In this document: piece by piece, positions 1-62,422 of the stretch
Layout of the letters: every line of letters starts with the position of its first letter
Position numbering within the stretch: position 1 is the stretch's first letter
Assembly (NCBI GenBank): GCA_052387555.1
Contig: JBQTJB010000006.1
Location: forward strand, 1-62,422
DNA length: 62,422 bases
Direction of reading: 5' to 3'
Origin: Blastocatellia bacterium
Lineage (GTDB): Bacteria > Acidobacteriota > Blastocatellia > Pyrinomonadales > Pyrinomonadaceae
Made by a program: the position numbers and the translations under genes
The notes under the pieces: model-generated
Databases searched by the model: none
Told to the model about the DNA's origin: nothing
The model's input: the letters and a program-made list of their open reading frames with translations, nothing else

Positions 1-202
1 CGTCGAATGAATCGATAAACAAAACTGTGGACTGCTTTGCAGCCACTCTTTTTGTAGCTTTTTTGGCCGGCGTCGGCTTTACCGCCGCATGCGTGGTTGA
101 TGTTTTTAACGAATAAGCCGAAGAAACACCGTGACCAATTGCGAAAACCAAAAAACCTGTCGAAAGAACTGCAAATGATGCAATTAATAATCTTATTCTC
201 AT
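1..202 (-). CDS. hypothetical protein, N-terminal part only (gene runs off left edge)
   Basis: Not in ORF track because it has no stop in the window. Minus-strand ATG at 200-202 is preceded by GAGG, and the frame is open to position 1. N-terminus MRIRLLIASFAVLSTGFLVFAIG looks like a signal or TM segment. Confidence 0.4.
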   Translation of the reverse strand, partial: MRIRLLIASFAVLSTGFLVFAIGHGVSSAYSLKTSTTHAAVKPTPAKKATKRVAAKQSTVLFIDSFD

Positions 203-343
203 AACTACTAACCTCGACCCGCCAAGATACTGTCGCCGCAAATGAAATATACCAAAAACAATCTGATTTCTTCCCAAAGTAAAGGGGTCACAATCCGAAC
301 GGGCAAAAGCCTGGCAGTTAGAATTGAGACCCCTTAATTTAAG

Positions 344-913
344 CTAGTTCGGCAAAACAACCGAATCTATAACGTGAATAACGCCGTTCGACTGTTTTAC
401 GTCGGCTATCGTTACTGTCGACTTGCCGCCTTTTTCGTCCATAAGAACGACGTTTTTGCCGTCGAGCATTGCATACAGCTTTCCACCGGCAACGGTGGTG
501 AATTCAGCCTTGCCATTACCTTTTTTGATGGCCTTGATGACATCCTTTGCGCTGAAATTACCAGAGACAACATGATAGGTAAGTATCTTTGTCAAAGTCG
601 CTTTGTTTTCCGGCTTCAAAAGCGTTTCGACGGTTCCCGCCGGAAGCTTTTCAAAAGCACTGTTCACCGGAGCAAAAACCGTGAACGGCCCCGCGCTGGC
701 AAGCGTATCCACCAAACCCGCAGCCTTAACGGCAGCAACCAACGTCGTGTGATCGGCCGAATTTACGGCATTTTCGACGATATTCTTCGTCTTGAACATT
801 GCGGCACCGCCGACCATCGGATTGTCATCCTTAGCCATCTGAGCCGAAACACTGGTCGAGGCGATACCGACCGCCATAACAAACGCAAATACCCCTAAAA
901 TTAACTTTTTCAT
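344..913 (-). CDS. fasciclin (FAS1) domain protein, secreted
   Basis: Shows the FAS1 pattern TVFAPVNSAFEKLP...VIHVIDSVVLP. Signal peptide starts at MKKLILGVFAFVMAV, an internal ATG at 911-913 with GGAGA upstream. Confidence 0.85.
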   Translation of the reverse strand: MKKLILGVFAFVMAVGIASTSVSAQMAKDDNPMVGGAAMFKTKNIVENAVNSADHTTLVAAVKAAGLVDTLASAGPFTVFAPVNSAFEKLPAGTVETLLKPENKATLTKILTYHVVSGNFSAKDVIKAIKKGNGKAEFTTVAGGKLYAMLDGKNVVLMDEKGGKSTVTIADVKQSNGVIHVIDSVVLPN

Positions 914-1019
914 AATTTCTCCCTGATTCGTTTTAATTTTTCTACAAATTTCTGCCAAAAGGAAGGTTCCCTTTTGATAGAGATTTCGGTGAGGTCGATC
1001 TTTTGGATTCAGAAGAAAT

Positions 1020-1370
1020 TTAGCCGGGCAACTCTTCGATCACGGATTCGCCGCTTGAATGATCGCCGCACGTCCGTTGCCATTTTTCGCGCAGGCGGAT
1101 GCGGCCGTCGGGCAGTGTTTCGGGCTTCGATCTGCAGATGCCGGTCATAAGAGCGCCCTTCGTGTTTAGATGCTGGTAACGCATATCGAGCGAGCCGTCC
1201 TTGCTGCATTTGGCGATCAGCGTGCCGAAAACTATCTCGCCGCCGCTGTATTTCGCCCAAACGACGTCGCCGTTTTGATGATAGTAAAAAATGGTTTCGC
1301 TGCCGACCTCGCCCGTTGGCGAGTTTGCAACCGAGCAAAATTTCCGATTCTCGTAGTTTATCGCAGCCAT
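1020..1370 (-). CDS. conserved hypothetical protein (about 115 aa)
   Basis: Clean ORF whose start abuts the recX stop (1371). The pattern YENRKF..V.NS..GEV...T.F.Y.Q.G resembles a widespread small family of unknown function. Confidence 0.55.
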   Translation of the reverse strand: MAAINYENRKFCSVANSPTGEVGSETIFYYHQNGDVVWAKYSGGEIVFGTLIAKCSKDGSLDMRYQHLNTKGALMTGICRSKPETLPDGRIRLREKWQRTCGDHSSGESVIEELPG

Positions 1371-1922
1371 TTAGTTATTCTGATCTTCTTCGCTGAGATT
1401 GATCATAACCGCTCCGGCCATTTTTGTTCGAATCAAGTCGTAGGAGAAACCTTTCCTCAACAGATGGTCGTAAAACTTCTTTGTGTCTTCGCGCGTTTCG
1501 GGACTTCCCTTTAGCCGCAGTCGTTTCTCTATAGCAATCCCGATCAGCTCTTCTTCGGGCAGCGTTTCAAACGCGGCAGTTATGGCTTCGTCGACGGTCT
1601 CCCTATCAAGCTGTTTTTGCGCAAGCGCCTGCTGTAATCGGCGTTTTCCCTGCGGCTTTTGACGAAGCTTTGAGACGGCTAGATTCTTTGCGTACTGCTC
1701 GTCATCTAAATACTTATACTCTTTTAATTTCTCCAAAACCTGGCCGACGATCTCTTCATTCGTCCAAATTTTTTCAAGCAAACGCGTGCGCAATTCGGCA
1801 ATGGAACGCGGCTTTGACGCAAGCAGTTTAACGGCTCGGCTCATGGTCCGTTCTTTCGATCGGTCAAAGTCCTTAATGATCCGTTCGCGATTATCTTTTA
1901 GCTCGAGACGTTTTCTCCACAT
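1371..1922 (-). CDS. recX: recombination regulator RecX
   Basis: RecX-like three-repeat helical pattern (RSIAELRTRLLEK...YLDDEQYAKNL...FYDHLLRKGFSYDLI). An alternative ATG lies at 1842-1844. Confidence 0.8.
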   Translation of the reverse strand: MWRKRLELKDNRERIIKDFDRSKERTMSRAVKLLASKPRSIAELRTRLLEKIWTNEEIVGQVLEKLKEYKYLDDEQYAKNLAVSKLRQKPQGKRRLQQALAQKQLDRETVDEAITAAFETLPEEELIGIAIEKRLRLKGSPETREDTKKFYDHLLRKGFSYDLIRTKMAGAVMINLSEEDQNN

Positions 1923-2048
1923 CGTTCCAAATTATTATTATCTGCACTATCGGATTTTACCTGCAAATCAGTTAATAATTTGTATTTCAAAATTAATAAT
2001 TGGAGCATTTGGTTTAGCAAAGCCGAAGGAACAATTAAGATTACAACA

Positions 2049-2957
2049 ATGGACGGCGTTCTCATTATAAACAAACCCGAAAGCTTTACATCACACGATG
2101 TCGTCGCGCGCCTACGGCAGATTTTGCGCACGAAACGCATTGGGCACACGGGAACGCTCGACCCGTTTGCTACCGGCGTGCTCGTAATGCTTGTGGGCAA
2201 AGCTACGCGGCTGGCGCAATTTCTAGACAAAGACGATAAAGAGTATGAAGCGGTGGTGCGGTTCGGGTTTGAAACGGACACAGGCGACAAAACGGGACTG
2301 CGGACTGCGGATTGCGGATTGCGGAGTGAGGAAATTGAGGAGAGATTGAGTTCTCTGAATTGGCAAGGCGTATTCGATCATTTTCGAGGCGAGATAACGC
2401 AAACGCCGCCGATGTATTCGGCAAAAAAGGTCGATGGCAAGAAGCTTTATGAGCTTGCCCGAAAGGGCGTCGAGATTGAGCGGGAGCCTGTGAAAATCGT
2501 TATTCATAAACTCGAACTGATTGACGAACACATAATCCGTAATCTGCAATCTGCAATCCGCATTCGGATTGTTTGTTCTGCCGGAACCTACATCCGCACG
2601 CTTGCAGAAGATATTGGCCGGACCGTCGGGCCGGGTGCGCATCTTGAAGAACTAAAAAGAACGCGTGCCGGAAAGTTCGATATTTCAGAATCGATCACGC
2701 TTGCCGACCTGGAAAAAGATGATGATCCCGCAAAGCATCTGATTCCGATGAGCATCGCCCTCGGGCATCTTCCGGAGTTAATTTTAACTAAAGAGCGGAT
2801 AGAAAAAACCATCAACGGACTTTCAACGAGACTCGAGCAAACCGGTCTTGCCGAAGGCGACATGGTTAGAATGATCGACGGGGAAGGCCGTCTGATCGCC
2901 ATCGGCGCCTATCTGGCGGATGCGAAAGCTGTTCAGCCAAAGGTCGTTTTGGGGTAG
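2049..2957 (+). CDS. truB: tRNA pseudouridine(55) synthase TruB
   Basis: Motifs MDGVLIINKPESFTSHDVV, HTGTLDPFATGVL, TPPMYSAKKVDGKKLYELAR and CSAGTYIRTL. The start is taken at the internal ATG 2049. Confidence 0.9.
   Translation: MDGVLIINKPESFTSHDVVARLRQILRTKRIGHTGTLDPFATGVLVMLVGKATRLAQFLDKDDKEYEAVVRFGFETDTGDKTGLRTADCGLRSEEIEERLSSLNWQGVFDHFRGEITQTPPMYSAKKVDGKKLYELARKGVEIEREPVKIVIHKLELIDEHIIRNLQSAIRIRIVCSAGTYIRTLAEDIGRTVGPGAHLEELKRTRAGKFDISESITLADLEKDDDPAKHLIPMSIALGHLPELILTKERIEKTINGLSTRLEQTGLAEGDMVRMIDGEGRLIAIGAYLADAKAVQPKVVLG
2296..2330. repeat. tandem heptamer array (GAYTGCG x4 plus a degenerate unit) inside truB
   Basis: Sequence gactgcg gactgcg gattgcg gattgcg gagtgag, translated in frame as GLRTADCGLRSE. 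Confidence 0.85.
2534..2568. repeat. tandem heptamer array in inverse orientation to 2296-2330, inside truB
   Basis: Sequence aatccgt aatctgc aatctgc aatccgc attcgga, translated as IRNLQSAIRIR. It is reverse-complementary to the first array in 24 of 29 positions, plus 3 G-U pairs, by hand alignment. Confidence 0.85.
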
Positions 2958-2978
2958 AATGTCGGCAGAAGAGAAGCT

Positions 2979-3986
2979 ATGAAGAAACGAAATCTTGCAA
3001 TCGCGGTCGGGGGCGGAATCGGCGCGGCGATAGCGGTAAAGATGTTCACGCGTGCCCGAACCGTCGTCTGGGAAGAGGTTGCGGCATCGGTTCCGCACTC
3101 CGACCATTCGCATTTTATCAACGTGGACAGCGCGCGTGTCCACTATCAGGAATTCGGTGAACGGAGCGGTCCGACGCTGATTCTGCTGCACGGCTACACG
3201 GCCTCGGTTTATGTCTGGAAGGACGTTGCCCCGCGACTTGCCGAGGCTGGTTTTCATGTGATCGCGGTTGATCTGATCGGGTTCGGCTATTCCGAAAAAC
3301 CGTCGTGGTTCGATTATTCTATAGAGTCACAGGCGCGCGTCATCTCTCGCTTTATGAACCGTCTCGGCATTGGCCGAGCGAATGTAGTTGGAAGCTCGTA
3401 TGGCGGCGCCGTGGCGATGACATTGGCGCTCGACTATCCGGCAAGCGTCGAAAAGCTGGTTCTTATCGACGCGGTTTGCAATGACGAGATTTTGAGCCAC
3501 CCGGTTTTGCGGCTTGCCTCGATTCCCGGCGTCGGCGAAGTAATCACGCCGTTTCTTGTCGATTCGCGAGCGATGATGCGGTTCCGAATGCGCGGCACTC
3601 TGTCGCCGTCGAGCCATCATTTAATAACAGATGAGAGAGTCTCGACCGTGCTGCGTCCGCTAAATGCGGCGGACGCGCATCACTCCGTTCTGGCAACATC
3701 GAGAAACTGGCACGCGAACCGCATCGAACAGGACGCGAATCTTATCAACCAGCCGACGCTTATTATTTGGGGCGAACAGGACAAGGTTATCGGCATCCAC
3801 AACGGCCACAAGCTGCACGATGCGATCCTGCATTCGCGTTTCGTAATCCTCAAAAACTGCGGTCACGTCCCGGCCGAGGAAAAGAGCGATCTTGTCTCCG
3901 AACTCGTAACCGGGTTCTGCCGCGATAAAAAGGGAAGGATCGATGTGAAGGATTCCGGGGAAATTCGAATAGAGGCTGTTACTTGA
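2979..3986 (+). CDS. alpha/beta fold hydrolase
   Basis: HGYTAS oxyanion region, nucleophile elbow GSSYGG, and C-terminal GHVP. Confidence 0.85.
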   Translation: MKKRNLAIAVGGGIGAAIAVKMFTRARTVVWEEVAASVPHSDHSHFINVDSARVHYQEFGERSGPTLILLHGYTASVYVWKDVAPRLAEAGFHVIAVDLIGFGYSEKPSWFDYSIESQARVISRFMNRLGIGRANVVGSSYGGAVAMTLALDYPASVEKLVLIDAVCNDEILSHPVLRLASIPGVGEVITPFLVDSRAMMRFRMRGTLSPSSHHLITDERVSTVLRPLNAADAHHSVLATSRNWHANRIEQDANLINQPTLIIWGEQDKVIGIHNGHKLHDAILHSRFVILKNCGHVPAEEKSDLVSELVTGFCRDKKGRIDVKDSGEIRIEAVT

Positions 3987-3995
3987 TCGGACAAT

Positions 3996-4634
3996 CTAAA
4001 AATAACGAAAGTGTCCCGTTAACGTCCACTCGAACAACCGATCTTCAGCGTTGGTCCCGTTGCCGATATTATGGATGATGAGATACCGGCCGGTTTTTGG
4101 GTTCCAGGTATCTGAAACCAAGCCGATATGTGTCATGCCCTTGCCATCCAGATCCCACGAAACAACGTCGCCCGGTTTGTAGTTTCGAGGGTCGTTGGTT
4201 ATCGGCAGCGATTTTCCTTTCCTCGTAAAGAAGGTTTTGAGGTTAGGAACGCGCCGATGGTCGATATTGGTATCGGTTGTCTTTAGCCCCCATTTTTTCG
4301 GATATACGGAAAAATTCGCCGCCATATCCTCGTGAACTTCGCGCTGTAGGTCAACCCCGGCGTTTCTAAAGCTGCGGATAATTACGTCGGTACAAGCGCC
4401 CGTTTCAGATGGCACATCACCGCCCGGATAGGTGATCGCGAAATAGTCCTGTGTGTATCCTCGCGTTACTTTGATCTGCCAGCTTGCGCCTTCAATTATT
4501 TTACGAATCGCAGGCGGCTGATCTTCTTGCTGGGGTGCTGCTGCTGCGGCATATGGCAGTGAATCGGTCGAGCAGGCCGAAGCGAAAACCGTTAATGCGA
4601 CCAGTCCGAAGAGTTTTGTGTAAAGACGAGCCAT
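3996..4634 (-). CDS. DUF1287 domain lipoprotein
   Basis: Lipobox-like FASAC, and the DUF1287-type pattern GACTDVIIRSFRNAGVDLQ...NIDHRRVPNL...PGDVVSWD. Confidence 0.7.
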   Translation of the reverse strand: MARLYTKLFGLVALTVFASACSTDSLPYAAAAAPQQEDQPPAIRKIIEGASWQIKVTRGYTQDYFAITYPGGDVPSETGACTDVIIRSFRNAGVDLQREVHEDMAANFSVYPKKWGLKTTDTNIDHRRVPNLKTFFTRKGKSLPITNDPRNYKPGDVVSWDLDGKGMTHIGLVSDTWNPKTGRYLIIHNIGNGTNAEDRLFEWTLTGHFRYF

Positions 4635-4706
4635 GCCATACCCTTAGACGCCTTTTTAAACAAAAAGTTCCATGGAAAATTTGTATTTCGGTAAAGCGCC
4701 GCAATA

Positions 4707-5528
4707 ATGAGTTTTGTGAATCGTCTTATGTATTTGAACGGAGAGATCCGTGATGCGGCTAATGCTCTGGTATCGCCGATCTCTGCCTCCGCGCTCTACG
4801 GAAAAGGCATTTTCACGACGATTGCGATATATAACGGAAAGCCGTTCCTTTGGGAAAAGCACTGGCGGCGGTTGTCGGGCAGCGCGGCAAAGATAGGGAT
4901 CGATGTTTCGGAATACGGCGAGCAACGGGTTGCTAGTGCCCTTGCCGATTTGATCGAAAAGAATGGATTAAATAATGGCCGGGCGCGGATAACTTTTTTT
5001 GACGAATCGCCCGGCAGCATTTGGGGTTTCGATAGCGGACAAAAAACAAGCCTGCTAATTACAACAGCAGATTTTCGCCCGTTGCCCGAACATTTCAAAC
5101 TGACCATTTCGCCATACCGCATCAACACGTCATCTCCGCTCGCCGGAATAAAATCCTGCAACTATCTCGAACAACTGATGTCGTTTGACGAAGCAAAGTC
5201 ACGCAGCTTTGACGAGGCAATTCGCCTGAATGAACACGATGAAATCGCGTCGGCCTGTATGGCAAATGTTTTCTGGCTAAAGAATGAAAAACTATACACG
5301 CCAAGCCTGAAAACAGGCTGTCTTGCCGGAACAACGCGTGAGCAAATTTTAGAAAACGTAGACTGCGAAGAGGTTGAATCAGGGATTGAAGCACTGCAAG
5401 ATGCAGACGCGCTCTACCTAAGTTCGGCGGGCATTGGCATTCAACGCATAGGAAAATTCGAAGAACGGTCGCTCCTTCAAGTTGAGCATCCGTTCACAAA
5501 ATTATTATTTCCACGGTTCAAAGTGTAG
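4707..5528 (+). CDS. aminotransferase class IV (PabC / branched-chain-like)
   Basis: Fold-type IV pattern (GKGIFTTI...GRARITF...KSCNYL...GCLAGTTRE). Confidence 0.75.
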   Translation: MSFVNRLMYLNGEIRDAANALVSPISASALYGKGIFTTIAIYNGKPFLWEKHWRRLSGSAAKIGIDVSEYGEQRVASALADLIEKNGLNNGRARITFFDESPGSIWGFDSGQKTSLLITTADFRPLPEHFKLTISPYRINTSSPLAGIKSCNYLEQLMSFDEAKSRSFDEAIRLNEHDEIASACMANVFWLKNEKLYTPSLKTGCLAGTTREQILENVDCEEVESGIEALQDADALYLSSAGIGIQRIGKFEERSLLQVEHPFTKLLFPRFKV

Positions 5529-5540
5529 AGGGTTTTCTGT

Positions 5541-5646
5541 TTCTTCTGTGGTTTCCGTGGTTACTTTCTTAAGACATAAACCACAGAACACGCGGAAAAA
5601 AACACGAACGACACGAAAATGAATTCGTGATATTCGTGTTCATTCG
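5541..5646. repeat. two adjacent imperfect hairpins built from about 7-nt units (convergent-gene spacer)
   Basis: ttcttctgtggtttccgtggtt (5541-5562) pairs with aaccacagaacacgcggaa (5579-5597). aacacgaacgacacgaaaa pairs with ttcgtgatattcgtgtt (5601-5640). Confidence 0.7.
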
Positions 5647-5658
5647 TAACAAAAATTC

Positions 5659-5907
5659 TTACCCAGCAGTTTCGAAAAGAGCGAGGATCTGTTTGCCTTC
5701 GTTCGAACGCGGGTCGATAGTGCGAAGGTGCTTTTGGCCCTGCATTTCCCAGATCGCAGTCACGGTGCCTTCTTTTTCGACCGCCTGATAATGAACATCT
5801 TCGGCATCCGCGAGTGTTTCGGCAACCGGTGCTTCCGCCGTTACTTCTTCTGCCGCGACCGGCTTTTCTTCAGGCTCTTCAGCCGCCTTTACTGCTTCTT
5901 CAGACAT
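5659..5907 (-). CDS. hypothetical acidic protein
   Basis: 82-aa ORF with AAGGAG upstream. No recognisable domain. Confidence 0.45.
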   Translation of the reverse strand: MSEEAVKAAEEPEEKPVAAEEVTAEAPVAETLADAEDVHYQAVEKEGTVTAIWEMQGQKHLRTIDPRSNEGKQILALFETAG

Positions 5908-6002
5908 TTAAATACAAAGTCTCCTTAAATCATTTTCAATAAAAAATTGTTATTCAACCAGCCATTCTGACACAAAAAAGACAATTTTGTCGAGGTTCCA
6001 AC

Positions 6003-7562
6003 TCATTTTACCCTCTTCGGATGCAGCTCATAGAACCAGAAATCGTTGTTCGGCTGGTCGATTTTCAGATCCTCCGTTTTGCCGTTTTTATCGATTGTAA
6101 AGGTCACGAACCCGCGCGTGAAATTGTACGCGACCGACGGCCGCCATTTGATCTGAAACGTGTCGTAGTGCCAATGTTCCAGATCGGCGACAAAATTCGG
6201 CGAACGCGAAAAACGCATTACCAGGCGGCCGTTAACCTCGGCAATGTTGATCGCACCGTAAAGATCGTCGGAGTATGTTCCGGCGTAATCCGCAATATCA
6301 AGCGTCGGTTTGGTGTTTGCAACACGAGCTGTGTCCGCTTTCGTTGTTTCTGCTTCGGCTGCCGTCTTACTTCGCTTAACTTGTTCGATGGCTTCGGCAT
6401 TCCAGTCGCGTTTAGGTGCGTTAACGAAAACATCGCGTATCTTGCTCATCATCACCGCAAACGGCGGAAATTCAGAATTCGACAGCACCACGAAACCGAC
6501 ATTCTCTTCCGGAATTAGAACCGTGTAAGAGAGCATTCCGTCCAGACCGCCGCTGTGGTTGATTACTTTTCGGCCATGATAATCGTAGACAAACCACCCA
6601 AGCGCCACGCCGGAAAAATGCCGCGTCGGGTTGTTCTTGGATGCCGGTTCCGATATCTGCTGGGCAAGATACGGCTGCCACGTCTGCCAGCTCTGAGCCT
6701 CGCTGAAAACCTGCTTTCCTTCAAACTTGCCGCGACCTAGTTGCAAGCGTATCCATTTTGATAGATCAGCAACCGAGGAGTTTAATGCAGCTGCCGCATA
6801 CGCTCCGTCAACATTTCCGCGATGCAGCACACGCAGCTTTCCACCCGATTCGTTATGCGGAAACGCAGCGTTATCCGCCAGATTGTTGATGCTGCAAGTA
6901 GTGCGCTTCATATCGAGCGGATTCAAGATTCTTTCCGTAACAAAATCGCACCATGACTTGCCCGAAACTTTTTCGATCACCTTACCGGCGGCGATGAACA
7001 TCAGATTCTGGTATCCGTATCGCGTGCGAAAGCTCGAAACTGGTTTTAGATGGCGGAGCCGCTGAAGTATCTCGTCCGGTGTAAAATCGGTCTCGTACCA
7101 AAGCAGATCTCCGCTAAACGTATCAAGGCCCACGCGGTGCGTAACCAGATCGCGAATGGTCAATTCGCTGGTAACCCACGGGTCGTACATCTTAAAATCG
7201 GGCAAATACTTCGACACCTTGTCGTCCCACGCAAGTTTCTTTTCATCGGCGAGGATAGCTATCGCTGCGGTCGTAAACGCTTTCGAATTCGAGGCAATGG
7301 CAAAGACGGTGTTTTCATTAACGACATCACTTTTGCCGAGTTCTCGAGTGCCATAACCTTTTGCAAACACTACCTTATCGTCCTTAATAACAGCGATGGC
7401 CATGCCCGGCTGGTTCCAGTCAGTCATCACCTTTTGAGCATAGGCGTCGATTTCTTTCAGCTTTTCGTCGAGTGTTTGTGTGAAAACAAAAAGCGGAAAG
7501 ACAAAGAGAACAAAAATGAGGGTTGTAAATTTCTTCATATGTTGTTTCATACTGATAGCCAT
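6003..7562 (-). CDS. serine hydrolase / beta-lactamase family protein, secreted
   Basis: SxxK motif ASNSKAF, signal peptide MKKFTTLIFVLFVF. Alternative ATGs lie at 7548-7550 and 7536-7538. Confidence 0.85.
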   Translation of the reverse strand: MAISMKQHMKKFTTLIFVLFVFPLFVFTQTLDEKLKEIDAYAQKVMTDWNQPGMAIAVIKDDKVVFAKGYGTRELGKSDVVNENTVFAIASNSKAFTTAAIAILADEKKLAWDDKVSKYLPDFKMYDPWVTSELTIRDLVTHRVGLDTFSGDLLWYETDFTPDEILQRLRHLKPVSSFRTRYGYQNLMFIAAGKVIEKVSGKSWCDFVTERILNPLDMKRTTCSINNLADNAAFPHNESGGKLRVLHRGNVDGAYAAAALNSSVADLSKWIRLQLGRGKFEGKQVFSEAQSWQTWQPYLAQQISEPASKNNPTRHFSGVALGWFVYDYHGRKVINHSGGLDGMLSYTVLIPEENVGFVVLSNSEFPPFAVMMSKIRDVFVNAPKRDWNAEAIEQVKRSKTAAEAETTKADTARVANTKPTLDIADYAGTYSDDLYGAINIAEVNGRLVMRFSRSPNFVADLEHWHYDTFQIKWRPSVAYNFTRGFVTFTIDKNGKTEDLKIDQPNNDFWFYELHPKRVK

Positions 7563-7678
7563 TTGCCGGACACTTAGGCGTCAGCGTTCGGAGTAACGAT
7601 TCATTAAGTTTCAATTCGTGCTCCGCACTCAAGCAGGCGATGGCGCCTGCGTTTCCGGCGTATGAGCCATTAGTTCGT

Positions 7679-9433
7679 TCAGCGTTTTACGGCAAACAGT
7701 CTCCATTCGCCTTCGACACCGTCAAAGGCCTTTTGGCCGGATTCTTCGAAAACCAAACCCGATCCCGCGACCAGGTCCTTTACGGTGCGTGAGACGAGTA
7801 TGTTTCCTTCTGTCGCTTCCGACGCTATCTTTTGAGCCAGATCGACCGCGAATCCGCTGTAATTTCCATCGATTATGTCACACTCTCCGGTGTGCAATCC
7901 GGTTTTAACGCGCACGCCTAATTGACCCGCCGATTCCGCAATCGCATTGGCGCATCTGATGGCGCGTGCCGGCCCGTCGAATGTTGCCAGAACTCCGCCC
8001 TCGCTAAACGAAATCTCACGGCCCCGGAAAAGCTCTAACTGTCGTCGAACAAAAGTATTCGTGCCGGCCGCTTCGGTTCGCGGGCCTATGATCCGAACGT
8101 TCATTACCGTTGCGAGAAGGCGGTCGTATTCGCCGCCATACTGCGTTCCGGTTACAAAGCGTTCGATCTCATCGAGTATCTCGTCTTGAGCGCCTACAAA
8201 AGGCAAGTGGTCTTCGCCCTCAAGTTCAACAAACTTGCTGCCCGGAATTCTCGACGCGACGTAGCGGCCCTCTTCGATCTTCAGACACAGATCGCCCCTT
8301 CTGTGAATGACCATAGTCGGTACGCGTATCGACGGCAGCACGTTGCGGACGTCGATGCCGGCGTTCATTTTTGTAAGAGCGACTGCCGCGCCCGGGCTCG
8401 CGCCCATTCTTAAGTAGGTCGCCCACCAATCGCGAAACTCAGCGTCGTTTGCCATCGAAGGTGCGCGTTCTTCGATGCCGACCGGCTTTCCCCAATCACG
8501 CTGCAATAGCTCGTAGAATGCCTCACGCTGTTCTGCAGTCGGTGCCCAGGGATAGTCGTCGTCGCGTATTCGTTTTGCATAGGTGCCGATCATTACAAGT
8601 GCACTTGTGCGTTCCGGGTAAGTCGCGGCAAACAGCGAACACATCGGCCCGCCTTCGGAAACGCCGATCAGCACCGCGCGTTTCGACCCGACGGCGTCCA
8701 TCACGGCGTGAACGTCTTCCATCCTTTGTTCTAACGTCGGCAGTTCATTCAACGGGACGCGGTCCGAAAGACCTGTGCCGCGCTTGTCGAAAAGTATGAG
8801 CCGCGAAAAAGATGCAAGGCGTTCCAGGAATGAAGCAAACAAATGGTGCTTCCAAAAATACTCGAGATGCGAAACCCAGCCCATCACGAAAACCAGGTCA
8901 ATCTCTCCGCTTCCTAAGACCTGATAGGCGATATTCACTTCGCCGTTTCTAATATAATGGGTTTCAGGGCTAAATGCCGGCAAATCCCCCGCATCGGTGA
9001 GCCCCTTCATCAGCGCATCCGGAAAACGCTCATCATCAATCTCTTCATCGATAATTATCCGCGAACGTGTGTGTTCGTATTTGATAGTGTCGGATATTTG
9101 CTTCCCGGCTATTTCCACCGGGGCGATAAAACGATAGCCGCGTTTCGAAACGGTCTCGATAAATCTCATGCCCGTTTTTCTTTCACCGAGAGCCTTTCTC
9201 AGGATCGAGATGTTTTGAGCAAGGTTGTTCTCCTCGACGAAACTGTCGGCCCATACACGCTCCATTATCTCTTCTTTTGTAAGCAAATGACCGGCGTTTT
9301 CTATCATGTACAGAAGAGTATCGAACGCTTTCGGCGCAAGCGTTATCGTATCCACGCCGTCAAACAGCAGCCGCTCATCTGCGTCAACCGAAAAACGGGA
9401 AAATGTATAGATCGTATTCGTGGGTGCGCCCAT
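7679..9433 (-). CDS. three-domain regulator: OmpR/CadC-type winged-helix DNA-binding domain + alpha/beta hydrolase + class III cyclase-homology domain (apparently degenerate)
   Basis: N-terminus LAPKAFDTLLYMIEN...VSKRGYRF. Middle region GVSEGG elbow. C-terminus GLHTGECDI...GFAVDLAQKIASEA...ILVSRTV. The canonical FxDIxG and GD metal-binding positions read VMNVRIIG and EGGVLATF. Confidence 0.75.
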   Translation of the reverse strand: MGAPTNTIYTFSRFSVDADERLLFDGVDTITLAPKAFDTLLYMIENAGHLLTKEEIMERVWADSFVEENNLAQNISILRKALGERKTGMRFIETVSKRGYRFIAPVEIAGKQISDTIKYEHTRSRIIIDEEIDDERFPDALMKGLTDAGDLPAFSPETHYIRNGEVNIAYQVLGSGEIDLVFVMGWVSHLEYFWKHHLFASFLERLASFSRLILFDKRGTGLSDRVPLNELPTLEQRMEDVHAVMDAVGSKRAVLIGVSEGGPMCSLFAATYPERTSALVMIGTYAKRIRDDDYPWAPTAEQREAFYELLQRDWGKPVGIEERAPSMANDAEFRDWWATYLRMGASPGAAVALTKMNAGIDVRNVLPSIRVPTMVIHRRGDLCLKIEEGRYVASRIPGSKFVELEGEDHLPFVGAQDEILDEIERFVTGTQYGGEYDRLLATVMNVRIIGPRTEAAGTNTFVRRQLELFRGREISFSEGGVLATFDGPARAIRCANAIAESAGQLGVRVKTGLHTGECDIIDGNYSGFAVDLAQKIASEATEGNILVSRTVKDLVAGSGLVFEESGQKAFDGVEGEWRLFAVKR

Positions 9434-9563
9434 TTTTTCCTTCAGACAGAATGTGCTCAGAAAACCTTCAAATATTTCTCACGATTTTCTAAAGATTAAC
9501 TTAAGGTCTTAAGGCTATAAATAAATCATCGGGCGGAAATGAATCCGCAAGCAAGTCGAACGA

Positions 9564-9917
9564 ATGGATTCATTCTATCGCACAAGAGTTACAAAAATGA
9601 ATAGCAAGGATATGCAGTTAACCATAAATAAAGAGATTACATCGGACCGCGTTTCGCACGGCAGCCGTTCGCGCACCAGGGCATTCTGCGTGATATGCGG
9701 AAAACGCGTGCGGCTCATAACGCCGCTGGAAACCGAACAAATTTACAGGGCCAATTGGGTTGAGATATTAAAGGTTCTTGAAAAAAGCGAAATCCACCGG
9801 ATACACAATTCCAACGGATCGATCCTTATATGCGCCAATTCGCTTTTAAAAGCACGGTTGGGGAAGCGAAAGAAAACCTTCGTTGTGTTGAAGCCCTTCG
9901 TTTTTTCAACTTACTAG
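9564..9917 (+). CDS. hypothetical small CxxC protein (paralog A)
   Basis: 117-aa ORF in a lower-GC spacer. Shares the pattern TI..E...C..CG...H..H..GS..IC.NS with the next ORF. A hairpin (9538-9546 with 9566-9574) overlaps the first ATG. An alternative ATG lies at 9597. Confidence 0.4.
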   Translation: MDSFYRTRVTKMNSKDMQLTINKEITSDRVSHGSRSRTRAFCVICGKRVRLITPLETEQIYRANWVEILKVLEKSEIHRIHNSNGSILICANSLLKARLGKRKKTFVVLKPFVFSTY

Positions 9918-9974
9918 GCGATCTGCGTAGAGCGACCAATGACGGATATTTAACTAACCCGAGGTGGATAAGGA

Positions 9975-10235
9975 ATGAAGCATCGGAGAACCGTAACCAT
10001 AGAATTCGAACATGTGAAGGTCACGACAAGTTTCAGAGACGCCCGTAACCTTTGGTGCGATCTATGCGGCGCAAGGTCAGAGTTCATTCATCAGGTACAT
10101 ATGATCGATCTCGAAAAATTAATGCAGATGCAGGGTAAAACGATCGACTGTAACGCTCTACATTTTTATCATCCGACGGGTTCACAGACACTTGTTTGTC
10201 TTAATTCAATCTTTAACGGCGGAAATGCCGGGTAA
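9975..10235 (+). CDS. hypothetical small CxxC protein (paralog B)
   Basis: 86-aa ORF with GAGGTGG upstream. Same motif skeleton as 9564-9917. Confidence 0.45.
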   Translation: MKHRRTVTIEFEHVKVTTSFRDARNLWCDLCGARSEFIHQVHMIDLEKLMQMQGKTIDCNALHFYHPTGSQTLVCLNSIFNGGNAG

Positions 10236-10260
10236 AGCAAAAACAAAAGGAGCAATTAAA

Positions 10261-11496
10261 ATGAGTAATACATTCTTTAATTTAATTCGTAATTTTTCTG
10301 CGAGCAGCCTCGTACTGGTCGTACTTTCAGCGTTCGCTTCAGCAGCAACGCCCACGGTAAGAATAGCTTCCGGTGTAAACGCCGCAGCGATTCAAACCGC
10401 GGTAGACCAATTTCGCACGGATCTGGGCACCCTGAATCCGAACAACGGACAGACATTTCCAGGTGGCCGACGCGAAGTAAACTGGGACGGCGTTCCCGAC
10501 AGCGCTTCGGATCCGAACCTCTTCCCAAACGATTTTTTTAACCGGGTCAGTCCCCGTGGAGTAGTTTTCAACGCTATCGAATCTGGAAATTCCGCGAATG
10601 CATTTTTGGTAAGCGCTGACAATGCGAACTCTACCAATACGGCCGTCCGGTTTGGTTCGATCAACCCGGCCTATTCGACCATCTTTCAGGTGTTTAGCCC
10701 GCAGCGGCTTTTCATGATGAAAAACTCGACTCTGATGGAAACAGTGTTTTTCATCCCCGGAACCAAAATACCTGCGACGGTAAACGGTTTCGGAGTAATT
10801 TTCGCAGACGTCGACAGTAGCACGAATGCAACGATCAAACTTTTCGCCCCAGACGGCTCATTGATCACGGCGCTCGACGCTCCCGCTGCGACAGACGGAT
10901 TGTCTTTTGTCGGAGCATCTTTCACTGATGGAACCCGTATCGCCCGAGTGGTCATCGAAAGCGGAAAGAATATTCTTGCGCCACAGAACGTGGACGGGAC
11001 AAACGGGGTCGATGTAACCGTCATGGATGATTTCATCTACGGCGAACCCCGTGCTTTGGATTTTCATCCGGGGGACGCGGATGGCGACGGCGTGGCCGAT
11101 GCACGAGTTTTCCGTCCAACTACCGGCGAATGGTTCACGCTAAACAGCGGTTCAAATACAGTCAGCATCGAGCAATTCGGATTATACGGCGATGTGCCGG
11201 TCGAAGGAGATTTTGACGGGGATAGACGAGCCGATCTTGCAATCTTCCGGCCAGCCGAAGGCGGTTGGTACATCAAACGGAGCAGTGACGGCACGTTTAT
11301 TACGCAGACGTTCGGAGCGACTGGCGATAAGCCGGTTGCCGGAGACTACGACAAGGACGGCAAGACCGATATTGCTGTATGGAGACCGTCAAACGGAAAC
11401 TACTTCGTTCTTAGAAGCAGCGACAATCAATCAAGCTTCTTCGCGTTTCCGTTCGGAACCAATGGCGACATTCCGGTCATGGCGGGCGCACAGTAA
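10261..11496 (+). CDS. secreted protein with C-terminal FG-GAP/VCBS-like repeats
   Basis: AAAGGAG lies 7 nt before ATG 10261, followed by a signal peptide. There are three repeats of type GD.DGD..AD..(V/I)(F/W)RP..G.W(F/Y). Confidence 0.75.
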   Translation: MSNTFFNLIRNFSASSLVLVVLSAFASAATPTVRIASGVNAAAIQTAVDQFRTDLGTLNPNNGQTFPGGRREVNWDGVPDSASDPNLFPNDFFNRVSPRGVVFNAIESGNSANAFLVSADNANSTNTAVRFGSINPAYSTIFQVFSPQRLFMMKNSTLMETVFFIPGTKIPATVNGFGVIFADVDSSTNATIKLFAPDGSLITALDAPAATDGLSFVGASFTDGTRIARVVIESGKNILAPQNVDGTNGVDVTVMDDFIYGEPRALDFHPGDADGDGVADARVFRPTTGEWFTLNSGSNTVSIEQFGLYGDVPVEGDFDGDRRADLAIFRPAEGGWYIKRSSDGTFITQTFGATGDKPVAGDYDKDGKTDIAVWRPSNGNYFVLRSSDNQSSFFAFPFGTNGDIPVMAGAQ

Positions 11497-11699
11497 CTCG
11501 CAAGCGACGCAGTATCACGTAAATTCGTCTCGCTGTGTTTTTTATAATTATTTATTTCTAGGTGAAGCAAGTAAGAAGTAGTTTTTTGCTTGCTTCGCTT
11601 AATTTAAGAGCAGAGATCAAAGCCGCCTTTGTACGGCTGCGAGACACCATCGTAACGGAAATATTCTGAATAATCTGACTAATAAGGAAAGGAAAAATT

Positions 11700-12245
11700 A
11701 TGTTTGCACTTGAACAGCCTTCGATGGCTTTGAATGATAACCGCGTGCCCGCCCGCACCATGGCAATCAATCGCGCAGTAACACCAGATGAAGGCATTTC
11801 AAGCATTCTTGGTGCAGTGGTGGATGCTGCAAAGGGGACGCCGGAAGGAAAACTGAAGAATCTTGTTATTAATTGCCACGGTACGCCGGGCGAACTCCAA
11901 CTTGGTGTTGGTGTTACCAAGAGTTTAACCGACCGGTTCAAAATGCTCGCGCCAGGCAATAATCCGTTGGTAGGAACGATTTATATAGTGGCTTGTCTCG
12001 TGGCGCGGATAGATGGACCGGGGTCATATACCGATGGCAACCTGTTTTGCTCCGCAATCGCAAAAAACGCCAAGTGCCAGGTGGTGGCTTCCACGGCCGA
12101 GCAAACTATTGGAGGGCCTCCGACGCCTTGGGGCCATTTGGACAGGTTTGAAGGAACGGTGCTTGTTTACGGGCCGGAGGGTAACGTCCTCTCTACATAC
12201 ACGAACCCTTTGTTTGATGCATGGTCATTGAAAAGCCAGCAATAA
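11700..12245 (+). CDS. hypothetical protein, DUF4347-like (His-Gly ... Ala-Cys dyad)
   Basis: LVINCHGTPGELQLG followed about 38 aa later by IYIVACLVA. Good RBS. No signal peptide. Confidence 0.5.
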   Translation: MFALEQPSMALNDNRVPARTMAINRAVTPDEGISSILGAVVDAAKGTPEGKLKNLVINCHGTPGELQLGVGVTKSLTDRFKMLAPGNNPLVGTIYIVACLVARIDGPGSYTDGNLFCSAIAKNAKCQVVASTAEQTIGGPPTPWGHLDRFEGTVLVYGPEGNVLSTYTNPLFDAWSLKSQQ

Positions 12246-12378
12246 ATGGTCGCAAGTAACTGATAACTGGCAGGATCAAAGAAAAAAAAGCGTCGGCAAA
12301 CTGTCTTCTCACTGGTTTTCCGGCATTCTATTATTCCTTTCTTCCAAACCCGGCAACTTTTCGGTATGCTTGCCTTCA

Positions 12379-14166
12379 ATGTCCCCGATCGCAATTACTC
12401 TGATCCTGCTGGTTCTGGCGATTATATTGTTCGCTACAGAAAAGCTGCCGGTCGATGTTGTCGGCATCCTTTTGGTGATCGCGCTTGTGATGACGCAGGT
12501 GCTTACCGTTCAGGAAGGCGTCGCGGGTTTTGGAAATGATGTCGTAATTACTATCGGAGGACTTGTCATACTTGTCGGCGGACTAATTAAAACAGGTCTG
12601 GTCGATCTGATCGGGCGGCGGCTCCATAGAATTGCAGGCGACAGCGAGTTCATTCTCTTGGCTCTGATAATGGCCACAGCCGCCATTTCTGCGTCGGTGC
12701 TGAAAAATACTACGACGACCGCAATGTTCCTTCCGGTCGTCATCGGCCTGGCGGCCAGGGCCAAGATCGCTCCTTCCAAGCTTCTAATGCCGCTTGCGTT
12801 CGGGGCGATCCTCGGCGGAAGCTGCACGCTTATCGGCACATCCACCAACCTCGCGGTCAGCGGAACGATCCAACGCTACGGCTACGAGGCCCTTTCGATG
12901 TTCGAGCTGACTCCGGTCGGCGTAATCGTCGTCGCCGTCGGCATCATCTACATGCTCTTCTTCGGACGAAAGCTTTTGCCGAATCGCGGCGGCGGCGAAT
13001 CATTAACCGACGAGTACAGCATTCGCGAATACATTTCCGAACTGCTTGTGCTCCCGAATTCGAAGCTTGTAGGAAAGACGCTCGGCGAATCAAACATCAG
13101 CACCGAACTCGAACTCACGGTGCTGGGCATAATCCGCAGCGCAGAAAAGCGGATAGCGCCGCGCTCGCACGAGCGTTTGCACGAGGGCGATCTTCTGATC
13201 GTCGAAGGCAAGATTACCGACATATTGCGCGTAAAAGAAGAGATCGGCCTTGAGATAAAACCGGACTTCAAGCTTAACGACGACATTCTGGAAAGCGGGA
13301 GCATCGAGCTTTTCGAGGTGATGGTGATGCGCGATTCGAACCTTACCGGGCAAACATTGAAAACGCTGCGTTTCCGTCAAAACTACGATCTGACCGTGCT
13401 TGCCATTAACCGCCACGGCGAAACATTCTTCAATAAACTTAGCGACTTAACGCTAAAATTCGGTGATGTTTTGCTGGTTCAGGGGACCCGTGAAGAGATC
13501 GAGCCGATGGTCGTCAAAGGCGAGATTCTGCTTCTAGAGGACGTTTCGGCAAGCAGCATGCGGGTAGAAAAACGCAAATGGGCCATCGCCGCGTTTCTCT
13601 TATTTCTCACTCTCTCGATCTCGAAAATTACGGTCGGATTCGATATACCGCTCACTGTCTGCGTTCTGGCCGGCGTGCTTCTGCTGCTTGCGACAAAGAC
13701 GGTTCGATACTCCGAAATGTATTCGCTGATAGATTTTCGGCTGATCGTTTTGATCGCCTGCATGATGAGCTTCGGCGTGGCGATGGAGAAAACCGGAACC
13801 GACCGATATCTTGCAGGTTACATAGAAAACTATTTCGGAGCTTTTGGGCCGACGGCCGTTCTTGCCGGTTTTTTCCTGCTCACTGTTATTCTTACGCAGC
13901 CGATGTCCAATCAGGCGGCAGCCCTCGTCGTGTTGCCGGTTGCGGTTAAGACCGCTGTGGCGTTGGGCCTGAATCCGCGGACTTTTATCGTCGCCGTTAC
14001 GGTTGCCGCCTCGTTTTCATTCATAACGCCGCTCGAACCGGCCTGTGTACTTGTTTACACGCCGGGACGTTACCGGTTTATGGATTTTGTGAAGATAGGG
14101 TTGATACTGACGGTGCTTGTATTTGCGGTTGCAATCGTCCTGGTTCCAATATTTTGGCCCTTCTAG
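12379..14166 (+). CDS. SLC13/DASS family permease with two internal TrkA-C domains
   Basis: Multi-TM N- and C-terminal halves flank two RCK_C-like segments (LVGKTLGE...; LTGQTLKTL...). A TTG alternative start lies at 12370. Confidence 0.8.
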   Translation: MSPIAITLILLVLAIILFATEKLPVDVVGILLVIALVMTQVLTVQEGVAGFGNDVVITIGGLVILVGGLIKTGLVDLIGRRLHRIAGDSEFILLALIMATAAISASVLKNTTTTAMFLPVVIGLAARAKIAPSKLLMPLAFGAILGGSCTLIGTSTNLAVSGTIQRYGYEALSMFELTPVGVIVVAVGIIYMLFFGRKLLPNRGGGESLTDEYSIREYISELLVLPNSKLVGKTLGESNISTELELTVLGIIRSAEKRIAPRSHERLHEGDLLIVEGKITDILRVKEEIGLEIKPDFKLNDDILESGSIELFEVMVMRDSNLTGQTLKTLRFRQNYDLTVLAINRHGETFFNKLSDLTLKFGDVLLVQGTREEIEPMVVKGEILLLEDVSASSMRVEKRKWAIAAFLLFLTLSISKITVGFDIPLTVCVLAGVLLLLATKTVRYSEMYSLIDFRLIVLIACMMSFGVAMEKTGTDRYLAGYIENYFGAFGPTAVLAGFFLLTVILTQPMSNQAAALVVLPVAVKTAVALGLNPRTFIVAVTVAASFSFITPLEPACVLVYTPGRYRFMDFVKIGLILTVLVFAVAIVLVPIFWPF

Positions 14167-15233
14167 ATTTTGCCTGCTTCTGCGAGATGACGCAGCCTGA
14201 AGCCCCGTTTTGCGATAAGCAGCAAACCTATCAGCGCCCAGAACAGAATCCGCCCTTTTCTGATTATCGCCAGCGTGATCCCGATCCCGGCGCCGATGCC
14301 CACCGTTTCCGCGACGAACTGCGCCCCGGCTTCATCGACCCCGACCAGAAACGGCACAAGCTTGAACACGACCGTGACCAACCGGCTTACCGATTCCAGC
14401 AGGAACGCATTCAACGGCGAAGCTGTTTCGCTGATCCGGCTAAGAATAAACAATACTTCCAGTACACCGAGTACGTGATAGCTTGCCTCGAGCGCGCATA
14501 TTGGAATAAAACGCCTCGGATATCTGCGATAAAAACCGTAAATAAGATTTTCGAACAGGCGAACCTGCATTCTCCCGCGTTCAAGAATGCCCCTTAAACG
14601 GCCTCTTCTATAGAGCCATTCGCACGCTTCGCTGGCAAAATGCCATTGTTTTACGATCAAAAGCAGCAAAAATAGGGCCACAGCGATAATAATGCCGATA
14701 AGTACGTCTATTGTAATTACGTAACCGGAATCAAGATCGAAAAAACGTAGAAAAGTAAATGCTCCGAGTATCAAAAAAATGCTTGTAATAAAGCTGTAGA
14801 ACAAATTTTCGGTTGCTACGGAGGAAAGCCCGACGACAAGCGGAACACGCCCGCGAACTGCCACGGCCTTCGACGTGCCGCTGACGAGTATTCCGAGAGG
14901 TATCATGCTGCTCATCGCTTCGCCGATGATCACCGCCGGCACCGTGTCCGACATTCGCAGACTGTACGGCTCGTAAACTGACAGTTTCCACGCCGCTGCC
15001 CGAAGGCAAATACGGATAAAGAAAATCAGTAAAATGGTCGCAAAACCCAGAATGCCAAACCTTTGCACGTTCGAAACGATCTCGGTAACACCGACCGAAT
15101 AGACAAAATAGAAAAAAAGCCCGACGCCGAGCAAGGTCAGCACAGCGCCGAGTATCTTAAGCCTTGCGACATTTTTCCTCGAAATTCTGTTGGGTTTTAA
15201 AACTTGATTCTCGGCCTGCGGTTCGGAATTCAC
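14163..15233 (-). CDS. flippase-like / lysyl-PG-synthase-TM-region (UPF0104) membrane protein
   Basis: Polytopic membrane ORF. Its 4-nt convergent overlap with the permease stop favours it over the antisense ORFs. Confidence 0.6.
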   Translation of the reverse strand: MNSEPQAENQVLKPNRISRKNVARLKILGAVLTLLGVGLFFYFVYSVGVTEIVSNVQRFGILGFATILLIFFIRICLRAAAWKLSVYEPYSLRMSDTVPAVIIGEAMSSMIPLGILVSGTSKAVAVRGRVPLVVGLSSVATENLFYSFITSIFLILGAFTFLRFFDLDSGYVITIDVLIGIIIAVALFLLLLIVKQWHFASEACEWLYRRGRLRGILERGRMQVRLFENLIYGFYRRYPRRFIPICALEASYHVLGVLEVLFILSRISETASPLNAFLLESVSRLVTVVFKLVPFLVGVDEAGAQFVAETVGIGAGIGITLAIIRKGRILFWALIGLLLIAKRGFRLRHLAEAGKI

Positions 15234-15314
15234 GTGCTTTGCCTTCTGCTGATTTGCTGTTTAGAATGGTATTTTATCGAAACTCAAATAACAAAATCGC
15301 ATAAGGAATAAGTT

Positions 15315-16487
15315 ATGAGCACTGCAGCCGGAATTGCATTGGCCAACACGGGTTTGACCACTTTATCGGAAGAAGAAGAATTTTTTCGCGGCTCGGTACG
15401 CGAGTTTGCGGAAGGCGAGGTTCGACCGAGGGTTGAGGCAATGGAGCATGCGTCGAAACTTGACCCCGATCTGATCAAACAGTGTTTCGAACTCGGCCTG
15501 ATGGCTATCGAATCGCCCGAGGAATACGGCGGAGCCGGTTCGACGATCTTCAATGCGATACTTGCAATCGAAGAACTAGCCCGCATCGATGCATCCGTTT
15601 CGGTCTTCGTCGATGTCCACAACACGCTTGTAACAAACGCGTTCATGCGCTGGGCAAGCGATGAGCAAAAGAAAAAATACTTGCCGCAGCTCGCGACCTC
15701 CAAGGTCGGTGCTTATGCGCTCAGCGAAGCGGCGTCCGGTTCCGATGCTTTTGCATTAAAAACCCGTGCGGCCGATAAGGGAGATCATTACGAATTGACT
15801 GGCCAGAAACTCTGGATAACAAACGGCAATGAAGCCGAGATTTTCGTCCTGTTTGCGACGGTCGACCCCGAAGCGGGTTACAAAGGCATCACTGCTTTCA
15901 TCGTCGAAAAAGGTTTCGAAGGCTTTTCGGTCGGCAAAAAGGAAGACAAGCTCGGCATCCGCGCGTCTTCGACCACAGAGCTAATTCTGGACAACTGTAA
16001 AGTGCCGAAAGAGAATGTCTTAGGCGAGGCCGGCAAAGGCTACAAAGTTTCTATCGAAACTTTGAATGAAGGACGCATCGGCATCGGTGCCCAAATGCTC
16101 GGCATCGCCCAGGGAGCCTACGAAGCTGCCCTGAAATACACTCAGGAACGCGAACAGTTCGGCCAAGCTATCAATAATTTTCAGGCCGTCCAGTTCCAGC
16201 TTGCCGAAATGGCCGTCGAGATCGAAGCGACCCGCTTGCTCGTCTATAACGCCGCGCGACTAAAAGATGCCAGCAAGCCTTTCCTCAAGGAAGCCGCGAT
16301 GGCAAAGCTTTACTCATCACGGTGCGCCGAACGCGTCTCGTCCAAAGCCATCGAGCTCTTCGGCGGCTACGGCTACGTGAAAGATTATCCAGTCGAAAAA
16401 TTCTGGCGCGACTCGAAGATCGGCTCGATCTACGAAGGCACCTCGAATATGCAGCTTCAGACGATAGCGAAATTGATAATGAAGTAG
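15315..16487 (+). CDS. acyl-CoA dehydrogenase
   Basis: ACAD pattern throughout (LSEAASGSDA..., WITNG, YEGTSNMQ). Confidence 0.9.
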   Translation: MSTAAGIALANTGLTTLSEEEEFFRGSVREFAEGEVRPRVEAMEHASKLDPDLIKQCFELGLMAIESPEEYGGAGSTIFNAILAIEELARIDASVSVFVDVHNTLVTNAFMRWASDEQKKKYLPQLATSKVGAYALSEAASGSDAFALKTRAADKGDHYELTGQKLWITNGNEAEIFVLFATVDPEAGYKGITAFIVEKGFEGFSVGKKEDKLGIRASSTTELILDNCKVPKENVLGEAGKGYKVSIETLNEGRIGIGAQMLGIAQGAYEAALKYTQEREQFGQAINNFQAVQFQLAEMAVEIEATRLLVYNAARLKDASKPFLKEAAMAKLYSSRCAERVSSKAIELFGGYGYVKDYPVEKFWRDSKIGSIYEGTSNMQLQTIAKLIMK

Positions 16488-16513
16488 ATTGGCTCTAGCG
16501 AGAGTTTGAGCTT

Positions 16514-17050
16514 ATGGTGAGACGAAACAAAGTATTATTAACTTTTTCGCTTGCAATCACGATCAGTGCATTTCTGCTGTCTTTTGCAATATCTTTTCAA
16601 TCGCGTGGACTCGATCAAGGACTCGTCATAGGCGAACATCAATTAGATGAGTTTCAAGCTAAGTTAGGTGTGGAGAAGATAATTTTCTCGATTCATGGGT
16701 ATAGAACCTATGAATTGTTCGCATCATCTTATGGACTCATCAGTTTTCTTTTTGCGTTGATATTAGGAGCCATTATTGCTCAACTAATATTAACCAAAAG
16801 ACGACAGTTGCTCGTATTTATTTTCATATTAAATTCTTTGGTATCGGCCCCGATCCTTTACAATCTTCGGTTTTTGATTCGCGACAAACAGATGGTAGAG
16901 GAATCTTTTTGGGAAACCCCAGGGAATGCATTTGCACGCCTTACTATCAGTTACGATTGGGTTTTAGTGTCATTCGTGCTTATTATTCTCTGCCTGCAGA
17001 CAGTTTCTGTGATTTGGTGGCGGAGAGATATTAACAAAATTGCACCATAA
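16514..17050 (+). CDS. hypothetical membrane protein (lower-GC segment)
   Basis: Four or more hydrophobic segments. A 60-nt line hand-counted in the segment gives about 43% GC. Confidence 0.45.
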   Translation: MVRRNKVLLTFSLAITISAFLLSFAISFQSRGLDQGLVIGEHQLDEFQAKLGVEKIIFSIHGYRTYELFASSYGLISFLFALILGAIIAQLILTKRRQLLVFIFILNSLVSAPILYNLRFLIRDKQMVEESFWETPGNAFARLTISYDWVLVSFVLIILCLQTVSVIWWRRDINKIAP

Positions 17051-17115
17051 AATATCATTCTACAGGTCACTCATATTTCAACCAAAAGCAAAATCATCTA
17101 TGTTAAAATCGCGCT

Positions 17116-17316
17116 ATGGAAACCGTAAACGTCAAGATTTTGGAGCCAAAGATTAAGCGATTGCTCGACGATCTTGAAAGCCTAAAACTTATCGAGTTGG
17201 AAAAACCGGGCGCTGCCAAGAAACCAAAACGCCGCTTTGGCAGCATGAAAGGTCTTGTGGTGCAGATAGCCGATGACTTCGATGCCCCGCTCGAAGACTT
17301 TGAGGATTATATGTGA
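17116..17316 (+). CDS. type II antitoxin (DUF2281/VapB-like)
   Basis: C-terminal FGSMKGLVVQIADDFDAPLEDFEDYM motif. Its stop overlaps the vapC start. Confidence 0.7.
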   Translation: METVNVKILEPKIKRLLDDLESLKLIELEKPGAAKKPKRRFGSMKGLVVQIADDFDAPLEDFEDYM

Positions 17317-17696
17317 TGCGCGTTCTCCTGGATACCCAAATACTCTTGTGGTACTTGGAGGGCAATCAGTCCCTTTCGCGGACGCATCGTGATTTGATAG
17401 TCTTTGCTGATAACGAAGTGTTAGTCAGCATAGCGACACTGTGGGAGATTGCGATCAAGACCAGTACGGGAAAGTTAACGATATCCCGCTCACTTACGGA
17501 AATTCTAAAGCAATTGTCGCTGCAATCCATCGAAATTCTCGGCGTTCAGCCCGGGCATGTTCTGCAGGTCGCAAAACTCGCGTTCCACCATCGCGATCCG
17601 TTCGACCGAATGATAATTGCCCAGTCGAAAGTGGAGTTTCTGCCGGTAATAACTCACGACAAGATTTTCTCCGATTACGGAATAAAGCTGTTGTAA
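17316..17696 (+). CDS. vapC: PIN-domain toxin VapC
   Basis: LLDTQILLW...SIATLWEIAIK...DPFDRMIIAQS. ATG overlaps the antitoxin TGA (ATGTGATG). Confidence 0.85.
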   Translation: MRVLLDTQILLWYLEGNQSLSRTHRDLIVFADNEVLVSIATLWEIAIKTSTGKLTISRSLTEILKQLSLQSIEILGVQPGHVLQVAKLAFHHRDPFDRMIIAQSKVEFLPVITHDKIFSDYGIKLL

Positions 17697-17706
17697 CCGC
17701 GTAGGA

Positions 17707-18234
17707 ATGTCTCAAGAAATCAAAATCCGCCAAGCCACTTCCGAAGACGCGAAAGTGTTAACTGATCTCGCCTACACGACTTTCTGGGACGCGTTTGCGC
17801 ATCATCCGAAAAACGCGCCGGAAGATTTGAATCACTATATGCGTCAGGCGTTCAGTCTCGACCAGATCACCGCAGAACTCGCCGACGAAAAGAGCATTTT
17901 CCTGTTGGCCGAGATCGAAGGCGAGCTTGCCGGTTACGCGAAAGTAATCAACGACAACATCGAACCCGGCATCACAGCGGCGCTCCCCATCGAGCTTTCG
18001 CGGCTTTATTCCCAGCAAAAATTCCTCGGCCAAGGCGTCGGGCAAACGCTGATGGACGCGTGTTTCGAAAAGGCAAAGCAGGAAAATCGCGATGTAATGT
18101 GGCTCGGCGTCTGGGAATTCAACCCGCGTGCACAGAAGTTCTATGAGAAAAACGGTTTTATAGTTGTCGGCAAACACACCTTCCAACTCGGCTCCGACCC
18201 GCAGATTGATCTGCTGATGCAGAAAGAGATTTAA
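17707..18234 (+). CDS. GNAT family N-acetyltransferase
   Basis: Motif A QKFLGQGVGQTLM, and FYEKNGF. Confidence 0.85.
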   Translation: MSQEIKIRQATSEDAKVLTDLAYTTFWDAFAHHPKNAPEDLNHYMRQAFSLDQITAELADEKSIFLLAEIEGELAGYAKVINDNIEPGITAALPIELSRLYSQQKFLGQGVGQTLMDACFEKAKQENRDVMWLGVWEFNPRAQKFYEKNGFIVVGKHTFQLGSDPQIDLLMQKEI

Positions 18235-18312
18235 ACCGGGAACTCAGGCGAGGGCTCCTGAGTTCCAAAGGAAATCTTGCATTTTACCTATAGATGAATT
18301 ATTGTTTCATCC

Positions 18313-19323
18313 ATGCGATATATCAAAAATCCGCCGAATCCTTACAACAAATACTCGGCAGAATACATTGGCGAGCCGCCGCCCACAAAGCTAGAGATCT
18401 TCGAAGAAACAGCTACAAAAAAAGTTATTACTAAAGCTTTCGCATCGGATTGGGAAGGCGGCTGGCGATATACGGTGAACTGCTATCGCGGCTGCATTCA
18501 CGGCTGTACCTATTGCTTTGCACGGCAGTATCACGAATATTTGGGCTACGGCGCGGGTACCGATTTTGAGACAAAGATCGTCGTCAAACCCAACACGCCA
18601 AAGCTTTTACGTGATGAATTAAAGAAGACTCGTACCAAAATGCCTCACATCGATTTTTCGTTCGCAACCGATCCGTATCTGCCGTTCGAGGCCGAGTACA
18701 AGCTGACGCGTAAATGTCTTGAGGTCTGTGCGGAGTTCGGCGTTCCGGTCGGTGTAATTACAAAAGCGCCACTTGTGACACGAGATATTGAAATTCTCAA
18801 AAAACTGAAAGTGACCGTCTTTTTCTCGCTTCCGTTCCTTACAAAAGAAAAATCTAATCCTTTCGAACCCTACACGCCCGTTCCCGAAGCCCGTTTCCGC
18901 GCGATGGAAACAATATCGAATGCAGGCATTCCGGTCGGCATAGGCGTCGCTCCGGTAATTCCGGGCTATAACGAATCGGACATTCCCGGCTTGCTCGAAC
19001 GCGCCAAACAAGCCGGAGCGACGCGCGCCTTTATGTCGATGCTGCACATCGACACCGATTCGATCGAAGACTATTTCGTCGCAAAAATGCACGAGCGGCT
19101 GCCGCCGACCCGCGTTACAAAGATCATTAACACGATAAAACGCGAACGCAACGGCTCGCTCAGGCACAGCACTTATAAAGAGCGCGGCGTCGGCAAAACC
19201 GAGCAGTGGGAAATGACGACAAAACTTTTCGAATTTCACGCCCGCCGTTTAGGATTTCGACAGCACGAAAGAAAGGCCGAACCTGAAACGGTTACCGTAC
19301 CCTTTCAGCAAAAGTTGTTCTGA
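18313..19323 (+). CDS. radical SAM protein (PA0069/SPL-like family)
   Basis: CIHGCTYCF cluster and overall family pattern. Confidence 0.8.
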   Translation: MRYIKNPPNPYNKYSAEYIGEPPPTKLEIFEETATKKVITKAFASDWEGGWRYTVNCYRGCIHGCTYCFARQYHEYLGYGAGTDFETKIVVKPNTPKLLRDELKKTRTKMPHIDFSFATDPYLPFEAEYKLTRKCLEVCAEFGVPVGVITKAPLVTRDIEILKKLKVTVFFSLPFLTKEKSNPFEPYTPVPEARFRAMETISNAGIPVGIGVAPVIPGYNESDIPGLLERAKQAGATRAFMSMLHIDTDSIEDYFVAKMHERLPPTRVTKIINTIKRERNGSLRHSTYKERGVGKTEQWEMTTKLFEFHARRLGFRQHERKAEPETVTVPFQQKLF

Positions 19324-19328
19324 CAAGA

Positions 19329-19411
19329 GGCAGAAACACGACCGGTAGGGAGTGTGCCTTACTTACTACATGTAAACCTTTTACACACTCGTTACTGCTC
19401 GTGTTTCTGCC
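19329..19411. repeat. REP-like inverted repeat (family 2: GGCRGAAACACGACCG.TAGGGAG)
   Basis: ggcagaaacacgaccggtagggagtgtg (19329-19356) against the reverse complement of 19384-19411, 24 of 28 matches by hand. A related copy lies at 36245-36274. Confidence 0.8.
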
Positions 19412-19433
19412 TGATGTTCGCTAATCTAGTTTT

Positions 19434-19757
19434 ATGCAAAACCGTATCGAAGTCTTCGAACAAATGCTCGCCGCTGACCCCGACAACACGATGGTGATGT
19501 TCGGCCTCGCAAAGGAATACGAAAAGCTGGGCGAGCATGGCGAAGTGATAAAAATTCTTGAAGACTATCTTTCAAAGGCCGATGACGAGGGAAACGCATA
19601 CGGCACGCTCGCCAAGGCTTACGAACTCTCCGGCGACCGCGAAAAAGCTATCGAAACCAATAGAAAAGGTATCGACGTTGCGACGGCGCACGGCCATCCG
19701 TCAATGGCAAATGAATACAAGATGACGCTCGAAGAAATGTCGGAACCCGCTGCGTAA
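19434..19757 (+). CDS. tetratricopeptide-repeat protein
   Basis: TPR-like helices (FGLAKEYEKLGEH..., LAKAYELSGDREKAIE). Confidence 0.65.
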   Translation: MQNRIEVFEQMLAADPDNTMVMFGLAKEYEKLGEHGEVIKILEDYLSKADDEGNAYGTLAKAYELSGDREKAIETNRKGIDVATAHGHPSMANEYKMTLEEMSEPAA

Positions 19758-19823
19758 GCGGAGGGCCAGTTCGTCGAATACAGTTCATCAAACTGGCCGC
19801 CCGCTTACGCAGGCGGTTCTGAC
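19739..19823. repeat. REP-like inverted repeat (family 1, GGTTCTGAC terminus), 33-nt arms
   Basis: Left arm 19739-19771 and right arm 19791-19823 are complementary in 29 of 33 positions by hand. The arms contain the stop codons of both convergent genes. Confidence 0.9.
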
Positions 19824-20476
19824 CGGCAGGCAACAACAGTCGCCTTTTTAATTCTCACGGGTTTTTCTGGTTTTTCTTCAACGACCGTGGCTTTGTTGAT
19901 CGCCTCGACAACTTCAATTCCTTTTGTTACGCGGCCGAATGCGGCAAACAAGCCGTCAAGATTTGGGGCGGATGAAACGAGAATAAAGAAATTCGTTGTC
20001 GCCTGGTTAGGCTCATCCGGCCGTGCCATCGAAAGAACGCCGCGTTCGTGGATTATCTTGTTAGGTTCATCGGGAATCGTCCGTCGTGCACGCGCTCCCA
20101 TTTCACGCGACACTTTTCCGTCCCGGGTCCAAATGTTGCCGCCTTGGATCACGAAGTTCGGAACGACACGGCTGAATGTGGTCGTATCCAGCAAACCGGT
20201 CGCAGCAAGATTCAAAAAGTTTCGCACCGATTCCGGCGCGAGTTCTGGATACATTTCCAGTTCGATCACGCCTGCTTCAGTATCGAGCGTCACGCATTGC
20301 CCAGCCATGGTCTTAACATCTGCTTTATCAAACGGTTCGGCCTTTGCTACCGGCGTTGGCGTCGGCCGCGCGTTTGTCTTCGCCGGCTCTTTCACTGTCG
20401 GCATCGACTGCTGCCCGATCATAATCGATGCAAAGATTAAAGTATATATCGGTACAAAAAAAATCTTCTTGTGCAT
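19805..20476 (-). CDS. peptidylprolyl isomerase, cyclophilin type, secreted
   Basis: FSRVVPNFVIQGG...GVLSMAR...TNFFI. First ATG at 20474-20476. Confidence 0.9.
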   Translation of the reverse strand: MHKKIFFVPIYTLIFASIMIGQQSMPTVKEPAKTNARPTPTPVAKAEPFDKADVKTMAGQCVTLDTEAGVIELEMYPELAPESVRNFLNLAATGLLDTTTFSRVVPNFVIQGGNIWTRDGKVSREMGARARRTIPDEPNKIIHERGVLSMARPDEPNQATTNFFILVSSAPNLDGLFAAFGRVTKGIEVVEAINKATVVEEKPEKPVRIKKATVVACRSEPPA

Positions 20477-20535
20477 GACCCATATTTTCAAGCAAACCGT
20501 TTTCCGTGTAAAGCATTAGTCTCATGTTCAGTGTT

Positions 20536-20589
20536 TTCTGTGTATTCCGTGGTAAAATACCTGAAATTTAAACCACCGAATACACAGAA
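20536..20589. repeat. 18-bp-stem hairpin of the TTCTGTG..TTCCGTGGT family
   Basis: ttctgtgtattccgtggt (20536-20553) pairs with accaccgaatacacagaa (20572-20589), 17 of 18 complementary. The arm is 16 of 18 identical to 5544-5561. Confidence 0.85.
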
Positions 20590-20614
20590 TTCACCGAGCG
20601 AAACCGGAAACATT

Positions 20615-22300
20615 ATGAAACTACTTGCGCAATCACTTTTCCTCATTCTTGCACTTTTCGCGATCACGTTTGCTCAACGCGAACTCGGCGTTCGCCCGAC
20701 CGAAACCGGCGGGCCGCTCACTTTCGAACAGGCGGTTTTTGATGTTCAGTCTTACGAGGTCAATCTGAACGTAACGCCGAGCGCGAAGTCTATTTCGGGC
20801 GTAACGACCATGATTGCCCGAATCGTCGTCCCGACTAACGTTATCGTTCTCGATCTGGATACGCCGTATAGCATCGAACATATCAGCGACGGCACAAGCG
20901 ATCTGAAATACGAACGTAAGGGCGGCAAGATTTGGGTCTGGTTCGCGATGACGAAGCAGGCCGGTGATGAGATAAAGACGGTGATCAGATATGCCGGAAC
21001 GCCGCGCGAGGCGCCGCGACCGCCCTGGATCGGAGGATTTATCTGGACGAAAACGCCGGGCGGTGCCGATTGGATTTCGATTGCGATGCAAAACGACGGC
21101 GCGGATATTTTGTTTCCGTGCAAGGATCATCCGTCCGACAAACCATCGACGGTAACGATGAATATCTCGGTTCCCGATCCGCTTGTGGCGGTCGGCCCCG
21201 GCAAGCTCGAGGGAACCAAAAAGCCTAATAAGGATCACACGACCTATACCTGGCGAATGACGAATCCGATACCGAATTATTCGATCCTGTTCGATGCCGC
21301 ACCGTATCGCGTGATAAAAGACAGCGTGAAAAGCATCACCGGCGAGACGATCCCTATAGAGTTTTACATCCTGCCGGAAAGCTATGACAACGGCGCAAAG
21401 CTGATAGAAGAAACCAAGAAATACAATGCCTTTTTTGAAAAGTATCTTGGGCCGTTTCCGTTCCGCTCGCAAAAGCTCGGCATTGTCGAAACGCCGCATC
21501 TCGGCATGGAACATTCGACGCACATCGCCTACGGAAATAAATTCAAATACAACGAAGACGGATTCGATTGGCTGATGCTTCACGAATTCGGCCACGAATG
21601 GTGGTCGAACCTCGTCACCGCTTCGGATTGGCGTGACTTCTGGATACACGAGGGGTTTCAGTCCTATATGGATTCGCTTTACCTCGAGCACCTCGGCAAA
21701 AAGGAAGCGTATATGGCCTCGATGCGGGAACGCGCCAAACGGACACGCAATATGCAGCCCGTCGCTCCGCGCGAGGCAAAGATCGCTTACCAGGTCTACA
21801 TGGCCGAGCCCGATTATCTGAGATCGGACGGCGACATCTACGGCAAAGGCGCCGTCGTTCTTCACACGCTTCGATACCTGATCGGCGACGACGCATTCTT
21901 CCGCGCCCTTCGCCGCATGTCATACCCAACCAAAGAAATGGAAAAATGGACCGACGGCCGCCAGACAAGATTGGTGAACACCGATGATTTCCTCTCCATC
22001 GCCGAACAGGAATCAAAAATGGACCTCGACTGGTTTTTCGAGATTTATCTGCGCCAGCCCAAGCTGCCGAAACTCGTCACCACAATAACAATAGACAATG
22101 CTTCCGCAACCGGTTCGCATCCGCAGGTTATGACTTTGCAGTGGGAAACTCCGGAGCGGATGCCATTTCCCATGCCTGTTGAGGTCGAGGTTAATGGGAA
22201 GCCCCAGCGGATTGACATGAAAAGCGGTAAGGGCAGTGTTGAGTTCACCGGCAACCTGCCAGCGGTCGACCCGAAGGGCTGGGTGTTAAAGGCGCAGTAG
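20615..22300 (+). CDS. M1 family metallopeptidase, secreted
   Basis: HEFGHEWWSN zinc motif plus WIHEGF. Signal peptide from internal ATG 20615. Confidence 0.85.
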   Translation: MKLLAQSLFLILALFAITFAQRELGVRPTETGGPLTFEQAVFDVQSYEVNLNVTPSAKSISGVTTMIARIVVPTNVIVLDLDTPYSIEHISDGTSDLKYERKGGKIWVWFAMTKQAGDEIKTVIRYAGTPREAPRPPWIGGFIWTKTPGGADWISIAMQNDGADILFPCKDHPSDKPSTVTMNISVPDPLVAVGPGKLEGTKKPNKDHTTYTWRMTNPIPNYSILFDAAPYRVIKDSVKSITGETIPIEFYILPESYDNGAKLIEETKKYNAFFEKYLGPFPFRSQKLGIVETPHLGMEHSTHIAYGNKFKYNEDGFDWLMLHEFGHEWWSNLVTASDWRDFWIHEGFQSYMDSLYLEHLGKKEAYMASMRERAKRTRNMQPVAPREAKIAYQVYMAEPDYLRSDGDIYGKGAVVLHTLRYLIGDDAFFRALRRMSYPTKEMEKWTDGRQTRLVNTDDFLSIAEQESKMDLDWFFEIYLRQPKLPKLVTTITIDNASATGSHPQVMTLQWETPERMPFPMPVEVEVNGKPQRIDMKSGKGSVEFTGNLPAVDPKGWVLKAQ

Positions 22301-22302
22301 TA

Positions 22303-22758
22303 ATGCCTCGTCGAAAGCAGCTTAAGAATATCGTTGCCGGGCTACTTGGAACGTTCACAAGCAGGAACAACGACATTTCCGGCTATTGGGGATTAGGCTT
22401 ACTGCGTCGTTACGCCGAAAATCTCGGGAGAGACTCACTTGAAATCGATCTGCTTTCAAGTGTTTCCGACGAACCGGCGGACGCGCCACTTGATCTGATT
22501 GAGCAGCGTTACAGAAAATGGCTATCTGACGCATTTGCTCAACGGACCGTCCGCACTGATGAAATCAAATCTGCCGTCATCAAGCTTCGCTTCTCAACCT
22601 TCGAGGAGTTTCCGAACGTCGAGCGCCTGACCCGGGGCGAACCTTACGCCTGCTCCGTCCATATTACAAACGCACAAGGCATTGAATATTCGGCCTCATG
22701 CACCGGCGTTTGCGCTCCTCATGATGCGGGGATTGAGTTAAGGAGTACCCGCGCTTGA
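22303..22758 (+). CDS. hypothetical protein
   Basis: 151-aa ORF starting 2 nt after the peptidase stop. No motif recognised. Confidence 0.45.
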   Translation: MPRRKQLKNIVAGLLGTFTSRNNDISGYWGLGLLRRYAENLGRDSLEIDLLSSVSDEPADAPLDLIEQRYRKWLSDAFAQRTVRTDEIKSAVIKLRFSTFEEFPNVERLTRGEPYACSVHITNAQGIEYSASCTGVCAPHDAGIELRSTRA

Positions 22759-22922
22759 AGGTTTAGAGGCCTAATCGATTTCCGCTAATTGCGAATCCTG
22801 CCGTGGCAAGGGGCAGAGGCCGGAGATCTCTCGGTGGGCGAAGCGTCGGATCAACTTGCGCACTTGGTCTGATCTGAAAATTCGTTGCCTTCATCCTGCT
22901 TCCTGTATATCCTGAACTCATC

Positions 22923-23140
22923 ATGAACGCACTACTTGAACAAGGTCTAAACTGCCGGCTGCCGAGCGGCGACGGCTGGCCGACGACATTTATGACAGCA
23001 TTGTTCATGGACCTGACGATTTAAGTTTGACTGACGAGCAGAAAACGGAAATCGACCGTCGGCTGGCAGACTATCGTGAGAATCCGGAGAAAGCATTGGC
23101 ATGGGAAGATGTGCGCGAACGTCTTCGCAAGATCGCATAA
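22923..23140 (+). pseudogene. frameshifted antitoxin (putative addiction-module component, TIGR02574-like) of the ParE/RelE toxin
   Basis: ATG 22923 gives MNALLEQGLN and then a short wrong-frame tail ending at TAA 23022. The frame starting at 22949 reads KLPAAERRRLADDIYDSIVHGPDDLSLTDEQKTEIDRRLADYRENPEKALAWEDVRERLRKIA and stops at 23138-23140, overlapping the toxin ATG. One missing A in ctaaactg would restore a single frame. Confidence 0.6.
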
Positions 23141-23439
23141 TGTTTGCGGTCAAGTTTCATGAAGCCGCCGATCTGGAAGCCGCCGAAGCCATCGCCTACT
23201 ATGAGGATAGCGAAGAAGGACTTGGCAGTGCCCTTCGGGTGGAGATTGAGGTAACTGTCGAAAGAGTAATCCAGCATCCTCTGGTTTATCCGGTAGTTTA
23301 TCGTTCAAACGTCCGCCGAGCACTAACCCACCGATTTCCATACTCGCTTAACTTCACACTCGAAGAGCGATTCATCCTCATCATTGCTGTCTTTCATTCA
23401 AGCAGAGATCTGATTGTGTGGAAGGGCAGGATCGATTAG
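23140..23439 (+). CDS. type II toxin, ParE/RelE family
   Basis: FHEAADLEAAEAIAYYE...RRALTHRFPYSLNF...IIAVFHSSRD. TAATG overlap with the upstream antitoxin frame. Confidence 0.8.
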   Translation: MFAVKFHEAADLEAAEAIAYYEDSEEGLGSALRVEIEVTVERVIQHPLVYPVVYRSNVRRALTHRFPYSLNFTLEERFILIIAVFHSSRDLIVWKGRID

Positions 23440-23544
23440 TTCTTACCTTGCCGTACAACCTTCAAAATTGCCCCTACCCGCCCTTTTTGGTATCTTAAAC
23501 AGTTACCGAGCTATTAGATATTTTTATTGAAAGGATTTATTTTG

Positions 23545-25824
23545 ATGTCGACATCAGCAAAGAAAATTAACACAAAAGGCGATAAAAAAGAGGCAAACGG
23601 CAAGACGGTCGTTGCCGAAAGGACGAGGACAACGGAGGCCGATGGATTTGTGCAGGACGAGAAATTACAAGAGACGGCCAAAGCCTTAACGCCTAACTCC
23701 GTAAAACCAGCTACGGGCAAGTCAAATGACCGCCACGGTTTGGATGAAAAAACGCTCATCGGCATTTATCGCACGATGTACACGTCCCGCCGGGTTGACG
23801 ACAAAGAAATTCAGCTAAAGGGACAGAACAAGATCTTCTTTCAGATCAGCGGCGCGGGCCACGAAGCCGTTCTCACCGCCGCCGCTCTTGCGATGAAGCC
23901 CGGTTACGATTGGTTTTTCCCATATTATCGCGACCGTGCATTGATGATCGGACTTGGAATGACTGCTCAGGAAATGCTCTGGTCGGCGGTTGGTGCGGAA
24001 AAAGACCCTAATTCGCACGGCCGCCAGATGCCTTCTCATTGGGGCAGCGTGAAATTGAATGTTCCGTCGCAGTCTTCATGCACCGGCACGCAGGCATTAC
24101 ACTCGGTCGGCGCGGCGGAGGCCGGTTACCGCGCATCGCTCTTCAAAGAACTACAAGATAAGATCGTCGGCTTCAAGGGCGACGAGGTCGTTTATATGTC
24201 GGTTGGCGACGGCACGACCAGCGAGGGCGAATGGTGGGAAGCCCTGAACACCGCCAGCAATCTGAAACTGCCGGTCATCTTCGTAGTCGAAGACAATGGC
24301 TACGCTATCTCGACGCCGGTTGAGGTCGGCACGGCTGGCGGGGACATTTCAAGGCTCGTCTCCGGGTTCCCCGATCTTTACATGCAAAAGATCGACGGCA
24401 CCGACGCTCTCGAAAGCTACGGAGCGTTCAAAAGCGCGGTCGAGTATTGTAGGGCGCGAAAGGGCCCCGCGTTTATTCATGCAAAGGTCATCCGCCCGTA
24501 TTCGCATTCGCTTTCGGACGACGAAAAGCTCTATCGTCCGGCCGAAGAGCTGCATGCTGATGCAGTCATAGACCCAATAAAAAAGTATGCCGAGTTTTTG
24601 ATGACCGAGGACCTAGCGTCATCGGAACAGCTTGAAACGTTGAGAAAAGAGGTAGATGCTGAGGTTAATTCGGCCGCGGACATCGCCATTGAAACACCGC
24701 AGCCCGCACCCGAAACCGCATACCGTAATGTATTTTCGCCGGATCTCGACCCGACCGACCGACAGCTTTTCGATACAGAAAACGGGGCCGAGCTTTCCGG
24801 CAATGCCGGCACTATGGTCGACTTGATAAATCGCTGCATGCACGAGGAAATGGAGCGCGATCCGCGCATCGTCGTCTTTGGCGAGGACGTGGCTGATTGC
24901 TCTCGCGAGGAATATCTCGATCAGGTTAAAGGAAAAGGCGGCGTTTTCAAGGTGACGGCTAACCTTCAGCGTAAGTTCGGTTCGGCCCGCGTTTTCAATT
25001 CGCCGCTGGCTGAAGCAAACATCGTCGGACGCGCGGTAGGCATGGCGATACGCGGGCTGAAGCCGGTCGTCGAGATCCAGTTTTTCGATTATATTTTCCC
25101 GGCGTTTCACCAGATCCGCAATGAGGTCGCGGTTACCCGTTGGCGCTCGGACGGCGACACCAAATGCCCGATGGTCATTCGCGTACCGGTCGGCGGTTAT
25201 CTGAAAGGCGGAGCGGTTTATCACTCGCAATCCGGCACGACGCTCTTTTCGCACACGCCGGGCTTGATGATCGTCTATCCGTCCACTGCATTGGATGCAA
25301 ACGGGTTATTGCGAACCGCGATCCGCGCGGACGACCCAGTTTTGTTTCTCGAACACAAGCATCTCTACCGTCAGGTCTACAACAAATCGCAATACCCTTC
25401 GAACGATTTTTTGATCCCGTTCGGCAAAGCGAGAATGGTACGCGAGGGCACGGATGTAACTATCGTCACGTTCGGAGCTCTGGTCGAGCGGTCAAATCAG
25501 GCCTGCAAACGTCTCGAACAGCAGGGCATCTCAGTCGAACTGATCGATCTGCGCACGCTCGTCCCATACGACTGGGAAGCCATCGCCGAATCCGTCAAAA
25601 AAACCTCGCGCGTCGTCGTCGCCCACGAAGACCCGATCTCATACGGTTACGGAGCCGAGATCGCCGCCCGCATCTCCGACGAGCTTTTCGAATACCTCGA
25701 CGCTCCCGTCCGCCGCGTCGGCGCCACCGACACCTTCGTCGCGTACGCCCCACAGGTCGAAGATTTCATCCTCCCGCAGTCAGAGGATGTCGAGAAAGCC
25801 GTGCAGGATTTGATGAAATACTAA
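23545..25824 (+). CDS. 2-oxoacid dehydrogenase E1 component, fused alpha/beta subunits (ThDP-dependent)
   Basis: Alpha part [14 protein letters not shown]...[15 protein letters not shown]. Beta part [14 protein letters not shown]...[11 protein letters not shown]. Confidence 0.9.
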
Positions 25825-25878
25825 ACTGAGAGCGTAAACCACGGTTGACATTTTGATAGTGTAAACTTTAGTATACAT

Positions 25879-26175
25879 ATGGTCGAAATTGTTAAAAGCG
25901 ATACTTTCGACCGATGGCTGAGGAAACTGCGAGACCCCCAAGCGAAAGCTCGAATCGAGATGCGAATTCGAAGGCTCAGTTTGGGAAACGCCGGTGATGC
26001 CAAACCCGTTGGGGAAGGGCTTAGCGAGATGAGGATCGATTACGGACCCGGGTATCGAGTGTATTACCTTCAAAAGGGCAACACCTTAGTCGTATTGCTG
26101 TGCGGCGGAGATAAACGCACCCAACAAAACGATATAGATAGCGCTAAGAGAATTGCTGCAGATTGGACGGAGTAA
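25879..26175 (+). CDS. addiction-module killer protein (RelE/HigB-like, TIGR02683-type)
   Basis: TFDRWLRKLRD..AKARI..RIRRLSLGN.GD.KPVGEGLSEMRIDYGPGYRVYY. Confidence 0.85.
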   Translation: MVEIVKSDTFDRWLRKLRDPQAKARIEMRIRRLSLGNAGDAKPVGEGLSEMRIDYGPGYRVYYLQKGNTLVVLLCGGDKRTQQNDIDSAKRIAADWTE

Positions 26176-26177
26176 AA

Positions 26178-26465
26178 ATGGCCGAGAAATTTAGTCAATA
26201 CGATACGGCCGAGTACTTGGAAACTGACGAGGACATACGGCATTATCTGGAAGCCTGTCAAGAGGACGGAGACCCGGCGCTCATTGCTGCGGCGCTAGGT
26301 GACATAGCCCGGGCACGAAACATGACCGAGCTCGCCAGATCTGCAGGAATGACGAGGGCCGGATTGTATAAGGCTCTGTCGCCCGAAGGCAATCCGAGTT
26401 TTGCCACAGTATCAAAGGTAGCCAAGGCATTGGGCCTGAAAGTCAAGATCGAGTTGGCCTCCTAA
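26178..26465 (+). CDS. addiction-module antidote protein (HigA-like HTH, TIGR02684-type)
   Basis: YLE..EDI..YLEA...DGDPALIAAALGDIARARNMTELA...GLYKALS.EGNPSFATV.KV.KALGL. Confidence 0.85.
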   Translation: MAEKFSQYDTAEYLETDEDIRHYLEACQEDGDPALIAAALGDIARARNMTELARSAGMTRAGLYKALSPEGNPSFATVSKVAKALGLKVKIELAS

Positions 26466-26480
26466 GTAAGATAAGGCTTT

Positions 26481-26591
26481 CGTGTCGGCGCCACTGACAC
26501 CTTCGTCGGCTACGCCCCGCAGCTCGAAGATTTCATCCTGCCGCAGTCGGAGGATGTCGAAGCCGGTGTGCGGGATTTGATGAGGTACTAA
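26481..26591 (+). pseudogene. orphan diverged duplicate of the last 37 codons (with stop) of the E1 gene
   Basis: Reads [36 protein letters not shown], against the gene end [36 protein letters not shown] at 25714-25824. 95 of 111 nt are identical by hand alignment. Confidence 0.9.
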
Positions 26592-26628
26592 ATCTGCGTA
26601 GGTTTTTCGGTGTTCTTCTCTTTGAAGC

Positions 26629-27180
26629 ATGCGAAAGCTAATTGACTCGATCGCCGTATTAGGATTTGTCTTGATCGTTGTTGTCTCCGTTTCGGCGCAG
26701 GCCGCGGAAGATAAGCGCGTCGAGCCGTTCGTCTCTGAGGAATGCGGTTTCAGCGTGTTGTTCCCGGCAAAGCCCAAGCTGGATACTGACGTGCTCGACA
26801 CCGCGAGTGCCCGCAAATATCTTACGTATTCTTATTACGTATCGGACCAGACCGAGACTCAATATGAGGTTGTGTGTATGGAATTGACTCCGGATCGTTT
26901 GAAGGGTGGGGCAGCCGTCAACCTCGGGTCATATTACAACGAAGCAATTCTGCCTTACGCGGAGAAGGTGCTCAGAAAGACCGCCCTAAGGCCCCCCAAC
27001 GGTGTAGGTCTGGAGTTTTATGTAGAATACGGGACATCGTATTTTAGGCGCGGCAAAGTGATGATCATCGGTACTCGCCTGTATCGAGTCGAGGTTAATG
27101 GCACCAGAGAACAAACGGCGAGCGCCAAAGCCAAGCATTTTATTGATTCCTTCAAGCTATCGAGCCAGGGCCGTAATTAG
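26629..27180 (+). CDS. hypothetical secreted protein
   Basis: Signal peptide MRKLIDSIAVLGFVLIVVVSVSAQA. No domain recognised. Confidence 0.5.
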   Translation: MRKLIDSIAVLGFVLIVVVSVSAQAAEDKRVEPFVSEECGFSVLFPAKPKLDTDVLDTASARKYLTYSYYVSDQTETQYEVVCMELTPDRLKGGAAVNLGSYYNEAILPYAEKVLRKTALRPPNGVGLEFYVEYGTSYFRRGKVMIIGTRLYRVEVNGTREQTASAKAKHFIDSFKLSSQGRN

Positions 27181-27215
27181 ACAACTCAGAGCGATTGGCA
27201 AAGGCTCACTGGTAA

Positions 27216-27905
27216 ATGACCAAACACATAGGCATTGTCGCTGGTAGTGCTGAGGGAGCGGCGCTTTGTTACCGCACGATCTGTCTTGAGGCGCAAGAGT
27301 TTCTTGGCGAGCACAACCATCCGGAAGTGACGATGAACTCGATCCCGATGGCGCGGCACATGCCGCCGATCATCGCGGACGATTGGAAAACGGTCGCCGA
27401 CCTGATGCTCGAATCGGTCGAAAAGGTCGCACGGGCGGGAGCCGATTTCGCCATCTGTCCTGATAACACCTACCACCAGGCTTTCGAATTTCTCATCCCG
27501 CGTTCGCCGATCCCGTGGCTGCATATTGCACGCGTTGTCGGTGAAAAGGCGAACGAAAGCGGATTCAAAAAACTCGGTATCCTGGGAACAAAATACCTCG
27601 CGGAAGGGCCCGTTTATCCGTCTCAGTTGAACGAAGTCGGCATCGAACGGGAGATACCCAACGAAGAAGATCGGATCCGTATCAACGAGATCATTTTCAA
27701 AGAACTCGTCAACGGCGTCTTTCTTGAATCTTCGCGGCTTTATTTTAACGAAGTAACCGAGAAGCTAAAAGCACGCGGCTGCGATGCCGTTGTGCTCGGC
27801 TGTACCGAGATTCCATTGATCGTACGCCCGAACGACTGTCCGCTTCCGACGCTTGATTCAACACGTTTGCTTGCGCGAGCAGCGATCAAGAACGCGCTAG
27901 AATAG
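27216..27905 (+). CDS. aspartate/glutamate racemase family protein
   Basis: Asp_Glu_race-like pattern: GIVAGSAEGAA, then DFAICPDNTYH and VVLGCTEIPL carrying the candidate catalytic Cys residues. Confidence 0.8.
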   Translation: MTKHIGIVAGSAEGAALCYRTICLEAQEFLGEHNHPEVTMNSIPMARHMPPIIADDWKTVADLMLESVEKVARAGADFAICPDNTYHQAFEFLIPRSPIPWLHIARVVGEKANESGFKKLGILGTKYLAEGPVYPSQLNEVGIEREIPNEEDRIRINEIIFKELVNGVFLESSRLYFNEVTEKLKARGCDAVVLGCTEIPLIVRPNDCPLPTLDSTRLLARAAIKNALE

Positions 27906-27910
27906 CGGCA

Positions 27911-29446
27911 ATGAATCATTTCATCGCGATACTTCTTACCTTATCTCTAATCGTCTCGACCGTCGGACAATCAACCTCGTCGCTTTCAGTTCGTGAATTT
28001 CGCAAAGCGAACGAGCAACGACTTCTAAATGAATTCGTCGAGCTTCTCTCGATCCCAAACGTCGCCTCCGACACGCCGAATATTCGTAAGAACGCCGGCT
28101 ATCTCGTCGCCGAGATGCAGAAACGCGGGCTGAGACCGCGGCTGCTCGAGGCTGCTGACAAAAAAGTCCCGCCGGTGGTTTACGGAGAATGGGTGACGGC
28201 CGGCGCGGCGAAGACGGTGATCTTTTACGCGCATTATGACGGGCAGCCGACGGACCCGGCGGATTGGACGGGGAGCAAGCCGTGGGAGCCGGTATTGAGA
28301 ACGGCGGCGCTCGAGAAGGGCGGGAAGGATATTCCATTTCCGAAAGCAGGTGAAAGGATCGATCCTGAGTGGCGACTGTATGGGCGTTCGACGTCGGATG
28401 ACAAGGCTGGTGTGTTTGCGATGCTCACGGCGCTCGACGCTTTACGCGCTAAGAACATCAAGCCGACGGTCAATATCAAGTTTTTCTTCGAAGGCGAGGA
28501 AGAGGCAGGCTCGCCGAACCTTCGCGAGATACTGACAAAGAACAAGGAATTGCTTAAGGCCGACGCCTTTATCGTCTGCGACGGGCCGGTACATCAGTCG
28601 GGGCGAAAGCAGGTCGTCTTCGGCGTTCGCGGCGACGTTAATGTCGATCTTACCGTTTACGGAGCAAAGCGGCCGCTGCACAGCGGGCATTACGGCAACT
28701 GGTCTCCGAATCCCGCGATGCTGCTTGCCAGGCTTCTTGCGTCGATGAAAGACGCGGACGGGAACGTGACCGTCAAAGGCTGGTACGACGATGTCGAGCC
28801 GTTTGGGCCAGCCGAGATGAAGGCCCTCGCCGAGGCTCCGCGATATGACGAACAGCTAAAGCGCGAGCTTGGCATCGCCTACACTGAGGGCGGCGGCAAG
28901 AGCCTGCTCGAGCGTATCAGCCAGCCATCGCTCAATATCAACGGCATCAAAAGCGGCGATGTCGGCGAGAAGGCGCGAAATATCATACCGACGACGGCGA
29001 CAACGGTGCTCGACCTTCGCCTCGTAAAAGGCAACGATCACATTCGCCAGGTCGCAAAATTAAAGAGGCATATCGAATCGCAGGGCTACTACGTCATCGA
29101 TCGTGATCCCACAGACGAAGAGCGGCAGCGGCATCCGCTGATCGCAAAGTTTCAGCACGTTCCCGGCAGCTACAACGCCCAGCGGACAAAAATGGATCTT
29201 CCCATCTCGCTGGCGGTGATCGACGCGGTTCAGAGAACTTCGACGGAACCGATCATTCGAATGCCGAGCTTAGGCGGCAGTCTTCCGCTGTCTATCATCA
29301 CCGACGCCCTAAACCAGCCGACGATCACCGTACCGGTCGCAAACCACGACAATAATCAGCACGCCGAGAATGAGAACATACGCATTCAGAATTTGTGGGA
29401 CGGCATCGAGATTTTCGCATCACTCATGACGCTGAAATGGGATTAG
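27911..29446 (+). CDS. M20 family dipeptidase/peptidase, secreted
   Basis: YAHYDGQP, GRSTSDDKAG, FFFEGEEEAGSP. Confidence 0.85.
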   Translation: MNHFIAILLTLSLIVSTVGQSTSSLSVREFRKANEQRLLNEFVELLSIPNVASDTPNIRKNAGYLVAEMQKRGLRPRLLEAADKKVPPVVYGEWVTAGAAKTVIFYAHYDGQPTDPADWTGSKPWEPVLRTAALEKGGKDIPFPKAGERIDPEWRLYGRSTSDDKAGVFAMLTALDALRAKNIKPTVNIKFFFEGEEEAGSPNLREILTKNKELLKADAFIVCDGPVHQSGRKQVVFGVRGDVNVDLTVYGAKRPLHSGHYGNWSPNPAMLLARLLASMKDADGNVTVKGWYDDVEPFGPAEMKALAEAPRYDEQLKRELGIAYTEGGGKSLLERISQPSLNINGIKSGDVGEKARNIIPTTATTVLDLRLVKGNDHIRQVAKLKRHIESQGYYVIDRDPTDEERQRHPLIAKFQHVPGSYNAQRTKMDLPISLAVIDAVQRTSTEPIIRMPSLGGSLPLSIITDALNQPTITVPVANHDNNQHAENENIRIQNLWDGIEIFASLMTLKWD

Positions 29447-29550
29447 TCACAAAATAAGCGTGGACAAGAACGGCCCGGATCTTCGTGACAATTACAAAGG
29501 AAGACATCAACAGCCGCATTGAATTTGTTTTTTTATGAATCCGCGCTTAA

Positions 29551-29637
29551 CCTACGTCTGTCTGCGAAGAACTCGTCCGAAATTGGGAACGAGCGGCGGC
29601 AAAAGAAAGTATTCACAAGATCGATCCATTGGAGTAA
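29551..29637 (+). pseudogene. 3' remnant of a DUF4160-type gene (usual partner of DUF2442)
   Basis: Frame reads PTSVCEELVRNWERAAAKESIHKIDPLE*, ending 2 nt before the DUF2442 ATG. That is a typical DUF4160 C-terminus, but an in-frame TAA sits at 29548 and no N-terminal part is visible. Confidence 0.35.
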
Positions 29638-29639
29638 CT

Positions 29640-29882
29640 ATGAAAAATGGATACAAAAACGGGTACCTTCCCCGAGTTACCGAAGCTGATTATCTCGGCA
29701 ATTATCGGATAAAACTCACTTTCAGCAATGGTGAACAACGAATTGCTGATTGTGAGAAATGGATCGGCGGAGGCGTCTTTGAGCCGCTGAGAGACAAGAA
29801 TTTTTTTCAGAAGTTCTTCGTTGACGGTTGGACTATATCTTGGCCTAACGGCGCAGACATTGCCCCCGAAACACTCTACTAA
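29640..29882 (+). CDS. DUF2442 domain protein
   Basis: RVTEADYLGNYRIKLTFSNGEQRIADCEKW... pattern. GGAG lies 5 nt upstream of ATG 29640. Confidence 0.7.
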   Translation: MKNGYKNGYLPRVTEADYLGNYRIKLTFSNGEQRIADCEKWIGGGVFEPLRDKNFFQKFFVDGWTISWPNGADIAPETLY

Positions 29883-29997
29883 GATGGCGAACCGATCAAA
29901 GACTGAGGTATCTCTGTCGCCTACCCCCACTGGTCGTGGATTTCACCCTGCCGAAGAGCCATGATGTTGAAAAAGCGGCCCTTGAGTCAGTAAAGTA

Positions 29998-30026
29998 TTG
30001 ATGTTTGCGAAAAATAGGTATAGTAT
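29998..30026 (+). promoter_or_regulatory. possible sigma70-type promoter for the small peptide gene
   Basis: TTGATG, then a 15-17 nt spacer, then TATAGT or TAGTAT. Confidence 0.3.
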
Positions 30027-30116
30027 CAACGATGCGTTCGGGCAAATGCCGCCGAATCGGTGCCGGCGGCAGATCAGATTGCCCATACCCATTGCACCAT
30101 ATACAGGAGAAAACCG

Positions 30117-30326
30117 ATGAGGAAAAAAATTGCATCATTGATGCTCCTCTTGACCTTCACAATAGCCTCTGTCGGTGTTGTAAGCGCTTCTATTTACAAC
30201 GAAAAACGTTACAGCCAGTGCCACGATGCAGACGGAAAATTCATCGAAAGCAAGGACTGTGATCCGACTTCCTGCGGTTGTTTGTTCCATGAAATCGAAG
30301 AGTTTATAAAAGGACTGTTCGATTAG
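30117..30326 (+). CDS. small secreted Cys-containing protein (69 aa)
   Basis: CAGGAGA RBS, signal peptide MRKKIASLMLLLTFTIASVGVVSA, and 4 Cys in the mature part. Confidence 0.5.
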   Translation: MRKKIASLMLLLTFTIASVGVVSASIYNEKRYSQCHDADGKFIESKDCDPTSCGCLFHEIEEFIKGLFD

Positions 30327-30376
30327 TTTTTTTGGCCCCAAGTAGCTTGCAGTAAAGGAACTTCCCGAAAAAATAA

Positions 30377-30416
30377 AAGTCCAAGCGAAATTTCGTCTTG
30401 GACTTTTTTCTTTTTT
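30377..30416 (+). terminator. rho-independent terminator
   Basis: aagtccaag-cgaaatttcgt-cttggactt followed by a T-run. Confidence 0.7.
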
Positions 30417-30578
30417 CCCCGGGAAAAGGGAACCGCTTCTCGGCGGCTCCCCTCCCTTTGTAGCTTAAAGGAATGAGTCCGAATCGCTCCGGACTCACGT
30501 AAGATTCCGATAAAGTCTGTCAATCGCAAATAATATTTCAACAACCAGTCTAAATTCGCCTATGAATGGAGTATTAAG

Positions 30579-31379
30579 TTAAAACGAAGCCAATTTATAG
30601 ACGCCGGTTGCCAGCCTTTCTGCGAATTTTTCATCTACCAACTGATGGTTTGCCAGTCCCGATTCCCATCGGTAAAACCCGAATTTGCCCGAGAGTTCGC
30701 CTAGCAGCGTTATTCCGCACATTTGCAGATAGCAGCGGGCAAGTTCGCGGACGGCTTCGTTACGCGGCATCTTGATGTCCATTTCTTCGGGAAACCGCGC
30801 TTCGGCGAGCGTCCAGATGTAAGTAAATTTCGGGACGTAAACGACCTCGGCGGGGACGACCTTCATGCGGCGTTGGAGTTCGTCGATCGCTTTTGTCAGG
30901 TCTTTCTTGTCCTTGAACCCGCATTCCGCTCGCAGGTCGCTCGTCGCCATTTCCCATTCCTTGCGGAGCACTTTCAACACAGCTTGCGCGTTTTTCGAAA
31001 GAATTCCGCTCTCGCCTTTTCGCGAACAGCCCCAAAGAGCATTGAAAACGGGAATCATCCGTCGCGAAAGAAACATCGAATGGCCCTTCACCAATTTTGC
31101 GTAATAGACGCGTCCGCGCGCGATAACTTCGTCTTTCAAAACCCACGCCTTGCTTGCCTCGGGGTCTTTCTGAACATTTCGCGGCATATGCGCGTCGCGG
31201 CGGCCGCAGACGGCGATGTAAACGGACGGAAGATTTTTGCGCACGTCAGTCAGACCGAGACAAAAGCCCAGATCTTCAACTATTGCCTCGACCTGCTCGG
31301 CAGTTTCAATCTTGAGCGAATCCTCACGCCGCCACTTGCGGTCGCGGTATTGTTCGATCTCTTCGGGCAGCTCACGCAT
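30579..31379 (-). CDS. winged-helix protein, AlkZ/YcaQ-related (tentative)
   Basis: 266-aa ORF with clear coding character. The family assignment comes from general resemblance only. Confidence 0.45.
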   Translation of the reverse strand: MRELPEEIEQYRDRKWRREDSLKIETAEQVEAIVEDLGFCLGLTDVRKNLPSVYIAVCGRRDAHMPRNVQKDPEASKAWVLKDEVIARGRVYYAKLVKGHSMFLSRRMIPVFNALWGCSRKGESGILSKNAQAVLKVLRKEWEMATSDLRAECGFKDKKDLTKAIDELQRRMKVVPAEVVYVPKFTYIWTLAEARFPEEMDIKMPRNEAVRELARCYLQMCGITLLGELSGKFGFYRWESGLANHQLVDEKFAERLATGVYKLASF

Positions 31380-31387
31380 ATATAGTT

Positions 31388-31530
31388 AACCGCAGATGAA
31401 CGCAGATTTACGCGGATGGGATATGATAGTCAAAAAGAAAATGCCGGGCAATCTTGTGAACGCCCGGCCCTATTTTTGTTAGAAGATCGTCTTCTAACCT
31501 ATTTGTGTTTATCCGTGTCCATTTGCGGTT
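31388..31530. repeat. inverted arrays of a 10-nt unit flanking a terminator hairpin
   Basis: aac cgcagatgaa cgcagattta cgcggatggg (31388-31420) against atttgtgttt atccgtgtcc atttgcggtt (31501-30). 21 of 30 positions match plus 5 G-U compatible, by hand. Confidence 0.7.
31429..31468 (-). terminator. rho-independent terminator of the 31529-33130 gene
   Basis: gccgggc...gcccggc stem followed on the minus strand by attttcttttt. Confidence 0.6.
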
Positions 31531-33130
31531 AGTTTTCCCTTGTCTGAGCCTGCTGCCTTACAGGTGAAGAAGACTGCACGGTGACAGTAGAACCTGGCAT
31601 AAGGCGAACGTCGTCTCGGCCGGTTGCGATAACGGAACCTGCTCCGGCTCCGCCGCCGATCACTGCTCCTATCACAGCACCCTTGGCTCCGCCGATGATC
31701 GCGCCGAGGATAGCACCGGCACCGGCGCCAAGGCCGCCTCGTTTAGCGGTTTCCTTGGTTTGGCTGTCGCCCTTGGCCGTGCCCTCGGTGTCCACCTTAA
31801 CCGTCTTGCCGTTCTGGTCGGTCACGCCTTGCAGTACGCCGGCAAAGTCGTAAACCTTTCCGTTTCTTAGGGTTATTCGTTCAAAATTGAACGTAACATT
31901 CGAACGTCCGGAAACCTGGCCCGAACGGCCCACGCCCGAAATATAACCTTCGATAACGGCGCCGCGATACTCGGCCGGTGTTTGCACGGTTAACTTAAAG
32001 CGGTCGTTGTTTTGCGAAGCTTTCGTGTTGATCTCGTTTTCGAGTATGCCGGTAACGACGGTTCCGTTCGGGACCAGAAACTCACCGATTCGCGGCTGGC
32101 TAAGGGTCGGGTTCGGGCTGTTCGCGCCCGCACGATCGTTCGGGTCGTTGCTTGAATAAGCACCGCTGTCATTGCTGCCGCCGTCTATTCCAAGCTGCGC
32201 CGTTGCATCGGTCTTATTGTAGATGCTTTCCGCGAAGATAGTTTCACGCAAATAATCTGTCGTGATCCGCCGTGTTACTTTCATAGAGCGGCCATTGTCC
32301 ATCGACTGAAAAGTAACTGTATAATCCGTCTCGCCTCCAATGCTGGAAACCGTAAGCTGTTCGCCGCGAAGCGTAGCTCGAACGCGCACCGTTCGTCCGC
32401 CGGATTGCTCTGTTTTTTCTCGTCCGTCGGCGACAAATGTTATCGGCGAAGCTTTTGTCGAAGCAAGCGATACCTGGTTTCCGCGAATATCGATAGCGAC
32501 CTGTTCGGGTGCTTCGAGCTTGGTTTCGAGGTCCTGCTTCTGCGACGCACCGACGTTGGAGTTCGCCAAAATATCCGCCGTGCTTTCGCTCCTTGAAGCG
32601 TCAAGCCGGTATGTACCGGTCAGCCCGGCATTCAACGCTGTGCCGGCGCGAACCGGAGCAGGCGTATTATTGGTTGGAAAATCGTTACTGCCGCCTTCCC
32701 AATCCGGCGTTACGCCGTAATTAGCCGCGAGGCGTTCCATAAGTTCACGCACGCCGCTCCAATCGTCCTCGATCTGGCGGTTGGCCTTTCCGCTCGACAG
32801 ATATTCGTTTATCGGCATTGCGGCGGCAAGAATTTCGTTCACATCATCACGGTTTTCGCGCCGCTGGTTGAGATTATCTTCGAAGGCGCGCGCCTTGGTT
32901 TGCAGTTCTCGGAGATCGGCCGTTACATTTGCTATCTCCTGCCGGTCTGCCGAGCTGCTGCGAAGCTGATAACCGAGCTTATACTGCACATCTTCGATCT
33001 TCGAATTCAGGCTGCGAACAACGTCGCGCATTTCGCGGTCGTTACGCCGCTGTGCGTTCGCCTCAAACGCGAAACCTGAAAAAACCAATCCGATCAAAAC
33101 AAACGCTGACACCGCAATTTGAAAACGTCG
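31529..33130 (-). CDS. secreted protein with C-terminal glycine-zipper segment
   Basis: Signal peptide from MRRFQIAVSAFVLIGLVF. C-terminus GGLGAGAGAILGAIIGGAKGAVIGAVIGGGAGAG. Confidence 0.65.
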   Translation of the reverse strand, partial: RRFQIAVSAFVLIGLVFSGFAFEANAQRRNDREMRDVVRSLNSKIEDVQYKLGYQLRSSSADRQEIANVTADLRELQTKARAFEDNLNQRRENRDDVNEILAAAMPINEYLSSGKANRQIEDDWSGVRELMERLAANYGVTPDWEGGSNDFPTNNTPAPVRAGTALNAGLTGTYRLDASRSESTADILANSNVGASQKQDLETKLEAPEQVAIDIRGNQVSLASTKASPITFVADGREKTEQSGGRTVRVRATLRGEQLTVSSIGGETDYTVTFQSMDNGRSMKVTRRITTDYLRETIFAESIYNKTDATAQLGIDGGSNDSGAYSSNDPNDRAGANSPNPTLSQPRIGEFLVPNGTVVTGILENEINTKASQNNDRFKLTVQTPAEYRGAVIEGYISGVGRSGQVSGRSNVTFNFERITLRNGKVYDFAGVLQGVTDQNGKTVKVDTEGTAKGDSQTKETAKRGGLGAGAGAILGAIIGGAKGAVIGAVIGGGAGAGSVIATGRDDVRLMPGSTVTVQSSSPVRQQAQTREN

Positions 33131-33299
33131 CATAACTGTATCTCCTAAATAAATAAAAGCAAACGGCACACTTCTGGCCGCTGGTTTTGAAGCATTTTCC
33201 GTACCAAAAGTTGTTCGTGTAATCCCGCATCGCTTTCATAACAGTGTCTTATGGTATGATTTCGATACATTTCGAGTCTAATCGGACGAGGTTTTTTTG

Positions 33300-33725
33300 A
33301 TGGCAGGGAACACTTACAAAGCGACCGTGCAATACGCGGGCGATGATTTTTTTATCGGCACGCCACCCAGCGGCCACGCACAAGTTATTGATACAAAAGG
33401 CGATAGAAAGGCCGCACCGACGCCCGTCGAAATGCTTCTGATTTCCGTAGCGGCCTGCACCGCCGCCGATGTCATCTCGATCTTACTGAAAAAACGCCAG
33501 GACGTGACCGATTACCGCGTCGAAATAACCGGGACGCGGGCAGACGACCACCCGCGAAAGTTTCTCAAGTTTCACGTTCACCATATCGTGCACGGGCGTA
33601 GCGTTTCGGAAAAGGCCGTGGCCGACGCCATCGAACTCTCCGACACAAAATACTGCTCCGTCGCCGCCACAGTCCGCCCGACTGCAACCATCACAACGAG
33701 CTACGAGATCGTCGAGGTCGCGTAG
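33300..33725 (+). CDS. OsmC family peroxiredoxin-like protein
   Basis: PVEMLLISVAACTAADV and SDTKYCSVAATV (the two conserved Cys). Confidence 0.85.
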   Translation: MAGNTYKATVQYAGDDFFIGTPPSGHAQVIDTKGDRKAAPTPVEMLLISVAACTAADVISILLKKRQDVTDYRVEITGTRADDHPRKFLKFHVHHIVHGRSVSEKAVADAIELSDTKYCSVAATVRPTATITTSYEIVEVA

Positions 33726-33751
33726 TTGATTCACCGAAGTGGTTTCGGGAA

Positions 33752-34723
33752 TTATTTGAACGAAATATCTTTGGGAACAACAACTGCTTCCCTAAATGCG
33801 AGTTTCCGTTTCTTAGCTATTTTGCTGTCCTTCAATTCAATGCGCAGCTTTCTGGAAAGTCCATCACGGCTTGTATTTGTCGACCGATATTTTACTGAAT
33901 ACTGCGAGCGAAGTTCGATAAGTATCGATTTCAACCGAGCCAGCATTTCTGACTCGGAAAAGTTTTCACTTAATGTGTGAGCATTACCGCCGGTTAGGAA
34001 GGCCGTCTGGTGAACCAGCGTTTCCGCCGTTGTCTTTGAGTTCCTGATCCCAAAACTATTACGCTGATCTGAGAGGCCTCCGGTCAATGCAAGTGAATAC
34101 ACCGGGATACTCGAGGAATCGGCAAGCGCAAACAGTTGTTCCGCAGAATGATAGCTGGCGCGGTCTTCTGCATCAGAGATCAGCAGCATCGCAAATCGGC
34201 GTTCCGGCCTGATCTTTCTTGCCTCCGCCGATTTTTCGAGTGCAAGAAACAGCGCGTCTATCACGGCGGACTGACCGCCTGCGATGAAAAGGTTATTGAC
34301 GGCTTTTAGCAAGTCGTCCCTATTGCGGGTCCAATCCGGGTAAATTTCTATCGACTCCCCTCCGACAAAACGAACAATGGCCGCCTCATCACCTTCGTTG
34401 AGGTTGACGACAGCAATGCCCGCTGCCTGAACGATGCGGTCAATTTTGGAGCGCATGGAACCCGTGTTATCGACGACCAACATCAGCGAAACGTTTGGCG
34501 GATTCTTTTCGAGCGACACGACCATTTGCTCGACATCGTTCTCAAACAGGCGCAGATCTTCGGCTTTTACATCAGAGACAAACCTGTCAGCGCCGTCTAG
34601 AACCATTAGATTCGCCGTAATCTCCACCTGATTGTTCGAGCCCTTAGCTGGCCTCTGGCCAGCGAGATTGACGATTCCTAAAAGGATAACTAATGCGACA
34701 GTTAAAGGAGTACATTTTTTCAT
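33752..34723 (-). CDS. secreted VWA domain protein (acidobacterial VWFA-related type)
   Basis: MIDAS-like LVVDNTGSM, LLISDAED, signal peptide. Confidence 0.8.
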   Translation of the reverse strand: MKKCTPLTVALVILLGIVNLAGQRPAKGSNNQVEITANLMVLDGADRFVSDVKAEDLRLFENDVEQMVVSLEKNPPNVSLMLVVDNTGSMRSKIDRIVQAAGIAVVNLNEGDEAAIVRFVGGESIEIYPDWTRNRDDLLKAVNNLFIAGGQSAVIDALFLALEKSAEARKIRPERRFAMLLISDAEDRASYHSAEQLFALADSSSIPVYSLALTGGLSDQRNSFGIRNSKTTAETLVHQTAFLTGGNAHTLSENFSESEMLARLKSILIELRSQYSVKYRSTNTSRDGLSRKLRIELKDSKIAKKRKLAFREAVVVPKDISFK

Positions 34724-35086
34724 TTTAGTTGTCCCTGATTATACATCGTCCGATCCGAAACCGTGCCATATTTGGGGCTGGGATACCACAATTAAGGCTC
34801 CGATAACACATTTTTAAGCTCCAGACAGGCATTCTGAATGAGGTTTGGAAAAAGTATTTGCGAGACGATGCGGCGGGGCGATGGGCGAACCGTACATGAC
34901 GATGAACAACCGCGAACGGTGCAGTTATTTTTTGCCACGGTGAATAACCGGATCGGAATAAAACCGGCACAGCCCGCCGCACGCGATGCATTTCCGTTAG
35001 CAAAAAAACCGGCCGACACGGCAACCGCTTGATCCCTGCATTTCGCCTGATGCACGAATTCGATATAGAAACGGTGCAACCTTGGG

Positions 35087-35116
35087 GATTCGGTCGCTAT
35101 CGCTCCCGGTTCTGAC
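35087..35116. repeat. REP-like unit, family 1
   Basis: gattcggtcgctatcgctcccggttctgac. Its core cggtcgctatcg..c.cggttc.gac matches the reverse complement of 56825-56855 in 23 of 26 positions by hand. Confidence 0.75.
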
Positions 35117-35190
35117 ATACTCGCAGATTTTCGCGCGGGCGAGCAGGCAAAGCTTTTACGCTGCACTTTTTGCTATTATGTGAGAATCCT

Positions 35191-35399
35191 ATGAAACACG
35201 TTCTTAAAATTGCCGCGGTTGGCCTATTGTTTTTCACGTCAGCCGTATTTGCACAGGTTCCGGTGGCGACGCAGGTTGCAATATTGAGAGCCGAGGACTC
35301 GCGCGACTATGACGGGCTTAAGCCATTTATATTCAGCAGGAATCTGGCGGTTCAAAAACGTGCTGTTTTGGCGGCCGGGCGGATCGGTGCTGGGGGAAA
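35191..35399 (+). pseudogene. N-terminal fragment of a secreted HEAT-repeat-like protein, fused in frame to the RAYT remnant
   Basis: Signal peptide, then ILRAEDSRDYDGL...VQKRAVLAAGRIG. The sequence then switches abruptly to transposase-like sequence. Confidence 0.45.
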
Positions 35400-35746
35400 G
35401 CATCGCGCGCATGTTGAAGCGGCTGTTAGAGAGGTTTGCGAATTCAAGGGTTTTGGATTGTCTGCATTGAACGTCAGAACAAACCATGTACATTCAGTCG
35501 TTTCCGCCCAATCCAAACCTGAACAGATCGCGACCGCTTTCAAGGCTTATTCAACGAGAAGATTTCGCGCCGAGAATCTGGTCGGCCCCGAGCAAAAAAA
35601 TACGGTCTCGCGGCGAAAGTACGCGATACTTGTGGAAGGAGCAGTTTGTTGAGTGTGCTATCGATTATGTCCTCAACGGACAAGGGAGTGATCTGCCGGA
35701 CTGGTTTTGGCAGTTGAACTATGCAGAAAATCGAACCGCGTCATAA
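35400..35746 (+). pseudogene. 5'-truncated, frameshifted REP-associated tyrosine transposase (RAYT / IS200-like Y1)
   Basis: REVCEFKGFGLSALNVRTNHVHSVVSAQSKPEQIATAFKAYSTRRFR carries the HUH motif HVH. The frame shifts in the A7 run at 35594-35600. The continuation STRYLWKEQFVECAIDYVLNGQG is in the frame that ends at 35746. Confidence 0.6.
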
Positions 35747-36245
35747 ATTCGACGTGACGACAAAAGAAGAACGCCGAAAGATAGAGATCGATGAAGGCCT
35801 CGAAAATCTAAGCCATTATCTTGACGGACTTTTTCGCGTTCCCGGAACGACTTGGCGGTTCGGACTTGATTCGCTGATCGGGCTGATCCCGAACGTCGGC
35901 GACACGCTCACGTCGTTTGCTTCGTTTTACATTTTGCTTGCCGGCGTCCGTTACGGCGTGCCGAAGATAACGCTGCTGCGGATGGCCTTTAACATCGGTG
36001 TGGATTATGTCGTCGGGACTATTCCGTTTATCGGCGATGCTTTCGACTTCATATGGAAATCGAACAATCAGAACATGGAACTCATCCGCACGCGTGCTAC
36101 CGGCGAGGGAAAAGGCACGACGAGCGACTACGTTTTCGTCTTCGGAATCATCGGCTTTTTGATCTTGCTTCTTATCGGCTCGATTCTGGTCAGTGTCTAC
36201 ATCATCGGAGCGATTTTCTGGGGATTGTTTACGTGGAATATCTAG
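35721..36245 (+). CDS. DUF4112 domain membrane protein
   Basis: LDSLIGLIPNVGD...DYVVGTIPFIGDAFDFIWKSN pattern. Confidence 0.75.
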   Translation: MQKIEPRHKFDVTTKEERRKIEIDEGLENLSHYLDGLFRVPGTTWRFGLDSLIGLIPNVGDTLTSFASFYILLAGVRYGVPKITLLRMAFNIGVDYVVGTIPFIGDAFDFIWKSNNQNMELIRTRATGEGKGTTSDYVFVFGIIGFLILLLIGSILVSVYIIGAIFWGLFTWNI

Positions 36246-36274
36246 GCGGAAACACGACCGTTAGGGAGCGTGTG
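36245..36274. repeat. REP-like unit, family 2
   Basis: ggcggaaacacgaccgttagggagcgtgtg against 19329-19356, 25 of 28 identical by hand. A weak partner (gtgttccgc) lies at 36323-36331. Confidence 0.75.
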
Positions 36275-36435
36275 TATTACCTCTGCATACCTTCGAATGG
36301 AATGATAACTGCCGGTGAAATAGTGTTCCGCACGCTTTTTCCAATGGAAATGGCCTAAATTAAACCTGAACAGTAATTAAGGTGTTCTACCTGCCGGAGC
36401 ACTTTATCGTGGGACATTTCACAAACTGCAATTAC

Positions 36436-37560
36436 TTAATTCGCCGGGTTGATGACCAGCTTCCGTTTTGCCTGGACGACGAGGCCGGGGCGCTTCGACG
36501 TGACCTCGATATTTCGAGTACCGGCGTTTTCATTTAGCGGTATTTTGGGCGTGTATGTCAGGACGTAGCTTGCATCGATCAGTTTTGCGACGGCAGCCGT
36601 TTTCTCGACCATTTCGTCGAGCGAATCCGGAATTATCATTGTCCCGTTCGTATTTTCGGCCAGTATCCCGAGAGCCTCTTCGCTTGCTTCAAGATCGGCC
36701 TTTCTGGCTTTCATTTTTTTTAGCAATGCGCGGTCGAGGTTGATGGTCGGGCCAATCTTAGGTGCTTGTGCAACGTCGCGCGCTCCGTTCGGCAGCGTGG
36801 CGGCGATCTCGTCGGGCAGAGCCTTTGGCGGCGGTGATTTCGAGATCATTTTCGTGCGCGGTTCGATGTCGGCCGTTTCCATTTTGGTGTAGCTGAGAAT
36901 GTGGACGCTGATATCGGTCGAGAGCAGCCGTTTCATCGCAGCCGCCTTTGTATTTGCATCGGCAAGGCTGTCGGTTCCGTCCGTGATTAGCACGAGATGT
37001 CTGTTGTCGATCGGGTTTTTCATCAGAAAATCGGTCGCAAGCTCCAAAGCCTTTACAAAAACCGACCGTCTGCCGAATTTCACCCGCCCGATCGCCGCCG
37101 AAAGCTGCTCCTTGTCGTTCGTCCATTCGGCGACTATCGTGGCTGCGTCGCCGTATTGAAGCACGGCTACCGAATCCTGCGGCTGCAGTGCGTTTACGAT
37201 TCCGCGAGCCACCTTGCGGGTTTGGTCGAGGCTCTTTACCGAGCGTAGCTCGCCGCCCGTATCCATAACTATCAGAACATTTGCGGGAATTCGGCGGACG
37301 CTTCTTGCCTGATGCAGAATATTATTTTCGGTGATGACGAGGTCGCTTTCTTTTACGTCAGAAACAAACTTTCCGCCCTCGTCGTAGGCGATAACGTTCA
37401 TCTTCACTTCTTCCGTGATAATGCGCACCGGGTCATCTTCCGCCTCGGGCGTAGGTGTCGGCGTCGGCTGCGAGCGTCCGCTTTGAGCCGATGCAAACAC
37501 TGCGGACAAAACGATAAGAAACAGAGACAGCAGTACCCGCTTTCGACCCGAAATTCGCAT
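36436..37560 (-). CDS. secreted VWA domain protein (paralog type of 33752-34723)
   Basis: IVMDTGGEL, LITDGTDS, signal peptide. ATG 37558-37560 has GGTGAGGA upstream. Confidence 0.8.
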   Translation of the reverse strand: MRISGRKRVLLSLFLIVLSAVFASAQSGRSQPTPTPTPEAEDDPVRIITEEVKMNVIAYDEGGKFVSDVKESDLVITENNILHQARSVRRIPANVLIVMDTGGELRSVKSLDQTRKVARGIVNALQPQDSVAVLQYGDAATIVAEWTNDKEQLSAAIGRVKFGRRSVFVKALELATDFLMKNPIDNRHLVLITDGTDSLADANTKAAAMKRLLSTDISVHILSYTKMETADIEPRTKMISKSPPPKALPDEIAATLPNGARDVAQAPKIGPTINLDRALLKKMKARKADLEASEEALGILAENTNGTMIIPDSLDEMVEKTAAVAKLIDASYVLTYTPKIPLNENAGTRNIEVTSKRPGLVVQAKRKLVINPAN

Positions 37561-37594
37561 AAAAATCCTCACCGCTCACTATATGATGAACGAA

Positions 37595-38665
37595 TCAAAG
37601 CCTCGGATGCTTTTCAACGAAATTCAGAAGATTCACGGCATAATCACGAAAGCCGGGGCAAGACAATTCGTGCGGTTCCAAAAGCGATGCAGCGACGCTG
37701 GTGTCATAAGTTTGCGGCAGAAAAAAATACGGCACGCCCGAATGCGGCAGACCGGTAAGCGTAGGCGACATCGGCGACATCAGGCACTTTTGTACCACGG
37801 AAGGCGGCGGCGCAAAAACAGACCGTTTGCCGGAAAGCCTTTCGGCGATCAGATCAAAAAGCTCGGCGGTCGTAAGCGGATCGGGGTCGGCAACGGCAAT
37901 TGTCTTGCCGATAGAATTCTCATCACCGGCCAGCGCGGCGATTGCATCAACTACAAAATCCACAGGAACCAGATTAAGCCGCACGTCTGCGTTTCCGACA
38001 TTCACAAAACGAAGCAGCCCCGGAGCCTTTTGCAGATATTTGATCAGATAATAGATGCCGTCGTATTTCGCGGTCTCGCCGGTTTCCGAATCCCCGACAA
38101 CGACCGACGGACGGAATATCGTCACCGGCAGTTCGCTTTTCAATCTATCAACCTCGATCTCGGCAAGGTACTTCGTTTCCTCGTAGTAATTTCGAAAACC
38201 GGTGTCGTGTTTCAGGTCGGTTTCCATAATTCGCCCTTTGCGCTTTCCGGCCACGTAACACGTCGAAACGTAGTTGTAACGGCGGAGTCCGGGAATCGAC
38301 TTGGCAAGTTCGCCGATGTTCTTTGTCCCTCTGAGATTTACGGCATAGGCCATATCCTTTGACACAGCAAGATCGTAGGCGGCCGCAAGATGATACAGGT
38401 CGGTAGTTTCGGAGCGAATAAGGGTGTGATCGTCGTTCGAAATGCCGAGATTTATCTTCGTGATGTCTCCCTCGATCAATCCGAAATTTTCGAGCGGCGT
38501 AGCCGTCGATTTCGCAATCGACTCGACCGCCTTCATAGCCTTTTCGGTAAATTGCGGCTGTATCAGCAAAAAGAATTGAACGTCGGGGCGGGAAACGCGC
38601 GCAACCAAACGTTCTGCGATAAAGCCTGGAAAGCCTGTCATGAAGATGGTTTTGGTAAAGCTCAT
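37595..38665 (-). CDS. SDR family NAD-dependent epimerase/reductase (thioester-reductase-like)
   Basis: N-terminal FMTGFPGFIAERL Rossmann motif. Confidence 0.75.
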   Translation of the reverse strand: MSFTKTIFMTGFPGFIAERLVARVSRPDVQFFLLIQPQFTEKAMKAVESIAKSTATPLENFGLIEGDITKINLGISNDDHTLIRSETTDLYHLAAAYDLAVSKDMAYAVNLRGTKNIGELAKSIPGLRRYNYVSTCYVAGKRKGRIMETDLKHDTGFRNYYEETKYLAEIEVDRLKSELPVTIFRPSVVVGDSETGETAKYDGIYYLIKYLQKAPGLLRFVNVGNADVRLNLVPVDFVVDAIAALAGDENSIGKTIAVADPDPLTTAELFDLIAERLSGKRSVFAPPPSVVQKCLMSPMSPTLTGLPHSGVPYFFLPQTYDTSVAASLLEPHELSCPGFRDYAVNLLNFVEKHPRL

Positions 38666-38975
38666 CGCTGTCAGTGTATCGCTATTCTAACAGGTTCTAC
38701 GCGAGACAAAAACTTTTACACATGTGGAAAATCTGTGATACAGTTTCGTTATCGGAACAGCGTATTTTTGGCTATGAGTGTGGTTGAATTCGCGCAAAAA
38801 GAGGAAAGGTCCGCGGACGAATGCGAGCTGCAGTTGCCCATTTGGTCGGTAATCTCGTTCGAGCGGCGCGAGGGATCCGAAATGACTTTTCTTGATGCAT
38901 CCCGGCTTATGAACGAACTCGACCGGCGTGGCGTTCCCGGCCTTTGCGTTGTCACCAACGAAGCAGCTTCGCACA

Positions 38976-39959
38976 TCAAAACTCAAGGATAACCTTCCCG
39001 AAACTTTCGTTCGACTCCAAATATTCGTGTGCCGCCCCAACGTCACTGAACGCGAAAGTGTGGTCCACATTTGGTTTCAATATACCGTTTTCAAAAAGCG
39101 GAATGACATTCGTTAAAAAAAGTGAGACAGCCTCGGCTTTTTCAGTCGTCGAACGCGACCGCAGTATCGTGCCGATAATATTCAGCCGTTTTCTGAGAGC
39201 GAAACCAAGATCGAATATCGCCTGCGATCCCGAGGTCAGCCCGACAAGCATCAGCCGTCCTTTTGCAGCGAGGCACTGAAGATTTTGTTCGAAATAGGCC
39301 GCTCCGACAAGATCAAGCATTACATCTACACCTTTTCCGCCGGTTTTCTCAAGGATGATTTCGGCGAAATTAGCATCAACCATCAGTATCGGTTCATCGA
39401 GGCCGAATTCCATGCATCGCCCCAGCTTTTGCGCCGTCCGCGATGTCCCGAACACGCGGGTTCCGTCCGCTTTTGCAAGCTGCAATGCCGCAAGCCCTAC
39501 TCCTGAACCAACCGCGTGGACCAGCAGCGTTTCCGTCTTTTGCAATTTCGCCTGGGTGTAGACAACGTCGTGCGCGGTGATAAAAGCTTCGGGAACGGCA
39601 GCGGCATCGATAAAACACAGATTGTCGGGAATTATTACAGCAAGGCTCGAATCAATTAGTAACAATTCAGCCTGGGCCTCACCGGCGGTTATGCCGAATA
39701 CGCGTTCGCCCACACGGAAATTCTCTACTTTGTCGCCTATTTCAATTACCTCACCGGCAAACTCAAGACCCGGAATATTTGGAGAGTAACCGGACGGCGG
39801 CGGATAAAGGCCACGCCGTTGGAGCAGGTCGGCGCGGTTCAGCGCGGCGGCTTTTACCCGAACAAGAATCTGCGAGCCGGATGGCTTTGGCGGGTCCGGC
39901 ACTTCGCGAATTTCGAGATTGCCGGAATCGCCGAATTCTTTTATGTAGACGGCTTTCAT
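38976..39959 (-). CDS. NAD(P)H:quinone oxidoreductase (MDR/zeta-crystallin family)
   Basis: LNRADLLQRRGLYPPP, VHAVGSGVGLAALQLAK. Confidence 0.85.
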   Translation of the reverse strand: MKAVYIKEFGDSGNLEIREVPDPPKPSGSQILVRVKAAALNRADLLQRRGLYPPPSGYSPNIPGLEFAGEVIEIGDKVENFRVGERVFGITAGEAQAELLLIDSSLAVIIPDNLCFIDAAAVPEAFITAHDVVYTQAKLQKTETLLVHAVGSGVGLAALQLAKADGTRVFGTSRTAQKLGRCMEFGLDEPILMVDANFAEIILEKTGGKGVDVMLDLVGAAYFEQNLQCLAAKGRLMLVGLTSGSQAIFDLGFALRKRLNIIGTILRSRSTTEKAEAVSLFLTNVIPLFENGILKPNVDHTFAFSDVGAAHEYLESNESFGKVILEF

Positions 39960-39993
39960 ACGCGTGCCGGAGCCTCTCAGTCTGTAGTAGCTG

Positions 39994-41739
39994 CTATTTC
40001 GACACCGGTTCTACGTTGTTTGCCTTTAGCGAGTTACCGGTCGCGCGCTGAAGGTCGGCGATAGATTTGTTCAACTCGGTTCGGGCGCGAAGTTCGTTGC
40101 TGCGGGCGGCGGTCAATGCGGTTTGCCGCTCGAGAACGCGGTAGATGTCGGATTGACCTGAGTCCAGTTTTCGCTGCTCCGATTCGTATTGCTTCGCTGT
40201 ATTTTCCCTCGCCACGGACGCGGAACGAAGCCTTGCCTCGGCCGTCCGCATGGCCTGAAGCGCGTTTCGCACCTCGGCCTGCACGGTTTGTTCGAGAGCT
40301 TCGCGTTGAACCTCCAGCCGTTCGCCTTCAACGCGTGCCCGGCCAAGCTGCGCCCGTGATGTTTTGTCGCCGAAAAGCGGCAGGTTGAATTGAATTCCGA
40401 CTCGATAGGTCGGATATCTATTGGCGAAAATGCCGCTAAAAGGGTTGCCGGTCAATAGCCTCAGATTAGCCAGTTGATTTTGGCACGCCGGCGAATTCGG
40501 ATCCGTTTGGCATGGCGACGGAAACGGTGAGGTGAAATTAGGATTCTGCGTTCCGCCAATCCCGGCTGTATTATAACTCGCTACAAAATCGATCTGCGGC
40601 TGGCTTTGATTTCGATAGAATTTCTGATCTACCGAATTTATGTCTTTCTGCACCTTATTGATCTCGAGTTCGGGTCTATTAAGTATCGCCGCGTCCAGGG
40701 CTTCTGTAAGCGAAATTACAGGAACTCGCATATCCACCGAATCGACCGGTATCAAGGCCTCGTTCCAAAGCGTATCGTTCCGGTTCGGCGCGATCAGATT
40801 TTTGAGCGCGTTTTCGGTTTGGTTCACGACGTTCAGCGCATCGTAAACAGCCTGCTCGTAGTTGGCAACCTGCGTTTCGGACGCAACTATGTCTATCGGT
40901 GCAAGCTGGCCTTCGTCTACCAGGCGGCGGTTGTGTTCCAGCTGGTCCTTTGCGTCCTTTACGCCGTCTCGCTGCACCTGCAGATTACGAAGCGCGTATG
41001 TCAGATCCCAATATGCCCGCTCTACGGTCGAAACTATCTCGATAGACCGTTGGCGAAACTGCGTGTCGGTCAGCGAAAGATTCCTCTTTGATATTTCTAA
41101 CGACCGTCTTTGCTGGTCGATGGCGCGGCCGCGAAACAAGGGCTGAGTCAGGCTGAACCCGAGGCTGCTGTTGTACTGCGGGCTGAGGATCGAGATGGGA
41201 TTATCGGTCGTCAACCGTTGGTTGTTAAAGGTTGCGTTCAGGACGGTTCCGAATCGCGGCACATAGCCCGTCAAACCTGCATTGCCAACGAATGTTCCCT
41301 GGGTCGTTGTCTGATTCGTGCTGAAAATGCTGACGTTCGGTACGGTGGATCGGTCGTAATAAGCCTGTCCCGAAAATCTCGGTTCGTATACGCCGCGGGC
41401 GGCCTGGAGATCGAATTCGGCGATCCTTATGTTCTTGCGCGTAACCTCGATATCCCTGTTGTTTTCGAGCGCGAGCGCGATCGTATCGGCAAGCGTTAAA
41501 GGTTTCTGGCTCGCCATGTCCACGCCGACGCGGCCAAGATCGGGCAAGCTGCGGTCTTCGGCCTTGTAATTAGGAGCAATCTCGGGAACACCTTTTATTT
41601 CATCCGGGGCCACGCCCGCCTTGTCCCGTCCGAACGGAGTCGGCGACGCTGCCGGTGATGGCGACCCGTCCTGCCCTAAAACCGCGCTTCCGCCAAATAA
41701 AGCGGCAATAATTATGAATAAATATAATCGCGCAAACAT
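39994..41739 (-). CDS. TolC family outer-membrane efflux protein
   Basis: Two OEP repeats (LTLADTIALALENNRDIE...; LTEALDAAILNRPELE...). Confidence 0.85.
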   Translation of the reverse strand: MFARLYLFIIIAALFGGSAVLGQDGSPSPAASPTPFGRDKAGVAPDEIKGVPEIAPNYKAEDRSLPDLGRVGVDMASQKPLTLADTIALALENNRDIEVTRKNIRIAEFDLQAARGVYEPRFSGQAYYDRSTVPNVSIFSTNQTTTQGTFVGNAGLTGYVPRFGTVLNATFNNQRLTTDNPISILSPQYNSSLGFSLTQPLFRGRAIDQQRRSLEISKRNLSLTDTQFRQRSIEIVSTVERAYWDLTYALRNLQVQRDGVKDAKDQLEHNRRLVDEGQLAPIDIVASETQVANYEQAVYDALNVVNQTENALKNLIAPNRNDTLWNEALIPVDSVDMRVPVISLTEALDAAILNRPELEINKVQKDINSVDQKFYRNQSQPQIDFVASYNTAGIGGTQNPNFTSPFPSPCQTDPNSPACQNQLANLRLLTGNPFSGIFANRYPTYRVGIQFNLPLFGDKTSRAQLGRARVEGERLEVQREALEQTVQAEVRNALQAMRTAEARLRSASVARENTAKQYESEQRKLDSGQSDIYRVLERQTALTAARSNELRARTELNKSIADLQRATGNSLKANNVEPVSK

Positions 41740-41827
41740 AATTTATAAATGGCTGTTCAGGCGTGACTTTCCGCAAAATCGCGATGTTTGTTACGCCTGT
41801 TTCACCTTCGGTGAAATGAAACAAATC

Positions 41828-44800
41828 TCACGATTTCCCGAAAAGCGAACTGGCTGCGGCTGCAAATCGCCGTTTTATGCCGCCGAAAAGCCAATCGGAG
41901 AATCGGTTGACATATTGAAACAGCCGCATCTCGCTAAGATCGTCGAATATCGAATAAAAAACCGGAACCGCAAGCAGCGTAAGCAGCAAACAGAGCGTCT
42001 GTCCGCCGACAACCAGAACGCCGATCGAACGATTGGTTCCGGCGCCCGCTCCGCGTGCAACGACGAGCGGGATCATGCCGGCAACCAAAGCGATCGTCGT
42101 CATAAGAATTGGCCGCAGACGGTCGCGGTTTGATTGAATAATGGCGTCGTAGCGGCTCAAGCCTTGCGACCGCAGGTTGTTCGTATGGTCTATTTGCAAA
42201 ATCGCGTTCTTCTTCACAACGCCGAATAGCAGCAGCAGTCCCAGCCCCGAAAAGATGTTCACCGTCTGCCCTGCGATCAGAAGACTGACAATTCCGAACG
42301 GTATCGAAAGCGGCAGCGTAAGCAGGATCGTCACCGGGTGGATGAACGATTCGAACTGCGCCGCCAGCACGATGTACATGAAAATAAAAGAAAGCGATAT
42401 GGCAAGGGCGAAATAAAACAGCGACTTCCCAAGTTCTTTCGATTGTCCGACGTAGCCCGTTCTGTATCCGGCCGGAAGATTAAGCTCTTTTACGAACTTG
42501 TCTATCTCGGCGGTAATGCTTGTCGCTGATCCGCCCGGCCGCGTGTTCGCAAGGAGCGTCACCTGACGTTGGCGGTTCGTCCGTTCGATCGAGCTAGGTC
42601 CGGTTCCGCGCGATGTGGTTACGAGGCGGTCAAGCGTCACCCAGCCCAGTTTGGTCGAGGGAACGATAAGCCGCTTTAAGCCTTCGTCGTCGGTTCGGAA
42701 ATTGTTGATTGCGCGAACGCGAACTTCGTACTGATCTGTGCCTTCGTTGAACGTGGTGGCTTCCTGTCCGGCGACCAGCGTGTTCAGGGCCTGTGAAACG
42801 TCGCCGACGCGCACGCCCAGATCGGCCGCCGTGTCGCGGTCGACCGTAAGCTGAACCTCCGGCTTTCCGCTGATCAATGTCGAATCGACGTCTACCGCGT
42901 CCGGTATCGTTTTCATTTTTTCGAGGATCTTGTCCGAATATTCCTCGAGCTTTTTCAGATCTGGCCCGGCGATCAGAAACTGTACGTTTGCGTTACGGAA
43001 ACCGCCGCCGGAAAAAGCCTGAACCTGCTGTACGCCGGTTCTTAGCTCGTTCGAATACGGCGCCAGCAGATCGCGAGTGTCAGACATGATCTGCTCCTGC
43101 GATTTATCGCGTTTGTCGATGTCCGCTAGTTTGACGTAGATCGTGCCGGCGTTAACGACCTGTTGCTGGCCGCCGCCGATAGTGACGAGAGTATCGGTTA
43201 CGCCCGGTTTCTTTCGGATTTCCGCAGCTATCCGCTCCATTCGGAGCGATGTGGCGCCGATGCTTGAACCCTCGGGCGCGCGGACTGAAACCTCGAACTG
43301 AGATTGATCGTCGACCGGCAAAAAATTCTTGCCGACATAGGTAAACAAAGGCACTATCGATAAAAACACGAGAACGCAGAGCGTAACGATCACCCAACGG
43401 TGTGACATCGAGAACCGGAGCATGGCGGTATACGCGTTAAGGACGTAGCGGAACCAGCCCGCGTCTTTCGAAAGATGGTCGTCGCCTTTCTTGTTTCGAT
43501 CGACGTTGGTTTCCAGCGTTCCACCGCCGTCAATATCGCTCTTGAAAGCTTCGTCCTCCGGCAGTTTTGTCTCTTTCCTTTTTATCAGGCGGGCGGCAAG
43601 CATCGGCGTCAACGTGAACGAAACGATAAGCGAAACCGCTACAGCGAACGACGCCGTAAGGCCGAAACTCGACATAAATCTGCCGACAATTCCCTGCATG
43701 AAACCGATAGGGACGAACACCGCCATCAGCGAAAGCGTCGTCGCAAGCACCGCGAGCCCTATCTCACGCGTGCCTTCGATTGCCGCCTGATACGGGTTCA
43801 TTCCCTTTTCCTCGACGAACCGAAAGATGTTTTCGAGCACGACAATTGCGTCGTCGATAACGATGCCGACCATTAGCGTCAGCGAAAGCATCGTGATCGA
43901 GTTAAGCGTGTAGTCCATTGCGTACATCAACGCAAAGGTCGAAATTATCGAGGTCGGGATCGCCAGTGCTGCAATAAACGTCGAACGCAGGTTCCATAGG
44001 AAAAGGAACACCACTATCGACGCGAAGATCGAACCGAGAATAAGGTGCTCTTCGAGCGATGCGACCGAGTTTTCGATAAAGATCGAGTTGTCGCCGATGA
44101 TCCGCATTTGAAAATTCTTCGGCAGCGTCGGCTCGATCTCTTTTAGCCGCGCCTTTATTTCCTTAGCCACGGCAACGGTGTTTTGACCCGATTGCTTGGA
44201 GACGACCAGGGTAACCGCGGGCTGGCCGTTCAATCTTGCTTCGGAGCGAATTTCCTCAGCTCCGTCTTCGGTGCGGCCAATGTCCTTGACCTTTACCTGA
44301 TACTCGCCGCGTGTCGCCACGACCACATTGTCGAATTCCTTTGGGTCCTTTATTTTGCCAAGCGTTCGAACGCTGGTTTCCTTCTGCCCTTCGTCGAGCC
44401 TTCCGCTCGGAAACTCGATGTTCTGTATTCTCAGAGCGTTTGCAACTTCGGCCGGCGTTACGTTATAGGAGCGCATCTTGTCCGGATCGACCCAGATATT
44501 GATCTGCCGGTCCTGCCCGCCGATGATCGTTATCTGGCCGACGCCGTTTACCGATTCGATGCGTTCCTTGATCTTATCCTTCGCGATTTGCGTAACTTCG
44601 CGGAGCGAGGCTGGGGCGGAAACGGTTATTCTGAGAATGGGGGCCGCATCCGTATCCAGCTTCTGCACTGTCGGCTGCTCTGCTGTTGCCGGCAGATTGG
44701 GAATGACCGTCTGCACCCGATTCTCGACCTCTTGAGCCGCAACGTTTACGTCTTTTTCCAAAACAAACTGGACGAAGACCTGCGAAATGCCCTCGATGGA

Positions 44801-45052
44801 CGAAGAACGCAGTTCGTCGATACCGCTGATGGTATTGACGGCCTCTTCTACCTTTTCGGTGATCTCTGTTTCGACCTCTTCCGGTGATGCGCCCGGATTA
44901 ACGACGGTGATCGTGATGGTCGGAAAATCGATCTTTGGAAAAAGGTCGACACCCAGGCTAAGAAATGAAAATGCCCCGACAACCACGAGCGAGAGGATCA
45001 ACATCGTGGCGAAAACCGGCCGCTTTACACAAACTTCTGCTAACCACTGCAT
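41828..45052 (-). CDS. RND efflux transporter permease (AcrB/HAE1-like)
   Basis: 1074 aa with typical 12-TM RND architecture and motifs. Confidence 0.95.
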   Translation of the reverse strand: MQWLAEVCVKRPVFATMLILSLVVVGAFSFLSLGVDLFPKIDFPTITITVVNPGASPEEVETEITEKVEEAVNTISGIDELRSSSIEGISQVFVQFVLEKDVNVAAQEVENRVQTVIPNLPATAEQPTVQKLDTDAAPILRITVSAPASLREVTQIAKDKIKERIESVNGVGQITIIGGQDRQINIWVDPDKMRSYNVTPAEVANALRIQNIEFPSGRLDEGQKETSVRTLGKIKDPKEFDNVVVATRGEYQVKVKDIGRTEDGAEEIRSEARLNGQPAVTLVVSKQSGQNTVAVAKEIKARLKEIEPTLPKNFQMRIIGDNSIFIENSVASLEEHLILGSIFASIVVFLFLWNLRSTFIAALAIPTSIISTFALMYAMDYTLNSITMLSLTLMVGIVIDDAIVVLENIFRFVEEKGMNPYQAAIEGTREIGLAVLATTLSLMAVFVPIGFMQGIVGRFMSSFGLTASFAVAVSLIVSFTLTPMLAARLIKRKETKLPEDEAFKSDIDGGGTLETNVDRNKKGDDHLSKDAGWFRYVLNAYTAMLRFSMSHRWVIVTLCVLVFLSIVPLFTYVGKNFLPVDDQSQFEVSVRAPEGSSIGATSLRMERIAAEIRKKPGVTDTLVTIGGGQQQVVNAGTIYVKLADIDKRDKSQEQIMSDTRDLLAPYSNELRTGVQQVQAFSGGGFRNANVQFLIAGPDLKKLEEYSDKILEKMKTIPDAVDVDSTLISGKPEVQLTVDRDTAADLGVRVGDVSQALNTLVAGQEATTFNEGTDQYEVRVRAINNFRTDDEGLKRLIVPSTKLGWVTLDRLVTTSRGTGPSSIERTNRQRQVTLLANTRPGGSATSITAEIDKFVKELNLPAGYRTGYVGQSKELGKSLFYFALAISLSFIFMYIVLAAQFESFIHPVTILLTLPLSIPFGIVSLLIAGQTVNIFSGLGLLLLFGVVKKNAILQIDHTNNLRSQGLSRYDAIIQSNRDRLRPILMTTIALVAGMIPLVVARGAGAGTNRSIGVLVVGGQTLCLLLTLLAVPVFYSIFDDLSEMRLFQYVNRFSDWLFGGIKRRFAAAASSLFGKS

Positions 45053-45060
45053 ATGTTATT

Positions 45061-45098
45061 AGTCCAATGTCAAAATCTATAGTCCAAAGTCCAAAGTC
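45061..45098. repeat. heptamer array (AGTCCAA units), pump-proximal arm of the cassette
   Basis: agtccaatg tcaaaatctat agtccaaagtccaaagtc. It starts 8 nt from the RND ATG. Confidence 0.85.
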
Positions 45099-45120
45099 GA
45101 GACCGTTGGAATTTGTCAAA

Positions 45121-45510
45121 TCATCTAAATTTAGCCCCGCGCAAATCGGATTGCTTTAGATACTTCATAAATCCGCCGATCAAATTACCGGTGTTATGAA
45201 GTGAATCGTAAGTAACGCGAAATTCATCTTCTGTTATGTATTGTTGATCGAGAGCAACGTAAAGCTGCGATCTTGCCTCTCCGCACGAGCCCTTTGCGAT
45301 TGAAAGAAAATGTACGAATTCCTTATCACCATCTCGTTCGAAACCTTCAGCGATATTGGACATCATAGAAACTGAAGACCTTCGTATCTGATCGCGAAGA
45401 CCATAATCCTTACTGAAATTGCCCGTCGAACTAACGCCATGTATCAGCTTGGTAGATTCCCTTGATAGCTTCCACGCCTCTGTATCTTCAAATCTGGTGA
45501 TCTTTGCCAT
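45121..45510 (-). CDS. four-helix-bundle protein (23S rRNA intervening-sequence protein / Avd-like family)
   Basis: FEDTEAWKLSRE...NIAEGFERDGDKEFVHFLSIAKGSCGEARSQLYVA pattern. Confidence 0.85.
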   Translation of the reverse strand: MAKITRFEDTEAWKLSRESTKLIHGVSSTGNFSKDYGLRDQIRRSSVSMMSNIAEGFERDGDKEFVHFLSIAKGSCGEARSQLYVALDQQYITEDEFRVTYDSLHNTGNLIGGFMKYLKQSDLRGAKFR

Positions 45511-45562
45511 GTTCGATATCAATCTCCAATTTAGTTTTATCTAAAAAGTCCGGCGCACAAGG

Positions 45563-45598
45563 CATTGGACTTTGGACCTTGGACTTTGGACCTGGGAC
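45563..45598. repeat. heptamer array (GGACTTT/GGACCTT units), MFP-proximal arm, inverse orientation
   Basis: cattggactttggaccttggactttggacctgggac. It ends 4 nt from the MFP stop. 45568-45585 is complementary to 45081-45098 in 17 of 18 positions. Confidence 0.85.
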
Positions 45599-45602
45599 AA
45601 AA

Positions 45603-46940
45603 TTATTGTCTGACAAATACCCCGTCGGTCAGCTTATCCAGATTGCTGATTGCGACCGTTTCGCCTTCGACAACGCCCTGCTTTATCTGGATCATGTCGT
45701 TTTCGAGCAGCCCGGTCTGAACAAGCATTTCACGTGCGGCTCCGTCCTTTATTACGTAAACGCTGTTGGTGTCGCCAACGGTTTTAACGGCCTTTACCGG
45801 AACCATCACGGCGGGTTCCGGCTTTGATTGCGTTATTCTTACGGTCGCAAATTGGCCCGGTTTGAGGAGGCCGTCCACGTTCTGCACTTCGGCCTCAACG
45901 ATCAATGTTCTCGCAGTCGTGCTCAAACTCGGCGCGATGCGTACGATTGTCCCGGCGAATTTGCGGTCAGGATATGCGCTTGTTTGCAGTGAGATGCCTT
46001 GTCCGGTTCCCACTTTGCCGATATTCTGCTCCGCAACGTCTATCCTCATCCGCAGCGTCGAGGTTCTGACGATCGTGGCGATCTTTGTATTCGGAGCGCT
46101 CGGCGAAATATACTCGCCGACATCGGCCACTTTGTCGGATACGTAACCGCTTATAGGCGCCAGAATGGCATTATCGGCCACCGCTTTTTGGGCCTGCGCA
46201 ACTTGGGCCTCCTGCGTCGCTATTGCGGCTTTCACGGCGCTTGCCGCCGCACGAGCGGATTCGTAAGCAGCCCTGGCCGTGTCGATCGCCTTAATTGCGA
46301 CCGCCGCGTTAGAGCGGGCTTCGTCCAATTGCCCCAGCAATGCATCGCGTTGCGATTTACGCTGATCGTAGGTCGATTTGGAAACATCTCCGGTTTCGAG
46401 CAATCTTTCCGCTCTTCTCAATTCCTTTTCGGCAAGCTCGAGCTGAGCGGTGAACTGCTTGACCTGCGAAAAATCCTTTATCTGAAACGTTTCGCCGTCT
46501 CTCACCCCCAGCCTGGCTTGCGTCTGCCGCAAATTGGCCAGGGCCTGTTCAGCGTTAGCGTTTGCCTGATCGGCCGACTTTCGCTGTGTCTCGACCTGTG
46601 CCTTTGCCTGTTCGAGGCGGATAGCCGCGTCACGCGAGTCGAGCCTTACCAGAACGCTGCCTTTCTGCACATAGCTGCCGATGTCGAAATTGACCTCGAC
46701 TATCTTTCCGGCCACGGCCGGCGCCACATCGGTTTGAGCGTCGCTTGCCAGATTTCCGGTTGCTTCGATGTATGCCGGAATCGGTATTATCACCGCCTGC
46801 GCCGTTGTCACCTCGATGCTTTCCGCAGCAGCAGTATTCGTATTTGAATTCGCGTCCGCACCCGAGCCGCAACCGGCAGCAAATATCGAGACCGAAACCG
46901 CCATTGCCATAGCCGACATGAAAAATTTCTGATTTCTCAT
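45603..46940 (-). CDS. RND efflux periplasmic adaptor (MFP) lipoprotein
   Basis: Lipobox FAAGC after MRNQKFFMSAMAMAV, coiled-coil hairpin, beta-barrel C-terminus. Confidence 0.9.
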   Translation of the reverse strand: MRNQKFFMSAMAMAVSVSIFAAGCGSGADANSNTNTAAAESIEVTTAQAVIIPIPAYIEATGNLASDAQTDVAPAVAGKIVEVNFDIGSYVQKGSVLVRLDSRDAAIRLEQAKAQVETQRKSADQANANAEQALANLRQTQARLGVRDGETFQIKDFSQVKQFTAQLELAEKELRRAERLLETGDVSKSTYDQRKSQRDALLGQLDEARSNAAVAIKAIDTARAAYESARAAASAVKAAIATQEAQVAQAQKAVADNAILAPISGYVSDKVADVGEYISPSAPNTKIATIVRTSTLRMRIDVAEQNIGKVGTGQGISLQTSAYPDRKFAGTIVRIAPSLSTTARTLIVEAEVQNVDGLLKPGQFATVRITQSKPEPAVMVPVKAVKTVGDTNSVYVIKDGAAREMLVQTGLLENDMIQIKQGVVEGETVAISNLDKLTDGVFVRQ

Positions 46941-46987
46941 CTTTTTACAGTTTCCCTTTTCGGGATCGAGCACTACCATCCGTGCTT

Positions 46988-47641
46988 TTATTTCATAACG
47001 CCGCGGAGAAGTATCTCCGCAAAATTCCTGGCTGCTTCCTCGTTCGTAATGTCGAGAAGCCGCCTGTTCTTATCCCAAAGAATGTTGTTCAACGAATGAT
47101 GTATCCACATCCCAAGAAATGCCCTTACAACGATTCGCGGGTTCATTTCCCGAAAAACTCCGTCTTCCTGCCTCGTTTTTACATAATTACCCATGAACTC
47201 ATATACACGGGATACGAAGTCGTTAAAGAAACGTTCCGCAAGGCCGTGTTCCTCAAGCGCCGCATAAAACATCAGCCGCATGAAACGCTCGTCATCCCTA
47301 TGTTTATTCAATGCATGGATCGCAAAATTGTAAAAAACCGCCATATCATCCTTTTCGGCGATCGCGTTTTGCAAAGCTTCATTTTCCTCCCAGGGTAAAC
47401 GGTCAGTTCCCTCTTCGTGCGTTTTTGCATGCAGGATCGCGCCATAAAGCTCATCCTTGGTCGCAAAATGACGGAATACCATTGCCTCCGAAACGCCGGC
47501 CGCATGGGCGATTTTCTTAGTCGTCGTCCCGCTGAATCCGTGCTGCGAAAAAAGATCCACCGCGGTTTTCAGAATCAGCTCCCGCCGCTTATCGCCGGTC
47601 ATTCGTCCGGCGTGTTCACAATTAAAAAAATCCTTGATCAA
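46988..47641 (-). CDS. TetR/AcrR family transcriptional regulator
   Basis: HTH LFSQHGFSGTTTKKIAHAAGVSEAMVFRHF. TTG start with GGAGAG 7 nt upstream. An alternative ATG lies 13 codons in. Confidence 0.85.
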   Translation of the reverse strand: MIKDFFNCEHAGRMTGDKRRELILKTAVDLFSQHGFSGTTTKKIAHAAGVSEAMVFRHFATKDELYGAILHAKTHEEGTDRLPWEENEALQNAIAEKDDMAVFYNFAIHALNKHRDDERFMRLMFYAALEEHGLAERFFNDFVSRVYEFMGNYVKTRQEDGVFREMNPRIVVRAFLGMWIHHSLNNILWDKNRRLLDITNEEAARNFAEILLRGVMK

Positions 47642-47663
47642 ATAATACTCTCCAAAGAAGCAA

Positions 47664-47679
47664 AAGTAAGTGCTTACTT
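47664..47679. promoter_or_regulatory. 16-bp palindrome, candidate TetR operator
   Basis: AAGTAAGTGCTTACTT, 22 nt upstream of the tetR start in the divergent promoter region. Confidence 0.35.
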
Positions 47680-47916
47680 ACTGGTATATCGTAAGATTTG
47701 CATTTTGAATATTTGATGTCAAGCGCTTTTTAAAAAAATTGTTTGAATAACGATCTTTTAATGCGAAGTTAATGCTTTGGAGCCATCAGATTGCAAAAAG
47801 ACACCGAACATTTCCTTGCAGAATTCGTTACAACTATATCGAGGCTTACTTCATCCGAAAGTTCGCGCTCAACGCGGTTTGGGGTAAATTTGCAGTAAGT
47901 AAAGGAGAGTTTGGAA

Positions 47917-48267
47917 ATGTCGGAATTTGAAGCAGAAGTAAAAAAAGCGGAAAAGGAACTTGAACAAAGCCTTGTTCCGGTCGAAAACGGTTTTGATAAT
48001 CAGTCGCAGGACGATGAATTTTTGGGAGATATAAAAATGCAGGCACAAGAATACGGACAGAAACTGAGCGACGCCGCCGATAAGGCAAAGGTATTTGCCG
48101 AGGAAAAAATGGCATGGGCGGGCGACAAGTTTAAGGAAATTCAGGGCAAAGATCCGAAAGAGCTTATCGAGGATGCGAAGGAATATGCCCGGCAAAAACC
48201 CGGCCAGACGATTCTTATCTCGGCTGCGATCGGTTTGGTGATCGGTTTTCTTCTCCGACGCAAATAG
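47917..48267 (+). CDS. DUF883 (ElaB/YqjD-like) tail-anchored protein
   Basis: AAGGAGAG RBS and C-terminal TM QTILISAAIGLVIGFLLRRK. Confidence 0.7.
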   Translation: MSEFEAEVKKAEKELEQSLVPVENGFDNQSQDDEFLGDIKMQAQEYGQKLSDAADKAKVFAEEKMAWAGDKFKEIQGKDPKELIEDAKEYARQKPGQTILISAAIGLVIGFLLRRK

Positions 48268-48290
48268 TTATAAATAAACATCTTTGCAAT

Positions 48291-48331
48291 AAAAAAGGGC
48301 AGCTCTTGTCGAGTTGCCTTTTTCATTTTTT
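48291..48331. terminator. bidirectional terminator hairpin between convergent genes
   Basis: An A-run, then ggcagctc-ttgtc-gagttgcc, then a T-run. Confidence 0.55.
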
Positions 48332-48346
48332 GACTAAAAAGCCGTC

Positions 48347-48697
48347 CTAGTTCTGTGCGTGGATAAGACGGCGGGTTTGGTCGCCAAACAGCACGTCTAT
48401 CTTCTGCGTTTCCAGAACCGCGGTAACTTCGCCGTGTCCGAATGTCGAGTGCATCATTGCCTGTCCCTTTCGGTACTTGCGCGTCCGGTCGTAGGGCGAA
48501 GCCGCCTTGGACTTGCCGGCGGCAATCGAGGTTTTAACGCCGCGGTTAAATGTGCTTGCCGTTTCGCAAGCGTCACAGGTCGCTTTCGAGATCTTCCCGA
48601 GTTTCGTTACAGTTTCGATCGTGTGCGGTTGCTCTACATCACAGCCGGAACACATCATCTCGATCTTTCCGCCGGCTTCATACTTTTCTGCTTTCAT
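48347..48697 (-). CDS. zinc-ribbon protein with C-terminal UvrD-C/DUF3553-like Tudor motif (tentative)
   Basis: CSGC...CDAC, then MHSTFGHGEVTAVLETQKIDVLF. Starts 20 nt after the helicase stop. Confidence 0.45.
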   Translation of the reverse strand: MKAEKYEAGGKIEMMCSGCDVEQPHTIETVTKLGKISKATCDACETASTFNRGVKTSIAAGKSKAASPYDRTRKYRKGQAMMHSTFGHGEVTAVLETQKIDVLFGDQTRRLIHAQN

Positions 48698-48716
48698 AGT
48701 TCGATTTCCTTATTTC

Positions 48717-49919
48717 TTACCTTCGTCTCCTTCCGCCGAAGGAGCGGAAAGTTCTTTTCACCGGCTGCGCATTTTTAGCCGGCGAGACCGGAGATGACAT
48801 AACGCCTCCGAAATCCGGCAGAAGCACGCGTTCAACGCTCTGGCCCGTTAGCCGTTCGATTGCCCGCAATGAGTGCTCTTCGGCATTCGTAAACAGCGTT
48901 ATGGCGCGCCCTTTATTACCCGCCCGGCCCGTACGGCCGATGCGATGCACATAATCCTCGGGCGCCTCCGGTATGTCATAGTTTATCACATGTGAGACCG
49001 AATCGATATCAATTCCGCGGGCGGCAACGTCCGTTGCCACAAGGACGCGGGTTTTGCCCGATTTGAAAGAACGCAGGGCGGCCTCACGCTGTGATTGCGA
49101 GCGGTCGCCGTGAATCCGGTTAGAACGATGCGAACGAGCCTCCAGAATGTGGGCCAGCCGGTCGGCTCCGCGTTTCGTCCGCGTAAACACTAAAACGCGT
49201 TCGAAATCCTCTTTATCCAAAAGGTCGAGCAGCAGAGGCATTTTCGCCTGTTGGGCGACGGGATAGGCCTTCTGGTCGATAGTAATGGCGGCCGTTCCGC
49301 GTCGGCTGATCTCGACGTAGTGCGGATCGTCCATTATCGAAAGGGCGATCTTTTCTATGTCGTTCGAAAGCGTGGCCGAAAAAAACAAGGTTTGCCGTTT
49401 TTCCGGAAGCACCTTCACTATCCGCTTGATAGCGGGCAAAAAACCCATATCCAGCATGCGGTCAGCTTCGTCGAGCACGAGCGTGTCGATCTTTGAAAGA
49501 TTCAACATTCCCTGCTCCATGAAATCCATAAGGCGTCCGGGCGTTGCGACAATTATGTTCGCGCCGCGTTGGATAGCGTCGATTTGATTCTTATAGCCCG
49601 CGCCGCCGATGATCGAAGCACATCTGATATGCTTCGGGGCAAACTGGCGGCAAGCGGCATCGGTCTGATTCGCAAGCTCGCGCGTCGGAGACAAAACAAG
49701 CACGGTCGTGCCTTTTTTCTGTCTGATGCCCAGATTCTGTAGGATCGGGAGCAGAAATGCGGCGGTCTTGCCGGTTCCGGTCTCGGCCGTTGCAATGATA
49801 TTCTTGCCCTCTAAAACTAATGGAATAGCCTGTTTTTGGATGGGTGTAGGCTCAGTGTAACCCAGTCGCTCGCATCTTTCCGTCAAAAACGGCTGCAAGC
49901 CCAAATCTCTAAAATTCAT
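48717..49919 (-). CDS. DEAD-box ATP-dependent RNA helicase (RhlE-like)
   Basis: Q motif, AETGTGKT, DEAD, SAT, HRIGRTGRAG, and an Arg-rich tail. Confidence 0.92.
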   Translation of the reverse strand: MNFRDLGLQPFLTERCERLGYTEPTPIQKQAIPLVLEGKNIIATAETGTGKTAAFLLPILQNLGIRQKKGTTVLVLSPTRELANQTDAACRQFAPKHIRCASIIGGAGYKNQIDAIQRGANIIVATPGRLMDFMEQGMLNLSKIDTLVLDEADRMLDMGFLPAIKRIVKVLPEKRQTLFFSATLSNDIEKIALSIMDDPHYVEISRRGTAAITIDQKAYPVAQQAKMPLLLDLLDKEDFERVLVFTRTKRGADRLAHILEARSHRSNRIHGDRSQSQREAALRSFKSGKTRVLVATDVAARGIDIDSVSHVINYDIPEAPEDYVHRIGRTGRAGNKGRAITLFTNAEEHSLRAIERLTGQSVERVLLPDFGGVMSSPVSPAKNAQPVKRTFRSFGGRRRR

Positions 49920-50396
49920 TTTGTATCTAATATCTTTCTCTCAACCAAAAAACCGCGTAATCCTTGCGGCCTTATCCCCGTCGCTGAAAGCGACAATGAC
50001 AATAGCCTGGGGTGAGCGAATGTAATGAACAGAACCCCAGGTCGGTGACCAAGCGGTTCCCGTCCCTGAAGGGGACGAATATCAAAACATTTGCAGTTCT
50101 ATTTCAGTCTGTACAAAAATACACAAACCAATATTTGAACTCTAAACAGTTCTTCAGGATTTAATAAGAAGTTACGTTCGCGGAATGATCTTCAGTGTAA
50201 CGGTTGCAAGGAAGGAACAGCGCTCGAGCGCTCAAAACTGGTTTGAGCTGCTTCTGACAGTTATAAACGAACCGTCTCTCGCTTCTATCCATTTCGCCTC
50301 AACATAGAGGCGAGTTTACCGTCGGTGAATGAGATACGGAATTATCAAATTGTGAGATTACAACATTTACGGAAAAGATGCAAGGTAATTCTAGGG

Positions 50397-50897
50397 TTAT
50401 GCGATTGTACACGTAAAACGAATCCCTGACTCCTCAATGAACTGGAAGTCGTTTATCCACGGCACGCCCATATTGTCACAAACATTAGGAATCTTTATCC
50501 GAGTTGTATTCGCAGTTTCCTTATTTTCTTTCGTCACAACACAAGCATTTTCGTTGATTGCATGCGCGATAACCCACGGATCTGCTAATGATCTTTGTCG
50601 AATATTGTCGACCAGAAGTTTGTGCGTCGGGTTCTTTGCAAGAATCGTCCTCCAACAATTAACCACAGCTTCTGTATGCGGTAATTTAGGAATTTGGCTA
50701 GATTTCAACCATTCAGATAAATCATCGTCGGTCCGAGTAATTTCCTCAAACACCATGTGGGGTATAACAATTTGGCACTTCCTTCCAAGTCCGATTAATA
50801 TATTCCAATAATCAGGGCAGAACACTGGAGAATAATAGCCTCGCCACGCTTGAATTAATACGTTTGAATCGAGGCAATATTTCTTGGAAGAGGTCAT
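50397..50897 (-). CDS. DUF4411 family PIN-like nuclease
   Basis: YCLDSNVLIQAW..YY, ADPWVIAHA, KIPNVC. Confidence 0.75.
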   Translation of the reverse strand: MTSSKKYCLDSNVLIQAWRGYYSPVFCPDYWNILIGLGRKCQIVIPHMVFEEITRTDDDLSEWLKSSQIPKLPHTEAVVNCWRTILAKNPTHKLLVDNIRQRSLADPWVIAHAINENACVVTKENKETANTTRIKIPNVCDNMGVPWINDFQFIEESGIRFTCTIA

Positions 50898-52075
50898 TAC
50901 TTATAGAGTTGAGCTTCAAGCCCCGTAAAATTATTTACTTTCACGTTAAGCAATAAACTTGCATGAGTCGGTTCCAGAAATCCGCCACGATACGCATCTA
51001 GCACCGTTTGCGTAAATCGTCGGCCATTCTTATTTAGTTGCAGCAAATAATAGCTCGGCCCCCCTTTGCTTTCAGCTAATTTCTGCGAAGCAATTTTCTC
51101 TTCCTCCCGACTTTTGTACTCCATAAACTCTTTATCCGCTTGCTGTTTCAAACGTCGATAATCTTCCAGTCGAATTAATCTCAATTTGTAGGCTCGAACC
51201 AGGAACGCAAAGGTGCTGACACCCAAACCGCGAATAGCATTGAATACATCTGTGGACGACCGATAAACAGTATGCGAAAATGATCGAACCAATTGGGGCG
51301 GCATTAAAGCGTTGGCCGCAACCTCATTACAAAATAGTTCAACTGGGTGCAGAGCATCTTTAACACTAATTTCAGGCTCGGTCGCGTTTGATATTCCTGA
51401 TTGTGCAATCCAAAGATGGGCAAGTTCATGAACCAAAGTGAATAATAACGGAGCGTCCCAATCATCTGAATTGAGAAACACAAAAGGAGCTAAAGGATCG
51501 GCAATAGCAAACCCTTGAAATTCATCCGCATCAAGTTTCAATCTGGAATGGATGAAACTCGTTCGTGACACAAAAATTCCGGCGGACTCGGCACTTTCAA
51601 TCCAATGTTTCAGTGGATTTGAGTTTTTATATTTTGGCGGACGAATTTGAAGGGTGAACAAGAGGTCTTCCGCAACTTTAACCGGATCATCTTTCAATGA
51701 AAACTTCCCGACAAACCCGAGAGGACGCTCCCCGCTTGCTCGAAACTCCTCACTTAGCCACCCCTGTTTTTGCTGCATTTCGCGAATAATAAATGTCGAT
51801 GCCGTTCCAAGTTCTTTAGAACCACGTTTCCTAAAGTCTTGAAGGGGCTGAAAATCGCGAGGAATTTCTAAAAGAAAGAATAATGCAAACGGTCGACGAT
51901 ACGATTTGGCGAGTATCTCGGCTTGTCGCATAGTTGGAAATGAAACGCCTGCTTCCCAATCTTCCAACTTCTCGGCAGAAACGGAAACCTTTGAAGCCGC
52001 ATCGTCAAGTGACATTCGTGCAGTCAATCTAGCCCACTTTAAAATTTTAGGTGTAACGTAAGCTTTGTCCGGCAT
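50897..52075 (-). CDS. XRE-type HTH + ImmA/IrrE family metallopeptidase
   Basis: N-terminal HTH (MSLDDAASKVSVSAEKLEDWEAG) and HEXXH as LVHELAHLWI. TAATG overlap with DUF4411. Confidence 0.8.
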   Translation of the reverse strand: MPDKAYVTPKILKWARLTARMSLDDAASKVSVSAEKLEDWEAGVSFPTMRQAEILAKSYRRPFALFFLLEIPRDFQPLQDFRKRGSKELGTASTFIIREMQQKQGWLSEEFRASGERPLGFVGKFSLKDDPVKVAEDLLFTLQIRPPKYKNSNPLKHWIESAESAGIFVSRTSFIHSRLKLDADEFQGFAIADPLAPFVFLNSDDWDAPLLFTLVHELAHLWIAQSGISNATEPEISVKDALHPVELFCNEVAANALMPPQLVRSFSHTVYRSSTDVFNAIRGLGVSTFAFLVRAYKLRLIRLEDYRRLKQQADKEFMEYKSREEEKIASQKLAESKGGPSYYLLQLNKNGRRFTQTVLDAYRGGFLEPTHASLLLNVKVNNFTGLEAQLYK

Positions 52076-52230
52076 TTTATTCTCGAATTGCGTGATATCG
52101 GATAAGTGTCGTTAAGAAAATCAAATATGAATACTAATCCCAAACGGGCGAAATTGGGAACAGAATAACTTATAGCACGAATGGTAGGGTGGGGAATAAG
52201 TCAAACTGCGTCCTACCAATCGTTTAATAC

Positions 52231-53802
52231 CTATCCGATCATTTTAAGAGAAATCCACTTTGCTGATACATCCCTGGGCGATTGTTTATTCCCGTCTACT
52301 TCATAATTAAGCCTCCGCATTTCGTCGGTGGAGATAGCATTGTTAAGCTTTTCAAATGTATCCCGCAAAATGTCGTAAACGTCCTTGCGTGCGATGTAGA
52401 CAGCCTGATAGGGCGGGAAGTAATGTTTATTATCTTCCAATTGAAACAGGTCGAGGGCCGAGATAAGGCCGTCGGTCGAGTTGCCGGCGATAATGTCTAG
52501 CTCGCCGGATTGGAGGGCTCGATAGGTAAGCGAAAGGTCCATTTCACGCGGCTGTTTGGCGAAATTGAAGCCGTAGGCTTTTGCAAATCCGGGATAGCCG
52601 TCGGCGCGTGACATAAAATCCTGCCCAAAGCCTGCCTGCCAGTTTTGGGCGAGCGGAACAGCGTCAGAGATCGTTTTCAGATTGTTCTTACAGGCAACAT
52701 CGCCGCGGACGAGTATCGCAAAATCGTTTGCAAAACCGAGCGGCGGGCTAACGGTCAGCTTAAATTGCGAGGCGTACTCAGCTTTGGTCTGGTCATAAAC
52801 CTTTTGCGGATCAGTCAGCGGCGGATGTTTGAGGATTGCCGTGTACGCCGTGCCGGTATATTCGGGATAAACGTCGATCTGTCCTGAAAGCAGAGAATCT
52901 TGTGGAATATTGCCGCCGAGCTCGAACCGCCGTTCGACCGCAACGCCTTGTTTTTCAAGTAATTGAGCGAGGATCTCTGCAAGTATTATTGATTCAGTAA
53001 AATCCTTTGAACCTACTACGATCTTACGCCCGCTTACATGGCCGGGCTGTGCGTCGTTCAAATCTGAAATTTCAGATCTGAAATTCGGGAGATAGCTGAA
53101 TCCGACGACTGCGGCGAGAATCGCGGCCAACGCAGATCCGACTAACTTGCGTCTGCCCGCATTCGCACGCTCGCCGATGTTGTAAGATTTCTCGATTTGG
53201 CCTAGAGCAAAATCACACAAAAGGGCTAATAATGCCGACGCCAACGCTCCGGCAACAAGCAGATTATTATCATTCTGCCGCAGGCCGCGAAATATATACG
53301 TGCCGAGGCCGCCCGCGCCGACCGCCGCCGCAACCGTCGCGACCCCGACCGAAATAACCACCGCAACCCGAATGCCTGTAAGAATTACCGGTGCGGCAAG
53401 CGGAAGTTCCACCATTCGCAGGACTTGGCCGTTGGTCATTCCCATCGCCGTCGATGCTTCCCGCACCTTCGGGTCAATGCCCAGAATTCCCGTCACCGTA
53501 TTGCGAATCACCGGCAGCAAAGCGTAGAGCGCAAGCGCGATCACCGCCGTTTTCGCCCCAATGCCGCCGATGAACGGTATCGGGATCAGCAAGCCGAAAA
53601 GCGCCAGGCTCGGCACCGTCTGCATTATGTTCGCAAATCCTAGCACCGGCGTTTGCAATGATCTTATCCGCGTCAGCAAAATCCCCAGCGGCAGCCCGAT
53701 CAACACCGCCAAACCGGTCGAAAGCAGCACAATGAAGATGTGCTCGCGCGTCAGCACAAGCAGCTCGGCCCAGTTTTGTTTTATGAACTCGAAAAAATTC
53801 AT
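52231..53802 (-). CDS. ABC transporter permease fused to substrate-binding domain (glycine betaine/choline Opu type)
   Basis: N-terminal BPD permease, C-terminal OpuBC-like SBP (GSKDFTESIILAEI...). Confidence 0.88.
   Translation of the reverse strand: MNFFEFIKQNWAELLVLTREHIFIVLLSTGLAVLIGLPLGILLTRIRSLQTPVLGFANIMQTVPSLALFGLLIPIPFIGGIGAKTAVIALALYALLPVIRNTVTGILGIDPKVREASTAMGMTNGQVLRMVELPLAAPVILTGIRVAVVISVGVATVAAAVGAGGLGTYIFRGLRQNDNNLLVAGALASALLALLCDFALGQIEKSYNIGERANAGRRKLVGSALAAILAAVVGFSYLPNFRSEISDLNDAQPGHVSGRKIVVGSKDFTESIILAEILAQLLEKQGVAVERRFELGGNIPQDSLLSGQIDVYPEYTGTAYTAILKHPPLTDPQKVYDQTKAEYASQFKLTVSPPLGFANDFAILVRGDVACKNNLKTISDAVPLAQNWQAGFGQDFMSRADGYPGFAKAYGFNFAKQPREMDLSLTYRALQSGELDIIAGNSTDGLISALDLFQLEDNKHYFPPYQAVYIARKDVYDILRDTFEKLNNAISTDEMRRLNYEVDGNKQSPRDVSAKWISLKMIG
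53058..53089. repeat. heptamer-type palindromic insert in the permease/SBP linker
   Basis: tcaaatctgaaatttcagatctgaaattcggg contains the perfect 16-bp palindrome ATCTGAAATTTCAGAT (53062-53077). It encodes RSEISDLN. Confidence 0.8.
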
Positions 53803-54542
53803 CCGGCTATTGTCTCTAAATATGACTTCGCGAGCGGTACGTCAGCGCTTTGGAAATCGGCGGAAGTGCCGAGAAAGACGATGCGGCCTTTTTCCATCAG
53901 TGCAATTCGCGATGCAAGAAGCATGGCTTCGCGGAGGTCGTGGGTGACGAAGACGGCGGTTTTGCCAAGATCGCGGACGAGGCGGGCGAATTCTTTTTGA
54001 AGATTCGTACGCGTGATAACGTCGAGCGCCCCGAACGGTTCGTCGAGCAGGACAATTGAAGGGTCGGCCGCTAAAGCACGGGCGACGCCGACTCGTTGGC
54101 GCTGGCCGCCGGACAGTTCGTGCGGGAAACGGGCGGCGAATTTAGCCGGTACGAGCCCGACCATTTCGAGCATCTCTTCCGTTCGAGATCTGAGCGTGGT
54201 TTCGTTTCTTTTCAGTAGTTTCAAAACAAGCGAAACATTCTCGGCAACCGTAAAGTGCGGAAACAGGCCACCTTCCTGCAGCACGTAGCCGATGTGTCTT
54301 CGCAAGTCGATAGCATCCCAATCGCTTGTCCGCTTGCCTTCGACCAGAACCTCGCCCGCAGTCGGGTCGATCAGCCGGTTAATAAGTTTCAGCGTCGTCG
54401 TCTTGCCGCAGCCGGATTCGCCGAGCAGGACGAGCACCTCGCCTTTATCAATCGATAGATTAATACCACCCAAAATGCGCGCTTCGCCGATCTCATACGA
54501 GACGGAACGAAATTCAACAATGGCGTTTAACGCTTCAGTCAT
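53799..54542 (-). CDS. ABC transporter ATP-binding protein
   Basis: Walker A GESGCGKTT, signature LSGGQRQR, Walker B ILLDEP. ATGA overlap with the permease. Confidence 0.92.
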   Translation of the reverse strand: MTEALNAIVEFRSVSYEIGEARILGGINLSIDKGEVLVLLGESGCGKTTTLKLINRLIDPTAGEVLVEGKRTSDWDAIDLRRHIGYVLQEGGLFPHFTVAENVSLVLKLLKRNETTLRSRTEEMLEMVGLVPAKFAARFPHELSGGQRQRVGVARALAADPSIVLLDEPFGALDVITRTNLQKEFARLVRDLGKTAVFVTHDLREAMLLASRIALMEKGRIVFLGTSADFQSADVPLAKSYLETIAG

Positions 54543-54626
54543 CTCAAGTGTAGCGATTCTATCACTATTCCTTGCAAACCCCTAAGAAAGTATGTATATC
54601 TATTGTAGATACATTGGAGGGTGCAT

Positions 54627-54866
54627 ATGAAAGTGCAAATTCAAAAATGGGGAAACAGTCTGGCGTTGCGTATACCTAAATCGTTCGCCGTGGAAACGCG
54701 CATCGAAGAGGGTTCGACCGTCGACATGACATTAGCGAAGAACGGTATCTTGATGAGCCCAGCGGAAAAAGAAATAACGCTGGAAATTCTGCTTGCGGGT
54801 GTTACAACGGAAAACATCCACTCTGAAATTGATTTTGGGAAACCAAAGGGAAGAGAGATTTGGTAA
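54627..54866 (+). CDS. mazE: AbrB/MazE family antitoxin
   Basis: KVQIQKWGNSLALRIPK, with GGAGGG RBS. Confidence 0.85.
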   Translation: MKVQIQKWGNSLALRIPKSFAVETRIEEGSTVDMTLAKNGILMSPAEKEITLEILLAGVTTENIHSEIDFGKPKGREIW

Positions 54867-55195
54867 TGGCATATGTACCAAATCGCGGCGATGTTGTGTG
54901 GCTCGATTTCGATCCGCAAAGCGGTCACGAACAGGCGGGGCACCGGCCCGCTTTGGTTATTTCTCCTAGAGCCTATAATCAAAAAGTTGGCCTAGCCTTG
55001 TTCTGTCCTATCACTTCGCAGGTCAAAGGCTACCCGTTCGAAGTAATAATACCCAAAGGTTCAAAGCTGAAAGGAGTGATACTTTCCGATCAGATAAAGA
55101 GCCTTGACTGGCGGGCAAGGAAGGCGACATTGATAGCTAAATTGCCCAGCAACATTATCGAAGAGGTCCTTCAGAAGACTCGAACACTCCTCTAA
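54866..55195 (+). CDS. mazF: MazF/PemK family endoribonuclease toxin
   Basis: YVPNRGDVVWLDFDPQSGHEQAGHRPALVIS...CPITSQVKGYPFEV. TAATG overlap. Confidence 0.9.
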   Translation: MAYVPNRGDVVWLDFDPQSGHEQAGHRPALVISPRAYNQKVGLALFCPITSQVKGYPFEVIIPKGSKLKGVILSDQIKSLDWRARKATLIAKLPSNIIEEVLQKTRTLL

Positions 55196-55222
55196 ACTCG
55201 CAACCCCAAATCCGCAATCGTT

Positions 55223-56767
55223 TTATTCCCACTCGATCGTTCCCGGTGGTTTTGAGGTAATGTCGAAAACGACGCGGTTGACGCCGCGGACTTCGCTGGT
55301 GATGCGGGACGAAACACGGGCAAGGAAGTCGTGCGGCAAGCGGGCCCAATCGGCGGTCATGCCGTCGGTCGAGGTAACAGCGCGCAAGGCGACGGTTTTT
55401 TCATAAGTGCGAAAATCGCCCATCACGCCGACCGATTGTATCGGCAGCAGCACGGCGAACGCCTGCCAGACCTCTTTATAGAGGTCGAAGTTCTTTAGCT
55501 CTTCGATGAATATTTTGTCGGCTTTTTGGAGCAGCTCGACCTTTTCTGACGTGATGTCGCCGAGAATGCGAACGCCGAGGCCGGGGCCGGGAAACGGATG
55601 CCGCTGCAAGATCTCGTCCGGAATTCCGAGGTCTTTTCCGATAAGCCGCACTTCGTCTTTGAACAATTCACGCAGCGGTTCGATCAGCTTGAGGTTCATT
55701 TTTTCGGGCAAACCGCCAACATTGTGATGCGATTTTATCGTGACGGACGAACCGCGAAGCGAGACCGATTCGATCACGTCTGGATAAAGCGTTCCCTGAA
55801 CCAGCCATTTAACGTCACCGACACGTTTTGCCTCGGCGTCAAAAACATCGATGAATTTTGCGCCGATAGCTTTGCGTTTCAACTCGGGATCGACAACGTC
55901 TTTCAGCACCGAATAAAAGTCTTCGGAAGCATCTACGCCGCCGACGTTCAGGTGAAGACTGTTTTTGTAAACCTCAAGCGTGTCTTCAAATTCGCGATAG
56001 CGGAGCAGACCGTTGTTGACGAAAATGCAGTGCTGCCGCATCCCGATCGCTTCGTGGACGAGCACAGCCGCGACTGTTGAATCGACGCCGCCGCTCAAGC
56101 CGCAGACGACCTTCCCTTCCGGCCCGACGGTCTCGCGGATGCGTTCGATCTCTTCCGCAATAAAACTCGCCGGCGTCCAATCGCCTTTGCAATCACAAAT
56201 TCCAAATAGAAAATTTCGAAGAACTTCTTTACCCAACGGCGTGTGCGAAACCTCGGGATGAAACTGCACGCAATAGATACCTCGGTCGTCAGATTCCATC
56301 CCGGCAACCACATCGCCAGTAGTTGCCGTTTGCCGAAAGCCGGGCGGCAGTTCTGTAACGTGATCGCCGTGGCTCATCCAAACATCCAGCTCAAATGGAA
56401 GTCCGTTAAAAAGCTTCGGTGAACCGCTCAAAATTTTTACATTCGCGTGGCCGTATTCGCGCCTCGCCGCCGGTTCGTTCTTTCCGCCAAGATCGACCGC
56501 GACCATCTGCATTCCGTAACAAATTCCCAGGATCGGCGCATTCACTGTATCGTAAAAGTCCGCCGCAACGCGCGGTGCGTCTTCGTCCGTCACGCTCGAC
56601 GGCCCGCCGGAAAGTATCACCCCTTTGGGCCGCTTCGCCGCTATTTCGTCCGCCGATAAATGGAACGGATGTATCTCGCAATAAACGCCTGCCTCGCGCA
56701 CCCGCCGCGCTATCAATTGCGTGTACTGCGACCCAAAATCCAGAATTATTATCAGTTCGTGCTGCAA
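55223..56767 (-). CDS. guaA: GMP synthase (glutamine-hydrolysing)
   Basis: ILDFGSQYTQLIARR, GICYGMQ, GLSGGVDS, C-terminal PPGTIEWE. Apparent TTG start with AAGGAG upstream. Confidence 0.95.
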   Translation of the reverse strand: MQHELIIILDFGSQYTQLIARRVREAGVYCEIHPFHLSADEIAAKRPKGVILSGGPSSVTDEDAPRVAADFYDTVNAPILGICYGMQMVAVDLGGKNEPAARREYGHANVKILSGSPKLFNGLPFELDVWMSHGDHVTELPPGFRQTATTGDVVAGMESDDRGIYCVQFHPEVSHTPLGKEVLRNFLFGICDCKGDWTPASFIAEEIERIRETVGPEGKVVCGLSGGVDSTVAAVLVHEAIGMRQHCIFVNNGLLRYREFEDTLEVYKNSLHLNVGGVDASEDFYSVLKDVVDPELKRKAIGAKFIDVFDAEAKRVGDVKWLVQGTLYPDVIESVSLRGSSVTIKSHHNVGGLPEKMNLKLIEPLRELFKDEVRLIGKDLGIPDEILQRHPFPGPGLGVRILGDITSEKVELLQKADKIFIEELKNFDLYKEVWQAFAVLLPIQSVGVMGDFRTYEKTVALRAVTSTDGMTADWARLPHDFLARVSSRITSEVRGVNRVVFDITSKPPGTIEWE

Positions 56768-56784
56768 AAAAGAATGCTCCTTAT

Positions 56785-56855
56785 GTCAGTACCACCTGCA
56801 TCAGCGGGTGGGTTCTTATGTATTGTCGGAACCGCGATCGATAGCGACCGGGTTC
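56785..56855. repeat. REP-like doublet, family 1
   Basis: gtcagtaccacctgcatcagcgggtgggttc (56785-56815) and gtcggaaccgcgatcgatagcgaccgggttc (56825-56855). Each is internally palindromic. Confidence 0.8.
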
Positions 56856-56994
56856 TTTTCGTTTGCGATATGAAGTTTCGATTATACGTGGATTCTCAGG
56901 ATTATCAGAACCGGACGAATCGGCGATGGAATCTGGTTTTGCGCAGAAGTGGATGGTCGCTTCCTTCTGCGGCTCCGTAGTTCGATTTGCGGTC

Positions 56995-57573
56995 TCAATT
57001 ATTTGACCGGTCGGCCTTGAACTTATCTAGTAACCACTCAAGCACGGCTTTCTGATCCGAGATTGTTGCTCGTCGAATCTGCATGAAAAGGTGCTTTCTG
57101 TCTGGCTTCATGGGGGCTGTATTTTGTAAGCCTTCGTTGCAATTCGAGCATACAGCTCGAAGATTATCTAGCGAATCTTCGCCGCCTTTCGACTTATCAA
57201 CAATATGGCCCATCGTAAGTTGAATGGTTCTCGTTGGATTGAAAGGATCACGATCGGCTGCACCTATGCCGCACATTTGACAGGTATAACCATTTCGTTC
57301 CAAAACCCTAGCCTTTGTTTCCTTTGAGATATTACGAGCAAATGCAGGAAGCCGCTGGTCCGTTTCCAACAGATACTGACCAGGCTTCAGGTCTGATCGA
57401 TCCTTATGGGTAAGTATTTGGTAGCCCTGTTCATTGCGTAACTCACGAACCCGACGAGCCCATTCGACTGCACCACCGCTGGCTTTTTGTATATCTTTCG
57501 ATTCTAGGATCTTGCCAATGTTTCCTAAAAGATAATCGAGGATTAGTTTCTTTGATCCTGGTTTCGCAGACAT
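56995..57573 (-). CDS. HNH endonuclease (putative type II restriction enzyme) with N-terminal winged-helix-like region
   Basis: CQMCG...MGHIVDKSKGGEDSLDNLRAVCSNCN. Sits directly downstream of the methyltransferase. Confidence 0.7.
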   Translation of the reverse strand: MSAKPGSKKLILDYLLGNIGKILESKDIQKASGGAVEWARRVRELRNEQGYQILTHKDRSDLKPGQYLLETDQRLPAFARNISKETKARVLERNGYTCQMCGIGAADRDPFNPTRTIQLTMGHIVDKSKGGEDSLDNLRAVCSNCNEGLQNTAPMKPDRKHLFMQIRRATISDQKAVLEWLLDKFKADRSNN

Positions 57574-57595
57574 ATTCGAGACAAGTTGTGTTTTT

Positions 57596-58438
57596 TTAAG
57601 AGGCCTTCGACAGGATTAGATCAGGTTGAATACTTTGCGTTCTCGTTTCGCCAATAAGCGCGTACGCCGGATTTATCTCTATCAAAATTGACTTGCGTTG
57701 TAATTCACCCGCTGCGACGCCAGTAGTTCCTGAACCACCAAATGGGTCAAGAACTGTGTCAAGCGGCCGAGAACCCAGCAAAATACAGCGGCGTGCCAAC
57801 TCGCGTGGAAATGTAGCGGGGTGTCCGTTACCCGATGGATCTGGACCGAGCAACCAGTAATTGCGCAAATTGGCTCCAGTCGGTTCGCGGAAGCCGTCTG
57901 GATTATAGTAATAGGTTGGTGATTTTGTAAGGAGAAAAATCTCTTCTGTTGCAGTTGTCGGCCTGTTCTTCACACTTTCCGGCATAGCCGTTCTCTTAAT
58001 CCACGTGATTCGTGATCGGAGATACCAACCATCGGCCTGTAGGGCAAATGCGACCCTCCAAGGCAAACCCATCAAATCTCTGTCCTTTAAGCTCCATACA
58101 TCTGGAACCTTGCAGTTGCGCTTTTGAATCAGCTTTTTTGTATTACCAACAATCGCATTCGGTCCATGGTTGCCCGTGCCGCCATTTCTCGCATATCCGT
58201 CGCCAACATTGAGCCAAACTGTTCCGTCGGAACGCAATACACGCCTAACCTCCCGAAAAATGCCGACGAGATTCTCTACATACAATTCGGGTGAATCTTC
58301 GGCTCCAATCTGAGAATCATGATCGTAATCACGTAGGCCCCAATATGGAGGTGAGGTTACACAACATTGGATAGAATTGGCATCCAATGTCGGAAGGATT
58401 TTAAGGCTATCGCCGACTAGAACTTTCGAGTCAATCAT
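57596..58438 (-). CDS. DNA methyltransferase, beta-class N4/N6 (SPPY motif; N4-cytosine favoured)
   Basis: TSPPYW catalytic motif followed later by DPFGGSGTTG. Confidence 0.9.
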   Translation of the reverse strand: MIDSKVLVGDSLKILPTLDANSIQCCVTSPPYWGLRDYDHDSQIGAEDSPELYVENLVGIFREVRRVLRSDGTVWLNVGDGYARNGGTGNHGPNAIVGNTKKLIQKRNCKVPDVWSLKDRDLMGLPWRVAFALQADGWYLRSRITWIKRTAMPESVKNRPTTATEEIFLLTKSPTYYYNPDGFREPTGANLRNYWLLGPDPSGNGHPATFPRELARRCILLGSRPLDTVLDPFGGSGTTGVAAGELQRKSILIEINPAYALIGETRTQSIQPDLILSKAS

Positions 58439-58515
58439 GCTGTCGTGTACACGTCTAGTTTACCAAAGCCAACTGCCTTAATCACAATCCGCGAATAGGT
58501 CCCAGGTGTTATAAC

Positions 58516-58689
58516 CTAGTCATCGTGGTCGATCAGAGTGGCGACTCTCTCGCCAAAAGAAGAGTCATCCGATGCGGTCATATCGTATTCAAATTGTCTA
58601 GCCCTTTCTATTGCTTCAAATTCATCCTCGGCTTCAAGGTCAATATAATGAATTCTGGATTCGAGCCAAGAAACGCGATATTTGGACAT
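58516..58689 (-). CDS. hypothetical small acidic protein (57 aa)
   Basis: Below the ORF-track cutoff. GGAGAG lies 8 nt upstream of ATG 58687-58689. Sequence: MSKYRVSWLESRIHYIDLEAEDEFEAIERARQFEYDMTASDDSSFGERVATLIDHDD. Confidence 0.4.
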   Translation of the reverse strand: MSKYRVSWLESRIHYIDLEAEDEFEAIERARQFEYDMTASDDSSFGERVATLIDHDD

Positions 58690-58710
58690 CACACATTCTC
58701 TCCAAAAACA

Positions 58711-58944
58711 CTAGTCCGCCGAAAATCCTTCCTTGTATTTTACCCATCTATAAACTGGCGCAGTCTTATTCGTCTGAAAGCTGACGATCTGCCGATTCAG
58801 ATTCAAAGCGGTCTCAAATCTGTCTGCGAAACGATCAAAGAGCTTTTGCCTCTCGGTTGGGAAGAGTCTAACCGCATGTGCAGATTGGAGATTCGGCATT
58901 CTGTTTGAAAAGGAATCAAGACTCATTGAAGGCTTAACACTCAT
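58711..58944 (-). CDS. hypothetical ORF, possibly an N-terminal remnant of a larger DNA-modification gene
   Basis: Ends ...VSFQTNKTAPVYRWVKYKEGFSAD*, which I only tentatively recall resembling the N-termini of some DNA methyltransferases. Start uncertain (TTG 58965, ATG 58944 or 58926). Confidence 0.3.
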   Translation of the reverse strand: MSVKPSMSLDSFSNRMPNLQSAHAVRLFPTERQKLFDRFADRFETALNLNRQIVSFQTNKTAPVYRWVKYKEGFSAD

Positions 58945-59050
58945 TATAGAGTCAGTCGAACTCAAAAGAAACTCGCGATGTAAACACTCTTACCTATGAG
59001 AACGAAAATGTAGCATGAAAGAGTAGAAAATCAGAATCGACGGCTTACCT

Positions 59051-59077
59051 TGCAAATCGTGCAAATCGTGCAAATCG
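59051..59077. repeat. three perfect tandem 9-mers TGCAAATCG (iteron/operator-like)
   Basis: Copies at 59051-59059, 59060-59068 and 59069-59077. Confidence 0.9.
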
Positions 59078-59079
59078 TT

Positions 59080-59106
59080 CCAATTGCCGCATTTCGCGCC
59101 AATTGC
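59080..59106. promoter_or_regulatory. two CCAATTGC boxes (palindromic CAATTG core) 19 nt apart (start to start)
   Basis: Boxes at 59080-59087 and 59099-59106, ending 7 nt before the ATPase ORF start. Confidence 0.5.
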
Positions 59107-59113
59107 TATTTAA

Positions 59114-60388
59114 ATGCGCGGCGGTTCGGTTCAAGATCGAAGCGTGAGCGAAAAAGAACAATTTGATGACGAACTTGAAGATGACGATGAGTTTTTTGAC
59201 GACGAGGCCGAGGCCGGGGAAAGGTATCCGTTTCTTTTCGACGACGAAGCGGGCGGCGACGAACCGGATTTGGGTCAAGGCGAAGTTCAAGTGCCGGTTC
59301 CGGTTGAAACGCGCGGCAATTCCGACGAGAAGAGCGAACATGACGGCCCGAATTATCATTATCTGAGTTCGCTGTCGGATGAACTGCTTCCCGGCCTCGA
59401 TTTCTACCGCTTTGACAACCTGTTCTCCGCAAAACCGGCGAGAGCATTCTTCGATAACGAGCCTTCAACGGATATGCATGAGCGGTTATTTGCGAACTAC
59501 TGGCGTGTCGGTGAAATTGCGATTCTTTTTGCCGACACCGGCACGGGCAAGAGCTTGTTGGCGGTACAGATCGCCCAAGCGATCGCGTCGGGTTCTGCAT
59601 TCAAGCCGTTCGAGGTTGACGCACCTGCGCAACGCGTTGTCTATTTCGACCTTGAGCTTTCCGACAGTCAATTCGACAGACGATATTCATCGAATGACAA
59701 AGCGTTTCCGGCCAAATTTCCGTTCCATGTGAATTTCATCCGCTGTCCGCCGCGCGAGATCGACGAACTGCCGCACGGTTTTCACGACTACACCGCGTTC
59801 CTGACCACATCGATTGTTGAGTTTATCGAATTTTCAGGAGCGAAGGTCGTAATTATCGACAACATCACCTGGCTTAATAACTCGTCGCAGATCGGCAATT
59901 CCGCCGCCCGCGTGATGAAAGCGCTTCATCGGCTAAAGAAAAGGCTCGGCCTTTCTATCCTCGTTCTGGCTCACACGCCGAAACGCTTTCTGCATTCGGC
60001 AATGACGATAAACGATCTGCAGGGATCGAAAATGCTGGCAAACTTTGCCGACAGCATTTTCGCAATGGGCACATCGCGTCGCGGCACCGACATTCGTTAT
60101 TTGAAAGCGGTCAAACATCGCAGCACGGCCGCGCGCGGCTCGGAAACCGAGGTCGCGACCATTAGGCTTGGGAAAGATCAGTGCTTTCTCGGATTCACGT
60201 TCGAAGGTTACGTTGATGAAGGCGAGCACACCGCCCGTCTGAAAGGTGAACCGGACGCAGAGCGGCTTGCGCTCATTAAACTCGCAGTGGAGCTTGCCGA
60301 AAAGGGACTAACACAGCGGCAAATTGCGAAGGATCTGGGCGTCTCTGCGGCAACTGTCAATAGGTGTCTTAACGCCTTAAAGGAATGA
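59114..60388 (+). CDS. AAA_25/RepA-like RecA-fold ATPase with acidic N-terminal tail and C-terminal HTH
   Basis: Walker A FADTGTGKSLLA, Walker B VVIIDNITW, LVLAHTPK. C-terminal GLTQRQIAKDLGVSAATVNRCL. N-terminus rich in D and E (DDELEDDDEFFDDEAEAGE). Confidence 0.75.
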   Translation: MRGGSVQDRSVSEKEQFDDELEDDDEFFDDEAEAGERYPFLFDDEAGGDEPDLGQGEVQVPVPVETRGNSDEKSEHDGPNYHYLSSLSDELLPGLDFYRFDNLFSAKPARAFFDNEPSTDMHERLFANYWRVGEIAILFADTGTGKSLLAVQIAQAIASGSAFKPFEVDAPAQRVVYFDLELSDSQFDRRYSSNDKAFPAKFPFHVNFIRCPPREIDELPHGFHDYTAFLTTSIVEFIEFSGAKVVIIDNITWLNNSSQIGNSAARVMKALHRLKKRLGLSILVLAHTPKRFLHSAMTINDLQGSKMLANFADSIFAMGTSRRGTDIRYLKAVKHRSTAARGSETEVATIRLGKDQCFLGFTFEGYVDEGEHTARLKGEPDAERLALIKLAVELAEKGLTQRQIAKDLGVSAATVNRCLNALKE

Positions 60389-60425
60389 TCTGTTTCATGG
60401 AAACGTATGTCCAGCACGCTGAAAC

Positions 60426-60449
60426 GAAACAAACAAGTCGTTTGTTTTC
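60426..60449. terminator. AT-rich hairpin between convergent genes
   Basis: gaaacaaac-aagtc-gtttgttt(t)c. Confidence 0.35.
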
Positions 60450-60876
60450 AACACGAACTACCGGTTTTCTTTGTATGCTGAAACGCATCTTTAACGATCT
60501 TTTCGAGAACTTTTTCGTCGATGTCAGAAAGACGTTTGATGTAGAGGCAGCTTACACTTGTGGAGTGTTTGCCGAGTTTTTCGAGCAAAGCTGGCTGCTT
60601 TGGCGAACCGCAAATGACGTACAGCGTCATATTCTGTTTGCGAGGCGAAAAGCCGACGATCGGCCAATCAAGCTTTCGGCCGTCAGGATAGGCAAGAATC
60701 TGTTTGCCGAACCCGACGATCGCCGGTCCCCACATTTTCGGTTCCAGACCGGTCGCTTTCTTATACATTTCGAGAACGCGAAATCCGTCCTCTCGCCGTT
60801 CGGTGTTTTCGATCGATTTCAGAAAATCCTCGACACTTGCATCCGTTTCGCGGGTTTTAGGTTCGTTCTTTGCCAT
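60448..60876 (-). CDS. DUF1801 (YdhG-like) domain protein
   Basis: VEDFLKSIENTERREDGFRVLEMYKKATG...MWGPAIVGFG. TATAAT lies 9 nt before the ATG. Confidence 0.75.
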   Translation of the reverse strand: MAKNEPKTRETDASVEDFLKSIENTERREDGFRVLEMYKKATGLEPKMWGPAIVGFGKQILAYPDGRKLDWPIVGFSPRKQNMTLYVICGSPKQPALLEKLGKHSTSVSCLYIKRLSDIDEKVLEKIVKDAFQHTKKTGSSC

Positions 60877-61049
60877 AGTGGGGCGATTATATGCCAAAAA
60901 GCTGTTGTCAGGCTATGTGCAAGCCGTTGGTTCGGAGTTCGTTCATCTTTTAAGGCTTGCAGTTCGGCCAAACTTGAAAACAACAATTTGACGCTTCAAT
61001 TGGAATTTCGTGATATAGTTCGCGCGATTTACTGTAAGGGAGGGCAAGG

Positions 61050-61922
61050 ATGAGGAACAACCATAGTCCGCGTATATCGACATTTGTCAGCAGCTTTATT
61101 CTTGTTGCCGCAATAGCCGCGACCGTTCAAACGGCAAACGCGCAGGAGTACGGCGGCAGCATTGTCACCTTTCATAACAAGGACACAAAAACCGTCAAAG
61201 TATGCATTTACGGCGGATTGGCTCAATTATATCCGCTGGCGGAAAAATGCATGACTCTCAAACCGGGCGAAAGGGAAAGATGGGATCACAAAGGCCGCCG
61301 ACACTTCACCGTATATGTTTTCGAACCGGCTTTGATCGATGAGCTTCGCTGCAAACAAACTCCTCCTAACGATCCGGCTTATGTCGAAATTCTTCCAAAA
61401 GGCTCGCGAAGTTGCGTGAAAACAACTGAGCGTCTAGATGGTCCTAAGCCTGACCCAAATCGCCCGCCAGACGTGTCGCGTTCCGATAACATGCTCGCTG
61501 TTTGCAACTTATCGAGTCAAGAGCCCCTGCATTTTGCGATCACCTATGCGACTGGACAGTCAGGCTATTTCACCGAAGGCTGGTGGCGGCTTATCAAAAA
61601 CCAATGCCTGGAGATCAATCTCGAAGACCTTTGGTATAAACAAAAACTGCCGCCCCATTATCGCTTCAAGACATATATTTATGCCGAGACCGAAGGCAAG
61701 TTCGGCGGGGCTGTCAAAAAGGTTTGGGAAGGTGACGATCCAAAATTCGCCTTCTGCATCAATGACGAAAAGAAGAAGCAGTTCGGCAATAAGCATCAGG
61801 ATGCAAGCGACGGCGCCCTTGTTTGGGAATCAGATTGCACCACAGCCAACGGCAAGCGAATGGTAAAGATGTGGCCCATTACCGTTCCAAAACTCGGCGA
61901 CCCGTGGAAATGGAACTTCTGA
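61050..61922 (+). CDS. secreted protein with C-terminal DUF1036-like domain
   Basis: AAGGGAGGG RBS, signal peptide, LAVCNLSSQEPLHFAITYA...GYFTEGWWRLIKNQC. Confidence 0.55.
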   Translation: MRNNHSPRISTFVSSFILVAAIAATVQTANAQEYGGSIVTFHNKDTKTVKVCIYGGLAQLYPLAEKCMTLKPGERERWDHKGRRHFTVYVFEPALIDELRCKQTPPNDPAYVEILPKGSRSCVKTTERLDGPKPDPNRPPDVSRSDNMLAVCNLSSQEPLHFAITYATGQSGYFTEGWWRLIKNQCLEINLEDLWYKQKLPPHYRFKTYIYAETEGKFGGAVKKVWEGDDPKFAFCINDEKKKQFGNKHQDASDGALVWESDCTTANGKRMVKMWPITVPKLGDPWKWNF

Positions 61923-61940
61923 GGCGTCAATATGCTTTGC

Positions 61941-62422
61941 TCACGTCGCGTCCATGCGGGTTTTAAGGTAGTCCTTGACTACCATCGTTGCCTTGCAGTC
62001 GTCTTCATTATACTCAAGCACGCGGTTCAGCAACGCCTCATTTTCGTTCGTAAGATACTCGTTGAACCACTGTATCGAAAGAGCTCCGGACGGCGTTTCG
62101 TCTCGCCATTTGAATCCGAGATTCTGCGCGATTGCCTTGATCCCGTAGCTGCCGAGCGGCCAATCGGTCATTTTGGTGACGACAGAATAAAGATCGATCG
62201 TGTTCGGATGGTCAAACATAGCTTCAAGTTCTTCTTCGGTTATTACATCGGGGAACTTTCGCCGCAAACGCCGATAGCTCGATTTCTCGTAAGAAGAATA
62301 GTAATAGACCGCCATATCGGCAGGATCAAAAGAACGGATGAACGCAATGGCATTGGCCCACGCGTTTCTTTCAGCTTCGGGCAAAATTTCACGGGCAGTA
62401 AATTCGACAAAGCGTTCGCCTC
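61941..62422 (-). CDS. TM0106-family RecB-like nuclease, C-terminal part (gene continues past right edge)
   Basis: Ends with the YNEDDCKAT motif. The frame stays open upstream of the track's TTG through to position 62422. Confidence 0.65.
   Translation of the reverse strand, partial: GERFVEFTAREILPEAERNAWANAIAFIRSFDPADMAVYYYSSYEKSSYRRLRRKFPDVITEEELEAMFDHPNTIDLYSVVTKMTDWPLGSYGIKAIAQNLGFKWRDETPSGALSIQWFNEYLTNENEALLNRVLEYNEDDCKATMVVKDYLKTRMDAT

Follow-up and report, generated by a model that had tools for sequence, protein, structure and literature searches.

Partial copies of an E1 dehydrogenase gene end delimit toxin–antitoxin and other cargo at a variable locus in Pyrinomonadaceae

The window analysed here is the whole stretch of 62,422 nucleotides from a Blastocatellia bacterium of the family Pyrinomonadaceae, in which a gene for the E1 component of a 2-oxoacid dehydrogenase is followed by a variable region holding a toxin–antitoxin (TA) pair, other genes and two partial copies of the E1 3′ end. 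An AlkZ-related gene ("gene X") forms the far edge of the variable region. The features are as follows:

23527–25824, + strand: fused alpha/beta E1 component, 2-oxoacid dehydrogenase, 765 aa (PF00676, PF02779, PF02780)
25714–25824, + strand: copy 1, the functional E1 end (37 codons, with TAA)
25825–25878, + strand: TA leader, with a promoter-like TTGACA-18-TAGTAT at 25845–25874 (match at consensus level only)
25879–26175, + strand: toxin, 98 aa, RelE/ParE superfamily, HI1419/Gp49 type (TIGR02683, 1.6e-41; PF05973)
26178–26465, + strand: antitoxin, 95 aa, HTH, HI1420 type (TIGR02684, 8e-37; PF21716, 2.6e-27)
26481–26591, + strand: copy 2, a non-coding E1-tail relic of 37 codons plus TAA (94/111 nt identical with copy 1)
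26629–29446, + strand: three genes, for a hypothetical protein of 183 aa, an Asp/Glu racemase (27216–27905) and an M20 peptidase (27911–29446)
29564–29882, + strand: DUF4160 3′ remnant (29564–29633) and intact DUF2442 gene (29634–29882)
29909–30000, + strand: copy 3, a decayed, frame-broken E1 tail of roughly the last 95 nt (nhmmer E = 3.9e-11)
30579–31379, − strand: AlkZ-related gene, convergent with E1 (PF24741, 2.6e-30; synteny)

Orthologous E1 loci number 80, across Pyrinomonadaceae and other Acidobacteriota. A repeat search returned a single direct-repeat family (25714–25825 and 26481–26592, spaced 767 nt apart, 85% identity), and in a self-BLAST of the whole 62-kb window the pair of copies 1 and 2 was the sole significant direct repeat (E = 1.4e-28). 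The recurrence of the last 111 nt of E1 behind the TA pair, the core of the original prediction, is therefore real, although the 95 identical positions claimed become 94 of 111 on recount. The two copies differ at 12 codons, six synonymously and six non-synonymously, and TAA ends both. The E1 similarity of copy 2 begins sharply at CGTGTCGGCGCC (codon R729); both the sharp left boundary and the separate stop codon described earlier are confirmed. The 15 nt 5′ of this point are the spacer behind the antitoxin stop. Copy 2 lacks a start codon, and in-frame stops stand before it (S*VR*GF RVGATD...), so it is a non-coding relic. It had also been considered that copy 2 could belong to a longer truncated E1 paralog, which is not the case in the window but fits another genome, L130, described below. 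The original prediction missed copy 3, which matches copy 1 at 47 of 62 nt (76%) with one deletion, and which is orthologous to fragment cB of L010 and to the fragment of L116. The 15% divergence between copies 1 and 2 is about the between-species divergence of E1. Nearest-neighbour comparison with about 200 E1 tails, made for the full 111 nt and for each half, did not clearly single out a donor or the native copy, since 111 nt are too short and no relative is close enough, the window E1 being 80–90% identical with those of all relatives throughout the gene. DNA after copy 2 has no homology with that after the E1 stop in L165, except for the region upstream of the racemase gene.

Judged from its profile matches, the pair between copies 1 and 2 is a type II TA of the RelE/ParE superfamily, HI1419/HI1420 type. 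The toxin scores above the curated cut-offs (TIGR02683, 140.6 against 62.85 bits; PF05973, 28.8 against 23.9 bits) and so does the antitoxin (TIGR02684, 125.3 bits, cut-off 53.7); 7544 toxin homologs were found at E ≤ 1e-20. A HigB- or HigA-specific model is absent from the TA match lists, in which the matches are to Gp49 (PF05973) and RelE/ParE-family models. In addition to its strong HMM matches, the pair resembles the HI1419/HI1420 (Gp49/HTH) family in being toxin-first, an order that is HigBA-like, with a 2-nt gap and a palindrome overlapping the promoter; order and gap are kept in 7 genomes. This palindrome is imperfect (GTAAAC-N4-GTTGAC) and shares bases with the −35 hexamer; a second GTAAAC lies after it. 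The leader is conserved in L010, L119, L198, L204 and L206, and its consensus match suggests a regulatory function.

In every genome with the TA pair, the leader directly follows the E1 stop, and the fragment lies 15 nt past the antitoxin stop. The same junction between TA and fragment is present in L119, L198 and L173, and truncated remnants of it in L010, L204 and L206; in L204 and L206 just ~20 nt of the tail remain beside the TA, and beside the TA of L201 no remnant can be recognised. The pair has kept this position among species with E1 genes about 20% apart and is therefore old. The junction of TA and fragment, being common to several species, is likewise old and not recently mobile; it is mostly decaying, and no turnover was seen. 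Recent horizontal spread of the TA cassette was considered but is not supported, as pairwise TA identities (0.73–0.84) are similar to those of E1 (0.77–0.86). The TA family is found across phyla and on plasmids, and the plasmid homologs are distant.

The original prediction proposed a comparison with related genomes, and these contain both empty sites and sites occupied by other cargo that is each time followed by an E1 tail. The spacer between E1 and the AlkZ-like gene ranges from 50 to 6367 nt in close relatives, and L001, L002 and L178 are empty, with 50–133 nt separating the two genes. Eight related Pyrinomonadaceae sequences bear 1–3 extra E1 tails 3′ of E1, each behind a different cargo module. 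The window array has three E1 tails. In L010, E1 plus three fragments separate DUF305+LVIVD, DUF4160+DUF2442 and the same TA as in the window, and the modules shared by window and L010 are in permuted order. The order after E1 is Mrr_cat+DUF4145, tail, TA and tail in L198; TA and tail in L119; DUF4160+DUF2442 and tail in L116; and Unstab_antitox+ParE, then an antitoxin remnant with a tail, in L173. L111 and L130 are further tail-bearing cases, and L081 has the DUF4160/DUF2442 module beside E1 with no fragment. E1 is intact in all arrays, and the geometry originally described, with cargo directly after the E1 stop and a partial tail on its distal side, holds. Between tails, every cargo gene runs in the same direction as E1, and several start 2–10 nt past the stop. 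No tail fragment of the convergent AlkZ-like gene was found in the variable regions of 16 loci. As for the rest of the window's variable region, the 26629–29446 block is partly common to L010, L111, L165, L201, L204 and L206, and the 29564–29882 module also occurs in L010 (15168–15694), L116 and L081.

The tail fragments begin at different distances from the stop codon. The left edges are at −111 (TA), about −95 (DUF2442) and about −110 (L010 cA), and elsewhere at −170 (L198 end2) and at least −458 (L130); for three cargo types they cluster at −95 to −116 nt. The −111 edge in L173 was dropped as an independent boundary: ~40 nt from the 3′ end of the HI1420 antitoxin gene stand before that fragment, and this gene remnant indicates descent from the same TA junction. 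In L130, the complete gene is followed after only ~150 nt, and with no cargo gene in that gap, by at least 458 nt of a second E1 3′ end. The functional 3′ end of L130 agrees with its E1 body, and the distal fragment is 90.8% identical to another lineage, L123; by this affiliation the distal fragment is demonstrably a foreign copy and not the native one, contrary to the original assumption that the displaced distal end is native. A comparison of L119 with L198 shows that the final ~45 nt of the tail preceding a cargo vary together with that cargo. The TA genes of these two genomes are 95.6% identical whereas the adjacent fragments are only 79% identical. As read from these identities and from the permuted module order of the window and L010, tail fragments recombine. 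At the DUF2442–tail junction, a comparison of L081 with L116 leaves room for a CACC overlap as microhomology, which is tentative.

We searched the locus for an integrase, an attachment site and a mobile carrier. Neither the window ORFs tested nor the cargo of about 30 related variable regions yielded an integrase or recombinase, in a census that used Pfam on most clusters and inspection by eye on part of the rest; this agrees with the earlier observation that the cassette has no integrase. A search near E1 gave no IntI integrase. Excess conservation of synonymous sites, as an attB core would tend to produce, does not exist in the E1 tail: third-codon-position entropy is 1.24–1.27 in the last 40 E1 codons and 0.9–1.41 in the rest of the gene, and this match argues against an embedded DNA-level site. 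No attC-like or other special fold in the tail DNA exceeded shuffled controls (z-scores −0.6 to −1.9), and an Rfam scan of 19000–31500 gave no match. Two inverted repeats were seen, of which CATCCTC-N9-GAGGATG in copy 1 was rejected for not being conserved in relatives; the other, GTGTCGG-N5-CTGACAC, lies at the left edge of copy 2. The E1 tail was not found in viral contigs (two patterns) or in phage and plasmid records. The locus itself was found in one metagenome (X1), at ~5x and in Logan contigs only, and no relevant excision or circle joints were seen in those contigs.

The variable boundaries, the arrays, the empty sites, the cargo without fragments and the lack of a recombinase in the regions examined point to the reading that we favour with moderate confidence, namely that the tails are homology-anchored insertion scars, left by Campbell-type single crossover or by homology-facilitated illegitimate recombination (HFIR) at a hotspot and later reshuffled between tails. 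As expected of such scars, the insert is flanked by a partly duplicated anchoring gene, the length of the duplication being specific to each event, and in L130 one copy is from a lineage other than that of the resident gene. We infer from this anatomy the recombination pathway and the direction of each event. The hotspot for insertion and recombination would be the short spacer between E1 and the AlkZ-like gene in one clade of Pyrinomonadaceae, where foreign or rearranged DNA would enter with the well-conserved E1 gene as homologous anchor. This could occur through a Campbell-type single crossover with a circularised fragment bearing a truncated E1 3′ end, or through HFIR, in which one end is homologous and the other is joined illegitimately within the resident E1 tail. 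Either route would leave E1 intact, the cargo directly past its stop and a partial tail on the distal side with an event-specific left edge, and repeated events would stack units of cargo and tail. RecA-dependent recombination and gene conversion between tails might then delete, permute and homogenise these units. In the window, the HI1419/HI1420 pair would be one old cargo and copy 2 its non-coding scar, and the TA pair probably owes its persistence to an addictive or defensive role under its own autoregulated promoter.

In E. coli, a single crossover of circularised DNA with a shortened homologous gene end gave end duplications of 109–950 bp, and HFIR is a route by which one homologous and one illegitimate end are joined (PMC3240628). 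The E1 locus is alike in that the insert is flanked by a partial gene-end duplication of variable length; on the scar reading, one junction would be homologous and the other illegitimate, and a dedicated recombinase would be unnecessary, as in that precedent (PMC3240628). It differs in that the process is deduced from natural genomes of uncultured Acidobacteriota, in that it would have been repeated at one gene to build arrays, and in that junction microhomology is at most tentative. Several observations count against the scar reading. Only E1 tails are left and never tails of the AlkZ-like gene, which indicates an asymmetric process; the boundaries of three cargo types are clustered; the co-oriented cargo so close behind the stop looks cassette-like; and microhomology can be proposed just tentatively, from the CACC at one DUF2442 fragment. 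To our knowledge, the concept of minimal mobile elements does not include a duplicated flanking-gene fragment left inside the region, whereas the E1 tail fragments would each document one event and provide an internal arm of homology. The likeness to these Neisseria elements lies in the small cassettes that differ between strains at a site between the same two core genes, in the lack of mobility genes and in the attribution of exchange to homologous recombination in the flanks (PMC3787668).

A rival explanation, which we consider unlikely but the best of the others, is that integrase-less cassettes are moved by a site-specific recombinase encoded elsewhere, with attB in the E1 3′ end and with arrays that grow by tandem accretion, the newest cassette adjoining E1. 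It would account for insertion exactly at the E1 stop with a rebuilt tail in at least nine genomes and at least six cargo types, for the clustering of several boundaries at −95 to −116 nt, for the uniform orientation of cargo that is often promoterless and starts 2–10 nt past the stop, for the derivation of tails from E1 only and never from the neighbouring gene, and for the GTGTCGG-N5-CTGACAC repeat at copy 2. A single att site is nevertheless hard to reconcile with boundaries at −170 and at least −458 nt, and the −111 boundary of L173, inherited from the TA junction, adds no independent case to the cluster. The regions examined and the window ORFs tested encode no recombinase; the tail shows neither synonymous-site constraint nor an attC-like fold; the same cargo can also be present next to E1 without any tail fragment; the TA junction is of ancient origin and largely in decay, with no turnover; and the tail is missing from the viral, phage and plasmid collections searched. 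A more specific version, that the E1 tails are working sites of a cassette system with a ~100-nt tail per cassette, an unlinked recombinase inserting the cassettes at the E1 stop and expression by read-through from E1, seems to us still less probable; its small, co-oriented, mostly promoterless cargo would be TA pairs, the DUF4160/DUF2442 pair, a restriction-type nuclease and metal-related genes. Integrons similarly gather small, co-oriented, often promoterless cassettes, TA pairs among them, each with a ~100-nt repeat, at one site, but here no IntI was found near E1, and the repeats are coding-sequence copies of variable length with no attC-type fold, the tail folding no better than shuffled sequence. 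Tandem units without a recombinase are also found in pseudo-SCC and SCC composites at rlmH in staphylococci, in CIMEs of streptococci and as partial tRNA repeats in Prochlorococcus islands. These resemble the E1 arrays in the row of cargo behind a conserved gene, the partial 3′-end copies as delimiters and the many units devoid of a recombinase, but their repeats are uniform, short att cores, and some members of an array or of its sister arrays carry a recombinase; nothing of either kind was found here.

It is rather improbable that the TA pair and its flanking tails are the remainder of a larger integrative island or prophage at the E1 3′ end, in which the integrase was deleted and the addictive TA kept. 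Phage 21 and e14 at icd in E. coli, and many ICEs and islands at tRNA or protein genes, target a 3′ end and bring a replacement for it. The geometry at E1 fits such elements: the insert supplies a functional end and displaces a diverged end to its far side, the differences between the ends are largely synonymous or conservative, E1 is reconstituted, ~45 nt at the end of the upstream tail change with the cargo, and relatives have empty sites. Moreover, TA modules are common island-stabilising cargo, and this TA family is spread over phyla and plasmids. However, icd-type elements have their own integrase and one fixed att core, whereas at E1 no integrase was found, the repeat has no constant core or extent, and units are as small as 0.5–0.8 kb. 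In every TA-bearing genome the pair is tightly spaced at both ends, from the E1 stop to the leader and over the 15 nt from the antitoxin stop to the fragment, so that nothing is seen of other island genes; such a loss would have to be assumed independently for at least five other cargo modules, and neither viral contigs nor about 200 E1 loci gave an integrase-bearing version. What stands of the original proposal of an element carrying a replacement 3′ end is therefore its geometry, and what does not is a discrete element integrating site-specifically in the manner of tRNA islands, given the variable boundaries and the missing integrase. Local tandem duplication of the E1 tail followed by insertion of unrelated genes between the copies is very improbable: the cargo-free L130 fragment close behind a complete E1 would suit it, but the second copy there comes from another lineage and not from the resident gene, the divergence of copies 1 and 2 is about that of E1 between species, the end of the upstream tail co-varies with the cargo, and a separate duplication and a separate insertion would be required for each cargo type.

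Behind one conserved gene, the locus has kept a legible record of gene acquisitions in succession, in which each event's dated "tail" marks the point where incoming DNA was joined. It also cautions annotators that a gene-end duplication around a small cassette resembles an att pair but need not mean an integrative element. If a trans-acting recombinase is involved, the arrays would represent an undescribed cassette system, and if the tails are working cassette sites, they would form a functional integron analogue in Acidobacteriota in which a coding-sequence tail plays the attC/attI role. If the tails are homology-anchored scars, the locus would be a natural case, in uncultured soil Acidobacteriota, of one-sided homology loading TA and defence-type genes beside a core gene with no mobile-element machinery, and the duplicated tail would serve as a portable homology arm by which modules may be deleted, permuted and passed on.

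The original prediction held that the final 111 nt of the E1 gene recur beyond a toxin-antitoxin (TA) pair, and this was upheld by a repeat search of the window (direct repeat 25714-25825 / 26481-26592, 85% identity) and by comparison of the whole window with itself (E = 1.4e-28), which revealed no second significant direct repeat across 62 kb. The identity, previously put at 95 of 111 bases, is 94 of 111 in our own count; 12 codons differ between the copies, 6 of them synonymously and 6 non-synonymously. The TAA terminating copy 2, as it does copy 1, and the sharp left boundary of copy 2 were also confirmed, the edge lying at codon R729 (CGTGTCGGCGCC), with 15 nt between it and the antitoxin stop. 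Copy 2 is non-coding, since it lacks a start codon and in-frame stops precede it.

Features of the E1 region in the window
23527-25824, E1 dehydrogenase, fused alpha/beta (PF00676, PF02779, PF02780)
25714-25824, copy 1, the functional E1 end
25845-25874, promoter-like site TTGACA-18-TAGTAT ahead of the toxin gene
25879-26175, toxin, 98 aa, RelE/ParE superfamily (TIGR02683, 1.6e-41)
26178-26465, antitoxin, 95 aa, HTH (TIGR02684, 8e-37)
26481-26591, copy 2, repeat of the final 111 nt of E1
29909-30000, copy 3, a frame-broken third E1 tail (E = 3.9e-11 with the E1 3'-end profile)
30579-31379, AlkZ-related gene, convergent with E1

The TA pair, with the toxin gene first and a 2-nt gap, is a typical HI1419/HI1420-family pair. 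A GTAAAC/GTTGAC near-palindrome overlaps its promoter-like site and is kept in relatives. The toxin family is very large and conserved (7544 matches at E <= 1e-20 in the protein database), and the toxin shares 75-84% identity with thousands of proteins, proteobacterial ones included. One of these homologues is named from Candidatus Thiosymbion (Gammaproteobacteria); this cross-phylum conservation is unusually high for a small toxin.

E1 orthologues place the window in Pyrinomonadaceae (Acidobacteriota). Comparison of related genomes, which had been proposed as a way of finding empty or otherwise occupied sites, recovered both. In three empty loci (L001, L002 and L178), only 50-133 nt, essentially a terminator hairpin, separate E1 from the convergent AlkZ-related gene, and of all relatives recovered L178 is the nearest, its E1 showing 97% amino-acid identity across the final 330 residues. 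Elsewhere among close relatives the spacer ranges from 477 to 6367 nt and differs in gene content; the window has 4.76 kb. These comparisons point to the spacer as a hotspot.

A different kind of occupant was seen in L144 (segment 192-515) and L003 (segment 231-626), where a small gene, which we take from its sequence to be of the GxxExxY type, lies inside the loop of the terminator hairpin without an E1 tail. In the window, an 88-aa, Cys-containing, signal-peptide-like ORF (30060-30326) with no matching Pfam family adjoins the AlkZ-like gene; by eye it is similar to a 70-aa ORF that L119 has in the corresponding place (4985-5197). Variation is also seen in the interval between the M1 peptidase gene and E1 (window 22300-23527). 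In the window this interval contains a 151-aa ORF and a ParE-like ORF (23101-23439; PF05016 at 4e-4, which is under the cut-off); it measures 177 nt in L001 and 4.6 kb in L038, and in L204 it carries Unstab_antitox and a 100-aa ORF. Farther upstream, imperfect long hairpins at 19323-19417 and 19739-19823 (arms 34 and 40 bp, 80-82% complementary) flank a 107-aa ORF (19434-19757); no Rfam match was found over window 19000-31500. Genes of defence/addiction type elsewhere in the window encode a PIN-domain (VapC-like) protein (17313-17696), a DUF4411 protein adjoining an IrrE-peptidase/HTH protein (50397-52075) and an HNH endonuclease adjoining an N6/N4 DNA methylase (56995-58438).

Further tails were searched for with a profile built from E1 3' ends. 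Copy 3 in the window lies directly 3' of a DUF2442 gene and a DUF4160 3' remnant; the block 29564-30013, comprising this remnant, the intact DUF2442 gene and the decayed tail, shows 77% identity to L010 15355-15814. When metagenomes were scanned for a 23-nt pattern of the tail, 120 loci were recovered, 6 of which bear extra E1 tails. Wherever cargo lies between tails, it has the same strand as E1.

Order of genes and tails after E1 in related loci
L010: DUF305+LVIVD, tail, DUF4160+DUF2442, tail, same TA as the window, truncated tail, ... M20, AlkZ-like gene
L119: TA, tail
L198: Mrr_cat nuclease + DUF4145, tail, TA, tail
L116: DUF4160+DUF2442, tail
L173: Unstab_antitox+ParE, tail
L111: M16 peptidase, weak tail, racemase
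L130: long E1 fragment without cargo gene

The M20 peptidase gene of L010 (16972-18511) is seemingly split into two overlapping ORFs (16972-17418 and 17210-18511); a frameshift could account for this, as could faulty assembly of the MAG.

Of the proposed insert with a replacement E1 end, the replacement and displaced ends are supported, but the discrete integrating element is not supported. A census of about 30 variable regions gave 55 cargo clusters (most covered by Pfam scans and nearly all the rest, short singletons among them, judged by eye), and no integrase or recombinase was found by Pfam in any scanned cargo protein or tested window ORF. Moreover, the left edges of the tail fragments are not uniform across cargo types.

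Left edges of tail fragments, relative to the stop
After TA: -111 nt
After DUF2442 (L116, window copy 3): about -95 nt
L010 cA (a tail fragment in L010): about -110 nt
L198 end2 (a tail fragment in L198): -170 nt
L130: at least -458 nt

The -111 edge in L173 was discarded as an independent event, since the last ~40 nt of an HI1420 antitoxin gene precede the fragment and the edge thus descends from the TA junction. The same cargo is also seen behind E1 with no fragment: the DUF4160+DUF2442 module of L081 has none, in L201 no tail remnant can be recognised beside the TA, and in L204 and L206 the TA is accompanied by remnants of only ~20 nt. Third-position variability in the last 40 E1 codons is ordinary (1.24-1.27 bits vs 0.9-1.41 elsewhere). 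No unusual fold was found in the tail DNA, and the E1 tail was absent from the viral contigs and the phage and plasmid records searched.

Among toxin homologues on long contigs, the closest three are each found 3' of E1 in a Pyrinomonadaceae-like genome. Between pairs of loci, nucleotide identity in the TA (0.73-0.84) follows that in E1 (0.77-0.86). Leader, TA and fragment form a unit that can be aligned over its full length in the window, L010, L119 and L198, with unlike sequence to its right in each lineage. The TA is therefore old at the E1 site, and the TA|tail junction was formed once, long ago; several lineages have since lost part of the fragment next to the TA.

There are also signs of recombination between tails. 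L119 and L198 share 95.6% identity in the TA but just 79% in the adjacent fragment, and the tail that precedes the TA in L198 matches the functional E1 tail of L119 at 92% identity; the functional tail of L198 is foreign in its last ~45 nt, beside the Mrr cargo. The DUF4160/DUF2442+tail and TA+tail modules are common to the window and L010 in permuted order, as is also suggested by ~35 nt after window copy 3 that weakly resemble the TA leader. Copies 1 and 2 differ by just 15%, yet the junction is older than species that are ~20% apart in E1, which suggests occasional gene conversion.

In L130, an E1 3'-region fragment of at least 458 nt (4232-4689; a lower bound, as the contig ends within it) lies ~150 nt past a complete E1 and terminator. 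It is 90.8% identical to the E1 of L123, from another lineage, and 78% to the resident E1, and is therefore imported DNA; the functional 3' end of L130 agrees phylogenetically with the gene body. A tail can thus arrive with incoming DNA.

Integrative elements supplying a replacement gene end are known from phage 21 and e14 at icd, and recombinase-less tandem units from rlmH and tRNA genes. The E1 locus matches both in geometry; however, a recombinase and a constant att core define those families, and our tests at E1 found neither. The locus behaves like a hotspot driven by homologous recombination or a "minimal mobile element" site (PMC3787668), with the unusual feature that flanking-gene fragments are kept between modules.

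The simplest account of the cargo and tails is homology-anchored insertion. A fragment with a truncated E1 3' end and neighbouring genes might circularise and integrate by a single crossover, or a linear fragment might recombine homologously in E1 and join illegitimately inside the resident tail. Either route would spare E1, set the cargo at its stop codon and leave part of a tail, the length of which would depend on the event. In E. coli, single crossovers of shortened circular molecules produced homologous gene-end duplications of 109-950 bp, exactly the kind proposed here, and homology-facilitated illegitimate recombination is summarised in the same paper (PMC3240628).

Homology-anchored insertion does not explain well that all tails come from E1 and none from the convergent AlkZ-like gene (16 loci), that three of the boundaries fall close together, at -95 to -116 nt, or that the cargo is uniformly oriented. 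A site-specific recombinase acting in trans would fit all three and is kept for that reason as a live rival, albeit an unlikely one. A degraded integrase-bearing island fits less well and is doubtful, and local tandem duplication, likewise a poorer fit, is very improbable. The discovery of a recombinase that acts on the tails would make the locus much more interesting.
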